The notes beneath the pieces were generated by a model. It saw nothing but the letters and a program-made list of their open reading frames with translations. It ran no database searches and was not told the DNA's origin. The translations under genes were made by a program, and so were the position numbers. Of a stretch of DNA of 64,000 bases, positions 1 through 64,000 are shown one piece after another. Each line of letters begins with the position of its first letter. Positions within the stretch are counted from its first letter, which is position 1. The stretch is from Octopus sinensis (taxonomy: Eukaryota): contig NC_042999.1 in assembly GCF_006345805.1 (NCBI RefSeq), positions 72,788,001-72,852,000 of the forward strand. Reading direction: 5' to 3'.

Positions 1-29
1 GATCTGAGATCGTGTGCTGAAACGAAAAC

Positions 30-492
30 AATTGCAGCGTGGAAGGTGTTTGTAAGCCATTTAAGAAACACACAAAAGCCGTTCGATTCACTTCAACATT
101 TAAGTTTAATTTGTCAAAATATTTTCGTCGTTAAAATCCGCGTGTGTATGTGCGTGCATATACACACACATACATACATACATACATACATACATACATA
201 CATACATACATACATACATACATACATACATACATGCATACACAGGCGTATGTACGTACATGCATACATACATACATACACACATGTATGCATACATACA
301 CACATACATACGTACATATATATGAAGAACTAACTGTTACTTTCTCAGATGCAGCACGGATCTTTGTCAGTGAACAGGTCGCGGATTTTAGCGACGAAAA
401 TATTTTGACAAATTAAACTTAAATGTTGAAGTGAATCGAACGGCTTTTGTGTGTTTCTTAAATGGCTTACAAACACCTTCCACGCTGCAATT
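30..492. repeat. Inverted repeat (113-bp arms 30-142 and 380-492) around a (TACA)n spacer; probable Penelope-like pseudo-LTR remnant
   Basis: The arms are reverse complements with 1 visible mismatch, and the right arm overlaps a hammerhead-like motif. Confidence 0.85.
363..412 (+). ncRNA. Minimal type I hammerhead ribozyme-like motif, variant core
   Basis: Stem I TTTGTCA/TGACAAA; core GTGAACA plus one extra G; stem II GTCGC/GCGAC; GAAA; palindromic stem III AATATT. Confidence 0.55.
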
Positions 493-547
493 ATATATAT
501 ATAATTGCAATTATATATATATAATTCTGCAATTATATATATATAAT

Positions 548-3146
548 TGCAACCTTCCCGGGGTTGACTGGTCTACAAACAGTCTGCCGCCAGGTTCTTC
601 TCTCTCAACCCCTGACAGGGAGGCAGTGGAATCGCTTCTTGACTTCATGGATGACTTCTTCTTGTCCCAACTGGTACTCGAACCAACGAGATGTCACAAA
701 AACGTCTTAGACTTAATTTTCAGCAATCACACTGATACTATCCACAATATTGCAGTGGAGAAAACCCTACTCTCCGACCATGACATGGTTCTCTGTGATC
801 TGAGATTTCACTGGCCAAAATGCAAAACAATGTCATCCCTCCTGTTCATCCATTTGACACTATGGATTTCCACAATGCAAACTGGGAAGCGATCAATAAT
901 GATCTTGCACAAGTCGATTGGTCCTTCACGCACACATACACACCCACTAACATCAAAAAGTCCTGGCAGTCACTTGTAGACACCATCACGAACATATGTG
1001 CAAGACACACCCCATTAAGATCTGCAAACAAATCTAAGTGTCGAATCCCTAGAAATAGAAAATCTCTCATAAGGAAAATTAAAAGAATCAACAAAAAGAT
1101 CAACATGCTGAAATACTGTCAACAGCAACACACCAACCTGACTGCCATCTCGTCGCTAGAGATTAAAAAACATAAACTCCAAAACAACATGATGTCTATC
1201 ATCAATAGTCAGCGAAGAGCTGAAGAGGCCTGGGCCATTGAGAAGATCAAACTCAATCCCAAAGTGTTCTTTTCATTTGCAAAAAAACACAGAGTCACTG
1301 GTTCTACTGTTGGCCCTCTGATTGATGAAAATGGTATTCTTCAAGACAATGCCAAAACCATGGGAGAAATATTGCAGAAACAATATTGCTCTGTTTTCAG
1401 CAATCCTGATATGACTGATCTGGGCTGTATCAGTGATGTTACTCCCAATACACTTTATCGGACATAACATTTGGCGCTCCTGATGTCTTAGCAGCAATAA
1501 AGGAAATGAAGCATAATTCAGCAGTAGGTCCCGATAGTTCCCTGCTTGTGTCTTGAAGATGTGTCAAAACCAACTTGCACCCCCTCTAGCCAATCTGTGG
1601 CGGAACTCATTGGATGCTGGATATATACCAGAAGACCTTCTATCCCAGTCTGTTGTCCCAGTTTTCAAAAAAGGAAACAAATCGCTTGCCGTGAATTACC
1701 GTCCAATCTCACTCACCTCTCATATCATCAAGGTATTTGAGAGGGTACTGAGATCGCGTATGACTCACTTCCTTGAGAGTCATAATATGCTGAACCCCAA
1801 CCAGCATGGATTCCGTAATGGGAGAGATTGCCTGACGCAGCTACTGCATCATTTTGATGACATTTTGAGAGCCTTGGGAGAGGGTTCCAACACTGATGTC
1901 ATCTACCTTGATTTCAGCAAGGCCTTTGACAGGGTTGATCATAAGATCCTTCTGAGAAAGCTGTCCAATATTGGTGTCACTGGAAAGCTGCTGCAATGGA
2001 TCAAGTGCTTCCTCTCTAACAGAACCCAACATGTTGTAATCGAAGGAGTCAAATCCAGCCCAGCCAAAGTCAGCAGTGGTGTCCTTAAAGGCACTGTGTT
2101 GGGCCCACTTCTCTTCATCATCTACATAAATGATATTACTGACACCATCAAACACAGCAACATCAGAACCTTCGCTGATGATTCCAAGCTCCAGAAGGTC
2201 ATCAATGGCGTGGATGACCGAATAAACCTTCAGTCAGACCTACTAGCTGTTGTCCAATGGGCGGAAAAGAATAACATGTTGCTAAATGAAGACAAATTCG
2301 AACTGATCCACTTTGGAAGGGAGGACGCTCTGAAACTCCCATACTCTCTTCCTTCTGGAGAAATTCTCATGGCATCCAACAACATCAGAGACCTGGGAGT
2401 AACAGTGGACAACAACATAAGCTGGGCTACACATATAAGCAGCAAAGTTGACATGGCCCGCAGAATGTGTTCCTGGATTCTCAGAACCTTCCAGTCGAGA
2501 GATTCCCACGCTATTATCCTTCTCTTCTCCACTTTTGCCCGACCCCACCTTGAATACTGCTGTCCACTGTGGTCTCCCTACACAAAACAAAATATTATGA
2601 GAATTGAAGCTCCCCAAAGGTCAATCACAAAAAAGATAGATGGCATGTCAGACCTTGACTACTGGGGTAGACTAGAGAAGCTGAAATTGTATTCACTCCA
2701 ACGACGCCGTGAACGCTACATTATCTGTATGATGTGGAAAATATTCCATCAGCACTGTCCGAATGATGTTGGCATCACCTTCAAAATGCATCCAAGGCTT
2801 GGACCACGTGCCATCCGTCCACAACAAAAATCTAAATCGCATCACATAACGACAATACGGCACAACTATTTCACCTCAATGGACCCGCTCTCTTCAACAT
2901 TACACCAGGACACGTCAAAAAAGAAACTGACCACACAAAATTCAAGAAGTCTTTGGACAAATTCCTTCAAACAGTACCGGACAAACCATCCACACCCGGA
3001 TATGTCTCCGCAAACAATAACTCTCTACTCGAATGGGCCTTGGTGCCCAAATCCTGAACTGAAAGACTTCGCCAGGTGGTGCTATTAAGTTAGACATGGC
3101 CTGGGCCAATACTGGCCAAAAACCTTTCTAAGTTATTCTAAGTTAT
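548..3146 (+). mobile_element. 5'-truncated CR1/L2-like non-LTR retrotransposon with frameshifted ORF2 (APE C-terminus plus RT)
   Basis: APE motifs NLPGVDW, EPTR..NVLDLIFSN and LSDHDMV (ORF 431-979). RT motifs NYRPISLTS, QHGFR, YLDFSKAFDRVDH, GTVLGPLLFIIYIND, FADD and RPHLEYC (ORF 1553-3088). Frame changes near 820 and 1470-1550. Short TTCTAAG repeat tail. Confidence 0.93.
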
Positions 3147-3217
3147 ATATATACATATATATATATATATATAAAATTTATATACATATATATATATATA
3201 TGTACATACATACATAC

Positions 3218-3250
<33 letters not shown>

Positions 3251-3269
3251 CATACATACATACATATAT

Positions 3270-3324
<55 letters not shown>

Positions 3325-3352
3325 ATATATATATATTATATTTATATATATA

Positions 3353-3386
<34 letters not shown>
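3146..3386. repeat. (TA)n/(TACA)n microsatellite
   Basis: Directly visible. Confidence 0.95.
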
Positions 3387-3916
3387 TCGCTATATAGTAT
3401 AGTATGTGAAATTAATGCCGGATATCACTTTAATTCCTATGTATTAATTTGTGGTCTCCAATTTCTTACGACATTCTTTGCCCTCCAGGTGCTTCGAATG
3501 TTAATGGCCTGGTTCTTACTTTACACAAATGAAGGTCGAACACTGTACAACAGATATGAGCTCCATATAGACCTAATCTAAAGCTTGGTGTCCAAATATA
3601 GGTCGTAGAAATGTCAGTTCACTTGCCTTGTTAATATCCTCTGGAAATGTATAAAACACACGAAACCCCATTGTTTTCTTCACCTGATAATTATTTGTTG
3701 TTTTGATTTGTTTAGGGGATTTTTATGCTTTGGCGGGGGGGGGACAGAGAAAATGATTATGAATAAACAAAAGTCATGAAAACTGTGGTTCAAGTAAGCC
3801 CCAGAAAATCCAAGTCGATCTATCCTAGGTTTTACTTTTACTTACATACTCATAAGGACAAGCCTGCATGTTACCAATAACCCCTAAATAGGATTTCATT
3901 CTTAATACATTAAAAA

Positions 3917-4122
3917 AGGCGGTGAGATGCCAGAATCGTTGGCACGTCAGACCAAATGCTCAGGGTCATTTCGTCCAACTTTACGCTCTGAGTTCAAATG
4001 CTGCAGAGGTTGACTTTGCTATTCATCCTTTTGGGGTCGATAAAACAAAGTAGCAGGCAAGTACTGGTGGTGATCATTGTAATCGACTTCCCTCTCCCTC
4101 TAAAACTGCAGGCCTTGTGCCA
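3917..4122 (+). mobile_element. tRNA-derived SINE, family 1
   Basis: AGGCGGTGAG head, B-box-like GAGTTCAAAT, and central GACTTTGC.TTCATCCTTT.GGGGTCGATAAA shared with many copies in the window. Confidence 0.8.
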
Positions 4123-4150
4123 AAAATAAGAAAGAATCAATATATTAAGA

Positions 4151-4345
4151 AAGGCGGTGAGCTGGCAGAATCGTCGGACAAAATGCTTGGCGGTTTTTCT
4201 TCCTGGCTTTATGTCCTAAGTTCAAATTTCGCCGAGGCCGATTTTACTTTTCATCCTTTCGGTGTCGATAAAATAAGGACCAGAGAAGTACTGCGATTCG
4301 TGCTATTGACTATCCCCGGCCTCCTAAATTTTAAGCCTTGTGCCT
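4151..4345 (+). mobile_element. tRNA-derived SINE, family 1
   Basis: Same head, B-box and central domain as 3917. Confidence 0.8.
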
Positions 4346-4356
4346 AGAAAGGATTA

Positions 4357-4735
4357 TCTATTATATAAAATCTGTTCTGTCTGTCTGTGTGTGTGTCTTC
4401 TAGGATCTCGGGCATCCTCCATCCGATAGCGCTCAAATTTGATATGTGGATACCAACGGTATCAGGGCGTGTATAAGTCTTGAAAAAATGACAAAAATCG
4501 ATTCCAGGTGAGAATGCGATCGATAAAGCCGTGGGAACGTGCATTTGTACGCGCAAGTACATCAGCTAATGCGATCGATACTACGTGTACGCGAGAAAAA
4601 TGCACGTGCAGTTTGCGCAAAAAAAGCCGGCTGGCTTGAAATAATGCCACAAAATGCTGTATATTTAAGAGACCAAAATAGTTAAATTTTGACAACTCAG
4701 TACCGTCCATTGGACGGGGGGGGGCGTTTTGCTCG
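4357..4735 (+). mobile_element. Non-autonomous Helitron-like element, copy 1
   Basis: Inserted between A and T; 5' TCTATTATATAAAA then (TCTG)n/(TG)n; 3' hairpin CCGTCC-ATT-GGACGG followed by a CTCG end. Close second copy at 33001. Confidence 0.75.
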
Positions 4736-5046
4736 TTAATATATAAAGAGGACGGTGGCGCGCTGAACTAATATAACATCGGACTAATTGTCTAATAATA
4801 TATGGCTTCATCCCTCTATATTCTAAGTTCAAATCTAGCCAATACCAAATTTACTTTCCACTTTATGGTGCCAATTAATCAAGTGTCATTCACGTGCTTC
4901 GGTCGATCCTATTGATTATTATTGTGACTTGATGCCGATATGAGAAATCATTATTGGAAAAAAAATGTAAGTATTGTAACAACGACAATGAAGTTCCAGA
5001 AATACCTGGGACTACGTTATATATCTAAAACAGCAATGTATGTGTT

Positions 5047-5102
<56 letters not shown>

Positions 5103-5904
5103 ATTTTCTTTGGACCAGATCGAACGACTACGTAAGAACTGATGTGATATTGAACGCTTTTGGAATATAACCCCAAATTATCAGTAACACAGAATGTATC
5201 AATTTGACTACACTACTTCGGAATCTCTTAAGGTTTCGTTAGATTTAAACCAATGGCCATGCAAGCCAAAAGAAATAATTTATCCACCATGTGCCTTTTC
5301 TCGCCGTGAGGTAAAGTAATATCTAATGTTTTGGACGCAGTCGTACTTCGTTTATTTTCGAATTGCCATGCCTAACATCTCAAGACTAGGACTCACCGTT
5401 AATCATCTTTACACACGAACTAGTTTACAAATGTTGAAATGCTGAAATAATATTTTGCTGTGAATTAAACCATAGTGGACAGATTTTTTATACTTACCTT
5501 AAGAGACTACGAAATTTGGAATTTAGTTGTTTTTATTTGCATGTATATATTTTGAGCATATATACTCCAGTATAATATCTTTTAATGGAGCTCATGTTGT
5601 ATCAGTGTATTATAAATTTCGTGAGTTATCAATATAACTTCAATAAGAAAATTAATTCTGTGCTATTTAACATATTTTTTTATTCATTGTAATAAAGTAA
5701 GTAATTTCCTATCGATATCATTGCCTTGTGCAAACAAGGAACTTTCATAAGACTTTGGTTTGCGTGATAAGTTTTGAGAGGGAAGCTATTTTTGAAGTTA
5801 TATCTTTCATCTTGGATACATGAGACATTTGAAGTTGAAGATATATTACCATCACACTCTCTAACTGTTAATTTGTGTGAATGTATGTTTGTATGTACGT
5901 GTGT

Positions 5905-6252
<348 letters not shown>

Positions 6253-6261
6253 AAATGCGTA

Positions 6262-6816
6262 AGTCCAGTCGAAGCAATGGAAGCATGATAACTCACTACC
6301 TCCAAAGAAGGCTCGTGTCCATCCCCCAACAGGAAAGCTAATGCTCACAGTCTTTTGGGACCAGCGCAGAGTAGTGATGATGGATTTTCAAACTGCGGGG
6401 TGCCATCAAAGCAGAAAGGCGTAGCATGCTGTCCAGAGGAGCTTGCCTCCTCCAAGACAACGCCCCAGTTCACAATGCGCATGTTACCCAGATGAAAGCA
6501 CCCTCCTGCGGCTATGAAATCCTTTCTCATGTCACCTTACTCTCCCGACCTCGCACCATCTGACTTCTGCTTCTTTCCAACCATAAAGTCTCTTTTGAAG
6601 GGAAATCACTTTTCGGATGATGATGAACTTATTTCCGAGTTAAAGTCTTGGCTTCAGACGCAACCTATCGACTCCTATGGACGAGGTCTTTACAGCTGCA
6701 TAAAGCAATGGGAAAAGTGTGTTACTATGTAGTAAAGGACCAATAATTATTCTAAGTTTCGATTATCACAGTCCTTGGGAAGTGGGTCAAGGAAAATCTT
6801 TAATGAACATCCCTCG
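6262..6816 (+). mobile_element. mariner transposase 3' remnant
   Basis: Translates to [43 protein letters not shown] and QWEKCV. TIR-like end ATGAACATCCCTCG. Confidence 0.9.
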
Positions 6817-6870
6817 TGTATGGATATATATATATATATATAAATACATACATGCATACATACATACATG

Positions 6871-6912
<42 letters not shown>

Positions 6913-6931
6913 TAAATACATACATATGTAG

Positions 6932-7027
<96 letters not shown>

Positions 7028-7370
7028 TGGAGTGAGAGAGAAAGAGAGAATATAGATTTTCGTGAATATTGATATTCTTCGAGTCAGAGTAAGGCAAATT
7101 TTTGGTAGAGAACGGCATGATCGATTGCACCTACCCGAGGATGCAAATGATGCACATTTACATCTGATAACTTTCTCGATTCCAGATTAAATGAAAACCG
7201 AAGTAAAACTCAATAGAATTGGTAGTGAGACTGGGCGGTATCGAAGTGGTTGTAGTGAAACATTCAGTCCGGAGTATTCTGGTATCTCGGCCGACTCCAC
7301 CTCAGTTGGATTTCTGGTAATAATGCAATACTTATGCATCAGTGATATAAAACCCCACACTCAACTCGTA

Positions 7371-8550
7371 TTACTCGACTTCTGGTTTCTGTCTATGATA
7401 AGCATCAAGCATTACTTTCTTTGGATGTCTGACAAAAAATAATTTCTCTTTGGTAGATGTCAACTTGTTGTTATCATTTGCATTGTCCTTGGGTTCTAGC
7501 GATGTACTCTCTAATTTGGGATCGCTGTTTCGCGTTTTTCTTTGCGGTTTTTCTCCAACAATAAGCGAATGGACCAAACAATGACTGCTGTTCGTGTTGA
7601 ATTTCTGCTGCAAGAATCTACACAAAGGAGCTTTATCCGCTGGCCGATAAGCATCTCTGCACGTACACACCAATTTCGCCGTCTCTCTCAGGAGGTCAAT
7701 ATCTTTTTTCAACAACTCTCGCATCAAGATATTCTTTTTAATTGGTTTAGCTTTTATCAGGGATCCGTGAACTGGATAGATTGATTTCCAATCGACATTG
7801 ATAAAGCCCTGGTTCACTTTTGAAGGATAATTTTCCCCTACATCACTAGACACTTCTCGAATATTCTCTTTGTTGTTAAATCTTGATCGGGAATTATTAG
7901 TAATGTTAAGCATTCCTTTACAATTTCGTTGTAGTTCCTTTTTGTATTTCAAGGACGTTCCATTTTTCATAATCATTGTTCTTTTCTTTTGTTTGCTCAA
8001 TTTTTTACTGTTTTGAATAGGAACTTTACATTTTCTTTCTGAATGACCATACGTTTGCAGAACACGTCGAGTTGAAGTTTTCCCACTTGATGATGTTGGT
8101 ACTGTCGACTTTTCTGCTGTTTTTCGTTTAGCTAAAAAATTAACAGAATCATTGTTCTCTTTGGAGTGTAGCTTTTCTTGATGAGATCTTGCATTTAATG
8201 TTAAACCCGATTTCTTACCTGATGTTGGAGTTGATGAATATATTTGAGGGTTAGTATTTTTCTCTTTAGGTAAATAATGAGGTAGCTGCTTTTTATGGTT
8301 AAAATTCAGTTTTTCCGGGCGGGTACCTGCATTTTTTTTATCAGTAGCTACAATACAGGTTTTTGTTCGGCTTAGTGGCACCGTCTGACTAGTTTTGTCG
8401 TTTGTCTTGTTTCCACTGACGTTAACATCATTCAGTTGGTTTCTGTTGGGTTTGTTTGAACGACAAAAAGTAATTGTTTTCTTCGTGAGATGCAACCAGT
8501 TCTTAAAAGGTGTGCCACCTGCTTCTGCTCCATTGTTAACACTGGTAGTC
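7371..8550 (-). CDS. Large probable terminal coding exon, Lys/Ser/Asn-rich protein of unknown function
   Basis: About 390 open codons in non-repetitive sequence. The frame stays open upstream of the TTG at 8495 up to an acceptor TTTCTTGACAG (AG at 8552-8551) and is closed shortly beyond it. Confidence 0.6.
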
Positions 8551-8663
8551 CTGTCAAGAAATTGAATATTTTAAATTTTCTATTACGACTCTTTGATAAC
8601 AAAGCGAGGCGATAAACAATAGGCGAAGGCAGTTGGTCTCCAGCCCTAAACATTCTCTATATC

Positions 8664-8741
<78 letters not shown>

Positions 8742-8974
8742 CTATGTATGTATGCATGTACGTATGTACTCAGCTTTATTTCAAGATTTCTTGCCAGTAG
8801 AGAAAGGGCCGGTTTCAAACCTAGATCCAAGGCCCTTTCATTCGAATTTCAACATGAACAGAGTATTTTTGTATGTATGCATGCATGTATATGTGCAGAT
8901 TCGTATGTTTTGTTTTATGTATGTATTATCTTGCATATAGTTGCATAGCTATACATTCTCATATATACATAAAC

Positions 8975-9117
8975 GATAGACTTATGGAAGGTTTTACAAA
9001 TTTTTACAGTTCCTGTGATAGATTGAACCTGTAATCTTCGAATCAGCTATCTCCTTTCTGGTTTTGAGAAGCCTAATTTCTCAAGATTGGCATTTAGGCA
9101 GTGTGTTACATATCCCC
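8975..9117 (-). mobile_element. 3' fragment of a REL-endonuclease non-LTR element (R4/NeSL-like)
   Basis: Translates to GYVTHCLNANLEKLGFSKPERR*LIRRLQVQSITGTVKICKTF, which resembles the C-terminus of these elements. Confidence 0.45.
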
Positions 9118-9284
9118 TACGTATGTATGTGTGTTACATAGCCCAACAAAGTCACCATCGGTCACTGATTTTACATCTAGCTATTTTGCTTGTTGCAAAT
9201 CAGTGATCGATGGTCGCTTTGTTTGCAATATGTTGTTAGCGGTAGCGGACTCTGGCTATCGCTCTGGCATGCAGGCGCTCGCGA

Positions 9285-9316
9285 CTGAAGATGAGCCAAA
9301 TAGCTCGAAACGGTTC
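9285..9316 (+). ncRNA. Minimal hammerhead-like motif (PLE-type)
   Basis: CTGAAGA-T-GAGC/GCTC-GAAAC-GGTTC; stem I is poorly paired. Confidence 0.5.
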
Positions 9317-9575
9317 AACATAATTTATAAATATATATTTTTTCAATGTTCCATCTAGGCAACCCAATGCTACAGGGGTAATCTTAGAATTATGGAAACC
9401 CTCATAAACTTATTGAGACTAGCCACCAGGAAGAAACTACACGAAGAAGACTAGTTGCTATAGCAACAACAGTCTGCACATGTCACCTTCCTCCTTTCTC
9501 CCCTGCCTTTCGCGCGCCACCACCACATACACATACATCTAAGCAACAACCTTTTCCACCTACCGCTTTTCCGTC

Positions 9576-9607
9576 CTGAAGAAGGGATCTTCACCCCGAA
9601 ATATAGA
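9576..9607 (+). ncRNA. Minimal hammerhead-like motif (PLE-type), degenerate
   Basis: CTGAAGA-AGGG..CCCC-GAAA-TATA. Confidence 0.4.
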
Positions 9608-9733
9608 AATACAAGGTAAAACTGCAACTTTGCTCTGTTTTCTTTTCCTTTTTCTAGGTTACTTTGCACCTTCTCACATTGTTCCGGCTTTACACAACTA
9701 CATACACACACACACACACACACACACCACACA

Positions 9734-9773
<40 letters not shown>

Positions 9774-9896
9774 GCTATCCTGCCTTCGACAATCACTTTC
9801 TCTATCTCTCTCCCCTTCCTGCTCACTTCAGTCATACAGCCACACACGTGCTATATTGGTACAATTTTTCTCCTTCTCTCCGGATCTTTCTTCTTT

Positions 9897-9924
9897 CTGA
9901 CGAAAAGTCATACTGAAAACGTTA
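9897..9924 (+). ncRNA. Minimal hammerhead-like motif (PLE-type), degenerate
   Basis: CTGACGA-AA-AGT/ACT-GAAA-ACGT-TA following a CT-rich tract; related motifs at 18810 and 48962. Confidence 0.4.
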
Positions 9925-11114
9925 CAACTCCCACGCTCAAAATTTGCAAACTTTAAAAGCTAATGACTTTGTTTATTGATTTATTGCGAAAATGAATTTC
10001 AAAGCAGTGATTAGCATATAAAACCATATCATTATGCAGAATATAAAATTAATTCGAGCGGGAATTGAAGACATTGAAAATTGGCAGCCAAACAGAACAG
10101 ATACCCAAAATCTTCCAGCAATACCATCCAAATCCATCTCAAATCATGCCCTATGTCTTGTAAAAGGAGTCGCTGATAATGTGGTTTTGAGTACACTCTG
10201 TTTCAGAAAATACGATAAAATCATGGCTAGAACGCCTCTAAATATAGGCCGGATCTTTTATGTCTGGCTGCATCAGTGGAAATATCAAAGTTTAGTGAAA
10301 ATTTTAAAATTTGGTGTACTGATGTAATTTTCCACGCTGAATCTCAGGAAATAATTCACTTTTTCAAAAACAAATGTTTAAAAAAGTTACAGAGGTTTGA
10401 TCATTTTCACCCGTCAGAAAACAGGATTTGGAAGCTTTCATTTTGTGCGTGACAGTACGTGTTGTCAACTGTAATAAAATGAAACATTGCGGGAATTCTG
10501 CTATACGCACGCCATATAACCCCTCACAATTTTTTTTTGAATTCTCCAAAAGTTTTTTCGAATTTGTATTCTATACACGAAATTCATATGATTATGCAAA
10601 AACCAAAACAAAAATTCTTTGTGCGTGATTTAAGGTCTATTTAGCTATTATTTTTAGCACATTTCACCCCACCACCCCGCCACCCATTTGATAAGTTAAA
10701 AATCACTACGTGAATAAGCTTGGCTTGTTACTATGGAAACAGGCACCTATATGTCTGTGGTTTTCGACTGGATAAAATTACCCAAAATTTGCAAACTTTA
10801 AAAGTTATTAACTCTTTGTTTATTAATTTTTTGAGAAAATGAATTTCAAGTCAAAGATTAGCATACAAAACTACATTGTCAGACACCAGTAACGTATAAT
10901 AGTTAGAGAGCATATGACTCTAATTGACAAAGTCAGATTTATGTCCTATCCGAGAAATCTATTTTAAACATCATCATCGCCCAAGGACACTATTGTCTTC
11001 AAGACCTAGTATTTCAAGGGCCGGTTACCCAGTTTCCATGGCGTATAGATCACCGAGATAACAACAGTCCCTCTGAACGGACCGCCAGTGCGTCGTAGAT
11101 ATTAGATATTAGAA

Positions 11115-11330
11115 AGGCGGCGAGCTGGCAGAATCGTTAGCACACCGGGGAAAATGCTTAGCAACGTTTATTCCGTCGTTACGTCCTGAGTTCAAATTCC
11201 GCCGGGGTCGACTTTGCCTTTCATCCTTTCGAAGTCGATAAAATAAGTACCAGTTGAACACTAGAGACAATGAAATCAACTTACACCCTCCCTCCTTGTT
11301 GCTGGCATTCCGACAAAATTGAAACCGATA
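11115..11330 (+). mobile_element. tRNA-derived SINE, family 1
   Basis: Full head AGGCGGCGAGCTGGCAGAATCG, B-box and central domain. Confidence 0.85.
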
Positions 11331-11589
11331 TCAGATAAAAGAACTTACTTCAAAAAAATAAGCGCTCGTTGTTTGCTCTTTTGGTATTCCCATAGCAATA
11401 ATTGATAATTTAAAACTTTTTCAGAGGAGTTGTTTTCTGTAGTTCGACTTAGTTCCTGTCTATTCTGGCTATTATTATTCCTATTAGTATTATTTTTTGA
11501 TAAATGAATTTTCAATATACTGGTCCCGGGACTCTATAAAATATGAACGAATATTGATTTACTACATTAGTAAAGGTACGCACATTTGT

Positions 11590-11691
11590 AATAACAGTAA
11601 CAACAATAACAACAACTACTACTACCACAACAACAGCATCAACGTCATCATTTACAACAACGACGACAACAACAACAACAACAACAACAAC

Positions 11692-11735
<44 letters not shown>
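11590..11735. repeat. (AAC)n/(AAT)n trinucleotide repeat
   Basis: Directly visible. Confidence 0.95.
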
Positions 11736-12778
11736 GAGAGTGCAAAACTCTGTCAAGGCAACACCAACATCCTCTCAACGATTAGCCGAAGATGATTTTT
11801 AAAATGCGAATATCTGAAATAAACTCGACTGCTCTCACAAACGAGAATACTGAAAAAGAACACGACCGCTCTCAAAAATTAAGTTTAAAAAAACCGGAAA
11901 AATAATCTAGAATCCTTGTCCGGTACCTGATCGATCCCAATGGTAGTCATGGAATGTGAAGCTGGGTGTGCGAGCCGTGTTTGTAATGCTGTGTGTATGT
12001 TGTCTGCAGTGGGAACAGGAACAGTTTTCTCTATGAAGGCCTTTTCTACTCTATCTACTGATAGTGTCTTTACGACCATTAAGGTCTATAGTGTAAAATA
12101 ATTTATCCGTGCGCGAAAGAAAACGGAAAGGACCTGCATACGGTGCTGGTAACGGAGGTTTAACAATATCATTGCGTGCAAAAATGTGAGTCCAAGAAGT
12201 AAAGCTTTCTTCAAGGCAGAGCTAGAAATGCAATTGTCAAGTAGGTGAAAGGTTTTAGAGGGAGCGATATATTAAAAATTGGTAAAACTAAAAATTGTCG
12301 AGGATAAATTAAATTTATTATTGTTACTGAATATGTTAGTGTTATTTCATTTCTGAACGGTTTTGCTGTCATTTGTTTATGTAGTTTGATTTCGTTATCC
12401 ATCAGTTTCTACTAAGAAAGAGACGCGAGTAAAATTAATAATAGAAAAACGAAAATAAAACTTTAGAAACAGCAACGCCGCCATAACTTATGTGAAAACC
12501 ATGAACGTGCTTTCAAAGGAGATAATCAGAGAAAGACTTGAAAGTTAATGTAAGATCGTAATAGTTTATGTAAAATAAATATAACAAATAATCTAGAATC
12601 CTTGTCCGGTACCGGATCGATCCCAAAATCTAATCAGTTCGTGCCAGTCACGACGCCAAACATCCCTGAAAGTTTCATCCGAATCCATCCAGTGGTTCTT
12701 GAGATATCCTTTCCACAAACAAACAAACAAACACGACTGAAAACAATACCTCTGCCTTCTCTAAGGCAGAAGTAGTAA
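11736..12778 (-). mobile_element. Helentron-associated (DINE-1/HINE-like) non-autonomous element interrupted by a 646-bp insert
   Basis: Minus-strand 5' end TTACTACTTCTGCC..GGCAGAGGTATTGTTTTC with (TTTG)n, and 3' end GCCTTGACAGAG..GCACTCTC. A 40-bp direct repeat lies at 11901-11940 and 12587-12626. Confidence 0.6.
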
Positions 12779-13084
12779 TGGCTGCTTTTAGAATATGCCA
12801 CCCAAATCTGGCAATGAAGGACTATATTTACCACGAATACAAAGAAAATTATTACAAAATACAAGCAAGAAAATTATTACAAAATATCAATTATAGAACT
12901 ACAAATATATCTAGTGCAGTATAATGGAAAATTAATACAAATAACTACGAAAATCGAACAAAAATGCTTTCTGCTTCAAGTGAACCAACAAATACAAAAC
13001 AAAGGTTAAAATAACAGAGATCTGTGAAGAAAACGGAGAAATAATAACAGAAATCGTGAAATGATTAATCCACATTACTCCGTG

Positions 13085-13302
13085 AGGAGCTTAGGGCCAG
13101 TTTACCGGTTTTTCTGGCGTATGTATTCCTCCCTGGACGGGATGCCGGTCTGTCGCATGATTCCTCATTTTCACCTGCTGAGTGGACTGGGGAAACGTGA
13201 AATGAAGTGTTTTGCTCAAGAGTGCATTGCCCGATCCGGGATCGAAATCGCAATCTTACGGTCATGTGTCCAACACCCAAACTACTAAGCCATACGCCCC
13301 CA
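13085..13302 (-). mobile_element. SINE (tRNA-headed, family 3)
   Basis: Minus-strand GGCGTATGGCTTAGTAG head and TTCGATCCC B-box; related to 43100-43410 and 27455. Confidence 0.65.
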
Positions 13303-13760
13303 AGAAATCGTGAAATGTTATGATAAAATGATGACAACAAAAAACCCTTATGGCGTAATATATAAAATAATTCTAGATTTTCTTTGCCTAAGAAAAAACG
13401 TCACCTTTGATCATAGGTTTTCTCGAACAGAGCTTACTTGGAGTAAATATTTCGATTGTGCACTCTGAAAGGTATCAGTAGTAGAGTAAAACAACTACTG
13501 ACCCCTTGGCTAACAATGACGTCCCAGGCTCAATCCAGCAACGTAGCATCTTGGACAAATATATTTTACCATAGTCTCGGGCTAACAAAAGCCTTGTGAA
13601 GGAACTCGGATAGACGGAAACTTTAACGAAGCCCATCCGATGAATTTCACTTGTAATTCATCGGTCTAGCCTTGACAGACACACTGTATCATGCTGAGTT
13701 TACCTGTGAATCTCATTAAGAGTATACGTTTCTCTACGGAATACTCAGCCACTGAATTCG

Positions 13761-13822
13761 CGAAATTCGTGTATCGAAATTCGTGTATCGAAATTCGTGT
13801 ATCGAAATTCGTGTATCGAAAT
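13761..13822. repeat. 14-bp minisatellite (CGAAATTCGTGTAT) x4.4
   Basis: Perfect tandem copies. Confidence 0.95.
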
Positions 13823-14014
13823 CGACGTGAGAGTCTTATCATATCGCAGGCCCACATTGAACGGACATTTCTGGAACTTTGATTCCCACCATCCGTACAG
13901 CATGAAGAAACGCCTCGTCCTCGACCTACCACATCGAGTGACCTAGACACATACCAACATGAAATAGAATTAGCGATACTGTTTAGAGAAACTGTTACTC
14001 TGCAAGCATAGCAT

Positions 14015-14352
14015 CAGAGGGAGAGGGTGGAGAGAGAAACGGAGAGGGGAGGGAGGCAAGAGAGACGAAAGAGGCGAGGGAGATGATAGAGAAGAGGAGG
14101 GGGAAATGGAGAGATAAAGAGATAGAGGAAGGAGGAAGAAGAGAGAGGAGAGATTCAAATGCAGAGATAAAAAGAGAGAGAAAAGGAGAAAGAGAGAAAG
14201 CGAGAGAGAGAAATAGAGAGGGAAGGAAACCGAAGAGGGTAAAGAGAGAAGAGGAAAAGAGAGAGAGAGACGGAGAGAAATGGAGAAGGAGGCAGAGAGA
14301 AACAGAGAGAGGGAGAAGGAAGGGAGGGAGGGAAAGAGCGGAAGAGAAAGAG
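14015..14352. repeat. Polypurine (GA-rich) low-complexity tract
   Basis: About 340 bp, almost all A/G. Confidence 0.9.
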
Positions 14353-15024
14353 TATCAACGCTGGGAACATTCATGTATCAATACGATATCATCATCATCA
14401 TTATCATATAATGTCCAAGTTCTATGCTGGCATGGTTGAACGGATTGACAGGAGCCGTTGAGTTGAAGGACATCGTACTCCAATGTCTACTTTCACATGG
14501 TTTCTGCGGCTCGATGCTCTTCCTTAGGCGATATAATATTGTTATATTATATCGCGTTAGGAATATAAAAATCTGTATGTGCGCGCGCGTGTGTATGTGT
14601 GTAAAAATTAAATCACCTTGTGAGAATAGAACTTCTCCTCCCATAGAATAGTTGCCGTTGAAGGTGGGGACATACGGTAAAGAGCTCTCATGAAGATTGT
14701 CCAGTTCAGTAACATGGTCTGTGACGTTATATAGGAACCTGTCAAAAGTAAAAGCATATTGTAAGCAACGCCATTTATGATGCGGCGGCGGCGGCGGCGG
14801 TGGTGGTGGTGGAAAAAAAATGAAGACGACGCTGGTAGAAGAAAGATTTATTTGTCAAAATTCGCACAAGAGATTCAGAGGGATGTAGATTTTATAATCG
14901 ATTTCTCAAAGCTGTTTATATGCACACCGCCTGTGACACGATATTGGTTTAATAACGTAGCCAATTCTCGCTCAAATGATCTCAATTTTTAACCAAATGT
15001 GTAAAAGCTAATTTCGGATCGGGC

Positions 15025-15400
15025 ATGCCAGTGATAATGACAATGTTGCTGATGAAATGGCCACCGAGTTCACCTGACTTGACACTTTGTGATTTTTTTT
15101 TTGTACGGAGCTATGTGAAAGGACTAGTCTGTATCGCCACTCTTCCTACAAGTCAACAGGAGCTCAAGTGGAAAATCACTGAGGTGCTGGAGAATGTTAT
15201 GCAAAACATGCTACAGAGCATATAAACAGCTTTGAGAAATCGATTATAAAATCTACATCCCTATGAATCTCTTGTTCAAATTTTGATAAATAAATCTTTT
15301 ATTGCTCAACATGAAGCTTGTATAATTTCGTTTGCCTCGGACATGTAGTTACTTAGATATTCACATTTCAAATGATGTCAATTTTGTAGGGACACCTTAT
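15025..15400 (+). mobile_element. Tc1/IS630-like transposase 3' remnant
   Basis: WPPSSPDLTLCDFFF..YVKGLV motif; TIR-like GGGACACCTTATA end. Confidence 0.7.
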
Positions 15401-15577
15401 ATTGTGGTCTCAAAAAAAGGAAGAACGGATTAGACATTGTATTCCCAAATATACAAAAATTTGGAATGCATGTGGCTAGGACGCCTTTGATCATAAGTCT
15501 CTTCAGTCAAGATTGGCCTAGTACTAAAAAATACATTATTTCGCCATAGGTTATTTTAGAGAGTAGTGTTCTTTTCT

Positions 15578-15777
15578 ACTCTAGGCACAAGGCTCGAAAT
15601 TTTGGGGAGGGGGTCAGATTGACCTCAGCACGCAACTGGTACTTAATTTATCGACTCCGAAAGGATGAAATGCAAAGCTGACCTCGGCGGAATTTGAACT
15701 CAAAACGTAAAGACAGACGAGAAAGCGTTAAGCATTTCGCCAGGTGTGCTAACGTTTCTGCCAGCACGCCGCCCTTA
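15578..15777 (-). mobile_element. tRNA-derived SINE, family 1
   Basis: Reverse complement of the family 1 consensus. Confidence 0.85.
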
Positions 15778-15866
15778 TGAAATTACATATGACACTATCT
15801 CAAAGTTTTAACAAATATATAGAAATCTATCTATAAACATCCCACACTTTTGAATTACAGAGAGGG

Positions 15867-17057
15867 CTATCTCAAACTAATTTTAATTTCACGCAAATCA
15901 TAGTTATATATATACTTACATAAAAAACCTGTTTGTGTCAAAATGTCTGGCATCTGGGCTGTTAACTTCCGGGGACACAAAATAACTGGCTGATCCCAGT
16001 TTGTTTCTTGATTGCTCCAGCTGTTTAAGGTAGTTATATGAAATTGCCATCTCAAAATATCTTTTACAGTCAGTGACATAGCAGGAAACACGTTTAAGAG
16101 GGCGTGTATTGGCACATAAGCTTGTCTCTGTCCTCTGTTGTCAGTTCTGATAAATCCTGGCAGGTTATACATTAAACCGTCAGCACCGGAGAACGGTAAA
16201 AGGCTAAGCGAATATAATTCAGAAGTAGAGCCCTGGAAATTGGCGCTGTTGATAGTGTTATTTGTATTGGCTATGGAATGGTAAAGTGAAAATAAAGTGC
16301 ACGAAGAAGAAGATGGGTCCTTCGTGGCCCAATGTTTTTTAACAACCATTTCAACCAAGCACGACCAATGGAATATAACTTGTTTTAAATTGACAATAGT
16401 ATCCATTTTAGGAAGCATTTGAAATTTGCTGAGAAACCTTGATTGCTGTTTGGAAGAACACGTATAGATATTCTGCGTTATTAAAGGATACTTCAGCTTT
16501 AGACGAAGGCAGTTTAACACAATGGTACAGTTTTTTCCAGTACAACCGGGAAATAGAACATCTCTAATATCAGACCAACTAGCCATGGGATTTCCTTGCA
16601 CAGAGATATGAGGGACAGACCATATGATCTGATTGGGTAATTTTGCTATAGAGTCACAAGACGGTAAGAAACTAGAGTTCAATACATTATCTATGTTTGA
16701 TACTAACTGAGAAGCTCTACAATTTAAACTGGATGCATCTTTGCTTATGACATGTTTCCAACGAACCAACTTGTTTAAATTCTGCCTATTCTTCCAAACA
16801 TCTTCCAAGTTAACTATAATAATTCCAGTATCAACAATCTGGAAATTTTCCAGGAATTTGGCTCGCTCACTGCTGGAACATTTGTGAATATTTTTTCGTT
16901 GCAGAGGATATTTCAAAGTGAATTTTAAACTATTTAGAACGATAGTGCAGTTTGATTCAGAACAATCTGGAAACAGGGTGATTTTTACATCTTGCCAATT
17001 AGCCATTTGAATATTACCCACATTTATATGTGGTATGCTTCTTATAAGATCTTCCAT
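15867..17057 (-). CDS. Uncharacterised protein exon with a tandemly duplicated domain of about 110 aa (Ski/Dachshund-like pattern)
   Basis: 396 open codons from ATG. Residues 5-113 and 145-253 align without gaps (50/109 identical by hand count). Acceptor TTTTATTTTGCAG ends at 17114. A GTAAGT donor at 15919-15914 suggests the gene may splice onward. Confidence 0.8.
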   Translation of the reverse strand: MEDLIRSIPHINVGNIQMANWQDVKITLFPDCSESNCTIVLNSLKFTLKYPLQRKNIHKCSSSERAKFLENFQIVDTGIIIVNLEDVWKNRQNLNKLVRWKHVISKDASSLNCRASQLVSNIDNVLNSSFLPSCDSIAKLPNQIIWSVPHISVQGNPMASWSDIRDVLFPGCTGKNCTIVLNCLRLKLKYPLITQNIYTCSSKQQSRFLSKFQMLPKMDTIVNLKQVIFHWSCLVEMVVKKHWATKDPSSSSCTLFSLYHSIANTNNTINSANFQGSTSELYSLSLLPFSGADGLMYNLPGFIRTDNRGQRQAYVPIHALLNVFPAMSLTVKDILRWQFHITTLNSWSNQETNWDQPVILCPRKLTAQMPDILTQTGFLCKYIYNYDLREIKISLR

Positions 17058-17360
17058 TCAGAAAATTTACTGGTAGGAATAATTGACACAAAAACCTATG
17101 TTTCTTCTAAAAACTGCAAAATAAAACAGAAAAGACATATCCTGAAACAAGCTTCTTTAGACTACACATAAAAGACCTTATACATTTTCAATTATTATTT
17201 TTTTTCTAATAATCCTTTCTAAATATTACTTATGTGTAAATTTACTGCAACAAGAAGTCATTTTTTTTATTAACATAATGAACAGAGGGAGATCCCATAA
17301 CACTAACAAAATACTCCAAAACTGATTAAATTAATGTTCAGTGATAAACCAAAAAATGAA

Positions 17361-17819
17361 AAGACTTCCTCCCGCCCCGCCCCATTTTCTCGCAATTTTT
17401 TTTTTTTTAAACCCACGTTTTCGGATACGGAGATTCCGGAAAGTTGCCAAAAATCGGAATTTTGAAATTTTTGCTTCCACTTACTCCCTCCCACCAATTT
17501 CTTCATTTTTCACTTTTTTCCGTAAACCTAACCCTAAAACCCCAACCCTATTCCTAACCTTAACCCTAACCCCAAGTAGAAAAAGTTTTGGAATTTTTTT
17601 TCAGAATCATAATCTCCGTATTTTTCCGCATATTTTGAAAAAAAATTCTGAAAAGAAGTTTAAAATGAAGAATTTAGGTGGGGTGGTAATTTCGAAATGC
17701 CTGTTTTTGCCAATTTTTTGGCAGATTCGTATTCTCTGTAGCCGAAAACGGGGGTTTGTGTATAAAAAAAATTAAATTTTAAAAAAGTGGTGTTTGGGGG
17801 AGGGTGCAAAAGAAGTCTT
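17361..17819. mobile_element. Diverged foldback element C with an internal (CCCTAA)-like tract
   Basis: Imperfect inverted arms at about 17409-17510 and 17662-17758; telomere-like tract at 17525-17575. Confidence 0.6.
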
Positions 17820-17937
17820 GCCAAAAAAATAAAGAACATAAAAGAAACTGACAAATGAAGATGTCTCAATTTATGGAGAAACTGCTTCCGTGTGTGTGTG
17901 TGATAATTAGCATATATGTATATATTATATATATATA

Positions 17938-17987
<50 letters not shown>

Positions 17988-18399
17988 TACTTTATTATGT
18001 TTTGTTATGCCCGAGATTCCACCGTTCGATGAAAAATTCTCTTTCATGAAACGTGTCCGTTGTACGAAAAGGTTAGGCTCTCTTGTTAGGGTGATCACTA
18101 ACCAAACGCCAGTAAATCAACTACTCGAAAAGTAGCCTCCCTTATCAATGACTAATAAAAATTTTGGCAGGGTATTTTCCCTTCATGATTATTACAAACA
18201 ACATCATTGTCGCTAACGTGAATTTCCTAATAAGAACTGACCTTAATTCAGTCCCAGCAGAGACTTCACAGCACACCTACGATTGGATCTCTACTCGTGA
18301 AGCGCATCTGAAAGATCACAGACATGCACCAAGTAAATCATTTAAGTAAATCAGTAAAGAAACATAAACAGATTCTACAGAATACATTAGTTTCGAATT

Positions 18400-18580
18400 T
18401 TTTTGGCACAAAGCCAGCAATTTCGGGAGAGGTGGGTAAGTCAATTATATCGACACCAGTGTAAAACTAATACTTATTTTGTCGTCCTCGGCAGGATTTG
18501 AACTCAGAGCGTAAAGACGGACGAAATTCCGCTAAGTGTTCTGCTCGGTGTGCTAGCGATTCTGACTGCTCACCACCATT
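18400..18580 (-). mobile_element. tRNA-derived SINE, family 1
   Basis: Reverse complement of the family 1 consensus. Confidence 0.75.
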
Positions 18581-18807
18581 ACAGTAGAATTACATTAAGG
18601 GGTCACTCTATTCGACTACACACATGAATTAAAAGCGAGGCGCGCGCGGTCTGAGGTGTGCATGGGACTTCTTCCTTGCACGAATAAAGCAAGTGATGCA
18701 TGCCAATGATATAAAGCTAATGCAAATAATAAATCAAAGTTTCATACAAATCTTTCATATTAGGAGAGACAACTAGAAACAGGGTATATATATATATACC
18801 CCACTGG

Positions 18808-18930
18808 GCAGAAGAGCTCCGCTCGAAACGTTAAACCCTCCTTCTTTCCTGAGCGTCCAATAATACTATATTTGTTCCACGTCCTCGCGTTGTTGTGTTT
18901 TTTGTGCTTTCATGTTTGGATTAACTTTAA
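18808..18930 (+). mobile_element. Penelope-like LTR fragment with a partial hammerhead
   Basis: GAAGA-GC-TCC-GC-TCGAAACGTT followed by a CT/T-rich tail. Confidence 0.4.
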
Positions 18931-18940
18931 CTATATGTAT

Positions 18941-19008
<68 letters not shown>

Positions 19009-19048
19009 ATATATATATAGTACATCATAAAACATATATGTATATTAT

Positions 19049-19209
19049 AGAGGCGCAGACGTGGCCGTGTGGTAAGAAGCTTGCTTCCCAACCACACGGT
19101 TCCGGGTTCTCTCTCAGCGTGGCTCCTTGGGTCAGTATCTTCTTCTATAGCCGCGGGGCGATCAAAGCCTTCTCGGTGGATTTGGTTGACGGAAACGGAA
19201 AGAAGACCG

Positions 19210-19274
<65 letters not shown>

Positions 19275-19280
19275 TGCGTG

Positions 19281-19328
<48 letters not shown>

Positions 19329-19555
19329 CGCGCGTGCGCGTGCGTGTGTGTGTGTGTATCCCCATCACCACTTCACAGCTCGTATTGGTGTGTCTACGTC
19401 TCTGTAACTTAGTGACTCGGCAGAAAAGACCGATAGAATATGTACCAGGCTTTTAAAAGAAGTACTGGGGTCGATTCATTGTACTAGAAATTCTTTAAGG
19501 CGATGCCCTAGCATGGTCGCAGTCTGATGGCTTAAAGAAGTAAGATAGATAAGAC
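19049..19555 (+). mobile_element. tRNA-derived SINE, family 2, with an internal (GT/GC)n tract
   Basis: GTGGCCGTGTGGTAAGAAGCTTGCTTCCCAACCAC head; related copies near 34634, 47090 and 62685. Confidence 0.75.
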
Positions 19556-20104
19556 ATAAAAGATATGCCTCGGATGAACGAGACAGTTATCTGCATCTAA
19601 AATACACCGAGGGATACTTTTGGCTTCTACATGTGTTAAGTTCTGGTTTCCACCATTTGTAAAACCAATCTACGTTTGCAGTTGCGTAGCAGCGGGAGTG
19701 CAAAGGGGAGATCACCCCCAGACGATATATTTATGAGGTTGGCGCTTTTGGCTCTGTTGCATAAGCTTGTATACGCTTGGCTGGCTGCCTAGTGGGGTAA
19801 ATTCAAAGATTACCACTGTGATGTGTATGTGTGTGTGAGAGAGAGAGAGAAAGAATGAGTGTGTGTGTGAGAGAGAGAGAATACGAGTGAGTGTGTGCGT
19901 GGGTGAGTGTATGTGTGTGTGAACGTACGTGCGTGCGTGAGTGTGTGTGTGTGTGTGTTTGAGTGTCTGCATGTGTGTGTATGTGTATGCATGTTTGCGT
20001 GCGTGCGTGTGTGTGTACGCGCGCGTATGTGGTGTGTGTGTTTGAGTGTATGCTCGAGTCTATGTGTGGGGGAGGGGTGCTTGCGTGTGTGTGTATGTCT
20101 GTGC

Positions 20105-20139
<35 letters not shown>

Positions 20140-20748
20140 TGTGTGCGAGTGTGTGTGAATTACAGGCGCATTTCACTTTCAAACGGAAAATATGAAGAAA
20201 ACTACTTTACCTTGTCTTATTCATGAGACTAGTGTATAACAAAATTATGAATAATAATTTTTTTAAAAAACGCTGAAAGCATTAGTTTGAATTTTTAAAG
20301 TTTTTAAATACTACTAATTAAAATCACAGTACGCATAGATATCCATTACAATACGTTAAAAACCCTTACACAAATACGCATATATAAGCCATACATACAT
20401 AAGAGAAACGTTTGTCTTTAAACGGACACAGAGGTATTTCCTTCATAGCTGCCTTTGTAGTGTAAGGTCCTTGCATGTACATCGTAAAGTTGACGAAGAT
20501 AAAAATGTGAGACATAAAACTAGATTGCTTTTATCTTTGACATTATCAATGAATTATTGCCCCTTTAAAATAGAGTTGCTTCCCTTGTATTAAGATCTTG
20601 CAATTAACGTCATAACTTGTAACAAAACATATATATATCAATGTACACTTCAGTCCATGAACTATAAACAAAATTTACAACGAACTTGAGGAAGGAAATA
20701 GTAGAAGAATAGAATTTAGGAGATTCATATTTATCCTTATGAGAAAAG

Positions 20749-20809
20749 GATGTGAGTCAAGTCAGATATTAACTATAACTCATAGTTAATATCTAACTTG
20801 ACTCGCATC
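20749..20809. repeat. Short hairpin (arms of about 28 bp)
   Basis: GATGTGAGTCAAGTCAGATATTAACTAT versus ATAGTTAATATCTAACTTGACTCGCATC. Confidence 0.85.
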
Positions 20810-20842
<33 letters not shown>

Positions 20843-20843
20843 A

Positions 20844-20897
<54 letters not shown>

Positions 20898-20910
20898 ATG
20901 TATATATATA

Positions 20911-21103
20911 AAGGGTACTATTCAGCACCAGTATTGATAGAAATTAGTCAAAACAACTCAATAACCACAAATAACACTATCTTACTGAGCTGACAAGGGA
21001 GACAAGCTTGTCTCCCTTGACAGCTGATTAAGGTAGTGTTTCTGTGGTTATTGAGTTGTTTTGACTCTTATTTCTAGCAATACTGTTGCTGATTGCTGCC
21101 CTT
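20911..21103. repeat. Loopless imperfect palindrome of about 190 bp centred on AAGCTT
   Basis: The arms are reverse-complementary; CTGACAA-GGGAGAC near the centre resembles the 5' half of a hammerhead. Confidence 0.85.
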
Positions 21104-21172
21104 CGTTCACTTTAGTGACGTATATATTTCTGCCTTTAGGTTGTACAATTGCGAATTAGCCACCCATATTAT

Positions 21173-21249
<77 letters not shown>

Positions 21250-21290
21250 TGTGTGTGTGTGTGTGTGTGAGTGTGTGCGTGTGTGTATGC

Positions 21291-23514
21291 TAGGTTGAGT
21301 CAAAAGCTTTTTCCAGATTTTCACTGATGATTTTTAGCAACTTGTATCACCATGTTATGTCATTAAGATTTTTTCCTTTTGACCGACAGATTTTTAAAAT
21401 AATTTTTTGTAACTAAACACTTTCTAACTTCGTATACTTGTAGAATGTGTCACATAAAACATCTTTTACTCTTGGCGTTGTTGAGAAAATTCTGTAATTT
21501 GGAAGTTATTTCTTGTTAAAGTTGTCGTATTTCGGTAATTTCAACCAATCAATGATGAGTATTCAGCTGAATAAAATTACTGCTGTTGTTTGTTAACAAC
21601 AACTATCGGCGGTGTATATTTCGTTTGTCACTGTTACTTATGACATCGTTCGTGTATTCGGACTGGTTTTAGCTTTAAGGTTTTAGGGTTAGGGTTTTAG
21701 GGTTAGGGTTAAGGTTTTAGGGTTAGGGTTAGAGTTAGGGTTTTAGAGTTAGGGTTAAGGTTTAGGGTTAGGGCTTTCGGGTTAGGGTTAGTGTTAAGGT
21801 TTTAAGGCTAGGGTTAGGGTTAGGGTTGGGGTTTTAGGGTTAGAGTTACGGAAAAAAAATTTTAATGAAGCACGAATGATTATGGTGGTGCCATGAAGTA
21901 AACATGCTTCAGATACACTCGTTTATTCATACAAACGTAACTGAGATGAAATATGTCATAAATAACAGTGACAAACGAAATATACACCGCCAGAAGTTGT
22001 TGTTGACATACATCGGCTGTAATTTTATTCCGCTGAAAACTCGTCATTGACTGGTTGAAATTACCGAAATACAACAACTTTAACAAGAAATAACTTCCAA
22101 AATACAGAATTTTCTCAACAACGCCAAGAGTAAAAGATGTTTTATGTGACACATTCTACCAGTATACGAAGTTTGAAAATGTTTAGTTACCAAAAATTAT
22201 TTTTTTTAATCTGTCGGTCAAAAGGTAAAGATCCTATTATTAATTTGATGCAAATTGTCCAATCGTTGCTGAATTGTGTATTCTTTATTTTCATATATAA
22301 CATATAAACATTAATTATTTATACTTTATTTAACAGCTTGGATAATGAGTGGTGCGAAAATTGCAATTAGACCCATTTTACGCTACATGTAGAAGAAAAA
22401 GACAGTGAGTGCGGTGGCAACAGTAAAACAAATTAATGATATGGAAATCCCAGGAATGGTCAACGAACGTGTGGCACAAAATGGTTTAAATGTTTCAAGG
22501 AAAGTGACACTTTCCTCAAAGACAACTTAAGGTTGAGGCGACCTTCTGTCGTTGAAAATGAAGCCTTGTTTGAAATGGTTGAACAACAGCCAAGCACAAG
22601 CTTATCTACAGAACTTGGTCCTTCACAAAGAATCGTCAATCGACACTTCCATAAGCTCGGCCTTGTGAATAGACGCTGTCAAGAAGCTCCTCATGAACTG
22701 GCCAATGACCAGGCTCAATGACCTGGGAACATTTGCAAACAACTGCCTCAAGATACCTTTTGTGGTGGGGGGGGCGTCGAATTGCAAACGGGGATGAAAA
22801 TGAATCTTTAGTAATCCTTTGGGGACTGCCAGAACGATGTAGATGCCTCTGATGAGAACCCAATAAGGTTCGGAAATCGGTCAAGGATGTTCATTCTTTT
22901 AAACGGCAATGCATCAGCATGGCCGCAGCACTGAGCTGAAACTAGAGAGAGAGAAAAAAGAGAAATCAGTGGCTTCGTTACAGTCAGGCCTCAGAACTTG
23001 TTGTCAAACAAGGGCAGTTTGAACGGAAGGTCATATTGTGTGTTTGGTGGAATTTCGAGGAATGTAGCGCTTTGAGCTTATCTCATATGGTCACACTAAG
23101 AACTCTAACCTTTATCCTTAACAACTACAGCTAGTATATGATGTTTTGAAAGCCCGCTAATCGTCACTGGTCAATCGAAAACGCACATTCCTACAACATG
23201 ACAATGCTCCAGCACACACTCAGCCAATGTGTTGGGTTGGAAGTCTGCCTTACCCTGCTTATTCCGAGCCATGACTCATTTCCTGTACGAACAGAGGTTC
23301 AGCAATGTGGATGAGGTTGAAAACAGGTTCAGGGTGTTTTTTTTTCCTCGAAACTAACTAAATGTTATAAGCGTGGAATTGAACATCTGGCACAATGATG
23401 ACAACAGACGATAGAATACAATGGGATATATTTTGATGAATAGACGCTTTTCGTACGTAACTGTTTGAGCTATTAATTAAAGCTTGAAACACGAAAAAAC
23501 TTTTCACTCAACCT
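21291..23514 (+). mobile_element. Decayed mariner element containing nested foldback element A
   Basis: TIRs AGGTTGAGTCAAAAGCTTTTT and AAAAAACTTTTCACTCAACCT. Transposase remnants KWFKCFKE..RRPSVV, APHEL, GDE, VWWN and QHDNAPAH, with stops. Confidence 0.85.
21366..22234. mobile_element. Foldback/MITE element A with TIRs of about 280 bp and an internal (TTAGGG)-like array
   Basis: Arms at 21366-21646 and 21953-22234; TTAGGG/TTTTAGGG tract at about 21676-21848; flanks TGTCATTA and TATTATTA (6/8 match, degenerate TSD). Confidence 0.9.
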
Positions 23515-24203
23515 GCCATAGTAGAAACCATCAGTTTTTAATGTGTAATTCATCTAACCAAAATCGATAAAATACGTATTAGTCAAGTTTGAGGTCGAAA
23601 GACTTGACACAGATCTCCGCCTTTATTAGGCATCAGTAATGGGTTATGTTCCTTTATAATTTGAGCTTAAATTCCGTAGGGGTCAATATGTAAGGAAAGG
23701 GTGATATAATTGACTGAACTATCCTCCAAAATACGAGACTTTATACCTATGTAGGAATTCAATATTATCATTACTTTGTTTACGCTCTCATTTTCACTGT
23801 TCTATATATCCACATTCAAATGGCCAGTTTTCGTCAAATTTTGCTTGTGTTTCTCGGAGTCGTGTCGTTTTGCAAACATTTTACCATAAATTTGATATCT
23901 TATGAACTGCCGTGCATTGTTCATGATCTGTATCTCGATCTTATTAAACAGTGCCCAGTCAGTAGAGGGAATATTTATTACTTAGTCAATTCGGCGTTAC
24001 CTCTCTTAGCAGTGTTCGATGCTGATGAGAAGATTACTTAAAAAGGCTTGTATCTATTGACATGGGTAGAGAGCGCTCCGAACTGACCTGGTATCTACAG
24101 TGAGAATATTTCTCGATGGCAAAACGCTGTAAATAGCCTTCTTATGGGTTCGAATGAGTATCAAACATACTTCAAACTAGACATATACATACATACATAC
24201 ATA

Positions 24204-24312
24204 CTGGTCTTTAAAGCTAAATGGTGAAAGCAATTAACATGTTTAGATCTTATTAAACCTCATCAGCAAAGGTATATCCAACTAATATAGCAATCGAGGT
24301 GTGATATATATG

Positions 24313-24346
<34 letters not shown>

Positions 24347-24427
24347 TGTATGTATGTATGTATGTATGTATGTATGTATGTATGTATGTATGTATGTATT
24401 ACATGTATGTATGTATGTATGTATGTA

Positions 24428-24459
<32 letters not shown>

Positions 24460-24559
24460 CACACCTCGATTGCTATATTAGTTGGATATACCTTTGCTGA
24501 TGAGGTTTAATAAGATCTAAACATGTTAATTGCTTTCACCATTTAGCTTTAAAGACCAG
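24204..24559. repeat. Perfect inverted repeat of about 105 bp around a (TATG)n/(CATA)n core
   Basis: The arms look identical by eye; each contains CTGATGA-GGTTT..AGATC-TAAACATGT. Confidence 0.9.
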
Positions 24560-25169
24560 ACTCCTTTCCAATCTGCATTGTATTGTCTAAAATTGTCGAT
24601 TAAGTTGATCTTATTGGAGTTACCTTGTTCTGCCAGTTATTTTAAACACTCTCAGGGGGAGTTTCGTTTACTAATTGCTGAGATAATCTCTGTTGATTGA
24701 AGTTTTTTCATATCGCTTTATAACATACGAGAGAATATGACGTATTTTTGTATTTAGTTTACAGAACGCTCCCCTGATGTCGATTCGCACAGCCATGTTG
24801 TTGAGAATCGTTAGAGCGTCAAGCAAAAATGCCTTATTGTATTTCATTGAATTCAAATCTTGCTGAATTTAACTTCCTCTTTCGTTGAATGGTAAGACTG
24901 ATGCCGTTAATGTTTGGTTTAAACTGTTACAGATGAGCATCTCGAAGGACATGAGCAAGGAGAAGATTCTAGAGGATCAATGATCTGGCGAGGAAGGGCA
25001 TTAGGTGGGTAGCGCAGGGCCAAGGAGGTTGGACGCAACAAAGGTGACAAGGTGGAGTGAGATCAGTGAGCCAGTATTCTTGAGTGGAGGAGATATAAGA
25101 TCGGTCAGCTTCAAGGATGAGAAAGTCGTTATTAGTTCTTTGGGAAGTGGTTAGTTGCTTACATAGACC

Positions 25170-25530
25170 CTAGAGCTTGATTGGTACTATATTTTATCAA
25201 CCTTGAAAAGTAAAATTGACCTTGGCAGCATTTGAACTCGGAACGTAGAGTCACAAGAAATGCTGCTAGGCATTTGTCAACGTGCTAACAACTCTGCCAA
25301 GTCGCCGCCTTTATATTGCGTTCAAATTTTTGCACAAAGCCTGCGATTTCGGGGGCCGGGGTAAGTCGATTACATCGACCCCAATGTTCGATTGGTACTT
25401 ATTTTATCAACCTCAAAAGAATGAAAAGCAAAGTCAACTTCGGTGGAAGTTGAACGCAGCACGTAAAGACGGACAAAATGCCGCTAAGTATTTTGCTTGG
25501 CATGCCTACGATTCTGCCAGCTCGCCACCT
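25170..25530 (-). mobile_element. Two tandem family 1 SINEs
   Basis: Two reverse-complement heads ending at about 25310 and 25530. Confidence 0.7.
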
Positions 25531-27454
25531 TTTGTCACTCTTTATATTTGCAGCAGGTAAGACAGAAAGAAGATGCAGCACTTCTTTGGGGCAGAGGTTA
25601 GGGTGTGTTTGTTGATTTTATCTCAATTAGTCGAATAGCCCTTCACGGGGTGTGATCTAGTATGTACATGCGAAACAGTACCGTCCCAATTTGAATCATG
25701 CTTACGTTGAATTTGCATTTCCCCCATCCAGGATTCACAAAAGGAAATACCACTCAAGTACTAGGACCCGGTTATAGACCATATCCATTTCACAAAAATG
25801 TATAACTGTGTGCCTTATGTTAGGAACTAGATTCAACGAGGGGACGGGGTTGGCTTCTACATTGCTTTTCAGGTGGATTTAACTGAAGACGAAAAAGCTA
25901 AATGTTCCCCAGCTAAACTCCTCCTTTCTCGTCGTTAACCACAACAAAGATAATACAATCGCTTGATAAAAAATACTAGACAGTTACTTCCATTGATCTG
26001 CTCGAATACAACTGACTGAAGTTACTCAACAGCTTCACGAATAATCATGATCTTACGATTAGCAATAAAAAAAAAGACATTTTTAAAAAAAATCCCATAT
26101 AATCGAATACTTAATGTTCAGAAAAAAAATCTAAACTAAAAAAAACAAAATATGAATTATAAATAATCGAATTATAAATATTGTGATTTTTTTTTCCAAT
26201 GAATATACTTACAGATCTGAGTTAAAGAATGAGTAATAAAATAAACATTTACAATAACAACGCTGTTTGTATAACACACACATACACACACGCACACACG
26301 AGTGTTGTTCATACAGCATATATTCATATATACATACATTTATGTTTGTACGTGTGTGTGTGGTGTGCGGACCGCATAGGACGTTCGAAAGTATGTTACG
26401 TTTAAGGTAGGGAAGACAGTCAAAATACAGAATCCGCCACTGGTCTACCGTATATAATTTACTTATATGTATGTATGTGAGTGTGTGTGTGTGTGTATGT
26501 ATGTGTATGTGTGTGCGCGCGTGTGTGTATGCGTGTGCGTGTGTGTGTTTGAGGCAACTTTATTATGTGAAGAAAACGTAACTGACGCCCATGCGAGTAG
26601 GCACGTCAATTTAAAATATATGTTGATTCTCATCGTCATGGAAACTAAAATTTGTTGCTTTCTGATTGGTCAACTCGTATTCTATTTCACCGCATGGGTT
26701 CAAAATCCCATATTTTACTGGCGAAAGTGGTTTCTTTTATTCTTTATTCATCGAAGAAAAAAAGGAAGAAATAAATATAACTTTAAAAATGTTTTATAAA
26801 TCAGTTAAAAAAAGGTTAGAATGTTGTGTGGGTAAAACTAAAGTTACAATGTTATGTTCAGCTTGTGTGACTCAGTCAGCTAGGGTGGTGAATATTAAGT
26901 GGTATAGATTGGTTTGCAGATGAAGATGAAAGCATCGCCTCAAAACCTTTAGTGGCTGGTTGGATTTACACCTCTCGTAGATGTATCGAAAGCACATTCA
27001 CCTTGTTAACTTCATCCATCGCTCTCTGGGTTGTTTACAAAAAAGAAAAGAAAACGGAAATTGAGTGAAAAAGCTTCAAACTGGGAATCGAACTCGTATT
27101 TACTGAATCGCTTGCGAACTCACGAGCAATTAGTTGAATCTTAATTACAGGAATATTTTTGTTTCAACAGATTCCTGACCCTAACAAACATAGCAGGTTA
27201 GTTGTGATGGAGTTTATCTCATCTTTCACTCGTATTAAGTAGTTTGAAGATAACTCGCCTTTCCAGGAAGGAAGGTCAACCTACATGTACAACGCAGACG
27301 TTTGAATTCAGCCAACACCGCAAGCCTAGCCTGACATTGTACTAAATACTCTTTTGGGACATCCTTTTTTCTTTCTTTCTTTCTTTCTTTTAGTTTCCTC
27401 TCTTGTCTTCTCTCTGTAGTTGCTCGACCTGTTTGCAATGGTCCTAGATCCGTG

Positions 27455-27758
27455 AAGGCGTATGACCAAGTAAGAATATTCGGCTCACGATCGTAAGGTC
27501 ATGAGTTCGATACACAGCGGCGCATTGTGTCCTTGAACAAGACACTTTATTTCACGTTTTTCCAGTCCACTCAGCTAGCAAAAATGAGTTGTACCTGTAT
27601 TTCAAAGGGCCAACCTTGTCATATTCTGTATAATTCAGAATTTCCCAGAGAACTACGTTAAGGGCACACGTGTCTGCGGAGTGCTCAGCCACTTGCACGT
27701 TAATTTCACGATCAGATCATTTGGAATACTAATCGTCATAACCAATGGAGTGCCAGTC
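27455..27758 (+). mobile_element. SINE (family 3 variant)
   Basis: GAAGGCGTATG head and GAGTTCGAT B-box; the body matches 43670-43850. Confidence 0.7.
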
Positions 27759-27759
27759 T

Positions 27760-28589
27760 GGATCTTTTCCTTTTGAACGGCATATGTCAACACAATTTCC
27801 ACGTAACTAAACACTTTTAAACTTCGTATACTGGTAGAATGTGTTTATAAAACATCATTTTTTCTTGGCTTTATTGAGAAAATTCTATAGTTTGTAACAT
27901 ATTTCCTCTTTAAAATCGAGCATTTCAGCAATTTTAACCAATCAAATACGTCCATTTGGAGTGAAAACATACCATGCTATATGAATGTGCCCCTCGTTTA
28001 AGAAACAGATTGGGTTTATTTACATTTGCGAAGAAAAAAAGACCCCCCTTCCCCCAGCCCTAACCATAACCCTACTCCTAACCCTAACCATAACTCTAAA
28101 CCTAACCCTAAAATAGATTGAAATGCAATAGCTCGATACTAGGGTTATAATTATGGGTGGCAATTTCATACGACACCGCTACGGAAAATGGGATTTTTTT
28201 CTAGCGGTGTCAAATGAAAATGTCACCCATAATTATAATCTATTCAATCTATTTTAGGGTTAGGTTTAGTTAGAGTTAGGGTTAGGGTTAGGGGTGGGGA
28301 AAGGGTATCTTTTTTCTTCGCAAATGTAAATAAACCCAATCTGTTTCTAAAACGAGGGACATATTCATACAGCACAGTATGTTTTCATCCCAAATGGACG
28401 TATTTGATTGGTTAAAATTGCCGAAATGCTCGATTTTAAAGTGGAAATATGTTACAAACTATAGAATTTTCTCAATAAAGCCAAGAAAAAATGATGTTTT
28501 ATAAACACATTCTACCAGTATACGAAGTTTAAAAGTGTTTAATTAACTAGAAATTGTGTTGCAAACTGCCGTTCAAAGGGAAAAGATCC
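27760..28589. mobile_element. Foldback/MITE element B: 830-bp near-palindrome with telomere-like tracts in both arms and an 8-bp TSD
   Basis: Ends GGATCTTTTCC..GAACGGCA and TGCCGTTC..GGAAAAGATCC; exact TSD GCCAGTCT at 27752-27759 and 28590-28597; CCCTAA tract 28058-28110 and TTAGGG tract 28253-28293. Confidence 0.93.
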
Positions 28590-31049
28590 GCCAGTCTTAG
28601 ATCACATTGTATCATCTTTGAAGGGAAGAGTCCTAGATATGTAAAAACACTGGATGATCAGAGCTGCACTGTATTACGTATTTCACCACGAGTATAGCGA
28701 GACTCGAAATTGAATCGTCGAATTACGAATTAAAGTCATGACATAACAATGGCTTGTTCACATGACAGGCCGAGTTATTTGCCAATCAGCAGCCAGACTT
28801 TACGTGATAGATTAATCTAGATTCTAATGGAGCTATTCCTTACAAGGGTCATATAAAGGCTAGTTTTAGCACCAATTTTCAGAGTGTGTTAACCTGAGAG
28901 CTTGCCATAAACACTCGCCTTTGTAATAAACGTTTTCAGTTCGGATTGGATATGACGATTTAGCTGGCCGAAATTAATCTACTGTGTATATTTTCTCCTG
29001 TCTTGGCAGGGAAAAACTAATTACGAATGCTACAGAATTATTCCTTCGATTGTGTTAAAATTTTATAATTCATGCGGTGAAACAAAGTTATTATTAAACG
29101 TTGCTTGATGGCATTATATCATTGACTCGCAGCTTCATGTGCATATAACCAACCTGCTATACAACGTTCGTAATTTAAATCCCTATTGAATCAGAATCAT
29201 CTTTTAACTCCGATCATAGACTAGTTGATAATCCGATACATTATGGCTTTTTACACATGCATAGAGAAATTTTAACACATAGCTTTCGAATCGTGACTGC
29301 CCGTCATTCTTTTTAAAGATTTTTTTTTTTAAATTAGTATCAACCAAAGTGTTTAGTTCATGACCATCCTGTCTTTTTTAAAGAATTTTCAATTGTGTTT
29401 ATTATCTCTCCAACATATGCCTCTTGCAAAAGATTCAACAATCATATTACCAGAGAATGTAATTTTGTCACGAATTGACTGACATTCATCCTCACTAAAG
29501 ACAGACACTGAAGATCAACGGGATTGTAACAATCTTGACGCTAACCATAAACTCAAAACTAACCCAAAACACTAATCTTGATGCCAATACTAACCTTTAA
29601 TCCTAACTGAAAATTAAACATCATAAATTATATTAAATTTTATTGTGCTTCCTTGCATGAGTGTTTATGAAAAATTTCTGTTTTGGAGCGTGAAGTCTGG
29701 GATTGCTAAAGTACTTGTAGCATACTGAACAAGTTCAATTGATCATATCACTCTACAAAAACCAGTATTGTATCTTGTCAACACGAAATCAATAATATTT
29801 TGTTCACACTGTTTGTCATAAATTCTACAGCTAAGCAAACTGGACTATTAAAAGTTATTATATTATATTATCATGGCGGCAAATAGGCCAAGTTGTTAAG
29901 AGTGTCAGATAAAATGATCTGCAGTATTCGTTCTGGTTCCCTGCACTCTGACTTCAAATACTGCCGAGTTCAACTTTGCCTTTTATACTTTCGGAATCAA
30001 TAAATAAGGGATATTCGTTTGTTTTATGGATAGCAAGTGTTAAAATTTTGCCATCTGATTTCCCGACACATGACATCATTCTCGGCCGTTTACGATGTGT
30101 TCGGTAATGTCTTTCATGTGCTGGAGATAGCCGAACACATACTCGCACATGCAATCTTCATATTTTTTAACGATTTACTTCTATTTCTATAAACTGCTAA
30201 GAATGACGTAGTATACTGAGAAATCAGTTGGCACAAACTTGACCTTTGTCATACGTAAAACGAAAGAATGCAATAGATAGACACCCATACAAGTGTGTCC
30301 CCCACCGCTGACTTTGTTTCCTCATAACTTTCAGAAAATTGACATTTTTTAATGAAATTTTCTACAAATACGTTTTAGATCGTATAGATTCTGATTATTA
30401 TGATATTTGTTTTGAAACATTTTTCATGGGAAGAGGGGAGGGGAGTTTCAGATAATTCACCTGAGTCGGCTTTGTGTCCCCATAAGTGTCAGGAAAATAA
30501 GGTCCATCCCCACCCCGCCAGAAATTCTCTACACATTCAGATACCTTTCAGATGGTGCCGATTACGATTATATTCGGAATTTGACATGGAAAAAATGTAG
30601 ACTCGCATATAGGCATACTGACATACATCACATATATCTACAAAATGAAACTGGAAATTTTGAAAAAATATTATGTCAGTATGTATGTGTTCGTGACCGT
30701 TAATTTTTTTTTTTACATGGTGGTGATGGCGGTGGGGAGGGTGACGACGACGACTTTAATATTGTTGAATTATGCTAAAAATACCAACAGAAAAAATAGC
30801 ACACATAACGTCAATGATAAAGATGCCCATATATTAGTTCAATGTGGCTTCAATTATCTTATTGTAAAATTGCCCAGTTTAACACCCACCACCACCACAC
30901 TTATTTATTGTGTGCCTTTATAGGCTTAACAAGCCACCCAGTTTAAATTTATTGATATATTTATCCCATATTAGTAACCTTTAATTCTAGTTCCTGAAAC
31001 CTAACCACCACAGGCTGGAATAAATTAAATTATAGAATACGTATATAAG

Positions 31050-32560
31050 AGATGATTACTAATTTTTACATTAAAGTAATGAAAGGAGAAGAGGCTGTCT
31101 GAAACTGGTAGAATTATTGCAGTTGATGTTCTTTTTAAAAGCCAACAGGAAGTACGAGGGCATGGCAGGACTTCAGGAGGTTACCCAAACTGCTGAAAGC
31201 CATGAATGGAAAATGAAACACAGTACGGATATTTGAAGAGAAGTGATACATGGTAACAGGTAGGCCTGGGTGGGTTAAGGTATACAGATAAAAAAAAAGC
31301 ATTGTAGTAGTGATAGAACAGGCAGAGAAAATAAAGTGCCTGTCTTTGAGCTTGGGGTTGAAGCCTATTTATTTATTGAATTTTTACCATTCTGGGCATG
31401 GTCTGTAAGTAGCATCATCTGAGAAGTGCTTCAACATGGATGGGCTATATTGAAATGGGGGAGGTTGGAGAAGGGGTTAGCAAATGGTCAGGAATAAGGT
31501 ATTGAAGTATTCTAGTGTTCCCTTTATAGAAGACTCATGGTCTTTATAATTGACTTCAGTAGCCAATTACATTGATTCATTGCATGGTATGGCCATGAGT
31601 TTCAGATCAATGTCAATGTTCACTAGATTTAGATTAAAAGTGAATCATTCTCAATGAAAACCCCTTTCTATGAAGATTGCCAGAGTCATGCGAAAACAAC
31701 CATTTTAGGATTGAATGTAATGAATGCAGCAAATAGATCCAGTAGTTAGAAAATTGAATAGTAAGACGTTGAAAAGAACAGCATGTTACTATAATTGTAA
31801 AGGTAAAGAGGAAGGTTCTGGGACAGAAAGGACTCCATACTTATTAGATATTTGTCAAGGATGGTGACTACTTTTGTATCAGCCATCTCCCCTCTCATCC
31901 TGTTAAATAAACTTACTACAAGTGTTATTTTACTTCCAGAAAGAGATAAATTTAACCTTCTCATTACCAAGCTGGCTGAAGCCAGCTCTGGCTCTGTAGT
32001 ACAAATGTTATGTTTTCATAAGTTTTGAATTAAAATCTTTCACTAAATCTTAGTCACAATTAATGTTCCTAACACTAGCTTAATGATAACTAAGTTATTT
32101 TACTAAATTCCTTGTTATATTTTAAATAATTAAGAGGAAAACAAAGCATCTCAAAATAGATACAGTAACGAAAGGGTTAAGGAGCACAAAATCATCATCA
32201 TCATCCCCACTTGGTTGAGCTTGTCTTCAGGGAGGCACCCAATATCTCTGGTGAGTTAATCTAAACACATTGTGTTCAGATGACCAGCTCAAGTATGGTC
32301 ATGCTTTGGCATCCATAGCAATAGGTCACTTGCCAGCTCTTGTTTAGCTCACCAGCAATATCCCAGAAAATGCAAGTGCCTTTCCCTTATAATGGTTGTG
32401 ACCGGCAGGAGATCTCCTTGCTACTGTTTCTTTGTGGGATGAGTTCTTCAAGATATATTTAAGACTGCTCTTAACATTTAGGTGTAAGTTCTATCTAGCT
32501 CGGATTCCAGTTTTAGGGGAAATGTTTAGGCTGTAGTTCCATATAAAAGTACTGACTCCA
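31050..32560 (-). pseudogene. Highly decayed Penelope-like RT/endonuclease remnant
   Basis: RMRGEMADTKVV resembles the PLE RT G.AMG.K motif, and F.PKL resembles a PLE C-terminus; many stops. Confidence 0.3.
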
Positions 32561-33000
32561 CTGTTGCATGGAAAAAATTCTCAACTGTACTTATTGCAAG
32601 TGATGATAGAAAACAATAATACTAAAAGATTAACAAAGAAGAGTAATGAATATATATATATCATCAATAATCATCATCATTAACATCCATTTTCCATGCT
32701 GGCATGGGTTGGATGGTTTGGCAGGAGCTGGTCAAATTCCAACTGTCTCTTGTGGCATGGTTTCTATGGCTGGATGCTCTTCCTATAGCCAACCACTTTA
32801 CAGAGTATGTTGGGTGCTTTTTATGTGCCACTGGCATAGGTGCATTTACACAACGCCTACACAGGTGTATTTTATGTGGCACCAGCACCTGTAAAGGACA
32901 AGCTTGTATGTGTGGATGATGGCAATTTTACTTGGCTTGATGCGTCTTCTCAAGTACAGCAAATTGCCACAGTTCCTGTTATCAGAGGGGAAGTGTCATA

Positions 33001-33389
33001 TCTATTACATAAAATCTGTTCTGTCTATCTGTGTGTGTGTGTCTTCTAGGATCTCGGGCATCCTCCATCTGATTGCGCTCAAATTTGATATGTTGATACC
33101 GACGGTATCAGGGTGTGTATAAGTCTTGAAAAAAATACAAAAATCGATTCCAGGTGAGAATGCGATCAATAAAGCCGTGGGAAAGGGCATTCGTATGTGC
33201 AAGTACATCAGCTGTTGCGATCAATACTACACGTACGCGAGAAAAATGCATGTGCAGTTTGCACAAAAAAAGCCGGCTGTGTTGAAATAATGCCACAAAA
33301 TGGGATGGTCGGACAAGTTGTTTTGAGAAAACTTGGTTTAAATGTTTGACAACTAAGCACCATCCATTGGACGGGGAGCATTTTGCTCG
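33001..33389 (+). mobile_element. Non-autonomous Helitron-like element, copy 2
   Basis: A|TC...CTCG|T boundaries and a 3' hairpin; highly similar to 4357-4735. Confidence 0.75.
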
Positions 33390-34631
33390 TATACATATAT
33401 TTAGTCATCTTGTGAAGTTTAGGCAACTCTACAGCTTGCAATGAGGATCAAAATGATTGGATTCATTGTTGTTTAACAACTCATCAGGATTCATAATAAA
33501 AATACACTGATATCATGTGCTATATTATAAGTCCATGAGATAGTTGGAAACATCATAATATATATTAAATGTTGTTTAGCCCCTAAGTCAACCCTCATTC
33601 AGTACACATATGATCATAGACATTTTAACTGTGAACATCCTGCGTAGCATACCCTGGACTACATGTTGTTAGAACAGGTATTCAGTGTGTCAAACTTACA
33701 TCATTCAACCAGCATGCAAGCTGTGATTATCTCATCTTCTTTTCTGGTATATTATATCCAGCACTACTTTACTCTGTTTATTCATTCATTTTGAAGATGG
33801 TAGGGTAACATTTGAAGGAGAGTTGACTGCTAATTCTAGCCAGTCAAGTGATTACATAGAAGTGCATTCCTTTATCTTTGTATATATGAAACATGCAAGA
33901 ATGTAATCAGATTCCTAAAAAAACTATATCAAAGACTATCCAGATCTTTTCATAGACGAGGTCAGAATACAATGAAAACATGTCCAGAATTGTCTCCTAT
34001 ACTTGCCAAAGAACTTAAAATGTATCATGGACTATTATTCCTTTTTCTTCTTCATTTCATATTTGTTCTTTTATTCTTTTATACATATCAGCCCTAAGGC
34101 TGTGACCATGCTGGGGCACTACCAGATTTTTCTTTAATATGCTTTTAAATGCTTTCTACATTAAATATGTTAACACTACTTACCTACTGATTTTCAGACA
34201 TTTAGTCATACAAAATTTTTCATATCTAGGCAATAAGTCATAAACTGCACATCCATTTCTTTATTGTTTAGTCAAGTACAACAAATCCTGTATTTACTGA
34301 TAAGATCAGACTAATAGAGTACCATGTCAGAAAAATGAAAATTAGAATTAGTCATTGTATAATATTTTTTTCACTACTCCCATATATATTTTTTCTAAAT
34401 TCTCCATGCAGTAAATATACAAAAACTAACTTCCCTATCAACATAAACACAACTAATAAAAAGATACAACTATAGAAAGTAAGGTCAAATTTGAACTGTG
34501 AAAGTGAAGCACCTGGTTATTTTATTTGTATATTTTTAGATAATATAAAGGAAAAAATGAGGAAGTTAGAACTTAATACATGAATAAATGTAATCTTAAC
34601 TTCTAACTTAATGATACATTTATTTAGTGGT

Positions 34632-35010
34632 AGGCACATGGCTGTGTAGTTAAGAAGTTTGCTTCCCAATCATATGGTTTCAGGTTCAGTTCCACTGGGC
34701 TAGTCTCTTCTGCTATAGCCTTGGTCAAACCAAAACTTTGTGAGTGGATCTAAAAGACAAGCAGTGTGTGTGTGTGTGTGTGTGTTTACATTGTATGATA
34801 ATTATAAGCAAGCCTCACCATACAAGTGGTGTTGTTCACTTCCTTTTTTTGATGGAAACATGTCTGGCCAAGAAGAAATATTACCTTACTTAGAAACGTG
34901 AGGGTTGGTGGCAGGAAAAGCATCCAGCTATAGAAAAATCTACCTCAACTAATTCTAACTCATGCAAGCATGGAAAAGAAGATGTTAAACAACAATGATG
35001 AAGATGATAA
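34632..35010 (+). mobile_element. SINE family 2 variant with an RTE-like tail
   Basis: Same head as 19049; 3' end CATGCAAGCATGGAAAAG..GATG shared with the RTE. Confidence 0.6.
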
Positions 35011-35017
35011 TGATTAA

Positions 35018-36444
35018 AGCCGTTCGCCAGCCTCATCTGGCACCTGTGCCGGTGGCACATAAAGACACCATCCGAAGACCGGCGACGTAGTCAGTCCACC
35101 TGTGCATACCTTCCTCTTATGACACTTGTGAAGACCTGTTGAGGCAAGTGTGTTGACACTTGTGAAGACCTGTTGAGGCAAGTGAAAATCAAACCAAATC
35201 AAAATAGATGAATATCAATGGAATTTGTATCTTTGGGTCCAGTACCGTTGGCACACAAGAAAACCATCCGAAGTGCCGTAGCTGGTACCGCATCGACTGG
35301 CCTCCGTGCTGTGGGCCACAACAAACACCATCTGATCGTGGCCGTTCGCCAGCCTCACCTGCACCTGTGTCGGTGGCACATAAAAACACCATCCAAAGAC
35401 CCGGCGACGTAGTCAGTCCACCTGTGCATACCTTCCCTCTTATGACACTTGTGAAGACCTGTTGAGGCAGAGGCAAGTGTGTGACACTTTGTGAAGACCT
35501 GTTGAGGCAGAGGCAAGTGTGTGACACTTGTGGAGACCTGTTGAGGCAAGTGTGTGACACGCGTGACACTTGTGAAGACCTGTTGAGGCAAGTGAACATC
35601 AAAAAAAAAAAAATCAAACCAAATCAAAATAGATGAACATCAATGGAATTTGTATCTTTGTGGTTCCAGTACCGGTGGCACACAAGAAAACCATCCGATC
35701 GTGGCCGTTCGCCAGCCACATCTGGCACCTGTGTCGGTGGCACATAAGGACACCATCCGAAGACCGGCGACGTAGACAGTCCACCTGTGCATACCTTCCT
35801 TCTTGTGACACTTGTGAAGACCTTTGAGGCAAGTGACACTTGTGAGACCTGTTGAGGCAAGTGAAATCAATCAAATCAAAAACAAATCAAAATAGATGAG
35901 CATAAATGGAATTGTATCTTTGTGGTACCAGTGCCGGTGGCACACAAGAAAATCATCCGAAGTGGCCGTAGCCAGTACCGCATAGACTGGCCTCCGTGCT
36001 TTGGGACGTAACAAACACCATCCGATCGTGGCCGTCCGCCAGCCTCATCTGGCACCTGTGTCGGTGGCACATAAAAACCCATCCGAGCGTGGCTGTCTGC
36101 CAGCCTCGTCTGGCACCTGCCAGCCTCATCTGGCACCTGTGTCGGTGGCACATAAAAACACCATCCGAGCGTGGCCGTCTGCCAGCCTCGTCTGGCACCT
36201 GTGACGGTGGCACATAAAAACACCATCCGAGCGTGCCGTTCGCCAGCCTCGTCTGGCACCTGTGTCGGTGGCACATAAAATCACCCACTACACTCTCGGA
36301 GTGGTGGCGTTAGGAAGGGCATCCAGCTGTAGAAACACTGCCAGATCTGACTGGCCTGGTGCAGCCTTCGGGCTCCCCAGACCCCTTGAACCGTCCAACC
36401 CATGCTAGCATGGAAAACGGACGCTAAATGATGATGATGATGAT
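35018..36444 (+). mobile_element. Array of RTE 3'-UTR-derived tandem repeats ending in an RTE tail
   Basis: Three reiterated blocks; units of about 30 bp (TGACACTTGTGAAGACCTGTTGAGGCA) and about 58 bp (GGTGGCACATAAAA); (ATG)n tail. Confidence 0.85.
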
Positions 36445-36527
36445 TTCATAGCACAGGTACATTAGTTATAAACAGGTGTGGTTGTGTGGTAAGAAGCTAT
36501 AAACAGGTGTGGCTGTGTGGTAAGAAA

Positions 36528-37737
36528 ATGGTTTCTTACATGAGATGTATTTTAAATGGGTTTCTTATGAGTCATCTATAAATGGATTTTCAATGAGTTT
36601 CTATGTATATGCTTGTGTTTACTCTTAACTCTTTTTCTTTCTAGGCAATACTATTATTCAAAATTGCTACCTACAGCTCTTATGACAATGTTGACAACTG
36701 AACAATACTGAGTGGTTTTCTTGTACGAATACAAGTTGGGTCACTCTGCCACCAAAGCTCTACAAAACATCAAGCGGGCTTTTGGTAATGATTCTGTTGA
36801 CATTGGAACTGTTCAGAAATGGTTCCAAAGATTTAATTCAGGAAATTAAAATAAAAATGAACCAAGAGGGAGACCAAAATCAGTTATTCAGCATGATGAA
36901 TTGAATGCTTTGGTTAAATGAAATCCAAGAAGAACAGTCTGAAAAATCAGATCAGAGCTCCAGACATCTGCCGCAACTGCTTCTTGACACTTGAAGAAAA
37001 TTGGAAAAGTCAAAAAGATGAGTAGGTTTGTTCACCATCAACTTAATGAGATTCAAAGAAACAGATGCCTTACAGTGTGTTCCATGTTGATTTCTCGGTT
37101 GGAAAGAGAACCATTTTTGTATCAACTCATTACATGTGATGACAAATGGATACTCTCTGATAGCAGCAGAAGGACAGGACAGAGGTTGGATGCAGAAGAA
37201 TCACCAAAACACTACCCAAAATCACTGTTGCACTCTAAAAGGTTGATGGTCACTGTATGGTGGTCAACAAAGGGAGTTATTCATTATTCATTTTTGCAAT
37301 AAGGGAAAACTGTAACAGCAACATCCTATTGTCAAGAAATTGATTGTATGCATGAAAAATCAAAAAAAGAAGCAACCCAGCTTAGGGAATAGAGATGGCC
37401 ACACTTCTCAAGCTATGGTCCACAAGTTGCAAAGCCTGAATTATGAAATTTTGGCACATCCACCTTATTCTCCTGATATCTCAACTACTGATTATCACAT
37501 ATTTAAACACTTCAAGCTTGTTATACACAATAAAACATTCTTAAATAAAAAAGAGGTAATTGAAGCATTCGAACAGTTTATCAGTATAAAAGATGAGAAA
37601 TCCTTAGAGGAATGTTGGATGAAGGTCATAAATGAACAAGGATCATATTTTGATTAAATAAATAAATATTCTAAAACTTAAAAAACAATTTTAATATTTC
37701 CTTTTACAAATGTGACATTTCATGTGAGACAACCTAA
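36528..37737 (+). mobile_element. Decayed near-full-length mariner element
   Basis: FLYEYKLGHSA, QKWFQRF, ITCDDKWI, LMVTVWWS and HPPYSPDISTTDYHIF; TIR-like ends; stops and frameshifts. Confidence 0.92.
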
Positions 37738-39429
37738 TATCTTATCATAAATCTGCTGAGTAACAGACTTTTTAAAGTAGAAACATACAGTCAAGAAAAA
37801 ACATATTTAAGTCTATTTGTGAATATTTACTGTGGATAACAGTGTCTAATCGATAATCGGCAAAAACTTGGCGGAACACAAACACACATGACTTCTGACA
37901 AGAAGGCAACAATGTATCGATGAAAATACAAGCAACTTGTGAAATATTAATTTTATCATAATAATCTTTGTGCAAATAGTAAGAAAAAATATTGTAGAAA
38001 ATTCTGATAAGAACATTCTGTGAGTAAACTCTACAGAACTGGAGATAGGTCTTTGAAATTTGTCACTAAAGCTTACATTTGTCCTCATTTTTTGCCACTC
38101 TTTTCTTACTTGTAGATCTAACACCTCCATTTCATCGTTTATTGATGTCCACCATAAAGGCATTTTTATGACAACATATTAAGAATAAAATTTAATTTAT
38201 TATATTTTAGAAATCTTTTGATATACCTTAAAATAATAATGGTGATGATGATGATGATGCTTACTTTATTGGCCACCAGGGCCAAAAACAAAACATAGAG
38301 GACAATACACAGACGAGGGACAGTGAGGTTAAATGTGTAAACAGCAAACAAACACAATTAACAAAGAGATTAAGTCAACAATATGCTTCCCAATTGGAGG
38401 GAGTTCCACCGTAACTTTGGACTTTGGACCTCTTAACACCAATGGTTCCTCAGGAAGGTATCCTCTCTACTCCCTTCCATCTGGCCTACAGATACACACT
38501 TCGAGTAGGCCCATTCACGTGGGCAATTCTTGTCACATTCACCCGCCTTTTAACTCACTTTCCTTTTCAGGTGAAACCTGAAAATGAAAATTTAGCCCTG
38601 GCCAAAGAGAAAAGTAACCATCTTCAACCCTTTAAGTCACTTCCACCACACAACCTCTTTTGCCATAGCCACTAGAGAGAAAAATTGTCCACCCTTCCTG
38701 GCTAAAGAAAGGAGGCAGGATGATCTTCACAATGGACTCAGACGATAGCCAAATCAATAATAATAATCCTTACTACAATAGGCACAAGGCCTGAAATTTG
38801 GTAGGAGGGAGGGCAGTTGATTAGATCAACCTCAGTACACACCTGGTACTAAATTTATCAACTCCAAAAGGATGAAAGGCAAACGCAGTACCAGGTAATG
38901 GCTCTCATGGCTTCTGATCTTAACTAATTGGAAGTGTACATGTTTTGTTTTGGTGTAAAGATGGGCTACAGCAAATATTCTGCTCAATACCACAGATCTG
39001 CTTGTCGGTTGCATGTCCCTTAGTGGCTGATGATATGTGCTTGTCTGATCATGAGCAGAAGTAGTGGGGAGCATCATAGCTATGTGTTGAGAGGAATTCT
39101 TTGGGTTTGAATAATTCACCTCTGGAAACATGGATGATTTGTTCATCATCCTTAAACAAACCTTTTGAGTAGGATGGGCTACTCAACCTGAAGAAAATTC
39201 AAGGTCATGCATAATAATAATAATAACAACAACAACAACAATAATAATAACGAAGGTACAAAAATTTTTCTTTAAATTTATCAGATTTGACTTAATAACT
39301 TTTTTGAAATATAATGATGGAAAGTTTTCGCAATTTGAAAGAGAATTTCAAATGAACACATTGTTCTTCCAAATTTTTTAACTGGCTGTACTGGGTTACA
39401 CGTTATTAGTAGCACTAAAAGTGACTTGA

Positions 39430-39860
39430 CACACATACAGACATGCATACATACATACATACATACATACAACATACATACATACATACATACATACATA
39501 CATACATACGCATGCACACATACATACATATAAACGCACGCAATACATGCATACATACGCACGCACACACACATACATGTACACACACACATACACACAC
39601 GCACACATACACTGTGTGACTAGAAGATGTTGCTATTCCATCGTCTAGTTACTATGTCGAAGTTTCCCTCGGTGGCTCCTGTGTACATACGCTTGTGTCG
39701 CATACACATGTATGTATGTATGTATGTATGTATGCATGCATGCATGCATGCATGCATGCATGCATACATACATACATACATACATACATACATACATGCA
39801 TGCATGCATGCATGCATGCCTGCCTGCATGCATGCATGCCTGCCTGCATGTATGTGTGTG
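39430..39860. repeat. Compound (CATA)n/(CATG)n microsatellites
   Basis: Directly visible. Confidence 0.9.
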
Positions 39861-41349
39861 GTGCTATTTTGCAAATTATGTATTTAAAATGGCCGTCAAT
39901 AAAATAAAACGGAAAACGATTTTTCTCCAATAAAATAATTTCAGATGAGTATAAAATAATGATTTATTGAGTTTAGATACTTGGATTTTCGCCAAAATCC
40001 TAATGATCCAAATGATTTATTTATATTTCATTTTATTTTTTGGTAAAATCCAGAAATCGAAAGAAAATCATTTTTTTTGCCACGATTGACAAAACCCATC
40101 GCTGATTATAACACATCGCTGAATCACAAATTAATCCGATGGATGCAAGTAACTCAATTGTGCAATCAATATCATAAGTTATCTGGTGAACATCTCGTAG
40201 AAAGTAATTGGTTTGAGTCAGATCTTCATTATTAACAATCTCTGCTACGATACTTACACTTTCGAAATTACACGATCAGCCAATTCTTCATTACGTAAAC
40301 AATTCAGAAAAGAAATATAAATAATTAAGTTCTGTTTTTATTGACAATGTAAATTTTCTAATATATTTGTTCTTTATTCGCTTTATTTCTAACCTTTTAA
40401 CTAAAGGAAATAAAACTGAATAAAGACGAATTTAGGACACAGCTTTCTAGTCAACATCAGCAGATAGACGGGATCCCTTTAGTTTCGATCACAGATTTTT
40501 TAATAATTTTTTTTTCCTGAATGTGCGTCCATTGCCACGTAAAGTAACAAGTTGTGTTTTTTTTTTCAGATGACGGCTCCACAAATTTAAACAGTATTGA
40601 TATACCTTGTAGTGTCAGAAATGTCAAGGGGAAAGTAAAATTATGGAATAAAATTATGGAATAAAAGTTCGTCAGTCATATATGATAGTATAAAATAAAT
40701 TTACTTTATTATGCAAATAACTTGTAGATGATACGCTTTCATCTTTACATCAAAGCATTGTAGGTAAAGTACTAAATTTCATATTTGTATTTAGATTTTT
40801 AACTAGGACTTAAAGTCAACTCTGCCCAACACACTCAGGAAACACTACCATGGAAAATCCAAGGAGTTACCTTCTTTACTAACAAAAGTTGATCTCAGTC
40901 AAGTTACTTCATCTACATCATAGGAACTCTTTCATAATTTAATAATACTTTACAGTTTCTGATAATTCTCATCATGAGTCTAGTACATCAAGAAAGAACT
41001 TAGCTCACTAATATGTCCAATAAAGAATCTCCTTTGAAGCAATACATTGCCAAGACTTCACTCATCAGTAATGTCTCAGTGATTAGATACATGTTTTCAT
41101 ACCTAAGAGATTCTGAGTAATGGCCATGTTAGTCATTAAATGTCCAGGATGTTGGTAGAGTTTTTAAAGCATCAGATTGAATAGTTTCCAGTATTTGTTC
41201 ATGTTGCCAGGGCTCTGAGCTCAAATCCTACCAAGACCAATCTTGTCTTTCTTCTTTGGCATATGTCAGAGAATACCAAATGCATCAATCCTGTACTGGA
41301 ATCCATTTTCTTATGACTGTCTCATTTTTTCTCTTCTTTGGAAGAAACC

Positions 41350-41545
41350 TATTTCTTTACTACCCACAAGGGGCTAAACACATAGAGGACAAACAAGGAC
41401 AGACAAATGGATTAAGTCGATTATATCAATCCCAGTACTTATTCAATCGACCCTGAAAGGATGAAAGGCAAAGTCAACTTCGGCAGAATTTGAACTCAGA
41501 ACATAGCAGCAGACAAAATACCACTAAGCATTTCGCCCAGCTCGC
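41350..41545 (-). mobile_element. tRNA-derived SINE, family 1
   Basis: Reverse complement of the central domain and B-box. Confidence 0.7.
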
Positions 41546-43099
41546 CATTGTATTCAAACCAGGAGAGAAATGGGCTCTGCCATTCCTCTGCATCCCTAGA
41601 ATATTCTCAATACTGAGGATCTTGTCCTGGATGATGAATTTGGAGTTTAAGTTTAAATTCATTTGAGCACTATTACGTGTTTTCTATACAGAGCACATAT
41701 CTAGCTCTCACCTATTATTTGTACATATATATATATATATGTATGTATGTGGGTGGGTGGGTGTGTGGGTGTATACTGGCATGTATATTGTACATATACA
41801 ATTATATATACATACAGCTACATAAATATGCACATACACACACACACACATTTATGCAACACTTCCAAGGACTATTGTGCAGGCCAAACATACATTATCT
41901 TGAATATAAGTTATTATTAGAATATAGATCTAAATACATACTTAAAGATTGTATAGAGCATAGATATATATGTTTAGTTGAAGAGTGTGTGTATCTACAC
42001 CTATATATTTTACATTGATCATCCTTCTGCACCACCAAATTCTCTCCTCCACCACCATGCATCCCTCTCTCTCCCCCTCTTCCCATACACTATGTCTGTC
42101 TCTCCCATCACATTTGCAACTTACCCAAACACATGTCATCTCTCTTTCTCTCATCCTCCCTACTGTATTATTATTACTATTCAGTTATTCTTCACTCGTT
42201 TTTGTATTGTAAGTCATTACCTATTCCCCACTTTGTCTCACAGCACATATGTATCATTGATCACCCCATCCTCACTCCTTGTCCATTAACTACATCCATG
42301 TCTCAACGCTACCCAACCATGATAGTCATCACCAACTCTTCTCTACCTTCCCTCCAACATGTATTTATCATCATGTGTTCTTCAATCACTTATATTCACC
42401 TCCTCATCCACCCTCTCTCTCTAACTGCTCTTCACCCTTGCAACCTTTAGCCTCCCCTAGCTGCCCACACCTGCTGGTTTTCTCTTCTTACTCACCTCTA
42501 CTCCTCTTGTACATTGAGGATCCACCTAGACACCTTATCATCACTATTTTATTACATTCTTTTGCTCACCCAGTTACTCCCACACTCTCTTCCCACATGT
42601 GAGTAGCCATGTAACTCCTCTACAACAAGAAACATGTGTGTTCTGTTCTGGCCCCTTCTCTCATACTTTAACTTCTTGTCTTCTACCATGAAGCCACTAT
42701 CCTTTCTCTAATGTTGTCCCTCTCAGTCAAAGAGGATCTTTGTGTTGCAACCTGCTTATGACCTCACTAGTGCTAGTGCCATGAACAAGGCACTCAGTAT
42801 AGTGATTGGTGTTAAGAAGAGCATGCATCTTTAGAAACCATGCCAAAACTGACACTGGAGCACAATGCAGTCCTCAGACTTATCAGATCCTGTCAAAATG
42901 TCCAACCTGAGGCATCATGAACATTAAAGATGGACATTAAAATATGATGATGATGATATGTATGTGTATGTATGTTTAGGTGTGTGCAAGCATGTGTGCG
43001 TGTATGTACATGTATGTTGTTGAGATTGGCATCAACTTGCATCAGTTTGGATGGAACATTAACAGCACCAAATTTCACTGGACAAGGATGATCCGTTGT

Positions 43100-43410
43100 T
43101 GTTGTTTGTTCCCTCTTGAGCCATGCCTGGCTCATAGGGCCGGTTTCCCAGTTTCCTTGGCATATAGGTTCCCCATCTGGATGAGACGCCAGTCCGTTGC
43201 AGGTGAGCTGCAAGATGCGGGAGGAAAGAGTGACAGAAAGTTGTGGCAAAAGAGTCAGTAGAAGTTCACCAGTACCTTCTGCTGGAGCCGTGTGGAGCTT
43301 AAGTGTTTCGCTCATAAACATACACATTGCCCGGTCTGAGATTCAGACGCGCGATCCCTTGACCGTGAATCCACTGCTCTAACCACTACGCCACATGCCT
43401 CCACACACAA
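43100..43410 (-). mobile_element. SINE, family 3
   Basis: Minus-strand GGAGGCATGTGGCGTAGTGGTTAGAGC head. Confidence 0.7.
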
Positions 43411-43964
43411 GGATGATCTACAAAAGGCTATGTGCACTGCACATTCTGCCAGGCTAGTATGTAAAAAAGAAAATAGAAAAGAATTCAGTAACTGCACCCA
43501 ATAAAATTGTTAGTGAATGTGCTGAGACGGACAGAACCCTTTAGATTTGTCAAGAACATGAGAACCATGCTAGTGCTGGTCCCACTATGTAATACAATAT
43601 AGTACATTCTGTGAAGTAGTTACTGATATGACAGCTAACTATACAAAAGCTGAAAAAGAAACATGAAATGGTCCACTCAGCTAGCAAATATCATTTGTAC
43701 CTGCTGAATCTCTCTGAGAATTACATTAAGGGTATTTGTGTTTGTGGATTTGTGGAGTGCTCAGCCACTTGCACGTTAATTCCATGAACAGGCTGTTCTG
43801 TTAATTGGATCAAATGGAACCTTCCTCATTGTAACTAACAGAGTGCCAATATGTCTTTCAGTCAATCTCTGCAAGCAAGAGCACTGAATAAGAACATCAT
43901 TGATTGTGGTGACATAACATTACAACATAGAAAGCAAATGTATAATGATAATTATATATATATA

Positions 43965-44478
43965 TCATCATCATCATCATCATTTAACATCTGCTTTCCA
44001 TGCTAGCATGGATTGGACGATTTGACTGAAGACTGGTGAACCAGATGGCTGCACCCGGCTCCAATCTGATCTGGCAGAGTTTCTACAGTTGGATGCTCTT
44101 CCTAATGCCAACCACTCCGAGAGTGTAGTGGGTGCTTTTACATTCCAGTCTGGTGATACTGGCAACAGTCACGCTCAGATGGTGTTTTTTATGTGCCACC
44201 TGCACAGAAGTCAGTCCAGCGGCACTGGCAATGACCTCGCTTGAATGTTTTGTTCACATGCCAGTAAGGCAACACTGGTAACGATCAATCTCAAATGGTG
44301 CTTTTCACATGCCACCGGCATGGAAGCCTGACAGCTGCCCTGGCAGTGATCCCGCTCGGATGGAGCTGTTAGCATTCCACTGGCATGGGTGCCAGTCATT
44401 AAATTTGGTTCAATTTCGATTTCACTTGCCCCAACAGGTCTTCGCAAGCAGAGTTTGTCCAACGAAGGAAGGTTGGCA
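43965..44478 (-). mobile_element. RTE 3'-UTR fragment
   Basis: Reverse complement of the RTE tail plus (ATC)n. Confidence 0.8.
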
Positions 44479-44529
44479 CGAGTATATATATGATGGATTC
44501 TCTTGTGAATGACAAATGAAGGTTCAGTA

Positions 44530-46430
44530 AAATAAGTTAATCCTGTTCTTTGGACATGAACGTGTCTCTTGAGGCCTGCTGGTGCCTTGCAAATCTTTTG
44601 GCAAATGGAACAAGTTGAAGACTCATTTGATTGAGTGCCTGTGGATCATTTATTAAGTGTTTTCTTGAGTGGATGGCAAGGTCTGCTTTGCTTTGTGCCA
44701 CAAAACCTCAATGGCAGGTAAGGTTTCCATTTAGAGGAGCAACATTTTGCCAGCATGCCTTCATGCTTGCACAAAATTAGTTTTGATGTAGGAGTTGACT
44801 GCTCAAATCTGAACTGAGGAGAAGCAGGACTGGCATCAAGTCCTGCATTCTGATGCTTTGTTTTCCCAGGAAGAAAAGGGAGCATTGCATCATTTCAGGT
44901 TGTTTTTTAGTTTGTCTTTGAAGTGCAAAAGTGGCCTTCCAACTGACCTTCCTGTTGGGAATTGGCCAAAGAGAAGTTGCTTTGGAATTCTGATATCACT
45001 CATACATGAGGATGACCTGACCATCCAAGCTGTATTTTGATGAGGATGGCTTGGCTTCAATATCTGATACGTTGCATTTTGTTTGTAGCCAATGCCAGGG
45101 ATGTAACCAGCTCACTTACGCGTACGTTTCCTTCAGTGGACACTAAACTCTGTTTGCAAAGACCTGTTGAGGCAAGGGAAATCAAAATCAAATCAAATTT
45201 GCAAATTCGATGATTGGCACCTGTGCCAGTGGAGCGCTAAGAGCACCATCTGAGTGTGATCGCTGCCAGAGCAGCTGACTGGCTTCCGTGCCAGTGGTGC
45301 GTAAAAAGCACCATTCAAACGTGATCGTTACTAGCTTCGCCTTACTGGCACTTGTGCCGGTGGCATATAAAAACATTTGAGCGAGGCCATTGCCAGTGCC
45401 GCTGGACTGGCTCCTGTGCAGGTGGCATGTAAAAAACACCACTTGAGCATGGCTGTTGCCAGTACTGCCTGACTGGCCCTCGTGCCGGTGGCACATAAAA
45501 GCACCCACTACACTCTCGGAGTGGTTGGCATTAGGAAGGGCATCCAGCTGTAGAAACTCTGCCAGATCAGATTGGAGCCATTTGGTTCGCCAGTCCTCAG
45601 TCAAATCGTCCAATCCATGTTAGCATGGAAAGCAGATGTTAAACGGTGATGATGATGATTCACTGTTATGAATATGGTCACTCAGTTTTATAAGTGGTGA
45701 TAATTCACAAGCATCATGTGTGAAAAGCATCATGCAGGTGCTTTTGGTACAGAGTCCCAGATTCAGCACCATAAAGTAATGATGTGAAGAACACCAACTT
45801 ACATACATTGATTTTCACCTCCAAAGAGACATCGTGGCTGTTCCAAAACCAGTAGTAAAGCTTACTGAAAGTGGAGCTAGCCTTCCTGATTCTGGACTCA
45901 ATTTCTTTATCCATCTTAGCATCATTTGACACAATGGAACCAAGAAATAGTTTTTAATGCTTTCCCATCAACATATACAGTAGGGGCAACAGCAGGAAGA
46001 TGGTCATGGATGGGCTGATGGACAAGCTCAGTTTTCTTGATGTTGATGGCCAGGCCAAAAGCCCTTGATGCGCACAAGAAGTTACTTAGAATCCATTGCA
46101 TATTTTCAAGAGCGTGTACTACAAGTGCACTGTTGTCTGTGCAGAGCAAATCTTGAACTGTTTTCACCAAAGTCTTAGGTTTTGCTTTGAGTCACTGTTG
46201 GTTGAACAAGCTGTCACCAGTTCTGTACTCAAACTTTACTCCTTCTTTAACACTCTTGAATACTGTTTCCAAGATGATAGAGAAATACAAAGCAAATAAG
46301 AGTGGTGCAAGAACACATCCTTGTTTGGTTCCATTTGAGACTATGAATGAATCAGACACTTCCCCGCTAGATCTGAGAGAAGCCATCATCCCTTGATGAA
46401 AAGAAATTATGACATTGAGCATCTTTTCTG
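44530..46430 (-). pseudogene. Decayed BovB-like RTE reverse transcriptase, interrupted by an RTE 3' fragment at 45090-45660 (+)
   Basis: GTKQGCVLAPLLFALYFS, DLLCTDNSAL (decayed FADD), EIESRIRKASSTF and LLYGAES. Confidence 0.85.
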
Positions 46431-46469
46431 CAACACCTAGCTTTCTAAGAACAACCCAAAGAGCATCCT

Positions 46470-47065
46470 TAGATACAGTATGCTTCTTGGTATCCTTCTG
46501 GCCTCGAGCCTAAAGTCACTAATGACTAGCCTATGCTGGGGGATACATTCTTCACCTGGAAGGGTCTTTGTATTTAAGAGCAGCCCTGCGTCCCGCTGTC
46601 TGATGAGGATGAAATCAATCTGGCTAGTAGAGTCCCCTGATTGATAGGTTATAAGGTAACTGTCTGGCTTCCTGAAGTTAGTGTTGCAGATTAAAAGGTT
46701 ACATGCATCACAGAACTCCAGTAGCCTGGTTCCCTCATCGTTTCGGGTACCAATACCATGGTCACTGTGTACCCCAGTGAAGATATCAGATTCCCGCCCT
46801 ACATGCCCATTAAAGTCTCCAGCCACAAAGATGGGGTCATTGCCACTCGTTTTTGAGGTAGCCTGTCGAAGGGTATTATAGAAATGGTCCATCTGATCAT
46901 TTGGTAGTCCCACATGTGGGGTGTAGGTGGAGATAATTGTAGTTGTGCTGTTCTGCAGGACTAGCGTGAGCTTAAGCACTCTATTGTATACCCTAACAAC
47001 CTCTATGACCTTATCCACCCATTTCTCTGTGAGGAGTATGCCTACACCCCCTACACCATCCATGT
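46470..47065 (-). pseudogene. RTE APE endonuclease fragment
   Basis: GVGILL, AGDFNGHVG, LLICNTNF, SQIDFIL and QHRLV. Confidence 0.88.
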
Positions 47066-48522
47066 TATCTTGCCGTGTCTGCGTTTGTACCCCTATCATC
47101 GTTTGACAACTGATGTTGGTGTATTTCTGTCCCCATAACTTAGCATTTTGGCAAAAGAGACTGATAGAATAAGTACTAGACTTACAAAGAATAAGTCCTG
47201 GGGTTGATTTCTTCAACTAAATGCAGTGCTCCAGCATGGCCGCAGTCAAATGACGGAAGTAAATAAAGAAAAAAATAAATGTCAACAAATGTATTTATTT
47301 TTTGGTAACCAGAAAAGTGAGACAAGTTTTGACTCAATTTAGAGTATCATTAGAGAACATTGACCTCTTAAGTTGTAGCTATTTATAATGAATGTCAATC
47401 AGGATGGGCATAAATTAGTTTGTCTAATTTGCATAACAGTGCATTTATTAGCAATGTGATTAACTAATAATGCATATACAGTATTTATTGATTTATTAAC
47501 ATAGAATAGTAAAGTTATTAAACCAAGGTAGAAAATTTATTGGGTATTTAGTTATATCTATTTATGACTAGGTTCATAGCTTACAAGTCAGCTTTGTCTT
47601 TCACTTTTTTCAGGGTTGATAAAATACCTGACATTGTAAGCACCAAAATCAGTCTGAGGCAGAAAAGAGAAACAAGCCAATGAGTTTTGTTTCTTCAATA
47701 ATTATTCCATAGACGAAGAGCAGAAGAGATATATGAAAAAGTAGAGTGCCAAATTAAATAGCTTGTTAGTGTTTAGCATTGTTATTTAACACTACAAATT
47801 TAAATCATCAGCATTTCATCTTTGCTGTTAATGGATAGAGCCTGGTCATGAACACATGCATTCTGAGTCCTGATTCCTCTGATCTCAGCACTGCATTTCT
47901 CTTTTCCAACTTTGGTAAAGATGGTGCAACTAATACACCTGGTGTAGTGTATTGATTATTTGCTCCTCTGTTATAAAATGTTTGGCCTAGTACCTGTGTT
48001 ATTATTTAAGATATATAACTTCCATTCAAAGAACTGCACCTATATCTAAGTATTAGCTTTACACTTAGAAATCGAATCAAAGAAAAATCAATTTTGCCCT
48101 TTCAGCCTTCTGGAGTCGTTATGAACATCAAATCGTATAAATTATAAAAACAAAAATAAGGGGTTTCACTCTCTCTTACTTTTTATGTATTTTTGTTTTC
48201 AGACCATTTCTTAAAATAATTAGTCCAACAACGCTCAGATTATCTCTTGGGTTTTGGTTTTAAACCCCGTGTTGCTTTCTCTTGAGACAAAGACTTGAAT
48301 ATAACATAAAGTACAAGTATTTACTGTTTCCCTTCAAGTTATTCTATGAACGAAGGTATTACAGCCATGGCCACCCCATATTTTTCCAACTCACAAAGAA
48401 CCCAGGACCTTATATTACGTATCCCCTTTTAAGATGGTACTGCGGGATTTGAAGGAGATTTTATTGCTATTTCTAGCAAGTCAAGCAAACATGTAGAAGC
48501 TCATTCAAATTAATTATATAAT

Positions 48523-48660
48523 TGGCGTTAGGAAGGGCATCCAGCCGTAGAAACACTGCCAGATCTGACTGGGCCTGATGAAGCCTTCCAGCTTCACAGA
48601 CCCCAGTTGAGCCGTCCAACCCATGCTAGCATGGAAAACGGACGCTAAATGATGATGATG
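48523..48660 (+). mobile_element. Short RTE tail insertion
   Basis: TGGCGTTAGGAAGGGCATCCAGC...CATGCTAGCATGG..(ATG)n. Confidence 0.85.
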
Positions 48661-49339
48661 AATTCCTCTTAAAATTTGTGCCCTTGTGCCAATGTTAGCA
48701 ATTCTTTTATCAACTATATCGTCTACATACCTCCCATACAAACTGGGCTTGTGCTTAAGTATTCAGAGCGTCGGACAATTGCTTTACAATTAGGTTTCTT
48801 TACGTTCTTAGTTGAAACCCTATCAGAGTCGATAAAATAAGGTACAGTCGGATACTGATGTCCTAATTTCTCTACTCACTTCCCCTTATTCTTTATTACT
48901 TACTTTTTCTCTCTCTCGATTCCCAGCTTTTCATTCGATTCCATCAAAGCAATATCTCTCCTCGACGAAGTGTTCTACCCGAAACGTTAGATTTCTCCCC
49001 CTTCCCTCATGGTAAACCTGATTAATTCATCCTTGAATTGTCGTCCCTAAAATCGACTTCCAACTCTTAGAATATCTTTTTGTGGTTTTGCACCTATATT
49101 ACAACTCAATAATACTTCGTTGATGTGAATTTTGCAACAGCGATGCTTTCGGACTTCCGTACATCATTTTAATTGAGAATGTCGTAACAACAGCTTCGCA
49201 AATAACTACGACTACCCTCTGCTCTGCTTTGCTCTTACTCTACTGTACTCTATGCTTGGCTTGGTGAACCACTCACTCCAACCTCCACTATCAGCATCCT
49301 CAGCCTCAACCTCAATCTCAAAAAGCTCCAAAGCCATAG

Positions 49340-49395
49340 TTCACGTCACGTGACACAGTTCCAACATGGCGTATTTCCTCCCCGTATCTCAGGTT
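49340..49395 (+). promoter_or_regulatory. Candidate housekeeping-gene promoter/first exon
   Basis: Palindromic GTCACGTGAC E-box (49345-49354) immediately before CAACATGGCG (YY1/Kozak-like, ATG at 49366). An exon-like segment ends at CTC|GTGAGT (49668). Confidence 0.5.
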
Positions 49396-52300
49396 GTGTA
49401 AATGATAAAGAAAACCTTTTAGCCGTGTGTGAGTGTGGGATTTTTTTCTAAAAAAAAACACTATGCATGTACGCGTGTCGTTGTTGCATCGTGCGTGAGA
49501 GAGTGTAAAGTAGAAGTAAATTAAATAAAACAAAACGAAAAAATACCCTATCACTTTTTTGTGTTTGTTGAAGGTCTGACGAAGTTAGGCGTTTCTATTG
49601 GATTATTACAGTTATTTCACAAACACCGACATTTAAAATGGGATCTTCGATTGCCAGCATATAATCTCGTGAGTAGCCAACACTTTTCTTTCTTTCCCAT
49701 CTCCATTAAGTCCTAAAGTTCTATATATTTTTCCAGTTTTAGAGCCGTTTTGTTTGTTGCTCTGATATGTTTTTGTCTAACAAACTCTGTCTTTCTCCCT
49801 TTCTCTTCCTCTCTCTGTCTCACTATTCTCCACCCCCCCTCCACCTCACTAACATACACCACTACGATTTTCGAATCATTTAGCTTTTGCTTTTCGTTAC
49901 ATTGCATGGTTGTCCCGCATTGCTCATATCTTATGTAGTGTTATTGTTGACTGACTGCATTGCCCTTGTGACAAATATAGACCATCATTATTAGCAAATA
50001 AACGATATTGTTATTGTTATTTCAAATCTTTCCAACGTCGATTTTTATTACTTTCCTTTCTGGGGGTCGACAAAAATACAATACCAGTCGAGTACCGAGG
50101 TTGATATATAATCGACTGTTCCTCGTTCCAAAATTTGTGGCTTTTTTACCTGTTTGGAGATTATAATATATATTTATATATGCGTGTGTGTGTGTCTGTG
50201 TGTATACATATACAAACATACATACACTAGGACCACTTCAATCATGTTTATCCTTCCTCCTAAAAATTAAACTGAGCATTATTTATTAACACTTCCCCCC
50301 CTGTCTCCATATGTATATATACACATACACACGCACACATACTCGGTTATGCTTGTAATTGCATATGTGTGTGTGTGTTGCACATATGTTTTGTTTATTT
50401 ATTAATATTGTTTTGTACTTCATTTGATTATTTATGATGTTCTCTTCATTGTAGCCCCTGTGGCGAATAAGCGATTATCAGTAGTGTGTCAGAAATGGGG
50501 GTCGAATGACGGAACGTCTTTCGGAGTATCACTATTTAGTTTCGTCTCTGTCTTTATTGTGTGTGTTCAAACCTCAGGAGGATCGATTGCTTTTAGCATT
50601 CCGGGGTAATGGTAGTGATCGATAAAATAAATTCAAAATTTGACAATACTTTCCCTATACTAACTGGTGTAAGAAATTATCATTGCTAGAGGGTGAAGAG
50701 TGGCATAATCGGTAGAGCGCCAAATTAATACCCTGCGGGTATTCAGTTATGTCCCTTCTGAGTTCAAATGTCGTTGAGTTCGATTTTGCTTCTCATACTT
50801 CTTGGGTAGATTTAACCGACTAGCCTCCCTCCTAATTTTGTGTCTGTTAGAAATCATTATTATCAGTATTATTAATAATCGGCGTCCACGTTACTGCTTC
50901 CACCACCACATTGGGCAATTGGCAAAATAGATAAAGCGGCTAACAAATTAGTATTATATTTAGTTACGTCCCTTTATGTTCTGTGTTCAAATCCTTCCCG
51001 GTTTGACTTTGCTTTTCATCTACTAATGATGTTAAAAATTGAAGACTAATCAGGTTCTGAGATTCAGTTCGATTGACGGTTCATTCCTACAACATATTTG
51101 GCCTTCAATATTTTTATTGTCTTTATTATTAATAACAGAGACGGTAGGTTAGCAAATTAAAAACCGTAGTGATTATTTCGCTTTCCAACGTTCTTGAGTT
51201 GAAGTTTCGCTTGGGTCCACTCTACTCTACTTTTTCATAACTCGGGAGTTAGCGGGTAAGTGAAATAGATAATCATTAAATACGGAGTGAATTAAAAAAA
51301 AATCAACTATACCCATCCTTCCTTTCTCTTGCGGAAATTTTCCTTGTTCTTGTCAAGATTATTATTTTAATTTTCACCCTTTCGGGATCGATGAAATAAG
51401 TACCAGTTGAATACTAGGGTCAGTGTAATCGACTTATCCCCTCCTTAAAATTGCTGGCCTTGTGCCAAAATTTGAAACCATTATTTTCTTCCGATTGGTT
51501 CCATTTTTTTTCATTCTTCCGGTGTGATGACCAGTCATATAAGGAGCAATTTAATCAACTAACCCCCTTCTCCCCTAAATTTCTGGACTTATGTCTGAGT
51601 TTAAGGAAAACATCTAGCAGAATGCCGAATAAAATCTCTTGTGTTATTCATTAATGTCTCTGTATGTTCAAATAATACCCTACTTTACTATATCTTTTAT
51701 TCTTACAAGATTGATAAGAGAAGTAGCAGTTTAATAGTGATTCGATTTATTCAACTAGACCCTTCGTCTGAAATTTGTGGTTTTGTTTTCAAGAAATGTC
51801 AGTGAAATTTACCGAAATATCTTTGTATACTCGCGTACTTATTCGCGTAAAAGATATTGTAATCACTTTCGTTAGAAGAATGTTCCTCATAGAATAATTT
51901 GATGTCCAACTTTGCTTAGATTTGCTTGTAAGTTTGCACTGTAAAAACCTATTCTGCTTTCTTTGGATCATTGGAGAATACGAAAACGTTAACGTAGATC
52001 GAATGCAAAGTTTATTTAGTTTTATATCACACAACCAAACACTATTATTAATAACCTAAGATGCTACATGCTTATTAAATTTAGAAAAATATAATTCATT
52101 TCAGTTTCCTTTTCCTTGATTGCACACACAGTAACAGGGAGATGACAACACGTGGCGTTCTATAGGCATAATACATACATACATATTGCGCCGTTTTGAG
52201 TTAAAGGTATATCTTCGGGTTTCAGTTTCCAGTCGAAATACATTTTCACTTGACTGTCACAGATAACGGCCCTTTCCCTTGACGTTAAAAAAAAAAAAGT

Positions 52301-52616
52301 GCCCCCCCCCACTACCACCATATCGCATTCCTTACTTCCTTCTCGCACTCAGTGTGACCGAAGTATTGTTTTGCATGCAGTAGGGAATCTTTAGTGAAAA
52401 AGAAATCAAAATGTTATATGAAGAGAGTATTGAAAACCGGTCCCCCATTTTATAGTCGACAGGTATGTTGAAGGATTGTTCCTCTCTCTCTATATTTGTG
52501 TGTGTGTACTTATGTATGTATGTACACGTGTGTAAATATATATATATATTATATATATATATATATAATATATATATATATATATACAAATGTGTCGTGA
52601 GTGTACTATATATGAA

Positions 52617-52659
<43 letters not shown>

Positions 52660-53203
52660 CATACACATACATACATACATGTGTTTATATATTAGTATTT
52701 ATGGTAGACGTGTCGGAGTTGATACAGTGTTTTGACTCCTGCATGTTCAATTAGGGTTATTGCAACGCTCAAGATCCATTTTGATTGCTATACTTTCGAT
52801 ATTACAACTAATAATGATGATAATTTCTTAGGGTAACCAGAACAGAGAAAAAATATTCCGAAAATAAACCTGTTCAAAGTTCTAAGAAGATTAAAACCTT
52901 AATTAAAGTTTTACGAAACATTTTCAGATATTTTACGAGTAAAATGATAAAATAATGACACGCATTCAATAAAGTAAGGGTAATGGTACTATTTCGTTTA
53001 AAATTGTTATATAAAACTAGTATTAAATAATAATTTTTTAATGAGTTGTGTAGTTGAAAATGTTTAATATTACGTTAGATGTTTTAGTTCGAGTATTGTA
53101 CCTTAATATTTTGAAGGAAGGGTAATTGTCCTTACATAAATTTCTTGAACTGCGACATGAACACGTAAAAAAGATTGGTGACACGGACAAAAAAACCCCA
53201 ACA

Positions 53204-53234
<31 letters not shown>

Positions 53235-53512
53235 CTAGAGGTAAGTAAGACCAGATCATACATGTTTGCGAGTGTGCAGACACGCAAATTGTATAAATTT
53301 GTAATTTAGGCTTAGGCCCTACACTGCTTTCTTTACTGATTATTAAATGGTTAGCTATTCAGATTTTTTTTGTAATTAAGTTTCTCTCTAGGGCATATGT
53401 GATGTAAGTGAAACGATAGCTTCAGTACAAATGAGGTTTGATTCAAACTAGGCTAGACTGCAAGGTGGCTGAAGAAGGCTCGTCTCATATAGATCAATCC
53501 GGATATTTTATT

Positions 53513-53568
<56 letters not shown>

Positions 53569-53994
53569 AAGATGAGAATATGTGTATGTGTGAAACCCTA
53601 AAACTCAAGAACTACACAACCGATTTCATTCAAGTTTTACACATGCCTTACTTAGGGTCCATGCAGTGTCATGGGCCAAACATTTTTACAACTTCTTGCC
53701 TAATATGAGCCTAGAGCAACCTCTTTTACTCTATTTCAGTATTACGTGTCAAAAGTGAAACAATAGCATCTCTTTATTGTAATGTGAGATACTTTCAGTT
53801 TAATAGTTTCACTATTAATACTGAAAGTATTATCTCACATATACACATACACACGTGTATATATATGTATGTATACATCTGCACATATATATATATATTC
53901 ATAGATGTATAGTATTTATAGTATTTATAGATGTATATATGTGTATATATAGATATGTAATATGTACACATACACACACACATATATATATCTA

Positions 53995-55105
53995 TATGAT
54001 GTACCCAGTGTAAGTTGTGGACACATAAGGAGTGCAGCAATATCAAAAGAAGGCTAACTGGGAAGATAGCTTTTGTATGTGGCAGATGCTCAGGAGCAAT
54101 AAACACTGAAAATGTGCAGAAAACAACTTCCGCCATATTCCAGGGAGAAAAACTAGGAGTAGTTGACAGCTTCCATTACCTAGGTGACCAAGTCAGTGCA
54201 CTGAAAGTGTAGCTGTTAGAATAAGAATAGCCTGGGCAAAGTTCAGATAGCTCTTACCTCTGCTGGTGACAAAGGGCCTCTAGCTCAGACTATATGGTAG
54301 ACTGTATGACGCATGTGTACGAACAGCCATGCTACATAGCAGTGAAACATGGGCTATGACTGCTGAGGACATGTGTAAGCTTGCAAGAAATGAAGCCAGT
54401 ATGCTCTGATGGATGTGTAATGTCAGTGTAAGTACCTTGAGAGAAAAGTTGGACCTAAGAAGCATCAGATGTGGTGTGCAAGAGAGGACTGCACTGTATG
54501 GTCATGTGAGAATGGATGAGGATAGCTGTGTGAAAAAGTGCCACACCCTAGTGGTTGAGGGAACTGTGGAAGAGGTAGACCTGGGATGAGGTGGTGAAGC
54601 ATGACCTTCGAACATTAGGCCTCACCGAGGCAATGACTAGTGACTGAGACCTTTGGAAATATGCAGTGTGTGAGAAGACCCGGCAAGCCAAGTGAGATCA
54701 TAACCTGTGGTCTATGTCAGGGGTGTAACCAGCCTACTTATGCGTACCTTTCCCACACTGGACACTAAACTCTGCTTGCGAAGACCTGTTGAGGCAAGTG
54801 AAATTGAAATCAAATCAAATTCGATGACTGGCACCCATGCAGGTGCCAGTGGAGCGCTAAGAGCACCATCCGAGCATGATCGCTGACTGGCTTCCATGTA
54901 TGACGTACCATTCAAACATGATTGTTACCAGCGTCACCTTACTTGCACTTGTGACAGTGGTGCGTGAAAACATTCGAGTGAGGTCGTTGCTATTGCCGCT
55001 GGACTGGCTCCTGTGCAGGTGGCACGTAAAAAACACCACTTGAGCGTGGCCGTTGCCAGTACCGCCTGACTGGCATGTAAAAGCACCCACTACACTCTTG
55101 GAGTG
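53995..55105 (+). mobile_element. Decayed 5'-truncated copy of the PHD-RTE family
   Basis: WTHKECS..FVCGRC, FHYLGD and a 3' UTR matching 58687 onward. Confidence 0.85.
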
Positions 55106-55970
55106 GTTAGTGTTGTGATAATTCATCTTTTGGTTTCCTGTAGCTTTGCTCTCTTTTACAAACCCAGTGAACATTTATATATTTCTGATTTCAAAGAAAT
55201 TAGAATAAGTTAAAAAAAGATTCCCAACAATTCAACTTCTCTGGTTGACTATAAAACCCCACCCATCCTAATAGGGGCCTTAACTCCCACATTTTAGATC
55301 TCCATGTGCTCCATTTTTTAGGAGCAAACACCTTTGAATAGGTTTTATAAGATTTGGATTTTGGAATCTGGGCATAAAGATGAGTAGTATGGGATAAATA
55401 TGTCATAATTAGAATTTTTGTTATGGTGTGTAAAGAGGGAAAGAACCCTCATAAAAATTCTTAATCTCCAATTTTTATGAAATTCAAATCATAGGTATTC
55501 CAGTTCATTAGAGAAAATATAAAAGAAAAGTCTAATTCTTCAATTCCATGTGATGCAGGCAATGCTGGGTATCTCTGCTAGTATAATATACATATATCTA
55601 TATGTGTGTGTGTTTGGTTTAAACAAGCTTGTATTGTCTATGTGTATTGTATATGTGTATATAAATACGTGTGTATATCTATGTGTGTGTGTGTGTATAT
55701 ATATATACACACACACACACACAGAGTTGATTATCAGCTTCCTCGCTGCATACTGGATATGTTGCACAGGTTATGATTTGAGTTAGTTCATATTGGGATC
55801 CACTACCTTCAAAAACCTGTCAGAAGGCCACGTCTGGCTTGAATGTTTCATTTCAGTTTGGTTTCTATGACTGGATGTCCTTTCTGTAGCCAACCATTCA
55901 CAGAGTGTATTGTATGGATTTTATTGTGGTATGGCACCAGAAAGTCTGTTGTTCCTTTTCATCCTTAGAC

Positions 55971-56106
55971 ATATATATATGAAAAAACAAGTCAGGATAG
56001 AAAATGCTAAAATAATTTTATAAAGAACATTTCAGTACTGGTTTCAGTCATTGAGACAAAATTATTTTAGCATTTTCTATCCTGACTTGTTTTTTCATAT
56101 ATATAT
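55971..56106. repeat. Hairpin with 49-bp arms and a 38-bp loop, set in (TA)n
   Basis: Perfect arms; the loop on the minus strand reads GACT-GAAAC-CAG-TA, like the 3' half of a hammerhead. Confidence 0.85.
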
Positions 56107-56107
56107 A

Positions 56108-56138
<31 letters not shown>

Positions 56139-56260
56139 AAGAGAGAGAGAGAGGCAAATTGGTGATGAACAGTGACTTCAAGAACAAAACTAACTTAGTC
56201 AAATGGAAGTACACAGTGATATTGGTTTGACGGTCAGTGAAAGTTCAGAATACACATAGC

Positions 56261-56310
<50 letters not shown>

Positions 56311-56496
56311 TATATTAATGCACATGCACTCACACACATCACTCAACCTCCTGACCCTACATCTAACTACTGCTTCATCTTACTGCTACTGATCTCTTGC
56401 CACTGACCTTGTAAAATCCTCACACACATTCACTCCCACTCAAACTCAAACAAAAACCATGTATATATGTGCACACACATATATATATATATATAT

Positions 56497-59385
56497 CATC
56501 ATTTGACGTAGAAGGGGGTATAGCTACACATGGGGTAGAAGACAACTGGCCGATTCTAAGGGACAACCTGCTGAAAGCCACTGACCAGATCTGTGGCTGG
56601 TGCAGTCCCCTCAAGACCCAAAATAACATGGTGGTGGAACAATATTGTTGACAGGGCTATTAGACAAAAGAAACAGGCTTGGAAGGACTGGAAGAACAGT
56701 GGTAGCAGGGAAGTGTATCAGACTGCCAGAAGGGAAGCTAGGAGGCAGGTGTGTTTAGCCAGAGGGGAAGCAGATAAGAAAAAATTTGCCAATGTTCTGC
56801 GCCGTGAGGATGAAAGACTTGAGGTATTTCGTATTGCAAGACAGTGTGTGAGAGAGAATCATGACGTGGTAGGAGAGAAATGTGTTTGCAAGGATGACGG
56901 TGCACTTGCGCTAAATGAGGATGCAAAGAGAGAGGTTTGGAGATGCCACTATGAAAGGTTGCTGAATGAGGAAAATGAATGGGATAAAGAGAGTCTGCCG
57001 AATGTCGACCCAACAGAGGGACCAGCAATCCGAGTTGACAGTTCCTTAGTAGTTAAGGCAATTACAAGCATGAAAACAGGGAAAGCCCCAGGCCCATCAG
57101 GAATTACTGCAGAGATGCTCAAAATATCTGGTAGTGTCGGCTAAAGCCTAGTCACCCGTATAATTAACCAGGTGATACACGAAGGAGTCATACCCAATGA
57201 CTAGTGTAGCAGCATAATAGTCAACTGCTACAAAGGTAAAGGTGACACCCTAGATACAAATAACCACAGGGGTATCAAGCTGCTGGATCAGGTAATGAAG
57301 GTTACGGAGAGGGTTATAGCCCAACTAATTAGAGAGAGAGTTAGCTTAGATGAGATACAGTTTGGGTTTGTGCCAGGGAAAAGTACTACTGATGCTATAT
57401 TCCTGGTAAGACAGCTGCAGGAGAAATACCTAGCCAAAGATAAGCCCCTGTACCTGGCTTTTGTTGACATGGAGAAAGCCTTCGACTGGGTTCTCCGATC
57501 CCTTATCTGGTGGTCAATGAGGAAACTAGGGATAGATGAATGGTTAGTGAGAGCTGTGCGAGCCATGTACAGAGACGCTGCTAGTAAGGTGAGGGTTGGC
57601 AACGAGTACAGTGAAGAATTCCGGGTAGAGGTTGGGGTCCACCAAGGTTCAGTCCTCAGTCCCCTCCTATTTATCATAGTCCTCCAGGCAATAACGGAGG
57701 AATTCAAGACAGGATGCCCCTGGGAGCTCCTCTATGCTGATGACCTTGCTCTAATTGCTGAGTCACTATCAGAACTGGAGGAGAAGTTTCAGGTGTGGAA
57801 GCAAGGATTAGAATTGAAGGGCCTTAGAATCAACCTAGCCAAAACCAAAGTCCTAATAAGTAGGAAGGTAGACCAATCACAAACACCTTCAGGTAGATGG
57901 CCCTGCTCGATCTGTAGTAGAGGTGTAGGTAGAAACTCTATAAGGTGCACCAAGTGTAAGCTATGGACACATAAGAGGTGCAGCAATGTCAAAGGAAGGC
58001 TAACTAGGAAAATAGTTTTTGTCTGTGGCAGATGCTCAGGAGCAATAAACACTGAAAATGTGCAGAGACCAATTTCTACCACGTTCCAGGGAGAAAAACT
58101 AAAAGTAGTTGATAGCTTCCGCTACCTAGGTGACCAAGTCAGTAGCGGGGGTGGGTGTGCTGAAAGTGTAACTGCTAGAGTAAGAATAGCCTGGGCAAAG
58201 TTCAGAGAGCTCCTACTCCTGCTGGTGACAAAAGGCCTCTAGCTCAGAGTAAAAGGCAGACTGTATGATGCATGTGTACGTACAGCCATGCTTCATGGTA
58301 GTGAAACATGGGCTGTGACTGCTGAGGATATGCGTAAGCTCGCAAGAAATGAAGCCAGTATGCTCCAATGGATGCATAATGTCAGTGTTCATAATCGACA
58401 GAGTGTAAGTACCTTGAGAGAAAAGTTGGACCTAAGAAGCATCAGTTGTGGTGTGCAAGAGAGACGTTTGCGCTGGTATGGTCATGTGACGAGAATGGCT
58501 GAAGATAGTTGTGTGCAAAAGTGCCACACCCTAGCAGTTGAGGGAACCTGTGGAAGAGGTAGACCCAGGAAAACCTGGGACGAGGTGGTGAAGCACGACC
58601 TTCGAATTTTAGGTCTCACCAAGAACATGACTAGAGACCGAGACCTATGGAAGTATGCAGTGCGTGAGAAGACCCGGCAAGACTAGTGAGACCACAACCC
58701 GTGGCCTCTACCTGGTATGTAGCCAGTCGACTTATACATACCTTTCCTTCTTGGGACACAAAACTCCACTTGTGAAGACCCGTTGAGGCAAGTGAAAATC
58801 AAAATCAAACCAAATCAAATCAGATATCAGAACCAAAATCGAAGTCGATCAACATCAATGGAAATTGCAGCTGTGATACCAGTGCCGGTGACAAGTAAGC
58901 GAACCATCCGATCGTGGCCGTTGCCAGCGCTGCCCCGACTAACCTCCGTGCCTGTGGCACGTAAAAAGCACCATCCGTTCGTGGCCGTTGCCAGCCTCGC
59001 CTGGCCCCCGTGCTGGTGGCACGTAAAAAGCACCATCCGTCCGTGGCCGTTGCCAGCCTCGCCTGGCCCCCGTGCCGGTGGCACGTAAAAAGCACTATCC
59101 GATCGTGGCCTTTGCCAGCCTGGCCTGGCCCCCGTGTTGGTGGCATGTAAAAAGCACCATCCGTCCGTGGCTGTTTGCCAGCTCTGTCTGGCACCTGTGC
59201 GGGTGGCACGTAAAAAGCACCCACTACACTCATGGAGTGGTTGGCGTTAGGAAGGGCATCCAGCTGTAGGAACACTGCCAGATCAGACTGGGCCTGATGC
59301 AGCCTTCTGGCTTCACAGACCCCAGTTGAACCGTCCAACCCATGCTAGCATGGAAAGCGGACGCTAAATAATGATGATGATGATT
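56497..59385 (+). mobile_element. 5'-truncated RTE LINE with in-frame stops; RT with an inserted PHD-type zinc finger; repeat-rich 3' UTR
   Basis: TWWWN, GKAPGPSG, QFGF, FVDMEKAFD, GVHQGSVLSPLLF, YADD, FRYLGD, RRLRWYGHV and GRGRPRKTW; stops at about 57142, 57202 and 58240; UTR repeats of about 60 bp; (ATG)n tail. Confidence 0.95.
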
Positions 59386-59765
59386 TAGCGTCCGCTTTCC
59401 ATGCTAGCATGGGTTGGACGGTTCAACTGGGGTCTGGGAAGCCGGAAGGCTGCACCAGGACCAGTCTAATCTGGCAGTGTTTCTACGGCTGGATGCCCTT
59501 CCTAATGCGAACCACTCCGTGAGTGTAGTGGGTGCTTTTTATGTGTCACTGGCACAGTTGCCAGACGGGGCTGGCAAATGGCCACGGTCAGATGGGGCTT
59601 TTTACGTGCCACCGGCACGGAGGCCAGACGAGGCTGGCAACGGACACGATCGGATGGTGTTTTTTATGTGCCACCGGCATGGGGGCCAGGCAAGGCAGGC
59701 AACGGCCATGATCAGATGGTGCTTTTTACGTTCCACCGGCACGGGGGCCAGGCGAAGCTGGCAAC
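59372..59765 (-). mobile_element. Short RTE 3' fragment, tail-to-tail with the preceding copy
   Basis: Reverse complement of the tail and UTR repeats. Confidence 0.9.
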
Positions 59766-59772
59766 AATATAT

Positions 59773-61308
59773 ATCATCATCATCATCATCATCATCATTT
59801 AGCGTCCGTTTTCCATGCTAGCATGGGTTGGACGGTTCTACTGGGGTCTGTGAAGCCAGAAGGCTTCATCAGGCCCAGTCAAATCTGGCAGTGTTTCTAC
59901 GGCTGGATGCCCTTCCTAACGCCAACCACTCCGTGAGTGTAGTGGGTGCTTTTTACGTGCCACCCGCACTGGTGCCAGACAGAGCTGGCAAACGGCCACG
60001 AACGGATGGTGCTTTTTATGTGCCACCGGCACGAGGGCCAGGCGAGGCTGGCAACGGACACGAAACGGGGCGGTGCTGGCAACGGTCGCGAAACGGAAAG
60101 TTCTCTTACATGCCACCGGCACTGGTAACACATCCGCAATTTCCATTGATCGATTTCGATTCTGATCCTCACTTGCCTCAACACGTCTTCACAAGTAGAG
60201 TTTTGTGTCCCAAGAAGGGAAGGTATGCATACGTAGGCTGGCTCCATCCCATGTAGAAGGCCACGGGTTGTGGACTCACTTGTCCTGCCGGGTCTTCTCG
60301 CGCACAGCACACTTCCAGAGGTCTCGGTCTCTAGTCATTTCCTCAGTGAGACCTAAAGTTCGAAGGTCGTGCTTCACCACCTCGTCCCAGGTTTTCCTGG
60401 GTCTGCCTCTTCCACAGGTTCCCTCAACCGCTAGGGTGTGGCACTTTTTCACACAACTATCTTCATCCATTCTCGCCACATGACCATACCAGCGCAAACG
60501 TCTCTCTTGCACACCACAACTGATGCTTCTTAGGTCCAACTTTTCTCTCAAGGTACTTACACTCTGCCGAGTGTGAGTACCGGCATTACACATCCATCGG
60601 AGCATACTGGCTTCATTTCTAGCGAGCTTACGCATATCCTCAGCAGTCATGGCCCATGTTTCACTGCCATGTAGCATGGCTGTTCGTACACACGCATCAT
60701 ACAGTCTGCCTTTCACTCTGTGCGAGAGGCCTTTTGTCACCAGCAGAGGTAAGAGCTCTCTGAACTTTGCCCAAGCTATTCTTACTCTAGCAGTTACACT
60801 TTCAGCACACCCACCCCCGCTGCTGACTTGGTCACCTAGGTAACGGAAACTATCAACTATTTCTAGTTTTTCTCCCTGGAAAGTGACGGAAGTTGGTCTC
60901 AGAGCATTTTCAGTGTTTATTGTTCCTGAGCATCTGCCACATACAAAAACCATCTTCCTAGTTAGCCTTCCTTTGACATTGCTGCATCTCTCATGTGTCC
61001 ATAGCTTACACTTGGTGCATCTTATAGAGTTTCTACCTACACCTTTTCTACAGATCGAGCGGGGCCATCTACCTGAAGGTGTTTGTGATTTGTCTACCTT
61101 CCTACTGATTACGACTTTGGTTTTAGCTAGATTGACTCTGAGGCCCTTCGATTCTAATCCTTGTTTCCACACCTGAAACTTCTCCTCCAGTTCTGATAGC
61201 GACTCAGCAATTAGAGCAAGGTCATCAGCATAGAGGAGCTCCCAAGGGCATCCTGTCTTGAATTCCTCCGTTATTGCCTGGAGGACTATGATAAATAGGA
61301 GGGGGCTG
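59773..61308 (-). mobile_element. 5'-truncated RTE LINE, same family, with an open C-terminal frame
   Basis: ORF 60276-61172 closely matches the 57800-58686 translation; YADD near 61222-61233; (ATC)n tail. Confidence 0.95.
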
Positions 61309-61360
61309 ATGAGGAAAAAAATAGTTCTCGATTATCAGAGGCAGAGTAATATGTTTTGTT

Positions 61361-61517
61361 ATTATTAAGACTGCAAAAATATCACAAAAAACTGCTACTC
61401 AGATTTTCATGTTCTCGTCCATCAGACAGTTTAGATTCTTAATCTAAATTGTCCGACGAACAGGAACATGAAACTCTGAGTAGCAGTTTTTTGTGATGTT
61501 TTTGCAGCTTTAATAAT
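61361..61517. ncRNA. Hairpin carrying two divergent type I hammerhead motifs
   Basis: Plus strand: AAATTGT-CCGACGA-AC..AT-GAAA-CTCTGAG-TA-GCAGTTT (61446-61489). Minus strand: AAACTGT-CTGATGG-AC..AT-GAAA-ATCTGAG-TA-GCAGTTT (61432-61389). Confidence 0.7.
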
Positions 61518-61523
61518 GATAAA

Positions 61524-61566
<43 letters not shown>

Positions 61567-62189
61567 TGCATACATATATATGTTACACATAAAAGTACTA
61601 TATTCACCCAGGGATCAATTATGCACTTATGCACTCTCCAGCCTTTGGAAACTACATTTTCTTTATCATTCCAACTTTCAGTCAGTTAAACTTCCAGTCA
61701 GGTTTTGACCATGTACTGACCCATGACTCACTTACTTTTCTCCAGACTATTGATTTCTTCTGCATTTCCTTTTCTCTGGACATACTTTCACTATTCAACA
61801 AAGATATGTGCAAAAGTCATGTTTCCACTTTTAATTTACCATCACCAGTGCTGGTCCCACTTAAAAGTGCTCATGCTGGTGTCACATTAAAAGCACCCAA
61901 CACAGGGCATCCAGCCATAGAAACCAAGCCAAATCAAACTGGAATCTGGTGCAGCTTCTTCTACATGCCAGCTCTGGTCAAACCATCGAACCCATACTAG
62001 CATAGAAAATAGATGTTAAAGGATGATGATGTACATCCATTTCGTTTTTGTTGTTTTAGTTTTTGAAGTTGCCTATTATCGAATGCTCATGTGGACCTTT
62101 CATTTTCTTCTGATAATGATCTGGAGTATTTAATTTATGGATCATCTTTACCCTTGGATTATGTTACACCTTTGAATCCTCTCAGAGTA

Positions 62190-62600
62190 TGTCAATTGAG
62201 GACAGTTTGTGTATGGACAAGGGCAGCTGCATAAAGAAGTGCTGATCTGTGACTGTGGAGGGGACCTGTGAGAGATGTAGACCCAAGAAGACATGAGATG
62301 AGGTGGTGAAATATGATCTTCAGATGTTGAGTCTCACAGAGGTGATGACAAGTGACTGAAACTTTTGGCGATTTGCTGTACTTGAGAAGACATGTGAAGC
62401 TAAGTGAAATCATGGTTGTGGCCAGTGCTGGTGACACATAAATGGCACCCACTACACTCTGTGCAGTGGTTGGCATTAGGAAGGACATCCAGCTGTAGAC
62501 ACCAAATCAAAACAGACTGGAGCCTGGTGCAACTCTCCAGCTTACCAGTTCCCATCAAACCGTCTAACCCATGCCAACATGGTAAACAGATACTAAATGT
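62190..62600 (+). mobile_element. Old RTE 3' fragment
   Basis: Decayed EDSC..KKC..GTC..RPKKT*DEVVK plus tail. Confidence 0.7.
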
Positions 62601-62630
62601 ATGTATGTATGTATGTATGTGTATATATAT

Positions 62631-62667
<37 letters not shown>

Positions 62668-63087
62668 TTGTGTATAAATGTGTGTGTGTGGTTAAGAAGT
62701 TTGTTTCACAACCACATAGTTTCAGGTTATGAATTAATCTTGTGGATAGAAACTGAAAGAAGCTTGTCATATGTGTCTGTTCATATCTCTTTGTCATGGC
62801 TTGGGCACAGATTTTAAATAATGTCACTGTCATGCAAGTGGTCTTGTTGCAATTCTCTGTGGAAACATGTTCTGCTATTGTGCAAAAATGTTACTTTGCT
62901 TGGAAACAGATGAAGATTGGTGACATAGCACCTTGCTGAAGAAAGTCTGTTCCAGCATATTTTATCTGATTCATGCAAGTATGGGAAAGTGGAAGTTAAA
63001 ATGATGATGATGATTTGTATCTGTGTTTGTTTGTGTGTAAGCATATGCATGTGTGTTTCTTTGTTTGTATATGTAAAAGTTAGGTTA

Positions 63088-63410
63088 AATCATCATCATC
63101 ATCATTGTTTAACACTCGCTTTCCATGCTAGCATGGGTTGGATGATTTGACAGGTCTGGCAAACCAGATGGCTGCACCAGACTCCAATCTGATCTGGCAG
63201 AGTTTCTACAGCTGGATGCCCTTCCTAATGCCAACCACTCTGAGAGTGTAGTGGGTGCTTTTACGTGCCACCAGCACGAGGGCCAGTCAGGCGGTACTGG
63301 CAACGGCCATGCTCAGATGGTACTTTTTATGTGCCACCTGCACAGGAGCCAGTCCAGCAGCTCTGGCAACGACCTTGCTTCGAATGTTTTTGATGTGCCA
63401 CCAGCACATA
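63088..63410 (-). mobile_element. RTE 3'-UTR fragment
   Basis: Reverse-complement tail with (ATC)n. Confidence 0.8.
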
Positions 63411-64000
63411 AGTCAATAAAAACAGGCTCCCAAATTTCAAGCAAGTTTGATAAGTACCATGCACAAAACTCTTGGCCTGTCAGTCACTTTGTAACTTCTG
63501 ATTAAAAATAATGTGTGTGTTTGTGAAGGCATGTGGTCTAGTGGTTAGGGTATTGCACTCTTGATTGCAAGATTGTTGTTTTGATCTCTCTGCAATCACT
63601 TTGACACCTGATGTGTGACCCATTGTACACCTGACAGGCAATGTTGATTGGATGGCTGAGTGGACTAATGTGCAGCACTAACATTTGATCCCTATAAACA
63701 AATCATCTTTGCAGGTTGTTCAGCAAAAAATCGTAGAACCCTCATCTGTTATCTATGGTAGAAGGGTCCACCATAAAAAAAAGCACTCAGTCCACTCTGT
63801 AGGATGGTTGGTGTTAGGAAGGGCATCCAGCCATTAAAACCATGCCAAAACAGACACTGTAGCTTGGCCAACTCCTATCAAACTGTCCAACCTATGCCAG
63901 CATGGAAGGTAGGTGTTAAACAATGATGATGAGATTATATATATATACATATCATCATCGTTTAACGTCCGTTTTCCGCGCTAGCACGGGTTGGACATAT

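What the first reader, a model, noticed from the sequence alone, without database searches (positions are those of the whole stretch)
17361..28597. Three distinct foldback elements that each carry internal telomere (TTAGGG) tracts
Seen: elements at 17361-17819, 21366-22234 and 27760-28589 have long inverted arms and telomere-like arrays, although their interiors differ. A and B share GGATCTTT.CCTTTTGA ends and a subterminal block (TAACTAAACAC..AACTTCGTATACTGGTAGAATGTGT..TTGAGAAAATTCT). A and C share a tract boundary of the form TTAGGGTTAG..TTACGGAAAAAA. Established: TTAGGG is the common metazoan telomere repeat, and 5'-GG TIRs with 8-bp TSDs are typical of Merlin/IS1016 transposons. Inference: this is a superfamily of non-autonomous DNA transposons that retains telomeric tracts across divergent families. 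It would spread interstitial telomere-protein or G4 sites and could seed telomere healing after hairpin breakage. I cannot tell whether it is already catalogued.
Basis: partly seen in the sequence, partly recalled or inferred. Interest (0 to 1): 0.72.

Follow-up and report, generated by a model that had tools for sequence, protein, structure and literature searches.

The report
Octopus mini-transposons spreading telomere-like repeats
Three small gene-less jumping elements, likely of the Merlin type, belong to families with thousands of copies in this octopus genome, and these families hold about nine in ten of the short internal telomere-type repeats sampled on one chromosome, most likely as passive cargo with no shown telomere function.

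Summary
Confirmed. The window holds three foldback MITEs (17358-17822, 21366-22234, 27760-28589) with GG..CC consensus ends. Flank identity peaks at 8 bp in all three families, and 63 of 77 paired-end genomic copies carry a TTAGGG-type tract. The shared end of the second and third element occurs 5,552 times. On 66 Mb of one chromosome, 61 of 66 sequence-checked (TTAGGG)3 sites lie in these or sister MITE families. The first element shares about 80% of its arm with Merlin transposase relics. No matching autonomous partner was found for the other two. The tracts are not one inherited module: one was likely captured from family E1 by E2, and two other contexts exist. They are short, decay no slower than the arms, and mix in TTTTAGGG. 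In the third element they face the wrong way to heal a central hairpin break, and 0 of 13 long arrays start at a MITE. Best reading: likely Merlin MITEs amplifying repair-filler tracts as neutral cargo. The scan noted this before in another octopus genome (e1-9814440). Dfam and Repbase could not be checked.

The parts
17358..17822 (.). E1: non-autonomous foldback element, family consensus ends GGAAAGACTTCC / GGCAAGACTTCC, arms 74-77% complementary, copies about 12% from consensus
17350..17357 (+). E1 left target duplication (caaaaaat; right copy aaaaaaat at 17823-17830)
17526..17575 (-). E1 degenerate TTAGGG/TTTTAGGG tract, placed where E1 stops aligning to the arm of transposase-bearing Merlin relics
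17501..17525 (-). E1 arm segment next to the tract (TTACGGAAAAAAGTGAAAAATGAAG); a near copy follows the tract of E2
21366..22234 (.). E2: foldback element, about 280-bp arms at 91% complementarity, consensus ends GGATCTTTACCTTTTGA, copies about 5.7% from consensus
21358..21365 (+). E2 left target duplication (tgtcatta; right copy tattatta at 22235-22242, 2 mismatches)
21675..21845 (+). E2 tract of alternating TTAGGG and TTTTAGGG units with variants; length 44-360 bp among parsed copies
21846..21870 (+). E1-derived arm segment inside E2, the mark of a likely sideways capture of the tract
27760..28589 (.). E3: near-complete palindrome (consensus 95% self-complementary), ends GGATCTTTTCCTTTTGA; likely an inverted duplication of the right 410 bp of an E5-type parent
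27752..27759 (+). E3 left target duplication gccagtct (exact right copy at 28590-28597)
28058..28113 (-). E3 left tract (CCCTAA on +; G-rich strand points to the left end)
28252..28293 (+). E3 right tract (TTAGGG on +; G-rich strand points to the right end)
28294..28310 (+). G-rich box next to the tract; a tract-free form lies upstream of Merlin transposase relics elsewhere in the genome

Best explanation
These are three copies of high-copy, gene-less cut-and-paste transposons, likely Merlin derivatives, whose short telomere-type tracts likely entered a few founder elements as repair filler and were then multiplied as passive cargo. SHOWN: GG..CC ends, 8-bp (rarely 9-bp) target duplications, thousands of copies, tracts in most copies, no transposase inside, and these families holding most sampled short (TTAGGG)3 sites. 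SHOWN: in E1 the tract sits where homology to transposase-bearing arms stops; E2 carries E1's tract with about 25 bases of E1's arm; E3 matches both orientations of the right part of a shorter single-tract family (E5). INFERRED: mobilisation in trans by Merlin transposases; founders formed by aborted gap repair after excision; tract seeded at G-rich subterminal boxes by telomerase or by slippage; capture between families by template switching; later length change by slippage or unequal exchange; neutral decay after insertion.
For: TSD: mean flank identity at 8 bp is 0.92, 0.78 and 0.74 (E3 18 paired of 30 loci, E2 15 of 30, E1 18 of 30) against 0.32-0.46 at 7 and 9 bp. In 26 paired copies taken by position from chromosome C1, 13 have an exact 8-bp TSD and 18 have at most one mismatch. 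Tract present in 17/18, 11/15, 16/18 and 19/26 (lenient rule of two clustered units; unpaired ends not scored). Merlin transposases are abundant (PF12762: 690 candidates, 150 scored, all over cut-off), and those with callable ends have GG ends and 8- or 9-bp TSDs. The E1 arm aligns to transposase relics at 167/210 (L193) and 175/225 (L147) columns, scores 212 and 190 against shuffle maxima 112 and 128; the L147 frame hits PF12762 at E 7.9e-14. The G-box beside the E3/E5 tract occurs without TTAGGG upstream of four transposase relics (L113, L114, L258, L188). Of 73 distinct (TTAGGG)3 sites on C1 0-66.5 Mb, 61 of 66 held lie within 200 bp of a family match, 5 do not, and 7 not fetched lie 240-420 bp inside an exact end; controls 5.0% of 539 kb and 0 of 54 kb. 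Tract mismatch is 7.4% against 4.8% in arms for E2 and 9.9% against 8.8% for E1. Variant units are repeated in tandem within single copies (L040). TTTTAGGG is 32 of 78 units in E2 but is not among the eight commonest units in five long arrays' stretches.
Against: No transposase gene was enclosed by a matched pair of E1 or E2/E3 ends in 100 transposase loci (some the same element fetched twice), so Merlin mobilisation of E2/E3 is not shown. The relics related to E1 have different terminal bases. Tracts recur in three end lineages and three contexts, more than one chance capture needs, which leaves room for selection on the element. The telomerase origin is untested: the Pfam search for TERT found nothing and its controls were also blank. 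The decay estimate is rough: 5 of 14 E2 and 2 of 16 E1 copies were skipped, four of the kept copies were mis-parsed, and variants fixed in a founder inflate it. The site sample comes from one third of one chromosome, and the E5 and E6 library entries were built partly from those loci (the E3 consensus, built independently, already caught E5 sites).
Confidence: 0.68

Rival explanations
1. The tract helps the element: telomere-binding proteins or a G-quadruplex would protect excised ends, favour germ-line reinsertion or blunt silencing, so tract-bearing founders were selected repeatedly.
For: Tracts occur in three end lineages (E1; E2-E5; E6) and three sequence contexts. E2 amplified after the likely capture. 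59 of 77 copies keep two or more TRF-type half-sites and 35 of 77 a canonical G4 motif (motif definitions recalled). Both double-tract families (E3, E4) have the outward, mini-chromosome-like orientation.
Against: Perfect runs are at most 4 units, and TRF binding at internal sites depends on length and conservation (PMC6410037 passage). Tract-free or tract-deleted copies with exact TSDs exist (L009, L058, L152, L209, L212), so the tract is not needed to transpose. Active-looking autonomous Merlins have no tandem tract. Other inverted-arm elements in the window have plain (TATG)n or (ACAT)n cores.
Confidence: 0.15
2. The tracts are not telomere-derived: they are microsatellites that grew by slippage out of G-rich subterminal boxes and only resemble telomere repeats.
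For: The tract-free G-box in transposase-linked ends and 0-4 units inside the same box in E6 copies give a graded series. Alternating TTTTAGGG units cannot come from a TTAGGG template.
Against: The unit converges on exactly TTAGGG in three contexts. The reversed 18-mer has 0 matches genome-wide against 12,929. Short pure TTAGGG inserts with no MITE also exist, as expected where telomerase acts at breaks.
Confidence: 0.2
3. One reading: the elements seed telomere healing after hairpin breakage and so drive chromosome truncation.
For: E3 folds almost fully on itself (89% paired in a DNA fold). TTAGGG is the only experimentally determined cephalopod telomere motif (PMC13218726 passage), and long TTAGGG arrays exist in this genome, three running into assembly gaps.
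Against: In E3 and E4 a central cut exposes C-rich 3' ends on both sides; telomerase extends G-rich 3' ends (established knowledge). 0 of 13 long or pure arrays with a visible start have a family match in the fetched stretch. 0 of 9 chromosome-end stretches hold a family match, though these ends lack telomeres.
Confidence: 0.05
4. E2 and E3 are mobilised by another 8-bp-TSD superfamily and only E1 is Merlin.
For: No Merlin with GGATCTTT ends in 100 loci.
Against: GG ends with 8-bp and occasional 9-bp TSDs (L033) match Merlin as defined in PMC8101967 and as seen in this genome's Merlins. E2 and E3 share sequence with E1, E6 and transposase-linked ends. Only part of the 690 candidates was examined.
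Confidence: 0.1

Closest known systems
Merlin superfamily and its non-autonomous derivatives (Feschotte 2004, not seen; as summarised in Lopes et al. 2021, PMC8101967, passages and supplement search)
   Same: Terminal GG, 8- or 9-bp TSD, TIRs of 24-462 bp, sometimes imperfect TIRs; internal tandem repeats that Merlin is proposed to spread; Merlin is noted as abundant in Octopus bimaculoides.
   Different: No transposase inside; the repeat is the telomere hexamer and is shared or swapped between families. That paper has no 'telomer' in text or held supplements.
Short interstitial telomeric sequences inserted at double-strand breaks (PMC6410037 and PMC8537989, passages)
   Same: Few TTAGGG units at internal sites; a likely origin as filler at a repaired break.
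   Different: In mammals each site is a separate insertion, and PMC8537989 finds no role of transposons in spreading TERC-ITS. Here a few founder tracts were copied thousands of times. PMC6410037 lists transposition by mobile elements only as a possible route, and for large blocks.
Octopus vulgaris curated repeat library (Bonar et al. 2026, PMC13282606; first third of the text, passages, supplement search)
   Same: 18 Merlin families covering 2.19 Mb, plus MITE and unclassified TIR classes, in the same genus.
Ciliate telomere-bearing transposons such as TBE1 and Tel-1 (recalled, not checked here)
   Same: DNA transposons that carry host telomere repeats.
   Different: There the repeats are terminal and the elements are autonomous; here they are internal, degenerate and in gene-less elements.

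Membership tests
Merlin superfamily | TIRs begin with 5'-GG | tested here: met
   Consensus of all families begins GG and ends CC; the window copies of E1 and E2 each have one mutated left-terminal base.
Merlin superfamily | 8-bp or 9-bp target duplication | tested here: met
   Identity peak at 8 bp in three families; exact in 13 of 26 position-picked copies and 15 of 26 E5 copies; exact 9 bp in L033, L345, L348.
Merlin superfamily | DDE_Tnp_IS1595 transposase in an element with the same ends (E1) | tested here: inconclusive
   About 80% arm identity to PF12762-bearing relics, but their terminal bases differ; no exact partner in 100 loci.
Merlin superfamily | DDE_Tnp_IS1595 transposase in an element with the same ends (E2, E3) | tested here: inconclusive
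   0 of 100 transposase loci enclosed by a matched pair, out of 690 candidates; only a roughly 20-bp G-box motif is shared with transposase-linked ends.
MITE / non-autonomous TIR element | Short, non-coding, TIR and TSD, high copy number | tested here: met
   465-869 bp; no transposase hit inside by tblastn; 5,552 exact ends; 708, 3,133 and 1,357 candidates.
Telomerase-inserted short ITS | One-step insertion of exact repeats at a break, shown with an empty ortholog | tested here: inconclusive
   The E1 tract lies at the end of homology with the autonomous arm, but units are mixed TTAGGG/TTTTAGGG and no direct tract-free parent was found.
Telomerase-inserted short ITS | Host has telomerase with a TTAGGG template | tested here: inconclusive
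   PF12009 search blank with blank controls; long TTAGGG arrays present; TTAGGG reported for one octopod.
Telomere-seeding element | New telomere arrays start at the element's tract | tested here: not met
   0 of 13 arrays; the assembly lacks true ends at the 9 ends sampled.
Named Dfam/Repbase family | Match to a catalogued consensus | not testable with these tools
   No repeat library is available here.

The most novel reading that the evidence does not exclude
Octopus Merlin MITEs have repeatedly acquired and swapped telomere tracts because the tracts recruit telomere proteins that raise transposition success, so a parasite of the transposase also exploits the host's end-protection system and has written most of the genome's internal telomere sites.
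Probability: 0.13. Interest if true: 0.8.

Novelty: new variant of a known kind. Interest (0 to 1): 0.42.

Why it matters
Short internal telomere repeats are usually explained as single repair events. Here most of those sampled come from a handful of founder tracts copied by transposition, which is direct sequence evidence for a route that a review lists only as a possibility. It gives thousands of dated, near-identical tracts in different settings, a natural panel for testing how length and purity set telomere-protein binding, G4 formation and repeat instability. It also warns that short-read telomere estimates and telomere-motif scaffolding in octopus pick up MITEs. Without a shown function it remains a repeat-biology result.

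Tried and rejected
Autonomous partner for E2/E3: 100 transposase loci scanned for inward-facing ends, none enclosed; single ends near transposases belonged to separate MITEs or fragments where they could be checked. A genome-wide search for long elements between two such ends could not be run. Longer GGATCTTT-ended copies (L152 1.2 kb, L056, L154) hold insertions or simple repeats, not transposase. TERT search uninformative. Nine chromosome-end stretches have no telomere arrays. Papers: nine searches gave no description of these families or of MITEs as the main source of short ITS. Passages of 10.1101/2022.01.04.475009, PMC7998251, PMC6800518 and PMC9498494 were read and add nothing. The library lacks most subscription papers; Repbase Reports and Dfam were not searchable. 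Earlier-finding look-ups by sequence and by relatives were blank. Rejected: assembly artefact (many independent flanks with their own TSDs) and telomere-fusion scar (each tract lies inside a TSD-bounded element).
Full report
Setting. The window is G000:C3:72788001-72852000 in a 2.72-Gb genome. An open frame at 15867-17057 matches an Octopus vulgaris hypothetical protein at 99% over 48% of the query, so the host is an octopus.

Observation. The three elements are real. End-anchored analysis gives E1 17358-17822, E2 21366-22234 and E3 27760-28589. E3 has an exact 8-bp duplication, E1 one mismatch and E2 two. Arms are 91% complementary over about 280 bp in E2, 93% in E3 and 77% in E1. The longest perfect TTAGGG run is 1, 2 and 3 units, so these are telomere-like tracts, not telomere arrays.

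Families. Searches with each terminal 140 bp gave 708 (E1), 3,133 (E2) and 1,357 (E3) candidates, of which 40 each were scored and 30 fetched. The 17-base end shared by E2 and E3 occurs 5,552 times, control 1. Both ends were found in 18, 15 and 18 of the 30 loci. Mean flank identity at 8 bp was 0.74, 0.78 and 0.92 against 0.32-0.46 at 7 and 9 bp. Two E3 loci (L016, L017) look like one insertion held twice. In 26 paired copies picked by position from the first 100 pattern matches, 13 had an exact 8-bp TSD and 18 at most one mismatch. A tract of at least two clustered units was present in 16/18, 11/15, 17/18 and 19/26, in all 63 of 77; unpaired ends were not scored. Divergence from consensus is about 12% for E1, 5.7% for E2 and 3-11% for the 14 true E3 copies of 18 aligned. 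Three sister families turned up. E4 has E3-like ends and its own tract flanks (7 copies, 2.7%). E5 is 429 bp and asymmetric with a 29-bp TIR and one tract (26 copies, 15 exact TSDs, 3.7%). E6 is 130-280 bp with GGCGAT ends (782 exact ends; 16 paired of 24, 7 exact 8-bp and 2 exact 9-bp TSDs).

How the families relate. E3 matches E5 positions 17-429 in both orientations at about 81% with tracts masked, so E3 is likely an inverted duplication of an E5-type right part, which explains its two tracts. E2 shares about 200 terminal bases with E3, E4 and E5 at 80%, yet its tract and the 25 bases after it match E1 at 90% over 83 bp. In E1 those 25 bases belong to the arm. E1 is the older family, so capture from E1 into E2 is the likely direction (inference). 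E3/E5 and E6 share a G-rich box beside the tract; E4 has a third context. The tract is therefore not one module inherited from a common ancestor.

Merlin link. PF12762 gave 690 candidates, 150 scored, all over cut-off. Elements with callable ends have GG termini and 8- or 9-bp TSDs and no tandem tract. This fits the definition in PMC8101967 (passages). One transposase clade (L147, L185, L192, L193, L195) has arms that align with E1 at about 80%, above 30 block shuffles each; the L147 frame hits PF12762 at E 7.9e-14. The alignment ends where the E1 tract begins, which is what filler at a deletion junction would look like. The terminal bases of these relics differ from E1's, so they are sisters, not proven helpers. 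One relic of this clade (L190) has a CCCTAA tract right after the transposase, between two copies of the gene's end. The G-box of E3/E5/E6 occurs without TTAGGG upstream of four transposase relics (output of 67 was cut and I use the part shown). No transposase was enclosed by matched E1 or GGATCTTT ends in 100 loci, some fetched twice. E2 and E3 are thus Merlin by signature only.

Do they spread internal telomere sites? (TTAGGG)3 occurs 12,929 times, reversed control 0; (TTAGGG)8 only 385 times. The first 100 matches, on C1 up to 66.5 Mb, fall into 73 sites. Of 66 with sequence in hand, 61 lie within 200 bp of a masked family match (E5 36, E2 8, E1 6, E4 6, E3 4, E6 1) and 5 do not; the other 7 lie 240-420 bp inside an exact end. 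The same rule covers 5.0% of 539 kb around transposases and 0 of 54 kb at chromosome ends. Limits: one third of one chromosome, and the E5 and E6 entries came partly from these loci, though the independent E3 consensus already matched the E5 sites.

Is there a telomere function? Tract mismatch is 7.4% (95/1,284) against 4.8% (239/5,003) in arms for 9 of 14 E2 copies, and 9.9% against 8.8% for 14 of 16 E1 copies; four kept copies were mis-parsed. There is no sign of conservation after insertion. E2 tracts run from 44 to 360 bp and repeat variant units in tandem, which points to slippage or unequal exchange, not telomerase, for growth. TTTTAGGG is 32 of 78 units in E2 and 11 of 23 in E1, but is not among the eight commonest units in five long-array stretches. 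Copies without a tract but with exact TSDs exist. 35 of 77 copies have a canonical G4 motif and 59 have two or more TRF-type half-sites (motifs recalled), so binding is possible but untested. For healing: in E3 and E4 the G-rich strands point outwards, so a cut at the hairpin tip leaves C-rich 3' ends, which telomerase does not extend (established knowledge). In E1 and E2 only one side could prime. None of 13 long or pure arrays with a visible start has a family match in the fetched stretch. The TERT search was blank with blank controls.

Mechanism. Most likely: a Merlin excises, gap repair aborts and leaves two arms joined by filler. At G-rich subterminal boxes the filler is TTAGGG-type, added by telomerase or grown by slippage. 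Template switching moves the module between MITEs and folds one end back on itself. Transposases acting in trans then multiply the founders, and copies decay. The anatomy, counts and homologies are shown; every enzymatic step is inferred.

Prior knowledge. Lopes 2021 reports tandem repeats inside Merlin elements and suggests Merlin spreads them, without mention of telomeres. PMC6410037 names transposition by mobile elements as a possible source of large internal blocks, and repair insertion as the source of short ones. PMC8537989 finds no transposon role for TERC-ITS. Nine searches found no description. Earlier unreviewed scan notes report the same kind of element in another octopus genome, and tracts in Ginger-like and hAT MITEs; I did not test those loci.

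Verdict. A real, quantified variant of a known kind: likely Merlin MITEs that account for most sampled short internal TTAGGG sites in this genome, with no evidence of a telomere role. Interest 0.42.

Noticed in passing
window 15867-17057 (-): 396-codon open frame starting with ATG 300 bp from E1; no Pfam hit; one match only, an O. vulgaris hypothetical protein of 580 aa. It appears to have two similar halves. A second frame without Pfam hit lies at 7371-8570 (-); both may be exons of one lineage-restricted gene.
   Followed up: partly
window 57653-61312: Large foldback with 1,055-bp arms at 93% holding reverse-transcriptase sequence (frame 57205-58242, RVT_1 and a weak PHD hit) around an inverted 62-bp satellite.
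   Followed up: no
window 24204-24559 and 30-492: Two more inverted-arm elements (132 and 113 bp, 99%) around plain (TATG)n/(ACAT)n cores; simple-repeat cores between arms are common here.
   Followed up: partly
L123, L129, L200 (G000:C5:62.8 Mb, C4:59.2 Mb, C18:28.0 Mb): Merlin elements of about 3.3 kb that are whole palindromes with two divergent transposase copies; L123 and L129 have clean 8- or 9-bp TSDs. The same foldback route as E3, in coding elements.
   Followed up: partly
L096-L098 (C2:154.56 Mb, C3:69.47 Mb, C6:47.09 Mb): Three 99% identical 308-codon Merlin frames on three chromosomes, identical over more than 3.3 kb with no TIR found; possibly carried inside a larger mobile unit.
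   Followed up: no
L190:2036-2190 (C16:43.21 Mb): CCCTAA/CCCTAAAA tract directly after a broken Merlin transposase, between two copies of the gene's 3' end; possibly an independent filler event.
   Followed up: partly
L003, L004, L012 (C27:15.73 Mb) and L260:13-936: GGATCTTT-type ends amplified as tandem arrays of about 200 bp and 103 bp: MITE ends turning into satellites.
   Followed up: no
C1:75.75 Mb, C7:51.92 and 101.41 Mb, C10:16.74 Mb, C6:66.5 and 98.1 Mb, C2:206.27 Mb: Degenerate TTAGGG arrays of several to about 20 kb far from scaffold ends, some running into gaps; fusion relics or misplaced telomeres.
   Followed up: partly
L142:3533-6764: An intact-looking Merlin inserted into the G-rich box of an E6 MITE, duplicating 8 bp of it.
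   Followed up: no
window 40087-40251: Weak Merlin transposase fragment (36% over 54 aa, E 5e-6).
   Followed up: no
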